A stretch of DNA of 64,000 nt from contig JBFLGF010000094.1 in assembly GCA_050230475.1 (NCBI GenBank), positions 1 to 64,000 on the forward strand, read 5' to 3'. The DNA is from Ancylonema sp. (lineage: Eukaryota). Shown here in pieces: positions 1 through 64,000 of the stretch. Position 1 is the first letter of the stretch. Every line of letters starts with the position of its first letter. A program made the translations under genes and the position numbers. A model generated the notes under the pieces. That model saw only the letters and a list, made by a program, of their open reading frames with translations, was not told the origin of the DNA and ran no database searches.

Positions 1-437
1 TATGGAAGGTGTGGAGCGTGGTTCTACGGGAAGGAATATGAGTCCGTGTGGCATAACGTCTTTGGATGGTGTGACTGGTTCTAGAAATGAAGAAGACATG
101 CTCTGTTTGGAGGAGGTAGAATGGGATTAGAGTAATTTCACCAAGCATGGGAGTGTCGGAGTGTTCAAGGTTACTAAGTGATTCATTGGAATGGTATGAA
201 AATGGGAAAGTTCCCAGATCTTTCAACGGTCGCGTGTGAATAAGGAAGTTCCGGTGTAGTCCATCGAGTCAATCTGAATCGTTTGATAAAATATCCTACT
301 TTCCGACATTACTCGATCCGACGACATTGACGCAACTGACGATTCGAGCGCATCCACAAAAGCCCGCTCGTTCTACAAAAATAGTGACGGTTACGGACCC
401 GAGATCCAGAAGTGTAAATTTTGATTGGGAGCTCCTA

Positions 438-944
438 CAGTGCAGTCTTGATATAGTGATAATTTTATAGATATGGGGATTTAATGTCACTATATCGAAT
501 CAAGTGTCACTACACCGAGAGAAAGTGAAATTTAGGTCGATATTTTTAAGAGAAGTTGCTCATCTGAACGGCGTTTGTTGTTATATAATGTCGCTACAAT
601 TTTACCTCTCTACATGATCAATGTTGGAACCCCAAAAAAAATGAAATAAGAGTGGTTATCAATTTACACGTCAGATTTTGAATGAAAACCGAAATCGGGC
701 GGAATATTTTCTATTAAATTAGATAGGTTATTAATTTGGGAAGTATAAAATTAGACAGGGTTCACCATATAGTGACATCGCAATATTGAAATCTGGGATT
801 TTTTGGTCACAACAACGTGTGTCAGTATAGCGATTGTCACTATATACACTAGGTTTTCGTATAGGATTAGGAAAAGGGCAAATAAAAATGTCATTATATC
901 GAGATTGTCACCGTACAGTGTGTCACTATATCAATATTGCACTG
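438..944. mobile_element. Non-autonomous Tc1/mariner-pogo-type element (MITE)
   Basis: TIRs CAGTGCAGTCTTGATATAGTGA / TCACTATATCAATATTGCACTG, TA dinucleotides at 436-437 and 945-946, and internal repeats of the GTCACTATATC motif. No ORF. Confidence 0.8.
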
Positions 945-960
945 TACTATGTTTCTAATA

Positions 961-1240
961 CCGTACCGGCCAGATTTATACCCTGAGAATTTCAAAATTA
1001 ATTAATTAAACAACCCCTACCCCTTTAATACCTACCCCCAGAACAATTAATAAACGTCCCCCACCCCATCCCCTACCCCTAAAATTGTAAGTAATTATGG
1101 TCCCCTACCCCGAGAACAATTAATGAACGTCCCTTACGCCATCACCTACCCCTAGAATTGTAATTAATATAATCCCCTACCTTGACCTACCCCTACCCCC
1201 CTAGTAATTAATTATCAAGGTATAAATCTGGCCGGTACGG
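961..1240. mobile_element. MITE with CCGTA-type TIRs (Tc1/mariner superfamily-like)
   Basis: Perfect 22-bp TIR CCGTACCGGCCAGATTTATACC / GGTATAAATCTGGCCGGTACGG. Flanked by TA on the left and GTA on the right. Interior consists of CCCCTACCCC and AATTAAT repeats. Confidence 0.8.
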
Positions 1241-1244
1241 GTAA

Positions 1245-1709
1245 TGTTAGGAGTGGAATAAAATGGAACTGCTAGCAATCTATGTTGCAAGTGCACACAT
1301 AAGGCAATGGAAAAATGAGCCGATAAGATGGAGGCTAATGAGCCGATGATCAAATGGTAGGCTAATGAGCCGATGATCAAATGGTTTGGTTGATACGGTA
1401 GGCACAACAAGGTGCAAGTACAAGAGTTGATAGGAATGCTCTAGAGGTATTCCTATCGGCTAGATATAGGAAAGTCGGCCCTAGCCGACTCTGGGCGGCT
1501 AAGTACACAACAAAATCTGGCTAAAGGCACAACTGCCATGACTAAGGACACAACATAATACTCCCTAGGGGCCAGGCGGCCGCTAGGGACACAAGTCTCA
1601 CTATAAAGGGGGAAAACTCGCTATAGGGAAATATGCTCTAATAGCGCTCTAGCGATAAGTGTGGGGACCTCGCTAAGGAGCCCTAGTGAGTGTAGCGAGG
1701 GTCCTAACA
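1245..1709 (-). repeat. 3' LTR of Gypsy copy 1
   Basis: TGTTAGG...CCTAACA termini, adjacent to the PPT; matches 6445-6578 and 13162-13571. Confidence 0.9.
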
Positions 1710-4700
1710 GTACCCCCCCCTCAAGGCGCGGAACGCGATGAGGGAGGCGGAAGGCCGGTCAGGAAACGTGGCATGGAAATATGCGACCGCGTCAGCGGCA
1801 TTTCCCATGTTGTCGGCAGGTTCCCAAGAACGCTCCGATTCATCGTACCCGACCCAGTCGACGAGGTAAAAGAGCTGGCCCCGCACGATCTTGGGAATCC
1901 AGAACTGTGGCCACCTCATGTTGTGGCGCGCCGTCCACAACGACCGCCGGAGGTGGAGGCGCCACGACACGACCTGGAAACGTGTTGTTGGGATTGTGCG
2001 GCTCTAGGAGGCTGTGACGTGGAAGACGGGATGGATTTTCAGGGAGGACGGCAAAACTCCAAGCGATAAGACGAGGTTCCGATTTGGCCAATCACAAGAA
2101 ATGGACCCAGGCGACGGACATCCGGTTTCGAGGAAGGACGAGTGGATCCGACGTGGCGACGGGACAGCCATACTTTTTGAGCAGGGGAAAAGATCGGAGC
2201 CGATCTGCGCCTCCGATTGGCCGAAGTTTCCATCGCCCGCTGGGATTTGCGAAGCGCTGCTGACTAGAGGAAATCTTGGGTGTCGTGGATCGTTTTGACG
2301 TAGTCGTCGGCTGGCTGCTTGGGGGAATTGGGGGAGGGTGGGAGCACCGACATCTGCGGGTGGGAGCAGCGACATCTGCGGGTGGAAGCTGTAGTTGGCA
2401 AAAAACGGGGAGAGGGTGGTGGCGGAGTGTTTCGAGTTGTTATAAGCGAACTCCGCCAGCGGCAGAAGTCTGGCCCAATCGGACTGTTGGTAATCGGTGT
2501 AGATGCGCAGGAATTGCTCCACAACCTAATTCAGGCGCACCGCCTGCCCGTCCGACCGCGGGTGAAAAGTAGTGGAGCGGTTGGCCCGGATGCCTAGCAG
2601 CTCCAGCAGCCGGCGCCAAAAGTGGTTGGTGAAAATGGGGTCACGGTCGCTGATGAGGCTGTTGAGCAACCCATGCAGGCGCCCACCTGCTGCACGAAAA
2701 TCGTTGCGACCTCGGGAGCTGCCATGGCCTTGGTGGTAGGGATGAAGTGGGCCTGCTTCGTCAGCCGGTCGACGACCACCAGAAATTGCATCATGGTAGT
2801 CGCTAGGGGGAAGGTAAGTGGTATAATCTAGGGAGACACTGGACCAAGGCTGGGGTAGGGATAGGTAGGGGGGGACAACAGTTCATAGGGCGCGTGGCGC
2901 ACCGGCTTGTTCCGGGCGCAGACGTCGCACGTGCGCACGTACTCCTCCACTGCCTTTGATATACCGGGCCAGTGGAAGTACTGCGCCACCAGCACGTGCG
3001 TGCGGGCAGTGCCGAAGTGGCCTGCCATAGGTGCATCGTGGTACTAGGCCAGGATAGATAGGATAAGGTCTGCAGCGGTAGGGGGAATCGCGAGGCGGCT
3101 GCCATGGTAGAGAAGGCCGTCTCGTAGGGTGTAGGGGAATTGGGACTCGCCTGCAGTGCGACTCGGGTTGGATTCCCGAGCGGGTCCGGGTTGTAGGGAA
3201 GTAGCGATAGCGTGAAGGGTTGGGTCGGCTAGCTGGGCAGCTCGAATGTCTGGGAGGATGGGGTCGTTAGGTGCCAGAAGGATAGCCGCAGCTCGCACGG
3301 GAACTCGGAGGAGAGCGGGGGGGGGTAGGACTGGGCGGTGGGGGGATGTGGCTGGGAGCAAGTAGTCAGGTCTGCGAGAAAGGGCATCCGGCTTGCCATT
3401 GCTGGACCCTTTTTTGTAGACGATGGTGAAGTCGTAGGCTGCCAGCGTCTCAGCCCACCGAGCGTGTCGTCGAGAGGTAGTTCGAGCGGCCTGAAAGTAC
3501 TCCAGGTTCTTATGGTCGGTGTAGACGACGATAGGGTGGGCCGCTCCCTCCAGGTAGACCCGCCACTGCGGAAGGCAGCCACGATGGCTAGCAGCTCCTT
3601 ATCGTAGAGGGGGTAGTTCAGTTCTGGCCGGGTTGAACTTCCTGGAGTAGAACGCGATGGGGTGGAGCTCGCCACCTGGGTCTGGCTCCGATAGGATGCA
3701 GCCGAGGCCGAAGTCTGAGGCGTCTGCTTCGATGGTAAGTGGCTGCAGGGGTTGGAAGTGTTGCAGGACTGGGGCTGAGGTGAAGGCCAGCTTGAGGGAT
3801 TGGAAAGCCGCCTCCGCCCCAGGCGACCAGCCGAACTTTGCCCCCTTTCGGGTCAGGGAGGTAAGGGGGCACGCCACCGTAGAGTAACCATTGATGAAGC
3901 GTCTGTAGAAGTTAGCACAGCCGAGAAAGGACTGGACCTCCTTGACTGACTAGGGTGTTGGCCAGTCAAGAAGAGATGCCACCTTCTCGGGGTCCATACC
4001 CACGCCGGCTGGGGATACCCGGTAGCCTAGGAAGTCGATAGTATTAGTGTGGAACTGACACTTCTCTAGCTTAGCATAAAGCTTGTTCTCCCGTAGGAGT
4101 GCCAGGATAGCACGGACGTGGGGGGACATGTTCTTCAGGGGAGGGGGAGTAGATGATCATGTCGTCGAGTAGACCCGCGAGGAAGACGTCTAGGTGTTCT
4201 CGAAACACATCGTCAATGAAAGACTAAAAAGCTGCAGGAGCATTGGTAGGCCCAAAAGGGCAGACCTGGTACTCGTATTGGCCGTAGCGGCAGCGAAAAG
4301 CAGTCTTGTACTCATCCCCCTCCTTGACGCGCAGCTGGTGATAAGCATTGCGCAAGTCACTCTTGGTCAATCTTGGTGAAGATTGTGGCGGTGTTCAGAC
4401 GGTCCAGTAGCTCAGGTATGAGGGGTAGGGGGCAACGGTTTTTTAGTGTGACCGCGTTGAGGCCTCTGTAGTCCACACAGAGCCGCAACTTGCCATCGGG
4501 CTTCTTAATGAACATCACAAGTGCTCCTCTTGGGCTAGTTGAAGGCCTGATGAACCCATTTGCCAAGTTGTCTGTTATGTAGGCTTTCAGGGTAGCCAAC
4601 TTCGGCTCCGAGAGGGAGTAGATCGGCCCCCAAGGTGGCTCTTTCCCGGGCAGGAGGGGAATCTCGAGGTCATACGGGCGGTGGGGGGGAAGGGTGTTTG

Positions 4701-6444
4701 CAACCTGCTCCGAGAACACATCTGCGAAGTCGTGTTACGCCGGGGGGAGCTTGGCGAAGATGGCTGGATCAGGGGGAGGGTGGAGGACAGCGGCTAAAAC
4801 TGCTGGTTTGGGTAAGGGAAGGGCAGGGGAGGGGGAGGGGGGGGGAAGGCTAGAGACCAAGCAGTCTGTTGCACAAAAGAGGTTGGTGAAGGACACCTGT
4901 TCCGCTTGCCAGTCGATTGTAGGGTTATGTTTGTGGAGCCAGGGAAAGCCCAGCACCACAGAGTAGTGGGCCAGACGGGTCACATCCAGGTGCAGGGTCT
5001 CGGTGTGGTCACCTAGGCATCTGACCTTGGCATCGTAATAGCAGGTGATAGGGCCTGGTGCGGGTGGACTGCCATCTATCAGTTCGACTGGGATAGGTTG
5101 GGGGTGGGGTTGGGTGATCAGGTTATGGTTTGCGAGGAGGGAGGGGTCCCGATGCACCACAGTCGACGAGATCGACAACGGTAATAGGGGGGAGGGGGTA
5201 TTGGAGGAGTTAAATGGAAATGGTGAGTTGGCGGGGAGTGGAATGGGGGAAGGGTGGGGAAAGGGAACCCAAACAGACCCCTCCTAGGACAGAGTGGGGG
5301 GGTCGTGTTTTGGCTCCTCAGGCTGCACATCCAAGAAGCGCACGGATCTGGACTTGTTTTTGTTGGGACAGTTTGCAAGCACGTGGCCGGACAGACCCCA
5401 ATAGTGGCACAGATTGCCCTCCTTGCGTTTGGCCGACTCTGTGGGCTGCAACTTGAGGACCTGTCAGCGGGTCACATCGATGTCCATGGCGACCACCGGG
5501 AGGTGAGGGGGAATCTACTAAGGGGGGATCTGATCAGCAATTCTGGCCTAGGGGGGGACGTAGGTTGAGCGGAAGGGTTTGTCCAGGCAAGCAGCAGCCA
5601 GGGCGTTTTCTACGTTCTTCACAAAGGTAACATACTCCGAGAAGGTTTTAGGGGGTGTTGAAACCTTCAGGATCTCTTGCCGCAACTCGGGTTTCAGCCT
5701 TTCAAAGTAAGTGAAGATCATAGGATGATCTCCCCACCCCTGAAACCCCCTCACTAAGGTTCTGAACTTGGCGGTAAAGTATTGAACGGCCCCTGTCTGC
5801 TTGAGTTCACGCAGCTGGCGTTCCTTGGTTATGTTGGAGGGGATGTCGCCAAAGGCCTCACTCAGACCTTCCAGGAAGGCGTGCACATCATAGCCAGCGG
5901 AAAGGTTGCCTTCCGGGTCATGCTGCTCAGTGAACCACTCGCCAGCAACACTAGTTAGGAAGGAGGAAAAGTAGAGGACCGTATGGTCAGGATCGGAGAA
6001 TCTGATAGAAGCCACCCGGATCTGGCTGCGCACTAGCCGTAGGAAGGTAGCCAGACTTGCAGAATCGCCATAATACTTGTGTAGATCAGGAAGGACAATT
6101 TCTGAAGGGGCTGGCTGGTAGGCTGGTTGATAAACAGGGACAGGTTGTGGGATAGGAGGGGGTTGGGCTGAGATAGGCGATGGGGTGCTGAGGTGCGCCT
6201 CCACCACCTTTTATTTCTCATTAAGCTCATTGGATTGAGCAAATAAAGTCGTGATTTTTTCATATGTTTTGGCGTGCCGTTCCATATTTTCACTCATTTG
6301 CAAACTCATGGCTTTCAAAATCTCCATAATTTGTTGCATCTCCATGAGGAAAGAATGTGAAACCCCCAAAAAAAACGGCGGCCGAAAAATGAGGTTTTTG
6401 CCTAAAAAAAAAGTTGAAAAACCCCAATTGTATTCCTATCAAAG

Positions 6445-6578
6445 TGTTAGGAGTGGAATAGAATGGAACTCCTAGCAATCTATGTTGCAAGTGCACACAC
6501 AAAGCAATGGAAATGATCCGATTAAGATGGAGGCTAATGAGCCGATGATCAAATGGTTTGGATGATATGGTAGGTACA
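6445..6578 (-). repeat. Truncated 5' LTR (U5 part) of Gypsy copy 1
   Basis: Matches the start of the 1245-1709 LTR, then switches abruptly into Copia RNase H sequence. The PBS lies at 6432-6444. Confidence 0.88.
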
Positions 6579-9500
6579 TATCTCAGTCTACCCTTCCTGT
6601 GGCACTCCCTGACCCAATGATAGACCACGTTAAAGTGTTTGGCCTTTTGGCGGTGGACAGGGTTGATGATCATGGACAAGGCTGAGTTGGAGTCGGCATG
6701 CAGAGTAATCTGAACTGGCATCTTATGCTCATGCAGGAGCGATTTAAGGTTGCAACACTCCTTACTGACACTATACGCTGCGGTATACTCTACCTCTTCC
6801 GTACTCTATGCTACTGTGGAGTGTTTCTAAATCTTCCAGCTGAGGGCTGTCCCTCCTACTGTGGTGACCCATCCTGTGACTAACTTAGCTGGCATGGGGC
6901 AACTCTTGTAACTAGCATCACAAAACCCCTTAATCTCCAAACGTTTCTTCCCTACAAACGTAAGGCCGTGATCCTGAATACCCTTTAGATAGCGGAAGAG
7001 ATGGTGAAGTGCCTTGATATGATTAGGGCCAAGGTTGGACATGTGTTTTGCTAGCACCCCTACAGTGTACGCAATGTCTAACCTGGTCTGTTTCATAGCA
7101 TAGATTAAACTTCCTATTTTCCCTCTAAAGTCTGTGATAGCTTCAGGGGTAGGGGGGGAGGAGGGTTCATCACTTAGGGAGAATTGGGTTCCAGGGGCAA
7201 GGGGAAGTTTGGTGGGGTTACAGTCCCCCATACCATACCGGATCCGGCACTTGCCGCACGTACCCGCCCTGAAAAAGCGTTAGCATCCTGCACCCCCTGT
7301 CACGTCTCACTTCCTCCACCCCCAGGATGTGGGTTAGGGGACCTAAGTCTTTCATTTTGAAAGCTGACCCTAACTCCTTCTTCTTGAACTCTGCAATTAC
7401 CTTTTTATTAGGACCTACAATGACCTGATCATCTACATGAATACCCAAAATAATCATGCTCTGACCCTCACCCCTGGTATATATACAAGTGTCCATAATA
7501 GACTGTTTAAACCCCACTTTCAGCATGAACTCACTAAACATCTTAGCCCAGACGTGGCTACTCTGTTTAAGGCCATATAGGGCACCTCGCACTCTTAACA
7601 CCTTGCCCTTCATACCAAGTGGGAATCGTCATGTAAACCTCTTCCTCTAGCCTGCCATGCAAAAAGGCAGTCACTACGTCCAGACCCTCAATCTCCCAGT
7701 CATTTTGGTTAGCTATAGCAAGCAGCAAGGAAATGGAAGTGCTATCTACGACAGGTGCAAAAACCTCAAACCTCGTTATAGTGTACACCCTCTTGCTGCA
7801 TAAATCCCTGGGCTACCAGCCTCACCCTATGCCTCTCGATCTCACCAGAAGGCAAGAGTTTGAGTTTGAAAACGTACTTACAGCCAACAAGCCGCTTTTC
7901 GGGGGGAAGCACACACACTTCAAAAGTTTTGAAGTCCTCCATCGACTGCAGCTCAGTCTGAATCGCGTCCTCCCACTGCTGCCAGTCAGGTATTTTCTTC
8001 GCTTGGTTAAGGGTGAGTGGGTCAGAAGAGTTAGTTGTCTGGCTAGCAAGAACATAACCTGGATCAAGTGGCCCATTAAAACCCGTGAAAAAACAGGAAG
8101 GTTCAAAGTTGTCAACAGGCATCTGCCCACATGCAATAGCGTCAATGACATCCTCATCCAACTCTTCCCCATCACATCAACACACATCCCCAAACTCAGC
8201 AAAGTTTACCCGTCGCCTCGCCATCACGCGATCCGCGATGCTGTGCTCCTCCACCCCCGCTTCAGGACCCCCTCCTTCAACACCCCCTCCTTGCACCTCC
8301 CCCTCCTCATCTCCACCCCCCATATCATTGACCCCTGACTCCGAGAGCTCGATGACTTATAGCTGGTGTGGCTGGACGGCTGGTACATGGGCTGCAAGGA
8401 CTGCTGGGACATGGCCTGGTGCTCTAGCTGTTGCTGGGTCGTCATCTTCACCACACGGGAAAAACTTGAATAATTGCTCATCTGAGGGAGGGGAAAGTGG
8501 CTGCGCTGGTGCCTTTTGCCCCATCAACCGGGGGTAGCCTAGCACGGAGTCGTAAAAGCGCAAGTTTGTCCTCACGATGAGACAAGCTCGCAGGGGATCA
8601 AAAATCTTGTACCCTGCCTGCCTAGCTGGCATCCCCAGAAACACCCCAAAAAATGTCCTAGATGCAAACTTAGCACTCTTGGAATCCTTATCGTGTCCAA
8701 CCTTCAAATATTGGACCAGGCACTCGAGTGTGTGGTTGTCTTGATACCTAGCCTTCTTCTTCGACCAAACCTTAGTCGGTTTCTCACCCCCCACTGCTGC
8801 TGTTGGTGACCTATTCCTGAGCGAGTTTGCATGCAACACTGCAACATCCGAATAAGACTTAGGAAGTCCACTCCACAGCAACAGGCATCTCATCATCTCT
8901 AGCAAGGTTCTATTTAGCCGTTCACAAATCCCATTCTGTTGAGGACTGTACGGACTTGTCAACTCATGCTTAAAACCTTTACTATTAGCAAACTTAGTCC
9001 ACTCATGTGAGTCATACTCTCCTCCCATGTCAGTCTTGGTCGACTTAAGCAGTAAATCAGACTCGACCTCTAGCATCTGGACCAAATCCTTGGTAACTTC
9101 CACTGCCTCACTCTTTTTCTTCAGCAGACTGACAAAGGACACTCTTGTGCTGACCTCTATCCTTGACTGGAAATACTGGTATCCCCCATTTGCTGACACT
9201 ACAACCAAAGGCCCTACCAAAACCAAGTGGATTATCCCCATCTTCTCTGCATGACCTAGATCCTCATTACTGTCCAACTTAGACCGGTGTGGCAGCTGAG
9301 TCATCTTGCCCCGGCAACATATCCGATGGTTCTTAACCTGCTCGACCTCCTCTACAGTCAGCCTCGGTATATCGCCACTTCTAGACATGTCTGACATAGC
9401 ATGAAGACCACGGTGACCCGGTCTGATGTGCCTGAGCATGCCAGTGGACGTGATCAGTGCCACCAATGGCTTTGAAGCTGTAGGTGGGAGATGAACGACA

Positions 9501-12187
9501 TGCGCGGAAAGTAGGAGTAACCCTGAATTGGTTTCCATAACATCTACCCACTTTTCACCCCCCAAAGATAGAGATGGCACCCCACTGATCTACCCACTAA
9601 GATTGAAGCCGATTTGAGCACCCTTGTTGAGCTTGTTGACGGAGACGAGAGTCTGGCCCAGCGATGGCACATGCAGCGACCGCAACCCAAAATAGAACTT
9701 CCTCTTTCCACAGGTCACCTGGATTGCGACGATCCCAATTCCCATCACCTGATGGGGTCTGTTGTCAGCCGTTTTGACGAAGCTACAGCTGAGGGGGACA
9801 TTGGAGTCGTAGGAATGGAACCGATCACGTCGAGGGAAGACGTGGTCCGTGGCCCATGTGTCCAGGATAAGATACTGCCCCTCGTGCGATGCCGATAACA
9901 CTTGAATGCTGCTTGGGTAGACTGCCATCCCAAAATTCCCCTTTCCAACCCCTCCTCCGAAGTCGAGCGCAACTTTTCCCAAGCTCTGCACCCCTGCAGC
10001 ATCCTGCCACATCACGGTGCAGGCTTCATGCTCATGCCCGGGTCGCTTGCGGTAGGTACACAACAGGGCATTCTGCTGTCGTTTTCCTCCTTGCTGTCGA
10101 TTCTTCCTGTACTGCTGACCTCCGCCACGCCCTCCACCGAATTGCTGCTTCCCCCCTTGATGTCGTCCCTGTCCTCCTGACTGCTGGCCGTCTTGCCGCA
10201 ATGGTCGTCGGCAGTCTCGCATGAGGTGGCCTGGCTCGCCGCAGTTGTGGCATTTCTTATGTGGTCCAACTCCTCGAGCCTGGCCACCTCCCCCTCCGTT
10301 CGGATAGCTGGTACGATAGTGGCCAAATTGTTGGCAACCGTGGCAACGCACGTTGCTCAAATCTGGCCCTTGCTGGCACCTGCCGCTAGGTCCGGCTCCT
10401 CGAGATCCGTCGTAGTGCGCCTGCGGACCACCGATAGGCTCGCCACGCTTCCACGCGCTGACGATCAACTTCGTGTCCTTCCGCTGCAGAGCTGAGGTGA
10501 TGTGGGGGATTGTGTAGAGGTTGGGTGAAGACACCGCCCAGCTCTAGACGACCTCCACCATGGAGTCGTATCGGGAGCTGAGGCAGTTGATTAGGTTGGT
10601 CGCCTGGTCTGCTTCGCTGACGGGCTTGCCGAGATGCGCGAGCTCTCCATGGATGACATGCAGGCGTTTGACAAACTCTTGTAAGTCCTCAGCCTCACCC
10701 ATCACCGTAGCACTCAGTTTAGCCAGGGCCTTAGCTACTTCAATAGCGCCCTGGACTTCGTAAAATGATGCAAGGTTGTTCCACATATCATATGCGTAAT
10801 CACAGTCCCTAACATGCACCTCCTCTGACGGACCTAAGAACCTGACAATGTAGGCCTGCGCCTTCAAATCCTCCGCATCCCATTCATCCCCAATAACATT
10901 TCTAGCATCAACACTTTGCTGGTGTGCATTAGCAGCAGCTCTTCGAGCTGCAGCATCACTAGGTAACGAATTGACTGCTGCTTGCTCGATAAGAGCCGGG
11001 CGAGGTATTCTCGTCCTCCCCTTGAAGTCGACGACATATCGATGCAGCTCTTTCTCAATCAGGCCGAACCTGACCTTAAAGGCCCATCCCTGATATGCTG
11101 CCCCGGTGAAGTGAGGGATATTTTTATCCGCCATCTGCACCCGGGTTAGAACACAAATTCCAACACAAAGATGCAATAGCTAGCAGCTCTAGCAAAAACT
11201 TTGGCGGCAATTTGGAACACGAAGATCTCAGCTCACAATGCATAAAATAGAAGCAGAACGTAATTCAAGAATTACGAGCCTAGCAATTCCGGATCTAATT
11301 GCCCTAACAATTAGGCACAATTTACCTTGATTTCCAGAGCAACTTTGCCTGCGCGTGAAAAACGTGGACATCTATAGGATCCGACCGCTCAGATGTACTA
11401 GAAAATCTGTGGGCCCATAACCTAAAACGATTTGTGTCACTTAACACGGTAGCGCACAAGTTCACTGCTTTACAATACACGACAACAAACTGTACGGTAA
11501 AGCAACAGCGTTTTGGTATGATTGTGTGAAATGTATTTAGAAAAGGTATTCTCGTCGGGCTAATGTACCCGACGAGGCGACAACGGTACAATATTACTGA
11601 ACACTTTTCTAACCGACGGTCGGAACTATCGACCGCCGCGGCCACCGCGCGTGTGTCCACGGCAACATGCCGGACTCGACTGTCACCGCACAAATCGAGC
11701 TAATGGGGTGGTGACACCGCCTAGTATTATACAACGACTACTAGCTAGGTCACGTCCGTACAAGTGTGGACGTGCCGTGTGCGGACGGATACTCGGGTAT
11801 AGCATTCCCGGCTCCGTGTCCTAAAAAGAATCTGAGGCAATTAGCCGGACAAGGCAAACAAGTTATTAATGTGCCTATCCGAACTCAATTCCTAACACCC
11901 CCCCTCGGATGCACAACCTTGTTTGGCATTGTCTACTGCAAAGGAGGACTACCCTACAATGTAGCCGGGTAGTTGGGTCCTTTCCTAGTCAAATATCAAA
12001 ACTAGGGGCTCCTATCTACGTCATCTCAAATCATCACGCTTGAACTTGAAGTGCTCCCGCTCCTTGTCGTTTTTCGGGCCGAAGCCCTGAACATACAAAC
12101 AAAAACACAACAAGTTAGTCGAAAAACAAAAACAGAAGAACAAGCAAACAAGTTATTCATATGCCTATCCGAACTCAATTCCTAACA
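6570..12187 (-). mobile_element. Ty1/Copia LTR retrotransposon (degenerate; 3' end and 3' LTR missing)
   Basis: gag (10544-11176), two CCHC knuckles (one is CHNCGEPGHLMRDC), protease (LILDTWATDH), integrase (KTDMGGEY, SPYSPQQNGICERLNRTL), RT (LDVVTAFLHG, LYGLKQS, HVDD) and RNase H (GFCDASY, KAKHFNVVYHWVRE), in Copia domain order. PBS GGTTATGGGCCCA at 11410-11422. Confidence 0.93.
11423..11897 (-). repeat. Probable 5' LTR of the Copia element
   Basis: Begins TGTTAGGAATTGAG on the minus strand at 11897 and ends directly at the PBS. No second full copy is present to confirm the boundaries, and the 3' end reads TA rather than CA. Confidence 0.6.
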
Positions 12188-12633
12188 GAGTGAACAATCA
12201 AATACGACTCGATTAAAGATTTAATGCAGTTGGGTCCCGGACCACCTTATACTGGACTAGTTTAGACCCGATTTTCATCTATCAATTTTACACAATTTTT
12301 CTACCGAATAAGAAAAAATACCGTCGTCTCCTTGTTGCCATTCTGGTCCTTGAAATGGTTCAATTCCATCTATGACTTTCGTTTGCATATTTGGACCGTC
12401 TCAATAATCTAATGTGGTCGACCAGTACAAAAAAACTCCCTCCCTGACTTTCCATCATGAGCTCACGTGCCCCAAGCTCTTCTTCTCGAGCTATTATGAT
12501 AGTTGGAGACTCGGACATAATGGGATTTCGCCTACCCATCATGTCCATAGACTACTTACCGCGATTATACACCTATTACGTCGCCTACCCATCCATAATG
12601 TAACAAAATGCTCACACTCGACAAGGCGTGCGC

Positions 12634-12689
12634 TGTTAAGAGTGGAATAGAATGGAACTCCTAGCAATCTATGTTGCAAGTGCACACAC
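12634..12689 (-). repeat. Gypsy LTR fragment (U5 tip)
   Basis: Near-identical to 6445-6500. Confidence 0.85.
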
Positions 12690-13161
12690 GGAAGCTGACA
12701 ACGGAAGCTGGCAGATCTGAAAGTACCATTGACTTTTATCTCAAAAGTTGTTGCGCGGTGCTAACCGGCATAGCTAACTAGAGTTAAGCTATCGAAGATA
12801 ACGACAGGCTGGCTTCTAGAAAATTACAATTAATATCGACTCTACGATGAAACGGCGCGAGATATTACAACAGTTCTACAGTTGGATTTAATCGCCGGGA
12901 TTATCGACAAGTCGAAAGTGACTTGTGATTTAACAAAAATCGACACGCAGCTATTTGTTGAAGACTGCTGGATTCTAGACTTCGGAAAACACGCCACGCG
13001 TTATTTTCGAGTCGTACAAATTTCGTACTTCACTATTTTTTTTGTAAAGTACTAATTCTAAAAAGTAGTTGTATCGAATTCTCTTGTTTATAGATGAGTA
13101 TTAATCTAGAGGGGTTTCTGATCAATCTAGAGGGGTTTCGCCTTAGCGATCTCGAGCGTCA

Positions 13162-13571
13162 TGACAAGAGTGGAATAAAATGGAACTCCTAGCAATCTAT
13201 GTTGCAAGTGCACACACAAGGCAATGGCGAAATGGGCCGATAGGATGGAGGCTAATGAGCTGATGGGCAAAATGGTTTGGTTGATATGGTAGGCACAACA
13301 AGGTGCGAATATATGAGTTGATAGGAATGCTCTGAAGGCATTCCTATGGACTAGATATAGTTAAAGTTGACTCTCACAACTCTAATCAAGATGTGGGATA
13401 ACTAGAACTCGTTATAAGAACAAACTGGAAAGCTAAGGGTCAGCACTCGATGTAAGGACAAAGTCGGTAGGGGCACATATATCACTAACTATAAAGGGAC
13501 AAAACTCGCTAAAGGTTAAATTGTGCTAGGAGCGCTAGGGAGCCCTAGTGACTGTAGCGAGGGTCCTAACA
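13162..13571 (-). repeat. Solo or orphan LTR of the Gypsy family
   Basis: Homologous to 1245-1709 at both ends (TG...GGGTCCTAACA) with no adjacent internal domain and no clean 5-bp TSD. Confidence 0.85.
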
Positions 13572-13994
13572 TGCGTCAAATCTTCCACACAAACAATCCC
13601 AATATTTATAGTACCACTATACGAGCACTTTCGAGCCCTTTGTGTGGTAAACTTGGAAGCAAAACATACGTTCGACAACAAACCCATGACAAAAATATCG
13701 TACTTCAAACGGAGAATCGATAGGGAATTTCCAATTCGGTTGCAGTCCGGATTGGAAGCGCCAAAAATTATATGAAATTCGATGGGGGGGGGGGACCTAT
13801 ACACCTATGATGGCGAAATATCCCCAACAACGTGAGTAGTTAGTTTTTTGTTATTTTTTCCCTTGTTGGGCCCGATTCGATTGGAACTTTTCCGATCCGA
13901 AGCCAATCCGGATTGGGTTTCGGAATGGATCGGGCTCAACAATGTCGTAGTCGACAGGCATGAACCGGGAGAGGACTTGGAGGATGACGAAGGG

Positions 13995-16900
13995 TGTTAG
14001 GACCCTCGCTACAGTCACTAGGGCTCCCTAGCGAGGTCTCCACACTTAGCGCTAGAGCGCTACTAGCTCAGTTTTCCCTATAGCGAGTTGTGTCCCTATA
14101 TAGTGGGAGTTGTGTCCCTCGCGGCCGCCTGGCCCCTAGGGAGTATTCTGAGGTGTGCTTAGCTCAGGCACTTGTGCCGATAGCCAGACTTGATGTGTCC
14201 ATACCGTATTCAGTTATCCCACTTGTAGTCTTGATTCAGACTTGAGCCAGTTTCCTATATATAGTCCATAGGAATGCCTTTAGAGCATTCCTATCAACTC
14301 ATGTACTTCACTCAGATTTATATACCACCATTTTTCACATCGGCTCACGCCATCTTGTCCTATTCGGCATTTCGCCATCTTTTTGCTTGTGTGCATATTG
14401 CGACTAGCTTGCTAGGGACGTCTTTTGCAGCCGTCCCTAACACTTTGATAGGAACTTTTTTTGAAGTTTTTTTTAGAATATTCTGATTCTGAACTTCATT
14501 CATCCGCCGCCTTCTTTTTCATCTTATCATCTTCCACCATGTCTTCTCTCAATTTACAAGAATTCATCGGAAGTCTTACGCCAGATGCAACACTCTCAAG
14601 ATGAAAAATTCAGAATTTTGGCGGATGAAAACAGGGAGATTAAAGGCAATTTTAGAGAACTTTCGGAACAGTTTGCTTATGAAACTAATTTCATGGCTAC
14701 TACACGTGCTCCAGCCGTCTCAGACTACCAGCCTATCCCTACACTAATAGACCTGGTCCCATCCGATCCTCCTACATTTAATGGGACTTCTAAGGATGTA
14801 GCCACATTCTGCCACCGCATCCGTACCATGCTAAGGCTGGCTCCTACGCAGTTCCACAACCCTGTCCAGACGGTCCACTACGTCGCTACCCTCGCTACCC
14901 TCCCAACTGGTCCTGCCTACGACTGGTTTGCTACCTACCTCGACGACAATGGAGACCTCCCGGCTGGTTTCAGTGCGGTTCAGTTGCTGTAAGACCTCCA
15001 GGACTGCTTCGGGGAGGGTGACACACGCCTCACCAAGGAACGACATTTGCGCGAACTCAGACAACCAGGTTTAGTGTCAGACTTCACGGTTTAGTTCAGG
15101 GCTATTGTTAAAACCTTTCCCCCCTGGCGTGACCACCCTAGCATCTATACCTTCTTCGAGAAGCTCAAGCCTGAACTCCGCCGCGAAATCCTCAAAGTCC
15201 AACACCCTCCAGAGACTTTCTCAGCGTACGTGACCTTTGTCAAGAAAGTGGAGAACAGTATGGCTGCCAGCAGTTTGGACAGACCCTCCAAACCTGCGTA
15301 CATCCCCCCCCAAGCCAGAGCTGCAGATCAGTTCCCCCAGCAGCTGCCCCCTCACCTGCAGATCGTCCCCATGGACATAGATGGCACACGTCGCCAGATC
15401 CTGAAGGTAGAACCTGCTGAGATGGCCCGCCGTGTGGCTGGCAACCTGTGCCACTACTGTGGCTTGCCCAGGCCATGACAACAAGACTTGCCTCACAAGG
15501 GGAAGGGACGCCACCGTGCGCTTCCTCGATCTGCAGCCCCAGAGTCAAAAAACGACTACCCCACACAGTCCTAAGAGGGGTCTGTGCGGGTCCCCTTTCC
15601 CTACCCCTTCCCCCCCCTTTCCCCACCCCCCCTGGTGGCCTGCCAGCTACTCCGTTATCACCTCCCTCCCATACCTGTCCGCGTGCTGATCGACTCTGGG
15701 GCGTCAGGAAACTTTATCGACCCCCAGATCTTGGACAACCTACCCACCCACCCATCCCCAACCTATCCCGGTCGAGCTGATAGATGGCAGCCCCTCAGCT
15801 ACTGGCCCCATTACTTGCTACTTGTCGGCTCAGCTCCGATCTCCACGCGACCACACGGAGACCATCACCTTGGACGTTACCCGACTGGCGCACTGCCCAG
15901 TTGTCCTCGGTTTCCCTTGGCTGCACAACAAGCACCACAACCCAACCATAGACGACTGGCAGTCAGGCACCCTGTCCCTCACCAACCCACACTGCACTGC
16001 TCAGTGCTTGATGTCCAGCTCCTCTGCTCTTCCCCTACCCCCCCAACCTCCCCCCTCCCTCACCTCAAGCCCAGCCAAAACCTGCAGTTTTAAACGCTGT
16101 CCAACCTTCCCCAGACCCCACCCTGCTAGCCCGGCTGCCTCCCGAATACCATGACTTTGCAGACGTGTTCTCCGAAAAAGTTGCAAACATCCTCCCCCCC
16201 CACAGGTCCTACGACTTATAGATCCCCCTCCTGCCAGGCGCAAAACCCCCCTGGGGGCCAATCTATTCCTTGTCAGAACCAAAGCTGGCGACTCTCAAGA
16301 CGTACATCATAGACAACTTGCAGAATGGCTTCATCCGGCCGTCCTCCAGCCAGGGTGGAGCACCTGTCATGTTCATCAAAAAACCTGATGGCAAACTACG
16401 ATTGTGTGTCGACTACCGCAAGCTCATGCAGTCACTATCAAAAACCGTGTGCCCTCTACCCCTCATACCTGAGCTGCTGGACCGCCTCAACTCAGCCACG
16501 ATCTTCACGAAGATCGATCTCCGCAACGCTTATCACCAGCTGCGCGTTAAGGAGGGGGATGAGTATAAGACTGCTTTCCGTTGCCGCTACGGACACTATG
16601 AGTACCAAGTCTGCCCTTTCGGGCCTACCAACGCTTCAGCAGCATTTCAGTCCTTCATAAATGACGTTTTTCGTGAACCTCTAGACGTCTACCTGGAAAA
16701 CCTCCTCGACGACATGATCATCTACCCCCCTTCCCCGGCCAAACATGTCCCCCACGTCCGTGCTATCCTGGCAATCCTACGCGAGAACCATCTCTACGCT
16801 AAGATCGAGAAGTGTCAGTTTCATACTGACACTATTGCCTTCTTCGGCTACCAGGTATCCCCAACCGGCGTGGGTATGGACCCCTAGAAAGTGGCATCTC

Positions 16901-19588
16901 TCCTTGACTGGCCAAAGCCCCAGTCAGTCAAGGAGGTCCAGTCCCTTCCTCGGGTTCGCTAATTTCTACAAGCGTTTCGTTAAAAAGGCTATTCTACGGT
17001 GGCGTGCCCCCTTACCTCATTGACACGAAAGGGGGCGACCTTTGGCTGGACAACTGAGGCGCTGACGCAGCTTTCCACTCCCTAAAGCTGGCCTTCACTT
17101 CCGCTCCGGTCCTGCAACACTTTCAACCCCTGCAACCACTCACCCTCGAAGCCGACGCCTCCCGACTTCGGCCTCGGCTGCGTTTTGTCGCAGCCAGATC
17201 CGAGCGGCGAGCTCCACCCCGTAGCATACTATTCCCGCAAGTTCATTTGCGGCGGCGAACTCAACTATCCTATCTACGACAAAGAGCTGCTCTCGCCATA
17301 GTGGCTGCCTTTCGACAGTGGCGGGTCTATCTAGAAGGCGCAGCGCATCCTATCATGGTCTACACCGACCATAAAAACCTGGAGTATTTCCAGGCAGCAA
17401 GAACTACTTCCCGCAGGCACGCGAGGTGGGCCGAGACGCTGGCACAGCCTACGACTTCACTATCGTCTACAAGAAGGGGTCTAGCAATGGCAAGCCAGAC
17501 GCCCTATCCCGCAAGACCTGACTATCTGCTTCCAGCTACATCCCCCCACCCAATTCTCCCCCCACCAGCTCTTCTCCCAGTTCCCCCGGTGCGTGCAGCA
17601 GCTATCCTCCTAGCACCTAACGACCCTATCATCCTGGACATACGAGCTTCTCAGCTAGCCGACCCTACCCTCCACGCTATAGCTAATCCCTGCAACCCGA
17701 CCCGCTCGGATCCAACCCGAGTCGCACTGCGCGAGTCCCAACCCCTACACCACGAGACGGCCTGCTCTACCCGCGGCCGCCTCGCTATTCCCCCTACGGC
17801 AGCTACCCTTATCCTCTCTATCCTAACTCAGTACCACGACGCACCTATGGCAGGCCACTTCGGCACTGCCCGCACGCACGCGCTGGTGTTGTGTGGCGCA
17901 GTACTTCCACTGGCCTGGCCTCTCGAAGGCAGTGGAGGAGTACGTGCGCACGTGCGACATCTGCGCCCGGAACAAGCCGGTGCGCCATGAGCTCTATGGA
18001 TTACTGTCTCCTCTCCCGATCCCTACCCAGCCATGGACCAGCGTCTCCCTAGACTGGATTATGGACCTTCCCCCTAGCGACTACCACGACGCAATTCTCG
18101 TGGTCGTCGAGCAGGCCCACTTCATACCTACCAACTTCACATGGCGGCTCCTGGGTCGCAGCGCTGTTCGTGCACCAAGTCGTGCGCCTGCATGGGGTGC
18201 CCAGCAGCCTCATCAACGACCGCGATCCCATCTTCACCAGCCACTTTTGGCGCCGGCTGTTGGAGCTACTTGGGGTACGGGCCAACCGATCCTGTGCTTT
18301 TCACCCGCAGACGGACGGGCAGACGGAGCGCCTGAATTCGGTTCTCGAACAATATCTGCGGATCTACACCGATTACCAGCAATCTGATTGGTCCCAACTT
18401 CTGCCGCTGGCGGAGTTTGCTTACAACAACTTCCAAGCACTCCGCCCACCACCCTCTCCCCGTTCTTTGCCAACTACGGCTTCCACCCGCAGATGTCGCT
18501 GCTCCCCACCCTCCCCAAATTCCCCCAAACCCCCGCAGTCGACGACTACGTCAAAACGATCCACGACACCAGATTTCCTCCAGTCAGCGCTTCGCAAATC
18601 CCAGCGGGCGATGGAAATTTATGAAATTTGCCAATCGGAAGCGCAGATCTGCTCCGATATTTTCGCCGGGTTCAAAAAGTCTGGCTGTCCCGGCGCCACG
18701 TCGGATTCCACTCGTCCTTCCTCAAAACTCGATGTCCGTCGTCTGGGTCCTTTTCCGGTTTTGGGCCAGATCGGCACCTCGTCGTATCGCTTGGAGCTGC
18801 CGGCCTGTCCTCTGTGAAAATCCATCCCGTCTTCCACGTCAGCCTCCTCGAGCCACACAATGCCAATACGTTCTCAGGCCGTGTCGTGGCGCCTCCTCCT
18901 CCGGTCGTGGTGGATGGCGAGCCTGAGCATGAGGTGACCACGGTCCTCGATTCCAAGATCGTGCGTGGCAAGATCTTTTACTACGTGGATTGGGTCGGGT
19001 TCGATGAATCTGAGCGCTCTTGGGAACCTGCCGACAACATGGGCAATGGTGCTGACGCGGTCGCGGATTTCCATGCCACATTTCCCGATCAGCCTTCACC
19101 GCCTCCCTCTTCGCGTTCCGCGCCTTGAGAGGGGGGTACTGTTAGGACCCTCGGTACAGTCACTAGGGCTTCCTAGCGAGGTCTCCACACTTAGCGCTAG
19201 AGCGCTACTAGCTCAGTTTTCCCTATAGCGAGTTCTGTCCCTATATAGTGGGAGTTGTGTCCCTAGCGGCCGCCTGGCCCCTAGGGAGTATTCTGAGGTG
19301 TCCTTAGCTCAGGAAGTTGTGGTTAGCCAGACTTAATGTGTCCATACCGTATTCAGAGTGAGTTATCCCACTTTTAGTCTTGATTCAGACTTGAGCTAGT
19401 TTACTATATATGGTCCATAGGAATGCCCTTAGAGCATTCCTATCAACTCATGTACTTGCACTCCGATTTATACCACCACCATTTCACTCGGCTCACGCCA
19501 TCTTGCCCTATCCGGCATTTCGCCATCTTTTGCTTATGTGCACATTGCGACTAGCTTGCAGGGACGTCTTTTGCATCCGTCCCTAACA
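13995..19588 (+). mobile_element. Full-length Ty3/Gypsy chromovirus LTR retrotransposon, copy 2 (frameshifted)
   Basis: LTRs at 13995-14442 and 19140-19588 (TG..CA), with the 5-bp TSD AAGGG on both sides and [16 protein letters not shown] at 19127-19139. Encodes gag with CCHC knuckle, protease (VLIDSGASGNFI), RT (16270-16887), RNase H, integrase (FHPQTDGQTERLN) and chromodomain (YYVDWVGFDESERSWEP). Confidence 0.97.
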
Positions 19589-20900
19589 AAGGGAGATGAG
19601 GGATTTGTAAGTTGTTGGGTGATTGTACGAGTAATGATAGGCCTGCAAGCGCAATAAACTTGACTACGTTGCAAAAACTCCGGCGTCCATTTAGACAAGT
19701 TAATCCTAGTAGCGCTTAGTTACTTTTAAACTTTAATACTGCTTTTGAAATGAAGCACACATCTTCGAGTGGAGAATGCATAAGAAGGCATACCGTGTTC
19801 GACGTTAATTATACAACTCGCAATAGGTGAGTCCGCGTGTCTTTATACATCATACTCTAGCTAATTAGGTACGGCACACAACGCCTATCGAATCACAAAC
19901 GCAAATTGTTGGCTTGTTTTGGTTGTTCTTTGTTCGATACATTTTTTTTTTAAAAGGGAAAGCGTGCTCGTAGCTTCGGAGTAGGTTGTTAGGTTGGGAC
20001 TTGTACGTACGTTCATTCATGCAACGGAATGAATGTTTTTCCCTTGCTTAAAATTGTGGTCGCATCAGCTCGCAAATCCTAGAATAAGTGGTTGCACAAA
20101 TGAAGTGTTAAAAAATAAATTACCCTTGAGATCATGCCAACTACACTCTTGTAGAGTTGGCAATACCTTTTGCTCCCAAGTGTGTCAATACAAAGGCAAA
20201 CATGTAGTTGTGTGTTTGACAAAATTTGACACTTTTACACGGAGCCATGGCGGAGAGGCAAACCCTCGACGGATAGCGCATCATTTTATTCCGAAAATAA
20301 AACCTCATGAATCGAGTTTACTTATAGTATGTCTCTGGAGGGTTTATTAGTTTGAAATACATTGGCTTGTTGTTGCCCGGAATCCCGATCACAGTCAATT
20401 TTGTTTCGCTTTTCATTTGTTACTTACGCAACAATCGTACTGGCCACACATAACGATCCTCAGATATTTATGAGAAGGGTGGGTCGGGTCAAATTAAATA
20501 ATTCATTTTTTTCAAAAAATAGGCCATTTTATAACCATATAAGAAATTTTTGGAGGAGTTTGGGAAATTTTATTTTGGGTGCGCGGGTTGCTTCAAATGG
20601 TTCAAATGGTGATTCATTAGCTAAATTAAATTGTTTTTAAAAACTGGGGTCATTATGTGTGGCCACTATGGTATACACAAGTTCAATCTCGACCCGAGGA
20701 TGAAATCGAACAGAATTTCGATCGGTGGAAGGCCAAGCATGACTCTAGACCACCATTGCCGCAACCAGTGTTGGGCCCGATCCGATCCGGATCGTTGCCG
20801 GATCGGAGGTTACCCGGTCGGGCCGGGCCCAACTAGGAAAACGAAAGAACGAACTAACACTATTGTTTTTGGCTTTTACGCCGTAGATGGGTCCTCTCCG

Positions 20901-21838
20901 CATACTTGCACGAACCGGCTGTATTTTTTTTTGGAACCGGTTCCGAGATGGAACCGTTTTGGAACCGGACGAACCGGGAGATTTTTAGGGTTTTTACTCC
21001 TTACCGCGGCATAACATTTTTTCCCTCCCAAAGAACGTACGCGGGGGAAATAAATCGTTGTAAATGTTCATGTTGATGACTCTACGTCATTTTGAGACGC
21101 TAAAATTGTGAAAAAAAATGGCGCGGCCATTGTTAGTTTCAATTTGCTTTATTTCGCGCCATGCCAGGACGTGGTGCATTTTCGTTGGCAGAAAACAGCA
21201 CGCGACCTTCCACTATGAAAAACTTTGGAGAAGGAAGGGATGTGAAATGTAGGAGAATTTCACAGGTAGGAGAATTGAGTAGGAATAGAGTGGATATACA
21301 TGGATTGCCGCGGCTTTGAGTAGACGATTGAAAAGAAAAAAAGCATGGAAAGTTAAATAAAATGTCGGGTGGCAATACAAAACGGGTGACAACATTATGT
21401 CGCAACATTTTCACATGGAATTAAAACACGGAATGGGAATGAAGAAAGATATATGGAATGGAGTTTATGGATGGTTGAAAAAAGATTGAAACTGAAAGTG
21501 GAACTTGTTATATAACTACGTTTACATAAATAGCAAGAAAGTGTGCACAGAATTGAGAAAAACAGAGAAATGCACCAAAAGCAGGTAGATACACTCATGA
21601 GAAAAATCGTTTTGAGTTTTTTTACAATGTATATCATTTTTGTTTTTGGATAGACCATGAAGTGGGACACAAAAAAACTATTTGTCGATTTTTCCCGAGC
21701 TATATAGCCCCTCAAACTCAAAATGCCGTTTAAGTGGGAAAAACCTAATTCCCGCGGTTCCGAACCGCGGCCACTTTTGTCGGAACCGGTTCCATCTAAG
21801 ATCCGGTTCGGAAATGGTTCGGAGTTCGTGCAACTATG
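20901..21838. mobile_element. Non-autonomous DNA transposon (hAT-like termini)
   Basis: TIR CATACTTGCACGAAC / GTTCGTGCAACTATG with mirrored subterminal GGAACCGG repeats. No TSD recognisable. Confidence 0.6.
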
Positions 21839-22908
21839 ATTTACAGGTCCCGCATTCGTCTTGGATACTAGTCGTCACGGATACGTCCGGGGAATACCCG
21901 GAAGGTCCGGGGCCTACAAGAACCTTCCGGGAAAAAAAATATGCTTTTTTTGATTTGTTTTCTTTTGTTTTTTATTTGGGGATTCAAAATTTTTTGTTTT
22001 TTTTTCATTTTTCCTTTGGGAGGGGCGTCTGTATCCGGGACGTGTCCGGAACACTTTCGGGCCCGAACGTGTCAAGAACATGGGAAAAACAAATGTGGCG
22101 TTGATTGCATGCATGCCATTTTTATTATTATTTTAACATGCTTGGGTCCCGGACGCGAAAATCCCGGACGCGTCCGGGACTCGTCCGACCCCGGACGCGA
22201 CACGCGTCCGGAGATCCCCGGACCATACGGGACTCAAAAAAAAAGAAAAAAAAAAAGAACACACACACACATAATTGTGGGGATCTAATGACATGTTTTC
22301 AATCACAAATATGCAATCAATGATGTTTCAACAATGGAGGAACACATGAGAAAGGTGATTTGTATTCACATGTGGACTTCAAAACGAATCATGCACACAG
22401 ATGTGTGCATGTGTCTCTCTTCACGTGACATCGGTATATACCCATCTTTTACGTTGAATCTATGTTTTTATATAACAACTTCCAACTCTGAACAGGTTGA
22501 ACCTTTTGGGACATATCCCGTACGCGATATACCGTATGCGATGCATACACATTTGATAAAGACGCATAAATTGTATGCAAAATAATCACCAATAGGTTTC
22601 ACAATGATTTCGACATGATCCTTGTGCGTGCGACAAATCTCATCTTTCGGAAACCAATGTACACGAGTATACACTTCTCGCCTTCAAAGGCCTTCGAGCT
22701 CTTCAACATTAAAAACATTAAAAGGCCATGTTCACTTGACAATCACAATTGACATGAATAGGCATTGCGCAAGGTGCAATGGTCATATACAAGTCGCAAC
22801 TTGCCCGTTACAACATTTCACTGAACACACATGTGTTGAAGCTGTAATAAAGTCTTATTCTTAGTATAAATATAAGTGATATTATGACTGTAATATTGTA
22901 ATATTGTA

Positions 22909-23757
22909 CATTGCTCCCTCGATACAACGACCCTCTTTATAACGAAAACATCGATATAACGACAATTTTTTGAAACCTTTTTAAAATCAATATGAAATCG
23001 CCCTCGATATAAGCATAACGACACTCTATACAATGACAAATTATGACAAATTATGACAAATCATGACAAATCATTTCAGAAATTTGTTACTGAATGTCTT
23101 TATAGTGTGTAGCTATTGCTCGCAGATAACGATGTATGGAAATCGAGAAAAATCAAGATCCTCATGAACGACACCTCAAATTCTCTACAACGTGTTCGAG
23201 TTGTTCCATATGTTATATCAAGAGAACGCCGCCTCTGTCCTCCTCGGGTGGTCTAGAACTAAGCTCCTACATGTGTAGCAGTGGTTCCTCCCGGGTTGCG
23301 AAGCACTCACAAGTTACACTCATTCAATGTTAACATTACGAGCTGTTAAAAAACGTCCATGTTGTTCATTGCTCCAATCGTCCACTACTTTTACTCCATG
23401 TCCAATAGAATGTGCGTGTCCGGTGTTGCTTTGTAACAATCTTAATACCTCCCCATCTCTCCTCGTAAAGTTTTGTGGTATATTTTTACCATCCGCATGT
23501 ATTGGTATCATGACGCACTTGTACAACTCGTATATCAACACACACGCTGAATTGGATAATAATGCCAACAACTTACTCTAGGAAACACATAGTAAACACA
23601 TTTGCTTGATCACTTTGCTTCATTCGCAAAGTCCCTCGATACAAGGACAGAGATTTCAGATTCTAGTAGTAAATGTCGTTATACAGTGTATAACGATACC
23701 TCGATATAACGACACTTTATTGGAAAAAAAAATTGTCGTTATATCGAGAAAGCACTG
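22909..23757. mobile_element. Decayed pogo/Tigger-like DNA transposon derivative
   Basis: TA-flanked TIRs CATTGCTCCCTCGATACAACGAC / GTCGTTATATCGAGAAAGCACTG, with subterminal TCGATATAACGAC repeats. Confidence 0.75.
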
Positions 23758-24258
23758 TAGTCATTATTATCATTTCCACCTTTATTGATATGTAATTTAG
23801 TGTGGCATTATTCCCTTCAATTTACGATAATTCCTATTTAGTATACTACTCCTACTTGTCTAAGTTTCAATATTGACCAACCTAAGACATTCAATTTGGA
23901 AGGACGCATCCTGGACGCGTACAGAGGACCCCGGACGGTCCGGGACCCATCTATGGATTTTGTTTACAATCATGTTCCACAGATTGTGAACAATAGGTAG
24001 TAAGTGCCTCAAAGTGACTGAAGCATTTGGGAGTGGTGTTGTGGTTGAATATCACAAAATCAAATAATCAATAATCGAGCTATACACATACACACGCACA
24101 CATCATCCCTGATCAAACCTATAGACAAATGCTCTTTGCCAAGATTCAAATACAACTAAGTTCCAGCCACCAAGCAACCTCCGGTTGTTTCCGAAAGTAG
24201 ACTCAGGTGAAAACAACATCAACCAAATGCGAGTCCCCGCCATCCCCCACATCGTGTT

Positions 24259-24327
24259 GGTGTCTTTCTCGGGACGTGCAAATCCTCAAAAGAGGTTTGG
24301 ACACACATCCGTCATGACGTCTTCACC
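24259..24327 (-). promoter_or_regulatory. SECIS element (form II) in the GPx 3' UTR
   Basis: Minus strand reads AUGA-C-GGAUGUGU-GUCC-AAA-CCUC-UUUU-GAGG-AUUU-GCACGUCC-CGAG. It shows the AUGA/GA core (24315-24312 and 24271-24268), an 8-bp helix II, an unpaired AAA 13 nt after AUGA, and an apical 4-bp mini-stem. It lies ~90 nt past the stop codon. Confidence 0.88.
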
Positions 24328-24401
24328 TCACCCTCTTCAGTGCAAACCCAAGATCCCTCGGGGGAGAGACATTTAGTCATACTTATGTTTACTTAGAGGA
24401 G

Positions 24402-27226
24402 TTATGGCGCTCCAAGATACGTCCTCTCCTTCTTCGGGAGGGGGCTGATGGTTTGCACGGAGAGAGGAGGAAACAAAGAACTCGTTAGCCAAAAAGGTTC
24501 CATAGAAAGTGGGTCGATAGCTGATAGCGGAAATTGATTTTGATTTTGGTTTTAGTTTCGTCCCTTGCTGCCGTTGGCATCACTATTGGTTTTGTGAAAC
24601 CGAAACTCCTTCAGTGTGAACAAAAATACATGGAAGGAGGACGTTACCAACACCTGATGTACACAGGTCGTAGGAGCATGAGGTATCGAGCAGAGAGCGG
24701 AGTACAAAGATGAGAGGAGTACTCACCGTCCTTCCAGAGCTGCGACAACGTCTGACTCGAAATCTTTGGGGTCTGCAATGGGCTTGTAGCGTCGAATCGG
24801 GATGCCGTTGCGGTCCACCAGAAACTGCGTAAGAAAGGAGAAAAGTTTGTTCCCCTTCTTCTTACATTTCTCTTTCTTTTTCTTAGTTTCCATGAGCACA
24901 AGTGGGTTTTGGTTTGAGCCGCTAAAAAAAAAAAAAAAAAAAAAAAAACAACTGCGACATAGCCTTGTTGGTGGAAGAGTGTTTGTTACTGCAAAGTTTA
25001 TAGACGTACGACAACAAGCACAAGCACAAGCATAACACCATGACGAGATTGGGATTCCACAAAATGATTTCACATGACTCACTTTTGTGTAGTTCCACTG
25101 CAACCCGACCACCAATAGTTGGGATTCCACCAAACATAAAACATAAAACACAAACAAGTCGGTCAGATGGCTTGCTTCTCCCCCCCCCGCCAACCATCAC
25201 GGTATAAGCAACGTCTACACTCAACAACGCTGACGTCATCACCACGTCTACCCCACAAGGTCACAAGGTTCTTCTCCCCACGCCCCCCTCAAACAAATAC
25301 AATCGTCACCCATTCGTCTTGAAGAGTTTCCCGTCCCCCACCTCAATCTCCCCCGCCTGCCGTTTCTTCAAGAAGGCATACAGAGGGTGGGTGGTGGAAC
25401 CCTTGACGTCAATCTGAACAGGGGGGGGGAGGAGGCAACATGTGTTCTCCGAACAGAAGGCATGACACACATGGGGGAAGAGAGAGAGAGGGCGAAGGCA
25501 GGAAGGACGACAGAGGGGAGGTAGATGAAGGTACCTTGTCAAAGACAGGGAACTAGTCGAAGGGGGACGTTGAAGCACCAGAGCACAAGAGCAGAACAAA
25601 GATTGGATACTCAGTAACCAGTCAGACACAGACACATAGACACACAGACGCGGTTTTTTTCTGGTCTTGTGCGACAGCTTGAATCACCTCTTTGTGCTTC
25701 ACTTCCGGGTTTGGTGTCTGCAGCAGCGGGAATCAATATGATAACCTTAATACAACCCTGCTACCTGCTACAGTCCTGCTACAGCCCTGCTGCAGCTGTG
25801 CAACAGCCCTGCTCTGCTTCCTCTGTACCTGGAACCCAAACTTTTGGTAGGCGTACTCTCGTTCCTCATCGCTGGACCCAGGAGCCTGACCACCAAACTG
25901 CACACAAGGAGGGGAGAACAAAACGTGGTGGCAAAATGAAGCATCTCCATACACAATTTGCCTTCTGCTTTGTGCAGTTTGGGTACCTGGTTGCAAGGGA
26001 AGGCCAGCACAGTGAACCCCTGGACCCAAGAGGGAGGGGGGGAGAAGGGGAGGGGGGGAGGGAGAAGGAAAAAAAGGGAGAGTGGGTGAATTCGGGTCCT
26101 ACATTTGGTTGCCATACACACAGAGTACGACCGAAGAGTAAGGCTGTGTGAGTCAACAAAAGAGTCATTGGCTTCGACATATCAGCAGATGGCATTTTGA
26201 TAGCACACGATTCCTTGTCTTCAGCGGCAGATAGGGGGGTGGAGTGGCTAACCTGCATGGCTGCCATTTAAAATTATATGATGTCAATATGAGCGCGTAA
26301 AAGAATGCATATGTTTTAAGATTCGTGTTTTTGACCTCACCTCGGATTCGTATTTGTTCCACAAATACCGAAGCCCTGCGATGAGAACCAAAAAAGAAGT
26401 TGGAAATGGCGTGGAGAGGACGCAAGGGCTGTGTTATTAGGACAACAAAATGAATGAAACACGTAGTCGAGATGAAAAGAAACCAACAGTATGTTGGAGG
26501 TATCAAAAAGGTCTCTGGAGGTATCAAAAAGGAAACAAGTGCTAACGAGCTGTGGTCTGACGGCAAGGTGGGCGCATGTGGCTTACCAGGATAGTTCTGC
26601 GCAGACATACACAGATATCGGACAGGTGTCAGATGGGGAGGTCAACGGACACAACTTGTAGTCCCTCTGAAATGATATTTGGTGCTGTGGCTCGATAAAT
26701 TATTGGAGTACGAGTTCACACATTGGTTTAGTTCGGAAAAGTCACATGCCTTGACATGACACGGTCAATTCGCATGCTATCACTTCTGATTGAGAATGAA
26801 AATCGCAGCACCAGTCCCCTTGTTGACCTGTCATTGACTTCTTTCTCTTTTTGGCTTTGACTTAATTGTCCCGTTGACTTTCTCCTTGACCAGTACGGAC
26901 CGGCATCCACGTGGACAGTAAGGCCTACCACGTTTTGCAGGGGTCAGGCAGACGCGATGTTGAGCACCACTGCCACCTGGCACTCAGAAGGAAGAAATGC
27001 ACTATTTACGACAAATGAAATCGTTTCGCCTGTCAATGTATAGCAGGGAATGTGGACGTTGTAGCACGCGGTGCACCGAAAAGTAACACAAGGGAGCAGA
27101 CTCCATTTGTGTACCATGCCTGACCTTGTTTTCATAGGCCTTCAGCGGGGCGGGTTCTTCCTTGTAAGTCATCGTGAAATCGTACACTGAGTTCTCTTCA
27201 CTCGCAAATGCCCCTGACAGATTCAT
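24402..27226 (-). CDS. GPX: Selenocysteine-containing glutathione peroxidase (11 coding exons; 5' end uncertain)
   Basis: GT-AG exons: 27226-27125, 26976-26929, 26596-26587, 26375-26341, 26019-25987, 25897-25829, 25552-25535, 25413-25342, 25097-25083, 24824-24727, 24444-24402. They splice in frame to ...SVYDFT...VAVVLNIASA(U)PLQNVNYPGLRYLWNKYESEGFTVLAFPCNQFGGQAPG...FPVFDKIDVKG..HPLYAFLK..IEWNYTKFLVDRNG..RRY...LGAP*. The TGA is at 26946-26944. Confidence 0.93.
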
Positions 27227-28338
27227 GGTTCAAGGTTGAATGTCTAGAGATCAGGGTCAGGGTGAGGGTTAGGGAGATCAGGTTCGCAGACTTCATATTG
27301 TAACGACCACACAGCAACCAATGGCAGAGAGCCTGTCAGTGCCCCGTCCCAAGCTCAGAACCAGGACGAGTTACTGCAACGAATCCGTGGAAAGAGGACT
27401 GATTGACAAAAAGAGGAGGATAAGGAGTAACGATGTCAGTGAGAAACAACTCGTACTGTGGAATTTGTTACGCAGCCACACCTGGTGCGTACAGAAGAGG
27501 CACAGCCAGTCCGCTTCCGAGCAGCACTTGTCGTCTGGAAGAAGCGAACCCGGACGGGACTAACGGCTCGTGTTCTAACGAGGAGCATACCACACGATTG
27601 TGTGTTTGGATACGCTGCCGAGTCACCGCCTCGAGACTGCGGACGGTAGATTCTGTTCATCAGGCAGCGGTGAAGTGAACGATTAGAGCATACTGGACAA
27701 CGTCCTGCCTGGAGAGGACTGTAATGGATTGTTGGCCTTTGCGCGCCGTGGACACCTCGGCGCTCGTTATGGATATTTTTTGTTTGCATTGTTGCTTTCT
27801 GCTTACAGATTACAGTTTCGAAGCCAGCACTCCGGTCGAGAACGATACAACGAGACAATGTCAATGGAATGATGTGCGATCAGCCCGTCGAAACGTACCA
27901 GAAAAAGAAAGAAATTATTATATCTGTCCTGTAAGCTAGTACGTTGTACTGTATACATCTCTCCGAAGTACCCTGAAATTCATATGTGGCAGAATGTCAG
28001 CATCCCACCTTGAAGATTTCGAATTTTGCGCTGACTTCCCTCACTACATTCGCCTCTCAATGCCGGGGGGGACATGACAAAGTATGTTGCAGCCATGGAC
28101 GCCATGATGCCGAGTGGAGCGCTGCTGATGGAGCAATGGCTGCAGTCTTAGTCTGCCATACATCGGCCCTCGTGACCGTCCGTACTGATGGCTGTACCGT
28201 TCCTGAGGACGGTGGGACCTCCTCTGGCGCTAGCATCCGACCGTACGTAGAGCGCCACACCGTGGGTTAACGCCGGCGCAAGAAAATGCTGGCGCTAAAC
28301 GACTCCTGTTCACCGATGTTTGACCAATCTACCGATCC

Positions 28339-28763
28339 ACGTAGGTAGACTTAACACGTGCCTCGTGGCCGTCTTGACAAATCTCTATCAATTGACGACT
28401 GGTCCACGTCAAATGCATGACTGCCACGTGCGTGCCTGCCGGAACCTCGAACTGGCGCCCAACCAGCCAGTTCGCCCTAGCAGGAAATTCAGTGAACAAA
28501 AATGGCGACCCGTCTATCGGGCACGTGGAAACAGCGGCAACGTGGTGGGCAAGGCTGTGAGTCATAGTGGTATGAACTGTCGCGCCCGACAGGGCCGCCG
28601 TTCTGTTAGCTACACGTGCTGAGATAATCACAACTTGTAGGATCCACGCGTGTAACGTGGTTCGGTGGGGCCATATCGGTCATCCTCATCTGGTAACGAT
28701 GGACACTTGTCAGCGTTTCGGGAGGGGTTGGATCGCTTTCCAGCCCGTTCTCCAACGACGTGG
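28339..28763. promoter_or_regulatory. Cluster of ACGT-core G-box/ABRE-like elements
   Basis: Nine ACGT cores in ~430 bp, including four CACGTG (28355, 28425, 28522, 28613), directly upstream of the LEA ORF. Confidence 0.6.
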
Positions 28764-28996
28764 GGGTACCAAGGTCCTTCAGGACCGATGCACCACTTTC
28801 CTTCAATGCTCTCCAGCCTCTTACATTTCTGTTCATAATCCTTCCGGACAACAAATTTTACGTTCCAATATTTCTTTGGCAGTAAGGAGACAGGCGTCAA
28901 GAATAAAGAGACCAGTGCTCAGGCAGGTGAAGCAGATTGCCAGACCTTCGAGCAGGGGCGACAGGGATTTGAACAAGATACAATTCAGGTAGCAGA

Positions 28997-30193
28997 GTGG
29001 GAATGCAATATGATGCACGAGAGGCAGGTGGTGACGCGGCCCAGAAGGCCCAAGAGAAGGGTGAAAAGGCTACACGGAAGGCCCAGGAGAAAGGCGGAGA
29101 ATATGCTCAGAAGGCCCAGGAGAAAGGCGGAGAATATGCTCAGAAGGCCCAGGAGAAAGGCGGAGAATTCGCACAGAAGGCTCAGGAGAAGGGCAGTGAA
29201 GTCTCCGAGCAAGCTCAGGATGTAGCCGGCCAGGCGAAAGAGCGCGGAGGCCAGCTGGTCGAAGAGGGGACGAAGAAGACCAAGGATGTCCAGGAGAAGG
29301 TGTCCCAGCAAGCAGGGGCAGTGAAGGACCGAGCCGGAGAGATGTGGGAGGGTGAGCAGGGCGAGAAGGTGCGAGAGACCGCCCGTTCTGCCAAAGACAA
29401 AGTAGGGCAAGCTGCCCAGGAGGCCAAGTCGCAGGGGAAGGAGTTCTACAAGGAAATCACTGAGGAGGGTGAAGGCACGGGCATTGGAGGCGCAGCTGGC
29501 CGCAGGGCCAAAGAGGGAGCCCATCAGGCTGGCCAGTTCATTACTGGTGGAGAGGATGGCCAGGGTGGCCTACCGCAGATGGCCGGCCAGTTCTTGGGAG
29601 CCATGCGGGCTCAGGGAGGTGGCATCGGTCAGGAAACTGAGTCGCTTGGCAAGGGAATGGAGCAGATTCGAGGCACCGCTGTCCAGGCCTGGGAGCAGAT
29701 TCCTTCTGAGGCCAAGGAGACTGTGGCTGCGGGTGGCAAGAAGGCGGCAGAAGTGACGGAGCGCCTGTTAAATAAAGTAGCGGTTCTTCTGGAGAAGGCT
29801 CTGGATTTCGCTGACAACAAGCTGTTTGCTCAGGAGGATGAGGATGAGGATGATGTGGAGAAGGGTCATACTTCCGGTGGTGGAAGCGGTGGCGGCCAAG
29901 GTAGTGAAGGTGGAGGGGGTATTTTGGGTGGAATCACTGCGCCGCTGCTGTCTAAGCCGGCTGCGGAACTGAAGAAGCTGCAGAAGGAGACGGAGAAGAA
30001 GAAGAAGGACAAGAAGAAGGAGAAGAAGAAGGGGTGGGCCAAGACGGTGGCGCAGGTGGTGGGTGGAGTGGTGTTGCTGTTGCTTCTCACCATGATGCTA
30101 TTCTTCCTCGGTTTCTTTCTGCTGCCGGTGCTGCTCATTGCGCTGCTGCTGATGCTCATTGGGTTCCAGTGCTATGCATGCTGTGGAGTATAA
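28997..30193 (+). CDS. Group-3-like LEA protein with C-terminal hydrophobic anchor (first ATG 29003; true 5' end uncertain)
   Basis: 398-codon ORF with 33-bp/11-aa repeats AQKAQEKGGEY and a hydrophilic A/Q/E/K/G body. An acidic patch and Lys run precede ~35 hydrophobic residues and a CYACCGV tail. Confidence 0.85.
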   Translation: MGMQYDAREAGGDAAQKAQEKGEKATRKAQEKGGEYAQKAQEKGGEYAQKAQEKGGEFAQKAQEKGSEVSEQAQDVAGQAKERGGQLVEEGTKKTKDVQEKVSQQAGAVKDRAGEMWEGEQGEKVRETARSAKDKVGQAAQEAKSQGKEFYKEITEEGEGTGIGGAAGRRAKEGAHQAGQFITGGEDGQGGLPQMAGQFLGAMRAQGGGIGQETESLGKGMEQIRGTAVQAWEQIPSEAKETVAAGGKKAAEVTERLLNKVAVLLEKALDFADNKLFAQEDEDEDDVEKGHTSGGGSGGGQGSEGGGGILGGITAPLLSKPAAELKKLQKETEKKKKDKKKEKKKGWAKTVAQVVGGVVLLLLLTMMLFFLGFFLLPVLLIALLLMLIGFQCYACCGV

Positions 30194-32087
30194 ATGTTAG
30201 AGACAGATGAGGCACTGCCTGGTGAAATAAAATTGATTTTACACCTGATGGAGGGTGTGGAAACTTAGGGATCTGGACCGAAAGATGATCTGGTTTGTAC
30301 CATGTAGAGCAATGCTCTTGGGATCTTTAGAAATAGTTTTCTAGACGCATATAATGTTAGATGGTATATTTTAGGGGGGACATATATTTCATCCTTCACA
30401 TTGTGGAGTAATAATTCGGCGAGGTGGAAAGGAATTCTACAAAACTAGAAGAGGAGTGGGAGAACTTTATATTTTTGTAGGTTGAAACATGCCGAAGGGG
30501 TTAGGTGTTGAACAAGCAGATGTTTTTCTTCACACCAATACATTCAGTTTTCAATTTTAAAATTGTTGCTTTGCTCACGATCATGTTAATGATTATTGAA
30601 CTTCATAGTTCTACTTTTTTTAATTTGCGATTGTAACTTGGGTTTACAATAGTGTAACAATGTGAAAATGTGATAAAAGTCTACGATATATTATCAACCC
30701 CAAGAGCATGCACACTGTCATAATAATGTTTGAAGTAGACTATTTGAAGTTAAATGGTGCAACACTATCTTCCCCTGCATGAGTATGACATTGTATAGTT
30801 TCATAATGCGTGCGAACGACATTTTCATCATGAAATTTTATTTTGAATTGTTCACATCCTTTGAGTTCTGCACATACAACACTCTAACATCTACTGAACT
30901 TGGCGAAGTATATGGCATTTATCGCATGCCTATGATGAGAGGATGTGTTTGAAACCGTGTCAATTCCACTCTTGAACCCGGTGTGTGACTTGGAGTTACT
31001 CTCTCAAAATCCGTTAGCGGAGATAGCAAAATATTTTGGCCTTAAAATGGTGCGTAGGAATGTGACACACAAAGTTTGAAAATACTTTGAAAAGTAGCTT
31101 CAAATCAGAAAGCAGAGATTGTATATAATCATCATATGGTGTGTATCCGTTAAATGTAATGTACCATGTCATTTGTCGCATTCTTCTTATACTCTTACAA
31201 ACCACTATATAACTGTCGAATAATATAAACTTTAGACCGGTCAATCTGTTATCGTAGTCGCAGTCCGTTCTATGAACGCCTTATATTGTATATTGTTGGC
31301 AAGTACCATGATCATGTTGTCAGTGCAATGTCATGTGCGAAGTGATTATGTGTGCTCTCAATAGAGTATTATCACGAACAAGATGATATTACGAAGTTAC
31401 ATTTCGATGTTCCGTTTTTGCCAAGGGGGGTGCGTCTGCGAGCTGGCTCGGATCTACCTCGAAACAAGCTGACTCGTAGACTGGCTCGCAGACTGGCTAG
31501 CAGGAGCAACTATGGTCAATACCATGGCTTGTTACAGCTGAGAGTTCCAAAACCGAAATGCCACAATACATTACAAAAGTTCCACATCTTGCATAAGAAA
31601 CAATGTAGCCAGATTTGAAGCAGGCATACTCATCACAATAGAAATATACCATTTCAGGGAGCAAAATGAAGAGCTCATCGTCAAACATAACCCTAGTGTT
31701 GCATAGCAAGCGCATGTAAGCGCTAGCTATGGGCTACAAACATAATTTCCTTGCCCATTTTTATGAATCACAAGCCCTTCTCTTGCAACAGACCACGTCA
31801 TGCAACACTAGTTCCACCCCCCCCCCACCCCTCTTGGCCTTTCCCCTCAATATAAAGAAACTATCACGTTATCCACTTGCCTGCAAAAAACAAGTGGAGC
31901 CTTCCCTTCTATCAAAATTTCCACACTCCCAAGCTTCCAACCCTTTCTCTCCGTATCCTACACTCGCTCCTCCTTCAACCATCTTACCACCCACCTCCTA
32001 CCCGTCCAAAATCTCGCCACACCTCCCACCATCACGACCCCGACCAAACCCACCCCTTCTCTCTACCCCCCCCCCCGCCCTCCTCTC

Positions 32088-33513
32088 CTAACTCCGCCCC
32101 CTACTCTTCAACAACTCGTTAATATCTACATCCTTCTCCTTCCCAATCCTCGTCAAACTCTCTGCATTCGACGGCTCAATCTGCTTCAGTGCCGCCACCG
32201 CCAAGTCCACTCGATTCGGTCCCTCCTCCATCTTCCCACACATGCCCTCCAAACATGCCTCCAAATACTTGGCCCCTCCGACCACACACTCCCCCAAAAC
32301 GAACCCAATGCACTTGGTAGCGGGGGGGAGGTCCATGACCAGGTCGTCCAGCATGCCTGCAATTTCCAGGAAACCTCCCGCAATCGCGCTTTCTGCCACC
32401 ACCGCCCCCTCCACCAGGTGCAGCAGCAGTTTTGTCACCAGCCCTTGCTCCCTCTTCCCCTTTTCTGCCGCCAGCAGCAGGGCCTCCTGCACCACCTGGG
32501 CATGCAGGCTGGGCGACTTCAGGTCGCTCACACACACCCCAGCCTCCTTCACATCCCCCACGTTGAAAAGCTCGTCCAGCAACGAGACCGTCTTCTGCTT
32601 CCCACTCGGCTCCCACTTCATCTCCTTCTCCTTCTCCTTCTCCTTCTCCTCCACCTTCTTCTCCTCCCCCCCACCGCCAGCCATCGTTTTCCCGCCACCC
32701 GCCCCCGCTGCCGCCGCCTTGCTGGCGTCCTGCTTTGCCGCCATTGGCCGAATCTGCCCCGTCAGCGCGGACGCCTTGCTGGCGGCCGGCATCTTCCCCC
32801 CCAGAAACGGCATCTCCTCCCCCATCGCCAGTACAGCTGTCGCACTCCCTGCAGCAGCCCCCGCCACCCTCGGCCTCCTCATCAACCCCACCTCCAACCC
32901 CTCCCGGTCCACCCTCCCCCCCCCCCCCCCCCCCAGGGCCGCCGTCCCCGTACTGGGCGCCCCAGGCATCGCCATCCCCACCCCCCCCCACGCGTTCGCG
33001 AATCCCCCCCCCCCCGCCCCCCCCCCCCCCGCCCCCGCCCCCGCCCCCCGCCCTCAGCCCTGCCGCCGACCCCGCCCTCAGCCCCAACCGCTGCTCTGCC
33101 TCCGCGTGGATCTGCGTCAGAGTCATGGCGCGGATCTCCTCCCGACGCGGGACCCACTTGTTGGCTCGCGTGTCCAGAACGTTCTTGCAGCCGAACCGGA
33201 GGCGGGGCTGCACGGCCGGGTTGAGGCAGATTTCGGTGACTCGGTCGTAGTACTTCTCGCGGACTTTGGCACCCTTGGGGGACTCGTCCATCTGTTTCCC
33301 GATGTTGAGTAGGAGCTGGTTGAGGGCCTCCACGTTCTCCTCCTCGGGGATCACTTTGGGGTCGTCGCCGAGGAGCTCCTGGGGGAGGGGGGGGGGAGGG
33401 ACACAATGTGTAGTGTTTAGCTCTCTGGGATTCATGATCCTGCCATGTACTTATTGCAACAAAGTTGGGAACAAGAAAGAAAAACAAACAAACAAACAAA
33501 AACAAAACAAAAC

Positions 33514-33578
<65 letters not shown>

Positions 33579-36369
33579 GAGTTTACTCCACAAACACAAG
33601 GGGGGCGGGGGGGGAGAGAACTTCATTTCCCATTCCTGAGCAGTCCCAATTCTATGGTCCCGGGTCCCACTCCCAGATCTTCAAGCTCCCGAAAGATCCC
33701 CACCTGAATGCAGGTGTGCACTATTTTCTCGGGAATCATCTTCTTCTTGAACAGCTCCCCAATGAGGCGAATGTTCCCCAGAGTGCGCTGCTTCACCAGA
33801 ACCTCCTTATACGCGCGCTCTGCCGCCTGAAACCCTCAACCCAATACCCCACCCCCGTTTCACATCAGGTCTACCCCCGCTGGCATGGATCCTCCACCTC
33901 CCTACCCATCCCTCTTCAACAGCTTACCCCACTAGGAAACAAAATGCCCAACACGCTTCCCACAAGCCCCGGACCCCCGACCCCCAACCTCGACCCCCCG
34001 ACCGCCCCCCCCCCCACCTGCCCAGGGTCCACCATGTTCTTCGCCTCCCTCCTCAGCTCCTCCGCCCCCTCAAACTCCACCTGGCACGTGTTGAGCAGCA
34101 CCCTCCTGAACGTCTGCGGCTTGGCGGGCTCATCTGGGTTGGGGAACTCTGGCAGGGCACTGGCCAGTGAGACACAGAGGTCTGCGTAGGTGGCGCAGAA
34201 CGTGGGCTCAGACACCGCGTTGTCGAACAGGAGCGAGATGCATGACTGCATGAGCTCGCTCGTGTCGATGCCGGTCGTCAGGAGCTGGTCGAGGAGGACG
34301 TTGTACTTCTCGGGAGTGAGTTTGTTGAGGATACTAAAAGGAGAAAAAGAAACCAAAAAAAAAAACAAACAAACAAACAAACAAACAAAAAAAAAAAAAA
34401 AAACGAGAAAGGGGGGGTGAGGGACAACCCACCAATCTGCTTCCTTGTGTTCCACGAACAATGTACTGTCCACCCTTTCCCCTACCCGTAGCCCATGGCT
34501 CATGAAACCGATTGTGAATACGAAAACGAAACCCCACAACGATATCCCACAGCAATCCCTGCTGGCGACACTCCATTTCCCGCCCCCTTACCCCTTGACC
34601 GCCCTCAGCACCCTCTCCTTATCCGTGGTTGCCTTCCGCGGCTGCCAGGGGTTGGAGGCTCGGGCGATCGCATCCACCGCGCCCTGCACCAATCACGTCA
34701 CGCCACGTCAGCCCAACCTCCCCCCACACACACAGAGACGCTGTGCCCAACCCCACCCCCCACCCCACCCCCACCCTCACCAATGCTGGCCCTGCCTGTC
34801 CCTGTCCCTGCGGCTGGGGCTGCGAAAAGGTCTGGTCTGCGTTCACATTCGGCATCTTGGCCTTCCCTGCTTCCGCATTCCCCTCTCCCGCCCCCCGAGG
34901 GGCTCTGGGCTCCTGGCCCTGCTTCTGGGGCTGGGCGGAGGGCGCGCCAGGTGGCTGTCTCGGGTTGGTCGGGGCCACGGGGGTTGGGGCGGCGGCGGAG
35001 GACGTGGACTGCTGGTGCTGGCGCCAATCGGATTGGGGCTCGGGATCTCCTCCGAGGCCATTGCTCTGTGGGGCGATCCAGACGGGATGAGGTTTTGGAG
35101 GGTTCCGGGGGGCTGGGGGTGGATCTGTATCCTGCCTATGTGTGTCTGTCTGCGTTTGATGAGTTCAGGATTGCTGGATATCCGTTCTTTTTCGAGCTTC
35201 TATCGGTTAGGAACTAGGGTATAGTATCTGCAATATTTTTCAGTCATTGATGGATGTCTTCAGTGGTGGAGGCAAAACCCTGGACCTGAACCCTGAACCT
35301 ATAACCTTCCCGCCCAGACTAACACTGTCAGTGCCAGCTGTCCACAAGCCCATGGCCTGACCTTGGAAAAGGAGGCCCTGTCCGAGTTCCCTGTATCCGT
35401 CCAGCTCCGGTTCTGTGATGCCAACACGTCAGCACCCGCATCCAGAAGCTCCTGGGGAGGATCCATGGTCACCTGGGAAAAACAGGAAAATATGTTGTGA
35501 CATTTTTGGGCACCTTTACTCTTTTGGAACACCTGTCTGTGAGGCCATTGGTACATACAGAAACCAGCGATTCCATCGTTAGATGAGGCGCGTATTCCGA
35601 TGTCTTCTACTTGACATCATGTCATGCCGCAAACTACTTGTTTTTGGCCCTACAGCAGCATTGAGGTATGCTTGCGCCACGTCAGCAAAAAGTGAGTCAT
35701 ACATGCCACGTCAGCGAAAGGTGAGTCCTACATGCCACGTCAGCAAAAAGTGAGTTCTACATGCCACGTCAACGACCACCTATGCAACTCTTCCCCGCAG
35801 TATGTGCAGACTCTACATCCACACCAGCTCTCTTTATTTCCACTCTTTATTTCCGCGCTGCATCACATCAACACTTCAAGTGCCGAAGTCACCCAGTATG
35901 TCATCATGTGCCTGTATCATGTGTCCGTACCTCTTTTAGCTCCCTCATCTGGGCCTTGGTATACTTGATCAAGTTGCCCACCACTCGTGCGCTCTTCAAA
36001 TCCAGCACATTCTGCACAATCGGGCACAAGGAGAGACAGTACTCTTCAGGTCTCCAATCACCGATCAGCAAAAACGACATCCGACCCTATCCGAAAAGGA
36101 ACACCTGTTCAGACCGCTACAAAATGAACACATAAAAAACAAGAAAACAAAAATCAAAAACATCACAAGGCAGGAGCAGAGCAGGCCAAGAACCCATGCA
36201 CGGGGCGGGACATCATTGATTCCATGACAATGCTTCGGAGCGAGGTGTGCGAGCCTACGTCGAGAAAGTTTTGATTCGGCATACGCCCCATGGAGCCCAT
36301 TCCAAAGCCGCGGCCGCCCCCTGGCCGCAGCGAGTGTCCCCCGCCAGGTCTCAAACTGACTGACGTCAT
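32088..36369 (-). CDS. eIFiso4G: Translation initiation factor eIF(iso)4G
   Basis: Exon 1 (36369-36259) has SLRPGGG twice; exon 36011-35931 has [16 protein letters not shown]4[79 protein letters not shown]-terminal MA3 domain in 32088-32981. The frame break falls in poly-C runs near 32920-33050; the exon structure near 35100-35300 is not resolved. Confidence 0.92.
33517..33575. repeat. (AC)n microsatellite in an eIFiso4G intron
   Basis: Direct dinucleotide run. Confidence 0.95.
35676..35772. repeat. 29-bp minisatellite (~3.4 units), each unit containing GCCACGTCA
   Basis: ATGCCACGTCAGCAAAAAGTGAGTCATAC-type units in tandem inside an eIFiso4G intron. Confidence 0.9.
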
Positions 36370-37601
36370 CCTCTGAAAGCCCGCGAGAAACGGACCCCCC
36401 AACCGTCAATGAGACGCGGGACAAGGATAGCGGCGAAGATGCTACCCTCTTCGTGCAAGACAACGTGAGGGCAGTCGGGCGTTATGTGTCATAATGGAAA
36501 ACTTATTAAAAAATAAAAGAACCTGATTGTGTCGACTGCACCTCTCAAGTAAACGTGTCCACTGCCATGTAAGCGATGTAAGAACCACTCCTGGCATAGT
36601 GTTTTGGTATGCTCGCTCATACGAGTAGAGCGACCGAGCGACCTAGATGTAACAGCTATTAACAGAGATGATTTTCAGAAAACCCAATAAAGTACAAGAA
36701 CCCTTTATACGGAAGAAAGGGTGGCATACGGCGCTAGACGGAGCATTCAGCAACATATGCCTTGTTGGGCACTCCCACCGGATTCCCGTGCCTGTAGCTA
36801 ACGTCTGACAGTTTTGATGTAACGATTTTTAGCCCTATCCCCACTTTACTATCTCTTTATTGTTTTCACGACTGATCGGGCGACCCGACAACCTCACTCT
36901 CTATTGAGGATGTAGCCTGTTCATTGCATAAGCATAAAATTTGAACCCATAATATATATTTCCTTACCCTAAACTGTCGAAGTTTGTCAGGGTTTAAAAA
37001 AATTACTCGCCAGAGCCCCTGCTTGACATTCGACCGGCGAGGTATTGCGTCTTCGTAAGAAATACACACATCCCTAATCAGCAGTCTCCGTGACGCACAT
37101 TTCAATCGATAACCCTTACCAATATGTTATGGTCTGCCTCAGTCCAGCGTGAGCACACCACGAGTGCCCAGAAGTCGCTGCATACACCTGCAGGTTTCCT
37201 TCCGCTTCCTCCGCTACGAAACAGGGAGTCTTAAATCTCTCTCAGGGGGCGGGCAGCTGGCGCAATGTCGCCCACCATTCCAAAACCTCAATCAGTTGCG
37301 CCGACCGAGAAGTTTTTGCCGTATGCCCACAAAAGGTGTGCTTATACAGTGCGCTGATAGGAAAGTTTGGCTATACAGCGGGCTGCGGACTCGGGATGCG
37401 GGCTCGTCGATTGACTGCTCTTCAAAAGTTCTGCACATCACCCTGCTGTCAGGGATGAGATGCAGCGTAAACCCGTCCCGGGATGAAGGCTTTCGCCGAT
37501 TACAACTTCCGTGGTATTGGAGCTAGAGGAATCCTTGGACCAGATGTAGGCCACATTTACAACGCAAGAAGCGCTCTAAATTCTGGTGAAAACACGTCAG
37601 G

Positions 37602-40600
37602 ATGTGGTGCTTCGAGTGGTGGTGCTGCTGTCGGAATGCATGTGACGAGTCCTCGATGAAAGTATCATGCGAGATGTCGGAGGCCCGGAAAACAACAGAA
37701 AGAGGCACTGAACCAATTCCAGTCAACATGACGAGAAACACACCGCCACAGGCCAGAGTGGTTCCAGTGGCAGAACACACAACGTCGTATAGTGGAGACC
37801 AAGTCCGTCACGCAGGTCTCGCCGAGATGGCAGGATCAGATGTCCCTCGTACTCCACCTGATCCGTCAAGGGATTTCCAGGAAGATTCAGATAGAGCCAG
37901 CGGTATTTTGGGGTTTTCTCCGAATCTAGAATGCCCTCAAGATGACATGCGATTGTCAGGCTCAAATCCGGTTGCAGCAACTGGAATATATGAAAGGAAA
38001 CGACTCCTATCGAAAAGCCGTTTCTTTCAGAATTTTGCATGCACTTTTAGGGGATCGGATACAGTGTTAAAACGAGTGAACAAAGAGTTTGCGACAAGAA
38101 TCTCAGTTGTGGAGTTTAAGCACCGTGTTCACGCTCTGGCAAGAATTGAGCACTTTTTAATTCCGCGCGTGCTGGATTTCTCTGCAAAAGGGGATGAGAT
38201 GCATATCATGTTTCAGCTGCAGCTACCACGTAAGAAGTGTTGTGACACACACACAATCTCGCACAAGTGAACCTTAGAAAACACAAGTTAACGGGCTATG
38301 TGTCAGATCCACCAATGAAGTCGCCCGCATGTGTAAAGCGCAGGCTAGATCGATAAGATGCGATGCCATTTCGTTTAAAGGACAGTCAGTGTATGTCCAA
38401 GCAACCGTCTAGTTATGGGATACCTCCGAGAGGGTTGCAGTGGAGGGCCCGGGGGGGGGGGTGGTGCACTGGGGCCAGGACTGTACCGTATCAGTATTTT
38501 GTATGCTGTTCGTTCATGTGGGTCCTCACTGTAAAGAGAAGTACTAAGAGTGCAGATGAAGAAACTAGAGGAAGAATATCCTAATTTCACTGTCAACACC
38601 CTAGACTAAAAAAACAAGCCGTTATTGAAAAAAAAACTAACTTGAATTGTTGAGGCAGGTGTAACTTTGGCAGACGTTCTGGAACGTGGTGCCGGCTTTC
38701 CATGGTTCGCCCGCATACGTACTGCAGGTTATGCTGCGTGCGGCCTGAGACGTTTGCATGAGGTACTGAACACCTCCACACTTGGCAGCCCTTCATGGCA
38801 CCTCATAAACTCTGAACCACTACTGAACCATTTTAAAAACTTGCATCCTGGGAAAAGCTCCCAAACTGCCGCCTCACATGTCGTGGAAATGTACTGTTGT
38901 ATCTGACCTATCTGACCTATCATGGCTATATGGCTGATGGAGTGAAGTTTGCCGTTTTGGGACTGTCAGGTGAGGATGCAGACTGGATGCGCCATCTATT
39001 GGCTTCCTGATTCTAAGGATATGCACCTGTCGAAGTCTGGCCTTCAGTTGTCGCGCGTCGGAGAATCACATCTTGTGCCTGCAAAACGTTTGCCTGAGGC
39101 TATTGCTTGCAGACTTAACATGTCGGGATATTCAGGTAAAAGTGCTTTGAAACTCAAGATTGCAGTCAGGTTTCTTATGTTACCTGTTTCAAGGTTCAAG
39201 TATCCCGCAATTACTGAAGTTACTCTATTGCATGACATCCACATGTGGTTAATCTCCAGCGGTCATTTTGTTAGCTACCTTTATTGAACAGTATTCCTAA
39301 GCTCATGCTGCTGAAGTTTCTTCATCTATGCAGAGAAATGAATTCGTCTCTGTTGATCAGGCAAGTAAGATATTTTCACTTGTCCAGCAGCAAATGATGT
39401 TGTTCTCACTGCTTTTTTGGATTGGTTTCTAATGAAGTTCTTTGGTTTCATGTTAAAGCTCCTGAGCAGATGGTCGACGAAGAAATCACAATGAAAACAG
39501 ATGTTTTCGCCATTGGAATCCTGATCCTGGAGCTCTTAACTGGAAGACCACCCATTACTGAGTGCGATCTTGGACTCAGTAGGGAGTCAGATACGGATGA
39601 TGAACGCCAGACTTTATTTTTTACGATGAAGGCAGCTCTCTCCAATCCCTGCATTTTTCAGGAGTTGGATCCCAGTCTCGAGCATGATTTTCAAGTAATA
39701 TCTGGCTTATTCCTAATAAAAAGCACCAATGAAAGTTACATCATACCTTTCCGTCACGCTCTCTTAGTAGGTCTTTATTGTTTATGGAACGCCAATGATG
39801 CACTTAGCATACCTGACAGAGCTCTGTTTCTTCTATGTTTCATGCACGCTGACAATGCCAATGTGGTTACCGTTTTGCCCTTAGGTTCATCCTGCTTCGA
39901 GATCTGTACTTTCTGTCGTCGACCTCGCTCGGAGATGCCTGCAACCGTCTCCTGTGCACAGGCCAAGTGATAGCACGACTAGGGAGGTTGTACATCGGAG
40001 AAGATTCAGATTCTTCGGTTGAGGAAGGCGAGGATGATGAAGACAGCCCAGGCAGACAGGACACAGACTCCGAAGAAAGGGAGGATGAAGAACGGCTTTC
40101 AGACATTTCCCGCGGTGGTATCTCCAGGAACAGGGTCAGGGAGGCAAGTCATGGCACTTATGGGAGTGATGCAGAAGCTGGATATGTCCAAACAGATGAA
40201 GAGGAACGCACAGGAGATCATGAACCTGCATGTCTATCTTCCACCCCCCTGGATGGTGAGGAGCATCATACATATGGGGACGTGTACACCACTCCACTAT
40301 CCGCAAGGGGGTTTCCACCAAGATCGATGTCTGGAACTCATCTTCAGCAGGAACCCTCAGAGGCAGGTTTCTGTCTCGCAAAGTCTTCCACAGTCATTCT
40401 GTCAGAAATTTCTACAGCTTCAGAGTTGGATGACGTCGGCGGTTCTGGTGATGACGGAAAAGGAAAGGAAGCGGAGGGACAGCGGAGGGACTATTCTTGG
40501 TGGGCTTGATTCAGTTGAACCAGTTCCAAGGGCTGTGAACCACAGTCATTGGCAGTATCCGAGTCAATGTCCAGGCGGGGTCACAGAGGGGAAGTTACGG

Positions 40601-41300
40601 AGGAGTGATACTACAGAAACGTTACCCCTTTATAGTGATACTTCTGGAACAGTTGTCCCACGTGGCTTCTGCCTCAGCCGAAGCTCTACTTTTCCATCTG
40701 GCAACATGCCCCCTCTATCTGAAGTGAGATTGTCAAGTGTTCAGCAGATTCTTCAGGTCGGACAGGGCTTCCATGCTGGAGGCGGCTATGATGCTACTCT
40801 GCCTTGTGATGGTTCTCCTGACCAGTTTGAAGACCCAGAGGAAGTTTTTGATGAAGACTTTCTGACTGACAGCAGTCCCCTCAGTCTCGCTGGGTGGGTG
40901 GATGAGACTGAAGGGAGCATTCCAGAGAGGGACAGTTGGACGGTGTTCCCATTTCTCAACGCTATCTTAGGAAGGCGTCAGAAGAAGAGCCAAGGCAGAC
41001 CATTTGCTGAGGACGTAAGTATCTCATCCGCAATGAACCATGCTGTTGCTGATACTGAATGCATGCAACCTGATTGCACAAGTATAAGAATGTGTTGTAG
41101 CAAAGTGTAGCTTATGGATACTGTCGACGAGGGTTGAATCAGTCTCAAATCTGCATCGTTTGCTTTATTCGGAATTTAAACTGCTGGTCTTACACACTTG
41201 AAGGGGTTTTTAAGCTTACGAATTTTTTTCTGTGTGTCTGGTGGAACAGGTGGACTTGTTTGCAGCAGCAGCTGCTCCAGTGGAGGTCGGGAGAGACTAA
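37602..41300 (+). CDS. RLK/Pelle-family cytoplasmic pseudokinase with acidic C-terminal tail (two apparent frameshifts; possibly a pseudogene)
   Basis: Spliced kinase-fold motifs: VLKRV, EFKHRVHALARIEH, PWFARIRTAGYAACGLRRLHE, GYS|APE, TMKTDVFAIGILILELLTGRPP, LDPSL, LARRCLQPSPVHRPS. HRD and DFG are absent. N-terminal WCCC cluster. Last exon 41250-41300. Confidence 0.8.
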
Positions 41301-42001
41301 GCCGTATTAGCGATTCAGTGACTATCTAGATCTTCAATTGATTGGTGGACAGCTGGACCTCAAGGTTATTCTGAATAGTACTTGTTGCATCTGTGATCTG
41401 TGGAGTTCAAAGGCGTAGATTGTATTGGTTGTACCATTTCACAAGTGGTGTGTTCGTTCCAAGGAGCAAACAGATGCAAGACAATCAGAGTAATTAAGTA
41501 TTATTATTACGATCGGTAATTGATGGTCACCATCTGCTTCAAGTAGTCTTTGAGAAAAGCCTCAGTAGTTTGTAGTGTGATGTAAAACTATTGTGGTACA
41601 GTTTCCCTGCATACTCCCTGACTCAATATTGGCCATTCATAGTGCTTCTTGTAGAGTGTTATCATTCCATGATGCTGGCCTTTGTCACTTTTTGTTCACA
41701 CAATTCAAGCATGTGCATGTTGGTTACAACCTGGCCATGCCTCGCACTAGTCATTTGTTGTCAGGTGGGTATGGTGATCCCTACAGAATACAAGAGTGCA
41801 TGGTGGACAGTTGAATGTATAGATGCTCACAATTATCGGCGTGGACGAAACGCATTTCACAATCATTACTTGGCCTAGAAGGGGTCGAAACGGCTTGAAA
41901 GTAACGGTAATGTATCTTATATGCATTGAACATGTGTGATTTAGCTTATCTACTGACTTTCTAGAAACGATCTTGTCTTGGTGACTTTGTGTCGATGTTG
42001 G

Positions 42002-45000
42002 TGTTAGTTTTTAGGGGCTGTGAACTTTTGTCGTTATATCGATTTTAGCAATACCGGGAATTTAGCTTTAGTTTTGTCGTTATTCAACAAATGCAGGCTG
42101 CAGGTAGGCTGCAGGCCGGCTGCAGGCCGATGTCCTTGTTTCAATGATTATTTGGCCATCTGGCACAAGTGTCGATAAGAACTAGTTGATGTGGCAGAAT
42201 GCTTATATATGATTGGCAGTTGACGAAATACTTTCGATACCAGTAGATTCTTTGATCAGGCAACAATCGACTGTACTAGGTCTGAACTTGTATGCTGAAT
42301 TCTGTAATCAGACTTTTCTACTTCAAACTTGCACTTTTGTTGTGTCAACGTTTGTAATGACGTGATTTGTCGATTCAAGAGTTGTCTGAGAGAATTGTGC
42401 TTTATTCTTGCATTGATGGCAGAAGAAAGCACTCACAGTGGTATTAGAGCACGATACTGCATTCTGGATGGAGATAAAGTTACCTTTCAAGCATGGAGAT
42501 CTAAGGCCTCAGCTACTCTTGATGATGCTGAGTGCCTTGAGATCATCTGCAAAGGAACAGAGACTATTCCAACTGAGGTTACAGCCAGATATGATGATGA
42601 ACACTGACCAGGCCAACAAATGAAAGAAATGGAGGAGTATACACTTGATGTTAGAAGCTTCCGCAAAAGATCAAAGAAGGCAGTCATGCTACTCATGCAA
42701 TTTTTCAGTGACGACATCGCTACATCACTTGAACAGCTTGAACGAGATCCAAAGGCGATATGGGACTATCTGACAGAGGAGTATGACAAGGTGTCTCCAG
42801 AACTTCGACAGATTGCAAAAGAGCTGAACTCTTTCAAGATCGATGAAAAGATGCCAGACAGAGAAATCAAGAATATTTTTATGTCAATCATCAGAGAGTG
42901 TGTACATCAAAAATTTCCAGTCAGCGCAGAAGATCAGGTGATGGCATTGTTTGCTGGCATGTCAAGAACAAAATACGGCATGTTGAAGAAGCTTTACTAT
43001 GGGCAGAAAGAGGCACCTGAGATCAGCTGGATCTAGGGGCAGATGGGAATGGATGAGTTGGACGACAAGAAAGAAAAGGATGTCAAAGATGCTGAGGCAC
43101 TAGTTGTAGAGGCAAACTATGCTAAGTGGAGCCAAGGCAAAGGTGGTGGTATCGACAATCGTGGAGGCAGGGGTACATTCAGGGGGTATTCAGCAAATAA
43201 TCGTGGAATCAGAGGTGGTCGTGGAGGCAGAGGTGGAGGCAGTGGATCAAGTGGAGGACATTCCTGCTATACTTGTGGAGAGACAGGTCACTACAGCAGA
43301 GAAGCCTGCTCCAAGAAAAACGAAGAATACAAATATTGTGGAGCCATTGGTCATGTGGAATTCACATGTTTCGACAAGAAAAACGAAGTTCCACGAATGC
43401 AGAGAAAGGGGGTACGCACTGGGAGAAAAAAAACAGCTTTCGTTGGCGAAATCGATGAGGGGAAGAGCTGTGGTCATGCAGAAGCTATCATCGCTGAAAT
43501 CTTCTATGGAGGAAATGTTGCAGATAATGATGATGATGCGGAGAAAAATTTCCTTTTCGACGATGGTTCCAGTCACCATTCCTGTGGACGAAGAAAATCT
43601 TTTCAAAAATCCTCGAAGACATTCCACACGAGGTCATCATGCATCATCTGGTCGGAAAATGTGCGAGTGAAGCAGTGGAGTGGGGAACAATTGAGCTAAA
43701 TACTGAAGGAGAGTGTGGAGGAGTAACACTCAATAAATGTTTGTACATTCCTGGGATGCGCATTAATTTGTTCAGCGGTCAGAAAGCGAGAGAAGCGGGG
43801 TGGTCTTACACTTGCAGTGGAAAAGCTGGTGGCATCATTCCAGTTTACAACAAATCTGGACAACAAGTCTGCACTCTGCAAGAAACATCGAAGGTCGAAA
43901 AACTATAATCTGCACACTGGTTCGGCTTCAGCAACTTAGTGAAGGGGAAGCTCTTGTAGCTGCTGTCGAAATCAACCTCCTGCACACAAGACTTGGGCAT
44001 GCAAATGAGAGAGTGCTCAAAAATGTGGCACGACAACATCTTGTACGAGGACTGGAAGGAGGCATCTCAGGAGTTCTGCGAAACTGTGAAGGGTGCAAGC
44101 TGGGGAAGGCACACAACAAACCTCATCCTCGACGAGAAGTTGGTGAAGGAGAACAAGTCTGCCTGGGAAGAGTGTCGGTGGACTTGGCAGGGCCGTTCAA
44201 TCCAGCATCAATACGGGAAGGAGTGTACAACATGGTGCTCGTCGATGAATACAGCCGAAAATCCTGGGTGGAAATACTTCGCAGCAAAGATGATGCAACT
44301 CCTCAACTGAAACAAGATCGGACTGGGAAAATGAGTGCGCTGGCTTGGCTTGGTGTGTTAGTTGGATGGAATCCCGACACTCCTTGCTACCGAGTCTGGG
44401 ATCCTGCAACGAACAAAAAAGTACACAACGTTGGCACTGGTCATGCAGACTTCGATGAATCTGTCCAAGCAAAGCTGGTGGAGGGGTCAGAAAATTGGCA
44501 AGACGGCAAGAGTGCATGAGCCAGTTGCAGAAACAAAAATGTCATGGCCAGATCTGGATGCAGCTGATCAAGGAGCAGGGGGTAGTGTTGGCCTCGGAGG
44601 GGGCATTTCTGGAGGTGGGCAACCTGCCTATGGCGATCCAAATTCTGTCGATGAAGAGAGATCCCTGATGTTGTGGGAAATCCATTGCCACAGCTTCCGA
44701 GATCCCCTCTTCCTCAGAGTGCAGATCTTCCAAAACTTGTCAGCAATTATAGTGGAGGCGATGAAGACGAAAGATCATCTGGAAGCTGGTCCCAGAATGG
44801 TATCCAGATGATGCTACTCCTCTTGAGCTGGGTGTAAAATTTTCTGCAAACTGTGAATCTGCTTCTGAATCTGCTGGAATAGAGGGTGTGGGCTACAAGT
44901 CTGCAATGGGCAATTTGCTGCATCTCACTTCTGGAACAAGACCTGATCTGGCAGCTGCTGTTAACTCCTTGTGTCGATACAGTCAGCAGCCAGGGGACAA

Positions 45001-46072
45001 GCATTGGGAGGGGGTAAAGAGAGTTTTGCGAAATCTCAAGGAAACTGTCAATTTGGGGCTGATGTATAAGAAAAGAGGTGATTTGCCAGTCAGTGGTTAC
45101 TCAGATGCTAGTCATGGTGACGACGTCGACACTAGGAAGGGGAGACTGGCTATGTCTTTCTTAGTGGAGGAGCTGCTTGTGAGCTGGAAAAGTGGTCTCA
45201 TGGAAACAGTCACACACTCAAGCTGTGAAAGTAAGTATTTGGCATTGAGTGCTGCTGGAAATGAGGCCATTTATTTGACCAGATGCAAAAGGAGTTGGGT
45301 ATTGGTGGGGGGAGTGTGTTTATTGCTGCGAGACAATGAGAGTTCTTTGAATCTTGCTGAGAATCCTGTTTTTCACAAGCGCTCCAAACACATCGAGATC
45401 AAGTATCATTCCATTCGAGAGAGGGTGTCCAAGAAAAAGATCAGTCTACAGATTGTCAAGAATGAAGACCAGGCTGCTGATATGTTGACAAAACCAGTTT
45501 CTGTCAAGGTGTTGAAGAAGAATTGTGATCTGGTGGGGAGCTGGTGTATTAGTGAGTTTTTTGTCGACTTGTGTTTGTAAAATCGATATCGTTGTGGTTA
45601 TCGTTTTTGGAGGGGGAATACAAAAGTACCCAGGAAGAGGGTATTAGTTTTTAGGGGCTGTGAACTTTTGTTGTTATATCGATTTTAGCAATACCGGGAA
45701 TTTAGCTTTAGTTTTGTCGTTATTCAGCAAATGCAGGCGCAGGCTGCAGGCAGGCTGCAGGCCGGCTGCAGGCCGATGTCCTTGTTTCAATGATAACTTG
45801 GCCATCTGGCACAAGTGTCGATTAGAACTAGTTGATGTGGCAGAATGCTTAGTTATGATTGGTAGTTGACGAAGTAGTTTCGATAGGAGTAGATTCTTTG
45901 ACCAGGCAACAATCGACTGTACTATGTCTGAGCTTGTTTGCTGAATTCTGTAATCAGACTTTTCTACTTCAAACTTGCACTTTTGTTGTGTCAACGTTTG
46001 TAATGACGTGATTTGTTTGTCTGAGAGAATTGTGCTTTATTCTTGCATTGATGGCAGAAGAAAGCACTCACA
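42002..46072 (+). mobile_element. Ty1/Copia LTR retrotransposon with internal deletions
   Basis: LTRs at 42002-42437 and 45642-46072, TSD GTTGG on both sides, PBS TGGTATTAGAGC (tRNA-iMet 3' end type) and PPT AGGAAGAGGG. Contains gag with knuckle CYTCGETGHYSREAC, protease (FDDGSSHH), GAG-pre-integrase (LHTRLGH..CEGC), partial integrase, RT C-terminus and RNase H (GYSDAS, FHKRSKHIEIKYH). Confidence 0.95.
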
Positions 46073-46605
46073 GTTGGCTCACTAGGTGCGATTGTGTATC
46101 TAGTGTCAATGAATTATTATATGTGTATGATATCCAATTCGACATGACACTTCATGGAGTGGGTAATCTCCCAATGCATCACGTTTCTCATTACGTCATC
46201 TTTTATTGGGTATCACCGTATGGATGTTGTGGTAGCTCGTGAATGATAACATTTGTTATGCCTTCTTCACGTTTTTATCTTGACAATCCTTTTTATAGTT
46301 TTCAATGCAAATCTAGGGGTACTATTATTTATGTATGTAGATTGCTACATTTAGATCGCTACATGGATATGTTCAAAATTTGACACCAATTTTTAGCGTC
46401 GGGAGGGGTCACCTCACGGTGGAAGTATGTTTCCCACAATCCACGCATTTATTTTTTCTCAGTTACAACTTCCGATCAGGATATTATTTCAGGTGTGTTT
46501 TGCGGCAACTCGAAACAAGGCTTTGCCTTCATAATATCACAACTTACTGCGACTGTAGTGGGGCTACAATCGTCCCATTCAAACGACATAAATACGTGTG
46601 TAGGT

Positions 46606-46969
46606 CGTAGTTGCACGGACTGGCGCATTGGGCTTCCGAGGTTCCGGTTCCGGAACAGTGTCCGTCCTTGTAGGTCGAATGCCGGACCGGCGGAAGTAGG
46701 ATACTCTCGGTTTTCTTTCGGGATTTCGAAAGGAATACTTTCGAGAAAAAAAAATCCGGGAATATCTATTTTGTTCATGATTTTGGCTTGTGCATCGTGC
46801 ATAAATTAATTGAAATGTACTTCTTAACATTTCTTCACGTGCACATTTCCCCCCGAAAATTTCTGGGGAGAGGGGGACCCTAAAAAATCCCCGGTCCGAC
46901 CGGGTCCCAACTCCGGACCCGATCCGACCGCGGTCCGAAAAATCAATTTTGCCAGTCCGTACAAGATTG
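46606..46969. mobile_element. Short non-autonomous TIR element
   Basis: Imperfect TIR CGTAGTTGCACGGACTGGC / GCCAGTCCGTACAAGATTG; termini resemble those of 20901-21838. No TSD. Confidence 0.55.
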
Positions 46970-47405
46970 ATAGATGGTCTACAAGGTTGTTCCTACATCA
47001 ACTCGCGGAAAGCATTACCACCAAAATGAGTACATAGTTGGACGAAGAAACTGTCTCATGGGCCAATTTCGACACTTTTCAACACATTTTATTGTGTTTA
47101 ATTGCACTAAATAAACTCTAGCATCCCATTAATAACATCATACACATATCAAAATAGCCAACGAGTCATTAGTCATTTGCGCAATTGATTCAATGTACCA
47201 AACGCGAGCACGGATTTTTTTTTGAAGCTACCGGTATCAATATAACCTAGTATTGTATTTCTTCGGTTGATACCTACTAATATCTGCATTGTCAAAAGTG
47301 ACAAAATAAATGTTAACAATAAGTAACCCTAACTTTCAGGAAGACAAATATTCAATGTAGTCATCGGAATCAAAACGATGGAGGAAGGATAGTTTCCACA
47401 TTACG

Positions 47406-48296
47406 TCAAAGTTCGCTCCTATGTTTCGAAAATTGACACGTGCCCAAAGATGCCATCCCGTCCATCTGTCCTTCTTGCCAAATGGCGCACACCAACGGCT
47501 GCTCGCACGTGGTGGGAATGTTGAATCTGCAAGTGGCACACCCCGATCTCTTCAGCACCGTTGCTTACACGATAGCATTTTTTACAATCTCGTAAGGTCA
47601 TCGATATACCGTTCAAATAAATAGCAACATCTTTTTTTGACTGAATTGTCAGCCGCGATCTTACCCGAAGTCACCCTCTGTACGGCAGAGATCTCCCTCG
47701 CCACCTGGGATGGTCTCTACGGTGTCTGCCCCTGAAATCAAAAGAATTCACGACAAAAATAGACGAGAAGTTCATAGACCTTCTGAAGTCTTACAGTCGA
47801 TGACATTTTATTTATCAGACCACTTACTTTATCGCAGAATGCAGAGATGCGGAATTTAGCATGTATCGGTTTGCTCACTGAAAAAATACCACCGACAAAT
47901 TGAACCAGAGCTTACAGATGCGGTCGCGATTAACGAATGTACGTCTGAGCATATCGGGTGGAACTGCGCGATGGACTTACAAGGCCCCAGTCCTGCAGCC
48001 GTGTAACCCTCCATAATCATTTGACACGTGCCAAACTTGGATGCAACAAAACCTCCGTCATCTGGCGCTGCTGTCGATAGAATGCACCTCAATCCCTCCT
48101 CGCACGGCCAATGAAAGGGAGCGGACTGAAGGCAGCATTCGGCTCCCAGACCACCGGGAGGTCTTGGTAAGGCGCTAGTCAGGGGGTCACCGCGCCCATA
48201 ATATGCATCTTCGGATGAGAATCTCGCAGCGTAGCAAGCAGAAAGAACAGGGGCGATGGCGACCAAGAACACCAGTTTAAATCTCGAGGAATTCAT
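47406..48296 (-). CDS. Small secreted protein with two Cys-rich repeats (3 exons)
   Basis: Exons 48296-47981, 47731-47665 and 47526-47406 join in frame with GT-AG ends. Signal-peptide-like N-terminus MNSSRFKLVFLVAIAPVLSACYA. Two PGGxGxxC...CExxLxC...GTCQ units. TATA-like sequence at ~48346-48355. Confidence 0.75.
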
Positions 48297-49720
48297 AGTG
48301 CAATGCGCCGAGTTTTTGAAGTTGACCAATAATTGTGCGCTGAGATATATTTAAACCCGATGGTGGTCTAGCTAGGAACGTAGGCCGTTTACTTCTGGTT
48401 AAAATTTGTGATACAATGTTTATGACCAAGTTTCGTCGAGAGTGGATGCGGAATGGTGGAAGATAAATAATTTTGATTCGTGAAACATGCCAGCTCGTGC
48501 TGATCCGGAAGAACTGGGCAGTGAGTTCAGATGATGATACCATTGGCGTGAATGACAAGGTCGAGGCATGCTTTCGCAAAAGTAGTGATGTCTGAAGCAT
48601 TTTGAGCAGTGTCTTACGGTCAGCGGTTTCAGTGATTGTTTCTGAAACTGTGTTGGCAATAGCTACAGTTATGAGCAATAAGGAAGCACGAAGCGAGGCA
48701 ACTTATTTCGTAACCTTTTGTAGTCGACGTCGAAAATCTCGCCAGTCGATGCGCCGTGATATCGTATTTGGCAGGCGGCATTTAGTCCACTTGTCACAGA
48801 AACTCGTGACGACAATGACAGATGTTGTACGTGGAGGATAAAATATGACGCATGACGTGGCACTGTTCGAGTCTGCCGCAATCTCAAGTTCAGCCATCTG
48901 CCATATAACGATAGCGATAGCGATAGTGATAGCGATAACTATTACCGTTCCGGCCAGGTTCAATGCCCCACCCTACCCGGGATGGAAATAATAAGTCAAA
49001 GACCCAGCAATCCGCCCCCCCCCAGGACCGGGAATTCACCATTTTTAGGACCCATAAACCGGGAAATTCCGAAAAATTGATTTGAAAAACCGGTGATCGC
49101 CGGGTATTTGCTTGTATTTGCCGGCTATTTTAGATCCAACGGGAAATTGGTAATTAATTTATGGGTCATTAAACCTGGCCGGCACGGTAATCGATATGGC
49201 GCCCCCCCCCCCGGATGCAGGATTCCGGTTGGCGACAATTTGTTGGTACACAAGCAGCTGGACTCGGCAAAAATAATATCAGGATAGTTTTGGCGCTAAA
49301 CAATTGTGGTGTGTACGGCGTTTGGTGAGTCCACCGGTCGATTAAAATTTGGTCCGCAACCGCGGTTGAGTTAACAACTTTGCCACACTGATGAGTTGTA
49401 AATCAGTGGGTGGATGACGTGCTTGAAATAGTTATGTGAAGGGGTTGGGGCATCGATGCTGTCATCGGGTGCTATAATATAAATGTCGAGCTAATTCAGG
49501 ATTTGCAACATGGAACGTCGATGTAAGCTACTCGATGTATCTTGATAGTAAAGTCGGAGTGGTTAGATGGTGCTACTTCAAAAACTACACAACAACACTC
49601 ACTACAGTATTTTTGAATAAATTATATGACAAATAATGCAATAATAATGTGTTGGACTAAAACACGTATTCCGTATAATATCATCATATAGTATTATTAT
49701 TCTTATTATTCTTATTTATT

Positions 49721-50166
<446 letters not shown>

Positions 50167-51230
50167 AAAACCCGAAACCCATAGAACCCGCAAAAAAAAC
50201 GTTTGTTGCGCGAGCAAACTATGTTTCGATCAAAAGACGCGTCTTCGCGTTCAAAAATATATTCCGATTTTCTTTTCGTGGCTCGGGAATATAGAAGGGA
50301 GACGATCGCGGAGCGACATTTTTTAAGGTTATCCAAGGAAATCAGTATATCCGGATTGCTTTGATTGTATATTTTTAAGAGAGATATGATGTCGGAATGC
50401 TTTAAAGTTGTAAAATATAAATGACAAGGAAGTTGGCAGTGTAGACATCTTTAAACGATTATGTAGGCATTACCATTTCGGGATATTTTAAACAAAGTAT
50501 GTACGATGGTTTATACGTGGATCATCGTGTATGCGAAAAGGGTTTTCTCGATTGAAATTAGTACACGTCATGCAAGTGTGACATATCCGAGGCGAGCTTC
50601 ATGTTCTCTATTCAATTTCATAGTTATTTCTATGCGAAACGACCAAATCGTCGAAGAAAGGGTATACCTTAAATGTAAAGCTAACACATACTAATTCGAC
50701 ATATAAATCTGTCATTATATATTCGCTACGTCTATGAGTTCCTATGGCTTAAATTCGATGGTCAAATCTCAACTTGATTTCAAAGAGGCGCGGGAGGGGA
50801 GGTGACGATGGCCGACAACACCAAACTAAAGTGTTTGTGGTGGGGTTTTTCATCTCTTCGCGGGTAAACTTCTCGAAGATATCTTATTGGTTCTCAATCT
50901 TTGAGGTGATAAATAGCACCTTATCACGCTCCGAAGATCCAAGACGACTCTGATTGGTCAATATGCGTGTTTCTAACCCGTGAGGTATTATTTCCCGACC
51001 CGACTCCGTCACCATGAGTTCACGCATGGGAACGAGGATGGTATGGTTGTATCGTAAGAATTTGAATACGTAATACTAACTCTGACAGTGCGTCGTCTCA
51101 AGTGGAAGAAAACCCAACTCTTTATTTTTTTTCGAGACTTGTTTCATGATCGAAATGCTTCACGTAATTTCCCAAGTAGTCCGGAATCGTTTTCTCCATT
51201 TCTCATCGGAAAAACGCACCGCATGAGTAG

Positions 51231-52580
51231 ATGATGGTGAAGAAGATTCAAACGTTTTTCATTTCAAAGACAAAAGACCGAGCGATGAATGAGGGGAGAC
51301 TTGAATACCTTTTACTTACATCCATGAAAATATCGATATTGAAACCAACCAATTATATAGGCATGCACACTTGGTACGATCAAGAAACAAATGAGCGGTT
51401 GTCACCTTTTAATGCACATGATTCGTCAATCAAATGTCATGTCGATTGATACTAATTTTTGTGATTCGTACCCGCATGCTCATTTTCCGTATCGCCCTAC
51501 CTTAACACTTCATTTTCCTACCCAATATTATTCGTAACCCAACGATGTTGTTTGGGGAAAATATACACGCGCCACACCCAATTCACTAAACATGTAGGAT
51601 GGACCTATAAGAAACCACGCAACTTTTACGATTATTATACCTCATCAAATGAATCGTTTTCAAGGATGTGACCATTGATAGAAAGAAAAATCCCGTATCA
51701 GGGCTTTCTGCTCACGTCAGATCGCCCACATTATTTACATATGACCCCTCTCACTGTACTCGATAGACCATCTCAAGCAAGTCCATCATCCAGTGCCAGA
51801 TATTTCGTACTTCCTCGAGAACCACGATATATTTATTAAATCTCGAGGCTTTTTTTTTTTTTTTTTTTTTTTTGGCACCACACGACCTATTCTGACCTTA
51901 TGCTTCAGCCCGTCCCTAAGCTATTGCGCTTCCCTGCGGATCCGGCTGCATGGATGTGGATCCACCAAAGCTATCGCTGGAAATACTCTTTACACTCACT
52001 CCTCCGCTCCTACCTGTGTCGTTTGATGATGAAAAACCTCCGGCAGAAGTATGAGACTTGGTCGGACCTTTTCCTGGATGATGAATCTTATGAGTGGCTT
52101 CGTTAAACTTTTCCTGAATAGGGGTGAATAACGAAGCAATCGATAATATTCCTGGTTCATAAAAACAAAGAAAATAGGAAGAAAACAGTACGCAATTGTG
52201 GCACCGTTTCGCGCTTCATTCACACTCATTCTGAATAAAATTCTGCGAAGCATTAACTATGAGAGCATGTCTGACATGCCAAAGAGATTCGGGCCACACA
52301 CAGAAAGCCGATCGAAAAATGAAATTTTGAGACTCACCTGCTAGCGACTTAGCAACTCCAATGACTGTGTCCTTCCCTTTCCAAGTGAGGATGAAAACCT
52401 TGACCCCGAATGACTGTCAACAAGAAAAAACGGTACTACTTAAACTTTCGGGGGGATATTCCGTGCGCTCCACCAAAACTGGTATTCATACTCGTTTGAA
52501 CTCACCTTGATAATTTCTCCAGCACCCTTCAGTTTTTCCATTCCCGAGTGAGTCACGCTCGAAATTTTGTCACCTATTGA
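51231..52580 (+). mobile_element. Possible highly decayed hAT transposase remnant
   Basis: Scattered motif-like fragments in hAT order: YIGMHTWYD, RWKYSL (cf. RWNS), LDP at ~52400, and WY...SIP at ~52480-52545. No continuous ORF. Confidence 0.35.
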
Positions 52581-53599
52581 CTGTAAACCAAAGCAACCAA
52601 TATAATTTATCAAACAACTTTACAAATCCATACATCAATTTGTGACCTGCAACTAGTTTTCACTCAAAGAAACTTAATGGCCTGCCTATCGCACGCCAAC
52701 AGCATCGACGTGGTAACGGCTACTGGAATGAGAATCCCTTAGGCAAACACCTCGTTATGAGAGAAATCAGGAAGTAGATGTCATAGCTCTCGTAAATCTG
52801 TAATTTATTCCGGAGAAATTACAAACAGCCGTAAAATACACACTTCCCAGTCTTTGGCACAAATAAATGACGTGCTTGCAACAGAATGACCAGGAATCAA
52901 TACAGAGTGCAAAAAAACCAGAACACTCACATGAGACATGTTGTCAGGTAAAGAGTGCAGATGAGGACTAACAAAAAAAGCGAAGCGAAGAGTCACGCAG
53001 AAAGCTACTCACACTACGCAAGTTTCTTTAGTATCAATGATTAAAAATGCTGGATTTGCTTCAGTGTCGTCCAAAACTTTGGTGTCGCAAGAGCGAGGAG
53101 CGTGACAAAGAATGAGCTATAGCAATTCGCTTCCAACTTTCTGACACGTATACAAGCAGCACATGCAGCACGTGCATATCCTTTTTGCACGAGATCCAGA
53201 ACGCCTGTTTGATATATTTCGATCTGACGGCTATAAATAGTTCATAATATCTACAAAAGTCTCCATATTATTCACATGCAATTTAATTATTTATCTTAAT
53301 TACTTGGGCGCAGCATGCAATGCTAGTTGTGATGGCCATCCAGATATACGGATTTCCCAACGATCAACCGGTCGGGAAGTTCTGCAGCCGGTTCTTTTCC
53401 AGTTTTCCGGTTGTAACACTGGAAAATATTGGAAACCAGTGGGGCGCCTGGTTGCCGAATCGCCAGCCAGTTGGACGGCATCCTACGGATCAAATCATAG
53501 ATAGACCCGAACGCGGGCCGGAGTAATCCCGAACGCGTTCCCGCACTTCTCGTACTCATTCGGTACTTCATTCGCTGTCCGTCCGAGCGTCTCCGGGCG

Positions 53600-53830
53600 G
53601 GCTCCATTTCGAGTGTTCAGAAATCGAATTTCAAAACCCCATATCTTGTAAATGGGTCATGATTAGCACATATTACATCTGTATATGGTAGATTAGGTGT
53701 TGTTGTTGACAATGTTTTTATTTCACTCTCAAGTTTGTAAAATCTCAAGAGAAGGAAACACCGGAGCCATGAAAATCCTCTATCTACCCGCCCTCGGGCG
53801 GAATTATTCGAACGTATTTCGAACGAGTTT
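53600..53830 (+). repeat. Dispersed repeat, second copy at ~59120-59350
   Basis: Colinear similarity, e.g. TTTCAAAAC...CTTGTAAATGG(G/C)TCATGATT...TGAAAA(T/A)CCTCTA, in the same orientation. Confidence 0.7.
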
Positions 53831-56800
53831 GAGGCCCAATTTATAATCGAAATCTGTCAAATCTGTTTGAAATAAAGCATACTGGTTAAATTTGTTGTTT
53901 AACGGTTGAGTAACGATCGGTGGATTCTTGAACCGGTGATTGCGTTCGATATCGGTGGAAATTTGATAAAACTACGGAGAAATTGGTAATGAAAGTTCTT
54001 TATAACCGGTAAGATTTTCAATTGAAATTGAAACAAAACACCGGTCGGAAACTATCCCAACTGGTATGAAGTGCTACCACTTGGTTGACATGTAGGCCAA
54101 CACGTTTTTCATTTCACGATATAACAAAGTGGTTTCGATAGGTATTCGCCAAACGGGTGGACGATGAAGATCGGGTAGATAGTCAACCGGTTAGATAGTC
54201 TCCCGGTTGATATCAATCGCGAGTGACCCTCGTCCACTTGACTTTTAGTACCAAAATAGACGATTTTATCGAAACCTCCGCTGATATCAGAAATAACAAG
54301 GCAACCATGGTGTGTATTGACTTAGGAAACTGATTTCGTAATATCGACAAAACGTACTATTCGGTGAACGGCAATATGTGTGGAGGTTTTACACGTGAAG
54401 TCCGCTTGAGTTATAGACAAATCTTAACATGGGAATACTTGTCATACAAGTATACGTAGACCACCCGCAGTGATTCTTAGTACAAGTCTAGACAATGCCG
54501 AACATTGCATAAGTTGTTGCACTCGACTAGTACTCTCGCTAATTGGTTTTAACCAAGCCAACTGCGTCTTTGAATGTATCGATTCATTGATGGCTTCGAC
54601 GTCTTCAAGTGAAGAGGTCGATTTTTAGTTCACACACTTGAGAAGTTCGACCCGACGTCGGATTCTCAATTTAAAACAAAAACAAGTGAGGGCGGTCGTA
54701 AGGCACGCGTATATCAAGTATATCGTGATCTCGACGTCAAGGATGCGATGATGCATTCGATTGTATTGTCAACAAGATCGTGAATTCAACCGAAGGCACG
54801 GGTGTGAGGCCGCCGGCAACTCCGAGAACTATACTACACATAGGAATGCGGTGAAGTGGTTGGCAATCCTGATCGCCAATGATGCGTCATTCATGACGGT
54901 GGTCTAGGTTAGGAAAATCCTTGTGGCCGTGTAGAAATGACTTGAGCGGAAGTTTAACTTCTGGTCCACCATGTAGACATATGCATCAGGTGAAGAGTTC
55001 CGAAATTTCACGCATTCCGAGAAACCATGTCTGACGAGGTCGTCTTGAGATATATGTTTTCGTAACATATCCCTTCCAACCAGATGACGTGCCAGATAGA
55101 GTCGGCAGACAACTTGTCGACATTTTTTTTGTTTTTTTTGTTTTTTTTTTAATCGACAGATTTTGGAAAAAAATGAAAATGACGGATGACACTCGATGAC
55201 TTGGCTGCTTGTCTGGGTGAGCAGCATAAGGATTGGACGTCGGGTCATCATTTGGATCTCACTAGAGTAGTTGGTGTAGGTTTGGTTGACTGGTTGCTTC
55301 ACAATACGCACACGAAAATGGTAATGAAAATTCAAGCGGCACGGTGAATGAACGATTCACAAGGTGGTGACGGGTGCAAACAATTCAAAGGGTAAAGTTG
55401 TCTGACTGAGCGTGCACAAAACGGTGCAGCGAACTTGTAACAATTTTATGACGTCAACGAAACGGATGGCAGTCAATATCAAGGCCACGACGATGCAAGG
55501 GTAAAGATAATTTTGACTGCGGCAGAATTGCACACGATGCGTATGAAAAACGCAAAATTGCACAAGACTTTTCAGTTGCTTGTGATGAGACAACACGCAC
55601 AAGCAAGCAAGCAAATACATAAAAACTTACGTCTGATGAAACGACGCGAAGCTCGCAGGGAATTGTAGGGAATGTCAAAGGCGAAGCGGCACACTCGACA
55701 ACGATAATAAACGGTTTCAAAGTACACGAATTCACAGAGATTGCAATAAGATGACGATTTCAAAAGAGTTTGTTGAAACTCAATCTGCGTAAACTGACAG
55801 CGGAAGCTGGCAGTTCAGAAAGCGACTTTGGCTTTCAAAGAATCGACGCGGCTTTTCGCACGCGAAACTTTATAGAGCTTATCTTGATGTAAAGGCTGAA
55901 AAGAAATATCGACTAGACACGTAATATCGGTTGTCTATTTTGGAGTTCTATATTTCACACGTGCGACAGCTCACTAGCCAGGCTGGTTGACTGACATTAA
56001 GTCGGCGCGCACTGAGAATCTTCTGACTCGTCGATACGACAACGTACTCGGAATCAAAGTCTAAAAAGTTGCACACCGATTTTTCTAGACTCAGTGATTA
56101 TAAATTTTTTATCGAATCAAGCGTCTGAATGATCGAATTTCATGTAACAACAGAGTTCGCGATAACGACAACCCGAACGAGAGAGGCAAGAGGGCATGAT
56201 AAAAAAGATTGACAACAACTAGGGGGGTGTGAGACGATAACCTAAAAGTTGTGACCATCAACACTGTAAAGTGTATCGTGATAGCCCTAGCATTCGATAT
56301 AGTGACATTAAATCCCCATGTTTGTAAAATTCTCACTATGTCAAGACTGCAGTGTATGTGTGAAGCTTGTGTTTTCTCTACAGCTAGGCTGCTCTAAAAA
56401 GCCTGGCGGACATTCTTGCACGTGCAATCAGAGGTCACTTTTTGTCGGCATTCGGCAAGCATTTCGATATTTGCGACGTGTCACAGATTGTCCGAATGCG
56501 GTTCGGGATGTTTGGGAATTTGATATGACGGTCAAGATATCTCATCGATATCACACGGAATTACGAGCACGAAAATTCGTAGGGACTAGGGTGGGACCCA
56601 GCCGCCAGAATCCCAACGGTTGGCGGTCGGCCACCCGCCGGCCGCCTCCAACAACCGCCAAACCGCCCCAACCGCCACCCAATCGTCCAACCGCCATCCA
56701 ACCGCCATCGAACTGCCCAAACGCCATTTAACTGCCACCCAACCGCCAATCAAGAGCCCAACGGCCGCCAATCCGCCCAACTGCCGACGGTTGGAAAGCG

Positions 56801-57160
56801 ATTAGGGATTGTACGCTAAAACGTGGAAGGCGGAGAGTATCCCCGCATCGGCGGATTGACAATTAATTAGTACACCGTCCCACCCCCCGATGCCGTCCGA
56901 TTCCCGTGGTGTCAGAAAATTTGTAAGACTCGCTGCAAATTTTTTCCACTGTTCTGAAAAAAAAAACGGATCGGACGGACACAGTCTTTCCCATAGACCG
57001 TCCCCCCCTATATTTCGTACAATTCCTGTGGTTAGGGTCGGTGCACAGGTCTCCGAGGACGCGGTACATAATTTTTTGTGAGGAAAATGAGTCCCGCACG
57101 TGTATATTGCATTGTCCGTACATGCAGCTGTGCTAGGGAGGCCTTGGGTGTTCCCGGTTT

Positions 57161-58655
57161 TCATCGGCCGTTAAGAATCGAGCTCTTAACCTTGATTCTG
57201 ATTGGACCTCGAGTTCTCACACGTGGACTATACACGCCCCGATCACACCCAATCGTTCCACCTATCCAGGAATATATATATACACCCAATTGCCATCCAA
57301 CCACCCCGACCGCCGTTTTCATGTCAAACGAAGTCGTGGACGTGTCAAAGGGCACTGTTGTGGACGTGTCAAACGAAGTCGTGGAGGTGTCGAAGGGCAA
57401 TGTTGGTGGCCTGCCGATTTTCCCTTCGTGGTCCACCATGTTCATTGCCCGTTGCCTCCGCAAACATACAAAAAGGACAATACTAACGAGGATTGCAACA
57501 ACCGCAACAACAACTACGACTCCGATGATAATGGGGAGGCTTGAGTTGCTGGTCCCTGTGTGGGACGAAAACAAGGGGGGGGGGGGGTAGATAGGACCAA
57601 GGGGTACACCAAATAACGCGACTTGGACTTGTGGTGTATAAATAAGTTTTCATTACAAGGGGTGAAATGATGAGACTGCGAAACGGGACGTCGGGAGGGG
57701 GGCATACACGACGTTGTATATTTGAACACATCACTTTTGCGGTTATTCGTAACTTAAAGAACAAAAAGAGGCGTGACTATGCACGTACAAAATGTACAAC
57801 TCCATGTTATTTGCAATAAGGAAAGATGCCTTCGTTTTCTTTTTTGTACACGACAACAATTCCTCACAAGTGTGAACCTCTCTACCGCCTAGAACGCGCA
57901 AACGATACAGGATCAATGGACACGATCCTTTTAAAAAAAATCCCAATGCAAGAAAAGGGGCATATACCTTGAGGTGAGGGCGTAGGCGTTTGAGGTGTAC
58001 GTAATGGAGGGGTAGGAGAAGGAGAGAAGATAAGTAATGGGGATGGAGGAGGAGGTGGAGAGTGAGGCGGGGCACGGGGGGGGAAGAGTGGTGATGGGAA
58101 GGGAGGAAGAGGTGATGGGAAGGGAGGAGGTGGTGATGGGAAGGGAGGAGGAGGTGGGGGTGCCTGACACTGTACCGAGAAAGCTGTGATGCAGAGAGAG
58201 CAGTCGGGAATGTTGGAGTAGCAGATATTAGCGGAAAAACTGTCCGCGACATTCTGGTTGGCACAACAGGAGCCGCATGTAACGTTCCTTGTTCGGTCAA
58301 TTCCGCAGAATGCCGGATTCGCGCTTGGTGGGGGTGGCGAAGGGGGTGGCGAAGGGGGTGGCGAAGGGGGTGGGGCGGAGGGCAGAAATGCGGGGGGGGG
58401 GGCTCGACACTGCGTCGAGTATTCCGTTATGCAAGCGGTACAATTAGGGATGTTGCCGTAGCATATGTTTGCGGAGTAGGAAGGCGTGGTGCTGATGGCA
58501 CAACAGCCGTTACACACAATAACCAGTGTGCCGTTATTACCGCAGTAGAACGGAGACTGCGAGGATTGAGCAGAAACGAGAGCAACGAGAAGGCACAGGG
58601 CGAGAACGTGTAAAAGGCGGTGTATGTTTCGCGGGAGTACTTGGGAGTGCGCCAT
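57161..58655 (-). CDS. Single-pass membrane protein: signal peptide, two Cys-rich repeats, extensin-like Pro stalk, TM, short repetitive tail
   Basis: Exon 58655-57968 splices in frame (phase 1) to exon 57555-57161. Contains LLHVLALCLLVALVSA, two 8-Cys units, SPPP/FPSPPPP repeats, the TM IIIGVVVVVAVVAILVSIVLFVCL followed by RRQR, and FDTSTT repeats. The 3' end may splice differently. Confidence 0.82.
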
Positions 58656-60539
58656 GATGCTGCGGCACGTAGTGATCTCGTGGCAGGTATTCAGAAGACG
58701 GGAAAATGTTAGAGTGGGCTGACATCCGGCGGATGGCGATGCGAGAATATAAGACTGGGCTGAGGATTCAGTGTATGCAACCGAGAAGGAGGTTTACGAA
58801 GGTTCGACGATCTAGTACGGGGCTGATGATAGGAGTGGCAGATCCAGCAGTAGCCACTGACGAGTTTTGGCTACTCTGAATTCCACATCCGTCATCCAGA
58901 GGTCTGAATGCCACGGGCAGCGTGGAGTGCCGGCTGCCGGCTTCAGAGACCCGAGGGTTGTCCGACCTCTATATAGGCGCATTTTTGCCCCCAACAAATT
59001 ATGTCGACGAAAATTAGGCGGGAAGTTCAACCAAGAAACACCCGAACGCCAGCGAGACTACTCCCGAAATGACCTAATTGCGATCGGGCCCAAACGCGGG
59101 CGCCGGCCGTTCGCCCGCGTGTCGGAAATCCAGTTTCAAAACATCTTAGCTTGTAAATGGCTCATGATTTGTCTCATATTATATCTTAATACGGTAGAAT
59201 AGAGAATGTAGTTGATATTAAGACCTTTGAATATGACACTTTGATGTTTGTGAAGTCATAAATTATAAGAAATATGAGAACTTTGAAAAACCTCTACATA
59301 CCCCCCCTTCAGGCGAAATTTCCGGATGCTCTCCAAACGTGTTCGAAACCAACCGCGGGCGCCGCCCGTTCGTGTTCATCTAGGGTCAATGCACACGATC
59401 CAGCGGCTATACCTTTCGCAGAGGCGGCCACGGAATCAGAACCAGAAGACCAACCACGAGCAACTCAAAAACCATTACCTACTCCATTGGCACAAAAATC
59501 AACACTTCTCTCAGTCGACAAAAATCGACAATTACTAAACTTGTTATTTTTCAAGCGGATCAACAATTAAAAAGTCTTTACTTTCTTAATATCTCTAGCG
59601 GCATGACACAGATACCCTCCTAAACAACTAGCCGCGTGCTAAAATACTCCGCTTTTCGCTCCAAAATTTATAGTCGAAGTTTTCAATGTGAGATCATGAC
59701 GTCAGTAAGACGATGTAGATAAGTACGTCAACATTTACCGACGTCTAAGTCAATAAGGTCATGTCGATGTTGATGACGTCATGTCGGTGTATCTTAAGGA
59801 TTACTTACCATATTTTGGGCTTGAAGAAACACTTTGGAACGTCTGAAAATACTATGTGTCCATATGATGTCGAGCTCTTCAATCTTGTTGACATTTCAAT
59901 CTCCCATGCGGGGCCACCGGCTGACATCACCGAAACTCGTCGTTGGAATCGCGACGAAGTAAAATATGCTTCTTAACGTTATCGGCTAATGTGTGTTGAT
60001 GAAAAAATAATATACCGATGAAATTCTTCATTTTATCAAACAAGCAATTGACACCTAGAATGGTTTTGGAGAAGCAAAGATGTGCCGATATTATAGCACA
60101 ACTAATTGTTCGTGAATAAGTTTTTTGGGTTAGCGTAATAAATTTAACAAACAATGACAGCATCAAAATCAAAAATACACAACACATGCACACAGTCCAT
60201 AACAAAAAACACGGAATGCGGTACACATAAATATACATAATTAGTACCCAAAAATAAAATCGTGAAAAGGAATAACAAATTTTGCCCGACTTACTAACTA
60301 CGGTCCCGTCAATTCACACGTTTTATTTGTTTTTATATACTTGGGTACGCGCGTCTAATGCGAAATGTTAATAATTGGTAATAATGCTAATAATTGTTAA
60401 CAATCGTAAGTGCAGGAAACGCACAAGTGAAGGAAAAGCATAAATCTATCACCGAACGTCCCTACGTAGAAAACATTATCACACATTTCGTATTATATTT
60501 AGATCAACTATGGAAAATTTATCAAAGCGCAAACATTGA

Positions 60540-60822
60540 TTGTGGGACACATACCGGTGACAAATATTTGGATGAGCGAAATTGTTGATAATGATTAAAT
60601 TGGCATTTTCCTATATATTTGAAGCACGAGTCAAAATTTGTTACTTTTGTTTATTATAATTCGTACTACTCGTTTATTATTTTACCCTAGGATTGTAAGT
60701 ACAATGTGGGACACATACCGGTGACAAGTATTTGGATGAGCGAATTTGTTAAAATTTGTTACTTTTGTTTATTGTAATTTGTACTATTTGTTTATCATTT
60801 TACCTTAGGATTGTAAGTACAA
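60540..60822. repeat. Local direct duplication
   Basis: TGTGGGACACATACCGGTGACAA...GAGCGAA occurs at ~60541 and ~60705; AAAATTTGTTACTTTTG...GTAAGTACAA occurs at ~60633 and ~60751. Confidence 0.85.
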
Positions 60823-61875
60823 AGCTACTCAATGTTTTTTTCGTAGAGAGTATTACAAATATTATCCTAAAGTCAGCTACATTTACATTTCTCTTAAAAA
60901 GACTTGGAAAACGTAAAATTGTACAATTGTACAATTCACTATCAACATTTTTTTGCGAGTAGGTATAATTATTTATTCGAGTATTCAATGCCAATCATAT
61001 AATATCAATATTTAGTCTATATGTTTATTTTAGTACCATATCCGGTGTTGGCGTTATATAGAAAATAAAATTGTCAATGGTTTTTTATACCTTCTACTAC
61101 TAATCAAAACAAAAATCCCAAGCATTTCCTTTTTTTATCGAATCTAAATGGGACATGTTTCAGCACTTTATCATATCTTACTCTTACTTGTTTAATAAAA
61201 TAACATTATATATATTTAAAAAAAAACTAGGTATATTGGCAAAGATTGTGTTAAGCCACAAAAACTCTATACCAAAAAAACCACCTCCACAAAATTATCA
61301 CATGTCTTCACATTTCTTTATTGTATGCACAATTCTTTCATCTTTCATCATATTATCATACTTCTAACAATTTTTTGGTCATGCTCATTTCGAAAATATT
61401 ATAAATTCGGATACTCCATTCCAAATTTCAATTCCCATCATCAGTTTTTCCACTTTCCTACTGAAATATTTTCCATACATCAAATGTTGGGTAGCAAAAT
61501 ACATACTTCATTCAAATAAAAACAGTAGTAATTAAAAAATTACATATGTATAAACCATCAATACCATCAATACCATCAACCACCAATTTACCAGAATATC
61601 ATACCATACAAGACCACATCAATGTAAACATTCGCAACATATATGACAAGATATATATCGTTCGTAAAATACACACTAACAGGTTTCTTTTACCTAAACC
61701 AGCTAATGATTCCCCCCCCCCCAAGTCAGTTACGAAAAGGTAACCCAACACTACACACCATTTCTCAACTTCACACCGTACTCAAGCACGCGACATATGA
61801 ATAGAAATGCAATTTTAAAGTTCACATCCCTACCAGAATCCCAACTATCAAGGAATAAAATATTTGAGATTGCGC

Positions 61876-62855
61876 CTAGTGCTGGCTCTGGCTATGCTCC
61901 TGGCTGCTTTGCTTGGCAGACTCCGCATGCTGCTCGGTAGCCTCACTTGCTTCCTGAGTTTTCTGAGATGCTGCCTGGCTAGTCTCGTGAGCCTTGTGCT
62001 TCGCCTTATCAGCAGTCTGCTGAGTAGCCTCACCAGCCTGGTGTGCCTTCTCCTGCGTTATATCACTCGCCTGCTTCGCGGTCTCGGAAGCTTTGTTGCC
62101 AGTGTCGTGGGCAGCCTGCTTGGGTTTGTCAGCCGCCTCATGCGACTTATCTTGGGCCATCCCTGCCACTTCTGAAGCTTTGTTCTGCCAAAGAAATCCA
62201 ACACAAGTAAATATTCAGAGCCAGGTATACCTAAAAGTAAGTTTAGAACATACGAATCTCAGTTGTATACCAAAATTTGAGATAATCGCGTCCTGTTACA
62301 AAGTAACGACCATTGCAAACCATAGGAAATAAGTCAAAAGTACAAACCAACAGTGACGAGTTTTAAATCATCGTTGATATCGCCTTATCACTATGGTTCT
62401 GAACATTTGATATTGAGAACATACCTTCATTGCTTCGGCTGCCCCACCAATTTTATCCTTCATCGACTCGAGCATACCCTTCGAATCCTGATTTTCCTGA
62501 ATAACGATGGAAGGTTGTAAATAAGACTCACGAAACAAACGCACTAAACTGCTTCCCATAAGATGAAAGGGATGAAATGATACGAACTGCGACATTCGAA
62601 TTTCAGAAAACGAAAGGTCATGAATACCGGGGGAGCATAGAGGCTGTTCACGTGAAGAATAATCTCCCAGCTTTCAACTATTTCAGCTTTTAACTACAGC
62701 ACTGAAGGGTATCTTCACAGCTAGAAGGAAGGAAATATAATTCCGAACATTAATTGCTTTCGACAGCCACATAGGTTAAGTAATATTTTACAGCAACAAT
62801 AAGACAAGCATACCAGCCTCTCAGTCTAATATTTTCAGGACGTTACCTGCGACAT
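61876..62855 (-). CDS. Small LEA-like hydrophilic protein (3 exons, ~129 aa)
   Basis: Exons 62855-62847 (MSQ), 62496-62425 (ENQDSKGMLESMKDKIGGAAEAMK) and 62184-61876 join in phase 0 with GT-AG ends. ~11-aa KAxE(A/T)xQ periodicity. Confidence 0.85.
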
Positions 62856-63066
62856 GGTGACGTTGAAACGCTTGGAACAGCAAAAGAATGATTTCGATAC
62901 AGCTGTAGATGGAGGCAAAGCGGAATGAAGCTCAGACAATAGCACGAAAGAAAAGATACTTGCTACCAAATGATTTTCTGAAGTATAAGTAAAGATGATA
63001 TCTGAGAAAAGGGTGGCTGCGGAACTGCGGACTCTCAACATTCGGCGTGCATGCTGGAGTTGCGAA

Positions 63067-63124
63067 ACGTGGCAGATATCTCACTAACTTGAGTGCTGTT
63101 CAGACAGTGGGCTGTGCACGTGGC
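63067..63124. promoter_or_regulatory. Two canonical ABRE motifs (ACGTGGC) upstream of the small LEA gene
   Basis: ACGTGGC at 63067-63073 and 63118-63124, ~210-270 bp before the ATG. Confidence 0.6.
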
Positions 63125-64000
63125 GCCCAACGAGAAACTACTGCCACGACATACTGATTATTAACAGCTGGCGGAGGCGTTCCTGGGTCGATATGACGCT
63201 AGCGGTTGTGGCCGATGAAAAACAGAAGGTTCGCGACACTTCGGTACGCTGGACCATTCAGATGAAGGATTTGAATAATAAATATTTGGAATTCCTGCAC
63301 CTCTTTGGCCACTTGTACACTTGGCGAGTCACTGTTTTATTGACATAGTCGACAGTAACGTGGTGCTCAAGTTTTACCGATGAACAACGTGAAGAGACTT
63401 GTAAGGTGATCTTCGAGAGAATCGAAGCGTACTTCCTGGCGGCGGTTGCAGCTCTACGTCATCTTTTAATTCGATGCCGACGTGGCTACTCTATGAAAAT
63501 ACGGGTTTGAAAATACGGCTTACTCAAATTGAAATGCGAACCTCGAGTACGGCATGAGCGGTTGGTGACTTCGAATGTTGTTCCGGAGTGGGGCAACGAT
63601 AAATTTTCCCAGAAGATAATAAATTGTTGGTGTGCAAGTTAGTTTTCAGGGAGGTCATGAGTATGACATATGTAATATTCATTTATTTTAAACCATAAAT
63701 TTTCCTGAAATATAAATTGATATGTGAAAATTTGTGCGTATTGCGCTCATATTTATCATCGACGAGACTTGTTCGCTTAGGAACTCGAGATTTTCGTTGA
63801 AGGTTACCAAAGTTGGCTCTATCCATGTGTCCATGTCGTTTTGGCACTAAGGAAATAAAAGCTATTTTGCAATTGTGACGCGTGTTTTCACATACGAAAT
63901 CGATAACTCGAAAAAACTCGAAAAAAATCGAAAAAAATCATTGCGCCATGCCGCATAGAAATTATCCATACCGAACAATTTTACAAATAGCATATATACA

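What the first reader, a model, noticed from the sequence alone, without database searches (positions are those of the whole stretch)
24259..27226. Hidden selenoprotein gene: GPx with catalytic UGA plus SECIS in a plant-lineage genome
Seen: the spliced GPx frame is intact except for one TGA (26946-26944). It aligns exactly with the catalytic Cys/Sec: NIASA-U-PLQNVNY versus the family pattern NVASxCGLTxxNY. The other tetrad residues (Q in FGGQ, WN) are retained, and a SECIS-like hairpin lies in the 3' UTR. Established: land plants lack the Sec machinery and use Cys-GPx, whereas many green algae use Sec. Inference: the neighbours (eIFiso4G, RLK/Pelle kinase, ABRE-associated LEA genes) point to a streptophyte, so this genome would still recode UGA. 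In a streptophyte alga this helps place the loss of Sec; in an embryophyte it would be unprecedented. Gene predictors would truncate or mis-splice it.
Basis: partly seen in the sequence, partly recalled or inferred. Interest (0 to 1): 0.92.

Follow-up and report, generated by a model that had tools for sequence, protein, structure and literature searches.

The report
Selenium peroxidase aimed at thylakoid lumen
An expressed gene of what is likely a glacier alga from the sister group of land plants keeps an in-frame UGA at its active site plus a SECIS-type hairpin, so it likely makes a selenocysteine peroxidase, and a twin-arginine signal shared with its green-algal relatives predicts that it works inside the thylakoid lumen.

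Summary
The UGA is real. A spliced contig from the same sample as the window's DNA carries the exon with TGA 26946-26944 and no differences. A diverged relative keeps TGA, and 73 of 73 homologous loci that show the site have TGA, none Cys. The 3' hairpin ranks 1 of 1965 candidate sites under a SECIS score trained on homologues only.

The organism looks like a streptophyte alga, not an embryophyte. Its transcripts occur in ice metatranscriptomes.

ATG 27226 is intronic, and two upstream exons add a plastid-type transit peptide and a twin-arginine signal. The gene falls in the clade of Chlamydomonas GPX2, and the same signal is in 14 of 18 testable relatives against 0.19 expected. Best reading: a green-algal, Sec-only glutathione-peroxidase-family enzyme of the thylakoid lumen, apparently lost outright in land plants. 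I found no paper giving this location (seven searches). Location and activity are predicted, not shown.

The parts
28009..28105 (-). Exon 1 (coding part), true start; first part of the predicted plastid transit peptide. Transcript reaches at least 28113
   Evidence: X3 contig covers 28113-28009 and joins to 27652; model
27482..27652 (-). Exon 2: end of the transit peptide, twin arginine R72-R73 at 27536-27531 and hydrophobic stretch
   Evidence: X3 and X4 contigs; Tat-like rule met, 0.5% of shuffles; a relative aligns over 27479-27547
27125..27213 (-). Exon 3: Ala-x-Ala predicted thylakoid peptidase site (residues 91-93) and start of the GPx domain.
   Evidence: joint 27212/27481 in X3 and X4
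26929..26976 (-). Exon 4 (48 nt, skippable in frame) with the Sec codon TGA 26946-26944 followed by Pro
   Evidence: X4 spliced contig, 0 other letters
26587..26596 (-). Exon 5, 10-nt micro-exon
   Evidence: 9 letters between the joined sides in X4, X5, X6 match it
26341..26375 (-). Exon 6
25987..26019 (-). Exon 7 (FPCNQ motif)
   Evidence: Pfam GSHPx E 0.004 on this exon alone; joints
25829..25897 (-). Exon 8 with tetrad Gln165; no resolving Cys in this helix
25535..25552 (-). Exon 9
   Evidence: GT-AG bounds and frame; contig spacing in X3 record 10 fits an 18-nt exon
25342..25413 (-). Exon 10
   Evidence: X3 and X6 contigs, 0 other letters
25083..25097 (-). Exon 11, 15-nt micro-exon with tetrad Trp215 and Asn216
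   Evidence: 15 letters between the joined sides in X3 and X6
24727..24824 (-). Exon 12
24107..24444 (-). Exon 13: last codons, TAA at 24404-24402, and 3' UTR to at least 24107
   Evidence: X3 record 10
24260..24323 (-). SECIS-type element: ATGA core at 24315, 9-of-10-pair stem, AAA bulge, short extra hairpin, closing GA at 24270-24269
   Evidence: a relative's contig matches 20 letters at 24304-24323 and keeps the AAA and small hairpin

Best explanation
This is a spliced, expressed 13-exon gene for a glutathione-peroxidase-family enzyme whose active-site UGA is likely read as selenocysteine, and whose product is predicted to be sent into the thylakoid lumen by a transit peptide plus a twin-arginine signal. 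Steps: (1) shown: the transcript keeps UGA in frame and carries the 3' hairpin. (2) Inferred from known eukaryotic Sec decoding: SBP2 and eEFSec insert Sec on cytosolic ribosomes. (3) Predicted: TOC/TIC import, stromal cleavage near residue 55, Tat transport of the folded protein, cleavage after Ala91-Phe92-Ala93, leaving about 172 residues. (4) Inferred: the Sec-Gln-Trp-Asn tetrad reduces H2O2 or lipid hydroperoxides formed on the water-splitting side of photosystem II. There is no resolving Cys, so the oxidised Sec would be reduced by an outside thiol; I favour a lumen-facing thioredoxin such as HCF164 over glutathione. (5) Inferred: Sec stays ionised at the acid pH of the lit lumen where Cys would be less reactive, which would explain why the clade shows no Cys form and why land plants appear to have dropped the gene instead of converting it. 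The host is likely a zygnematophyte glacier alga, and the gene is the likely orthologue of Chlamydomonas GPX2.
For: UGA in spliced transcript, 0 differences. A relative about 12-19% different in DNA has Gln-TGA-Pro: the codon before changed and TGA stayed (8-letter loose end of one low-depth contig). 73 of 80 loci show the site, all 73 with TGA; 29 of 29 non-redundant. Among 112 protein hits, Cys at the site occurs only in 4 outside proteins (one land plant, three worms); one gene call read TGA as Trp. SECIS-like hairpins in 14 of 22 homologue loci, 0.9 expected; the window's ranks 1 of 1965, 29.6 bits against 20.5 for the next. Tat-like signal in 14 of 18 testable non-redundant loci, 0.19 expected from shuffles, and in 11 of 14 longer database proteins; Ala-x-Ala before the domain in 16 of 20, 6.8 expected. 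Tree: the window sits in an 8-row clade (99) inside a 41-row clade with Chlamydomonas GPX2, apart from Cys GPx (99) (quick tree). Host: eIFiso4G best hits are bryophytes at 50-54%, while bryophytes share 65-99%; identical spliced contigs in an ice metatranscriptome. Lumen pH 5.8-6.5 in light, and lumenal PRXQ and TL29 lack shown peroxidase activity (PMC3813922). Glutathione in the lumen is not established (PMC3842002). The pKa difference between Sec and Cys is from my own knowledge.
Against: No protein-level evidence for Sec, location or activity. The Sec machinery of this genome is untested, and no tRNA lies in the window. The first 55 residues hold 4 Glu, unusual for a plastid transit peptide, and no targeting predictor was available. 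My strict Tat rule failed on 4 of 18 loci and on Chlamydomonas GPX2 itself, although its SRRDLLLG is visible. Pro follows Sec in 71 of 73 loci where Gly is usual, so the chemistry may differ. PMC3095285 lists GPX2 as chloroplast-targeted and calls GPx stromal. The Sec exon of this species is covered by a single contig, in a run labelled 'DNA?' that behaves as spliced RNA. Absence from land plants rests on one word-based search, and the six closest relatives are unnamed. The tree is the quick one; the careful search did not finish.
Confidence: 0.72

Rival explanations
1. It is a true Sec-GPx but sits in the stroma or is tethered to the thylakoid or envelope by an uncleaved hydrophobic stretch, and uses stromal thioredoxin or glutathione.
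For: PMC3095285 treats chloroplast GPx as stromal and predicts only chloroplast targeting for GPX2. Four Glu in the first 55 residues; Ala-x-Ala is missing in 4 of 20 loci.
Against: Twin Arg followed by a hydrophobic stretch 26-46 residues before the domain recurs in distant green algae; that is the known layout of a Tat lumen signal (own knowledge; PMC12456178 uses the same inference for CrAPX2).
Confidence: 0.13
2. It is lumenal and contains Sec, but acts as a redox sensor or thiol oxidase that passes oxidation to partner proteins, not as a bulk peroxide scavenger.
For: Pro after Sec in 71 of 73 loci; no resolving Cys; GPX2 transcript did not rise under singlet oxygen in Chlamydomonas (PMC7230881); lumenal PRXQ is also reported not to reduce H2O2.
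Against: The full tetrad is kept and a relative matches poplar GPX5 along the whole domain at E 6.5e-38. This rival changes only step 4.
Confidence: 0.1
3. UGA is read as stop in this organism: the gene is a relic of a lost Sec system, or the exon is normally skipped.
For: Sec machinery untested here; the exon can be skipped in frame; selenoproteins are few in Zygnematophyceae (PMC6627142).
Against: The frame after UGA is intact over 135 codons and 92% identical to a relative; the exon is included in every contig that spans it; the SECIS core is kept in a relative.
Confidence: 0.03
4. The window is from an embryophyte, which would make this the first land-plant selenoprotein.
For: The best named eIFiso4G hits are bryophytes.
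Against: Only 50-54% identity to them over 101 residues against 65-99% among bryophytes; the transcript occurs in an ice metatranscriptome, where Ancylonema zygnematophytes are the known streptophytes (10.1101/2023.10.20.563300). No named streptophyte alga was among the hits, so the class is not fixed.
Confidence: 0.02

Closest known systems
Chlamydomonas reinhardtii GPX2 (CrGPxB, Cre08.g358525)
   Same: Same clade, 48% identical over 167 aligned residues, similar length, known as a selenoprotein with predicted chloroplast targeting (PMC3095285, PMC9404770). Its N-terminus also shows twin Arg, a hydrophobic stretch and Ala-x-Ala.
   Different: The papers I could read give it no lumen location. 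The window's subclade lacks the insertion before EWNY and the C-terminal CxxHPGxxxC found in 70 of 108 clade proteins, and it comes from a streptophyte.
Land-plant Cys GPx (poplar GPX5, PDB 2p5q; Arabidopsis GPX1/7)
   Same: GPx domain with Gln, Trp, Asn of the tetrad.
   Different: Separate clade; Cys-Gly instead of Sec-Pro; has the resolving Cys that the window's protein lacks; described as stromal.
Mammalian GPX4 (monomeric Sec-GPx)
   Same: Sec at the same position, SECIS-driven decoding, domain-wide match of a relative at E about 1e-31.
   Different: Sec-Gly rather than Sec-Pro; no plastid or Tat signal; uses glutathione (own knowledge).
Lumenal PrxQ and TL29/APX4 of Arabidopsis, APX2 of Chlamydomonas
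   Same: Peroxidase-family proteins placed in the thylakoid lumen.
   Different: Other families, no selenium; peroxidase activity in the lumen is doubted for PRXQ and TL29.

Membership tests
Glutathione peroxidase family (PF00255) | GSHPx domain homology | tested here: met
   Exon 7 alone E 0.004, below the curated cut-off; the 92%-identical relative P0051 carries PF00255; relative P0150 matches solved GPx at E 6.5e-38
Glutathione peroxidase family (PF00255) | Catalytic tetrad Sec/Cys, Gln, Trp, Asn | tested here: met
   Residues 130, 165, 215, 216 align with the Cys GPx positions
Glutathione peroxidase family (PF00255) | Peroxidase activity | not testable with these tools
   needs an enzyme assay
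Eukaryotic selenoprotein gene | In-frame UGA kept in mature mRNA | tested here: met
   X4 spliced contig, 0 other letters over the exon
Eukaryotic selenoprotein gene | UGA aligned with Sec or Cys of homologues, conservation on both sides | tested here: met
   73 of 73 loci with the site show TGA; Cys in outside GPx
Eukaryotic selenoprotein gene | SECIS in the 3' UTR | tested here: met
   Rank 1 of 1965 under a homologue-trained structural score, core kept in a relative; Rfam and a sequence-only model did not detect it
Eukaryotic selenoprotein gene | tRNA-Sec, eEFSec, SBP2, SecS, PSTK, SPS in the same genome | not testable with these tools
   no genome held; reported for two Zygnematophyceae genomes in PMC6627142
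Eukaryotic selenoprotein gene | Sec in the protein | not testable with these tools
   needs mass spectrometry or 75Se
Green-algal GPX2 clade | Groups with Chlamydomonas GPX2 apart from Cys GPx | tested here: met
   41-row clade, support 99, quick tree with only 4 outside rows and without Chlamydomonas GPX1
Thylakoid Tat substrate | Twin Arg followed by a hydrophobic stretch | tested here: met
   window 0.5% of shuffles; 14 of 18 loci, 0.19 expected
Thylakoid Tat substrate | Ala-x-Ala thylakoid peptidase site before the mature domain | tested here: met
   AFA at 91-93; 16 of 20 loci, 6.8 expected
Thylakoid Tat substrate | Upstream plastid transit peptide | tested here: inconclusive
   about 55 residues, 10 Ser/Thr, 8 Arg/Lys but 4 Glu; no predictor available
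Thylakoid Tat substrate | Shown transport into the lumen | not testable with these tools
   needs import assay or proteomics
Land-plant thioredoxin-dependent 2-Cys GPx | Peroxidatic Cys and resolving Cys in helix 2 | tested here: not met
   TGA at the site; no Cys in that segment in the window or in 98 of 100 clade proteins

The most novel reading that the evidence does not exclude
Green algae, from marine picoplankton types through chlorophytes to the streptophyte sister group of land plants, keep a selenoenzyme in the thylakoid lumen. It never swaps Sec for Cys because it has to work at acid pH beside water splitting, and it was among the last selenoproteins held before land plants lost Sec, leaving their lumen without an equivalent peroxidase. 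Databases hide it because gene models skip or stop at the UGA.
Probability: 0.55. Interest if true: 0.82.

Novelty: new variant of a known kind. Interest (0 to 1): 0.63.

Why it matters
How the thylakoid lumen removes peroxides is unsettled: the two lumenal peroxidase-like proteins of Arabidopsis lack shown activity and lumenal glutathione is not established. A Sec-only GPx with a conserved Tat signal offers a candidate in algae and can be tested at once in Chlamydomonas through GPX2. It also names one selenoprotein that survived into streptophytes, against the statement in PMC3095285 that Sec-GPx were lost before or during streptophyte evolution, and gives a testable reason (pH) why this one was lost rather than converted to Cys. 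The bare fact that a streptophyte alga recodes UGA is already known.

Tried and rejected
Genome search for the Sec machinery: no genome held; no tRNA in the window. Rfam scan of 22000-29000: no SECIS hit; weak on homologues too. Covariance model from 14 homologue hairpins: the alignment gave no base pairs, and the sequence-only search ranked the window's element last of 5 at E 8.9. Word search with exon 12 plus flank found nothing. An alignment of homologues with separate exons misplaced exon 3 and was dropped. NCBIfam gave no Tat-signal hit for exon 2 or the relatives; those models are bacterial. Single exons other than exon 7 gave no Pfam hit. Careful tree unfinished. Earlier findings of the scan: none. 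Dayer et al. 2008 is not held, the supplement of PMC7539508 is unreadable, and Figure S2 of PMC6627142 lost its columns, so a prior listing of Sec-GPx in streptophytes or a prior lumen prediction for GPX2 is not excluded. Rejected: start at 27226 (intronic); a sequencing error or editing at TGA (deep DNA contig of X2 and the X4 contig agree); TGA-to-Trp recoding (the site is the catalytic one, and the Trp in P0046 is a gene caller's read-through); the 147-codon ORF 27436-27879 (overlaps exon 2 in another frame, RNA joints cut it). No structure was predicted, since sequence homology settled the fold.
Full report
Verdict. Its claim to novelty is weaker than it thought, because Sec use in streptophyte algae is published. 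It also took the wrong start codon and so missed the part that may be new, a conserved signal for the thylakoid lumen.

Gene structure. The gene lies on the minus strand in 13 exons from 28105 to 24402, all introns GT-AG, 265 codons, with one internal stop, TGA 26946-26944 at codon 130. No genome is held, so I used public runs. X1 and X2 hold 0.96 of the stretch's words. X3 and X4 are the same sample, are labelled 'DNA?', but give spliced contigs. X5 and X6 are ice metatranscriptomes. An X4 contig of 783 nt runs 27171-27123, 26974-26929 with no other letters, the 10-nt micro-exon, then 26376-26340 and on into exon 7, so UGA is in the mature transcript. An X3 contig covers exons 6-13 and the 3' region to 24107. 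X3 joins 28009 to 27652, and X3 and X4 join 27481 to 27212. An X6 contig matches exons 8-12 without differences, so this species is expressed in at least one ice sample; that contig does not reach the Sec exon.

Is UGA selenocysteine? A second, diverged transcript occurs in X3, X5 and X6 (6 differences in 50 over the Sec exon, 13 in 69 over the signal). One low-depth X5 contig ends in 8 letters that read Gln-TGA-Pro where the window has Ala-TGA-Pro. Whether it is a paralogue or a second species is open. A scan of metagenome contigs with patterns from downstream of the site gave 80 loci. 73 of 80 show the catalytic motif and all 73 have TGA; 7 show no motif. After removing near-duplicates, 29 of 29 have TGA, and Pro follows in 71 of 73. 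Of 112 protein hits, four have Cys there and are ordinary GPx of a land plant and three worms, one reads TGA as Trp, 55 start within a few residues after the site, and the named algal models lack the Sec stretch.

SECIS. The hairpin starts with ATGA at 24315, 86 nt after the stop, and closes with GA at 24270-24269. Taken alone it is modest: Rfam misses it, the folding z-score is -1.39, my loose pattern hits 16 of 300 shuffled UTRs and 12 other sites in the window, and a sequence-only model gives E 8.9. The same pattern hits 14 of 22 homologue loci against 0.9 expected (4 more had too little 3' sequence). A score trained on those 14 hairpins, the window left out, ranks this one 1 of 1965 sites, 29.6 bits against 20.5. 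A relative's contig matches 20 letters at 24304-24323 and continues with the same AAA and small hairpin, and its changed stem letters still pair as far as I can read them.

Host. The eIFiso4G segment at 33988-34290 has bryophytes as best named hits, but at 50-54% identity, while bryophytes share 65-99% there. With the ice metatranscriptomes this points to a streptophyte alga, likely a zygnematophyte such as Ancylonema, the known glacier streptophytes (10.1101/2023.10.20.563300, passages; no occurrence of 'selen' or 'peroxidase'). No named streptophyte alga appeared among the hits, so the class is inferred from one marker and a habitat label.

The targeting signal. The two missed exons add 93 residues before the domain: about 55 residues rich in Ser, Thr and Arg (with 4 Glu, which is atypical), then SRRQVLLG, a hydrophobic stretch and AFA. 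A fixed rule for twin Arg plus hydrophobic stretch is met by the window (0.5% of shuffles) and by 14 of 18 non-redundant loci whose upstream frame could be read, 0.19 expected; 11 others could not be tested. It is met by 11 of 14 longer database proteins; Chlamydomonas GPX2 fails the strict rule though it shows SRRDLLLG. Ala-x-Ala precedes the domain in 16 of 20 loci, 6.8 expected. This is the known layout of a thylakoid Tat signal (own knowledge; PMC12456178 draws the same inference for CrAPX2, passages).

Family. A quick tree of 45 rows puts the window with seven unnamed sequences (99) inside a 41-row clade that holds Chlamydomonas GPX2 and other chlorophyte and prasinophyte-type proteins, apart from four Cys GPx rows (99). 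I chose 23 proteins, 17 loci and 4 outside domains; Chlamydomonas GPX1 was not included and the careful search did not finish. The tetrad is complete. The resolving Cys of plant GPx is absent in the window and in 98 of 100 clade proteins. No named embryophyte falls in the clade, although the database holds bryophyte proteomes; the closest relatives are unnamed, so this absence is provisional.

Mechanism. Shown: transcript, UGA, hairpin, signal sequence, conservation. Inferred: SECIS-directed Sec insertion, plastid import, Tat transport, and peroxide reduction on the lumen side of photosystem II with an outside reductant. PMC3813922 (passages) gives lumen pH 5.8-6.5 in light, names HCF164 as the leading lumenal reductant, and doubts peroxidase activity for PRXQ and TL29. 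PMC3842002 (passages) says lumenal glutathione is not established. Sec ionises at lower pH than Cys (own knowledge), which would explain a Sec-only clade. I give 0.93 to Sec insertion, about 0.8 to the lumen, and 0.72 to the whole reading.

What is known. PMC6627142 (parts 1-2 of 5, passages, supplement search and part 45 of 52) reports the full Sec machinery in all streptophyte algal classes and loss in the embryophyte ancestor; its family-by-species figure was not legible. PMC7539508 (passages; supplement unreadable) and PMC13578239 (passages) agree. PMC11096116 (one passage) adds nothing here. PMC3095285 (passages) lists GPX2 as a chloroplast-predicted selenoprotein, calls GPx stromal and says Sec-GPx were lost before or during streptophyte evolution. 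PMC9404770, PMC7230881 and PMC8234872 (passages) give no lumen location for GPX2. Seven searches found no paper that places a selenoprotein or a GPx in the lumen. Dayer et al. 2008 is not held and may bear on this.

Score. The gene is a likely orthologue of a known but little-studied gene, and Sec in streptophyte algae is known. The lumenal, Sec-only reading is not in the papers I could search and is directly testable in Chlamydomonas. Interest 0.63.

Noticed in passing
window 28114-28972: The GPx gene and a LEA-like ORF (28973-30193, plus strand) are head to head; the 859-bp spacer holds 13 ACGTG cores against 145 in the whole 64 kb (about 2 expected), so they may share an ABRE-rich promoter.
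   Followed up: partly
P0052, P0030, P0037, P0038, P0050 and other named models: Public gene models of this clade, including C. reinhardtii Cre08.g358525 v5, skip the stretch that holds the Sec codon.
   Followed up: yes
window 26376-26413: One X3 contig starts inside the intron before exon 6: a partly spliced or alternative form.
   Followed up: no
window 24304-27547 (X2, X3, X5, X6 contigs): A second homologous gene, 81-88% alike in DNA, is present as transcript and, in X2, as DNA with other introns; paralogue or second species unresolved.
   Followed up: partly
L019:402, L034:3986: Two loci have Sec-Gly instead of Sec-Pro and a longer spacing from the twin Arg.
   Followed up: no
P0037-P0147: 70 of 108 clade proteins end in a CxxHPGxxxC motif that the window's subclade lacks; it could be a disulfide or a resolving centre in chlorophytes.
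   Followed up: no
window 32092-35200: eIFiso4G gene with very long Gly/Ala-rich inserts between the MIF4G and MA3 regions.
   Followed up: partly
window 1700-11200, 14500-19100, 42300-45600: Frameshifted LTR retroelement remains of gypsy and copia type, named from motifs by recall.
   Followed up: no
window 49680-50330: About 600 bp of CA repeat.
   Followed up: no
window 57160-58800: Minus-strand gene with a signal peptide, two Cys-rich repeats, a Pro-rich stretch and a transmembrane segment, like a receptor ectodomain; no Pfam hit.
   Followed up: partly
window 37100-41100 and 61800-62700: Protein kinase fragment (Pkinase E 1e-5) and a second LEA-like gene (LEA_4 E 0.0095).
   Followed up: partly
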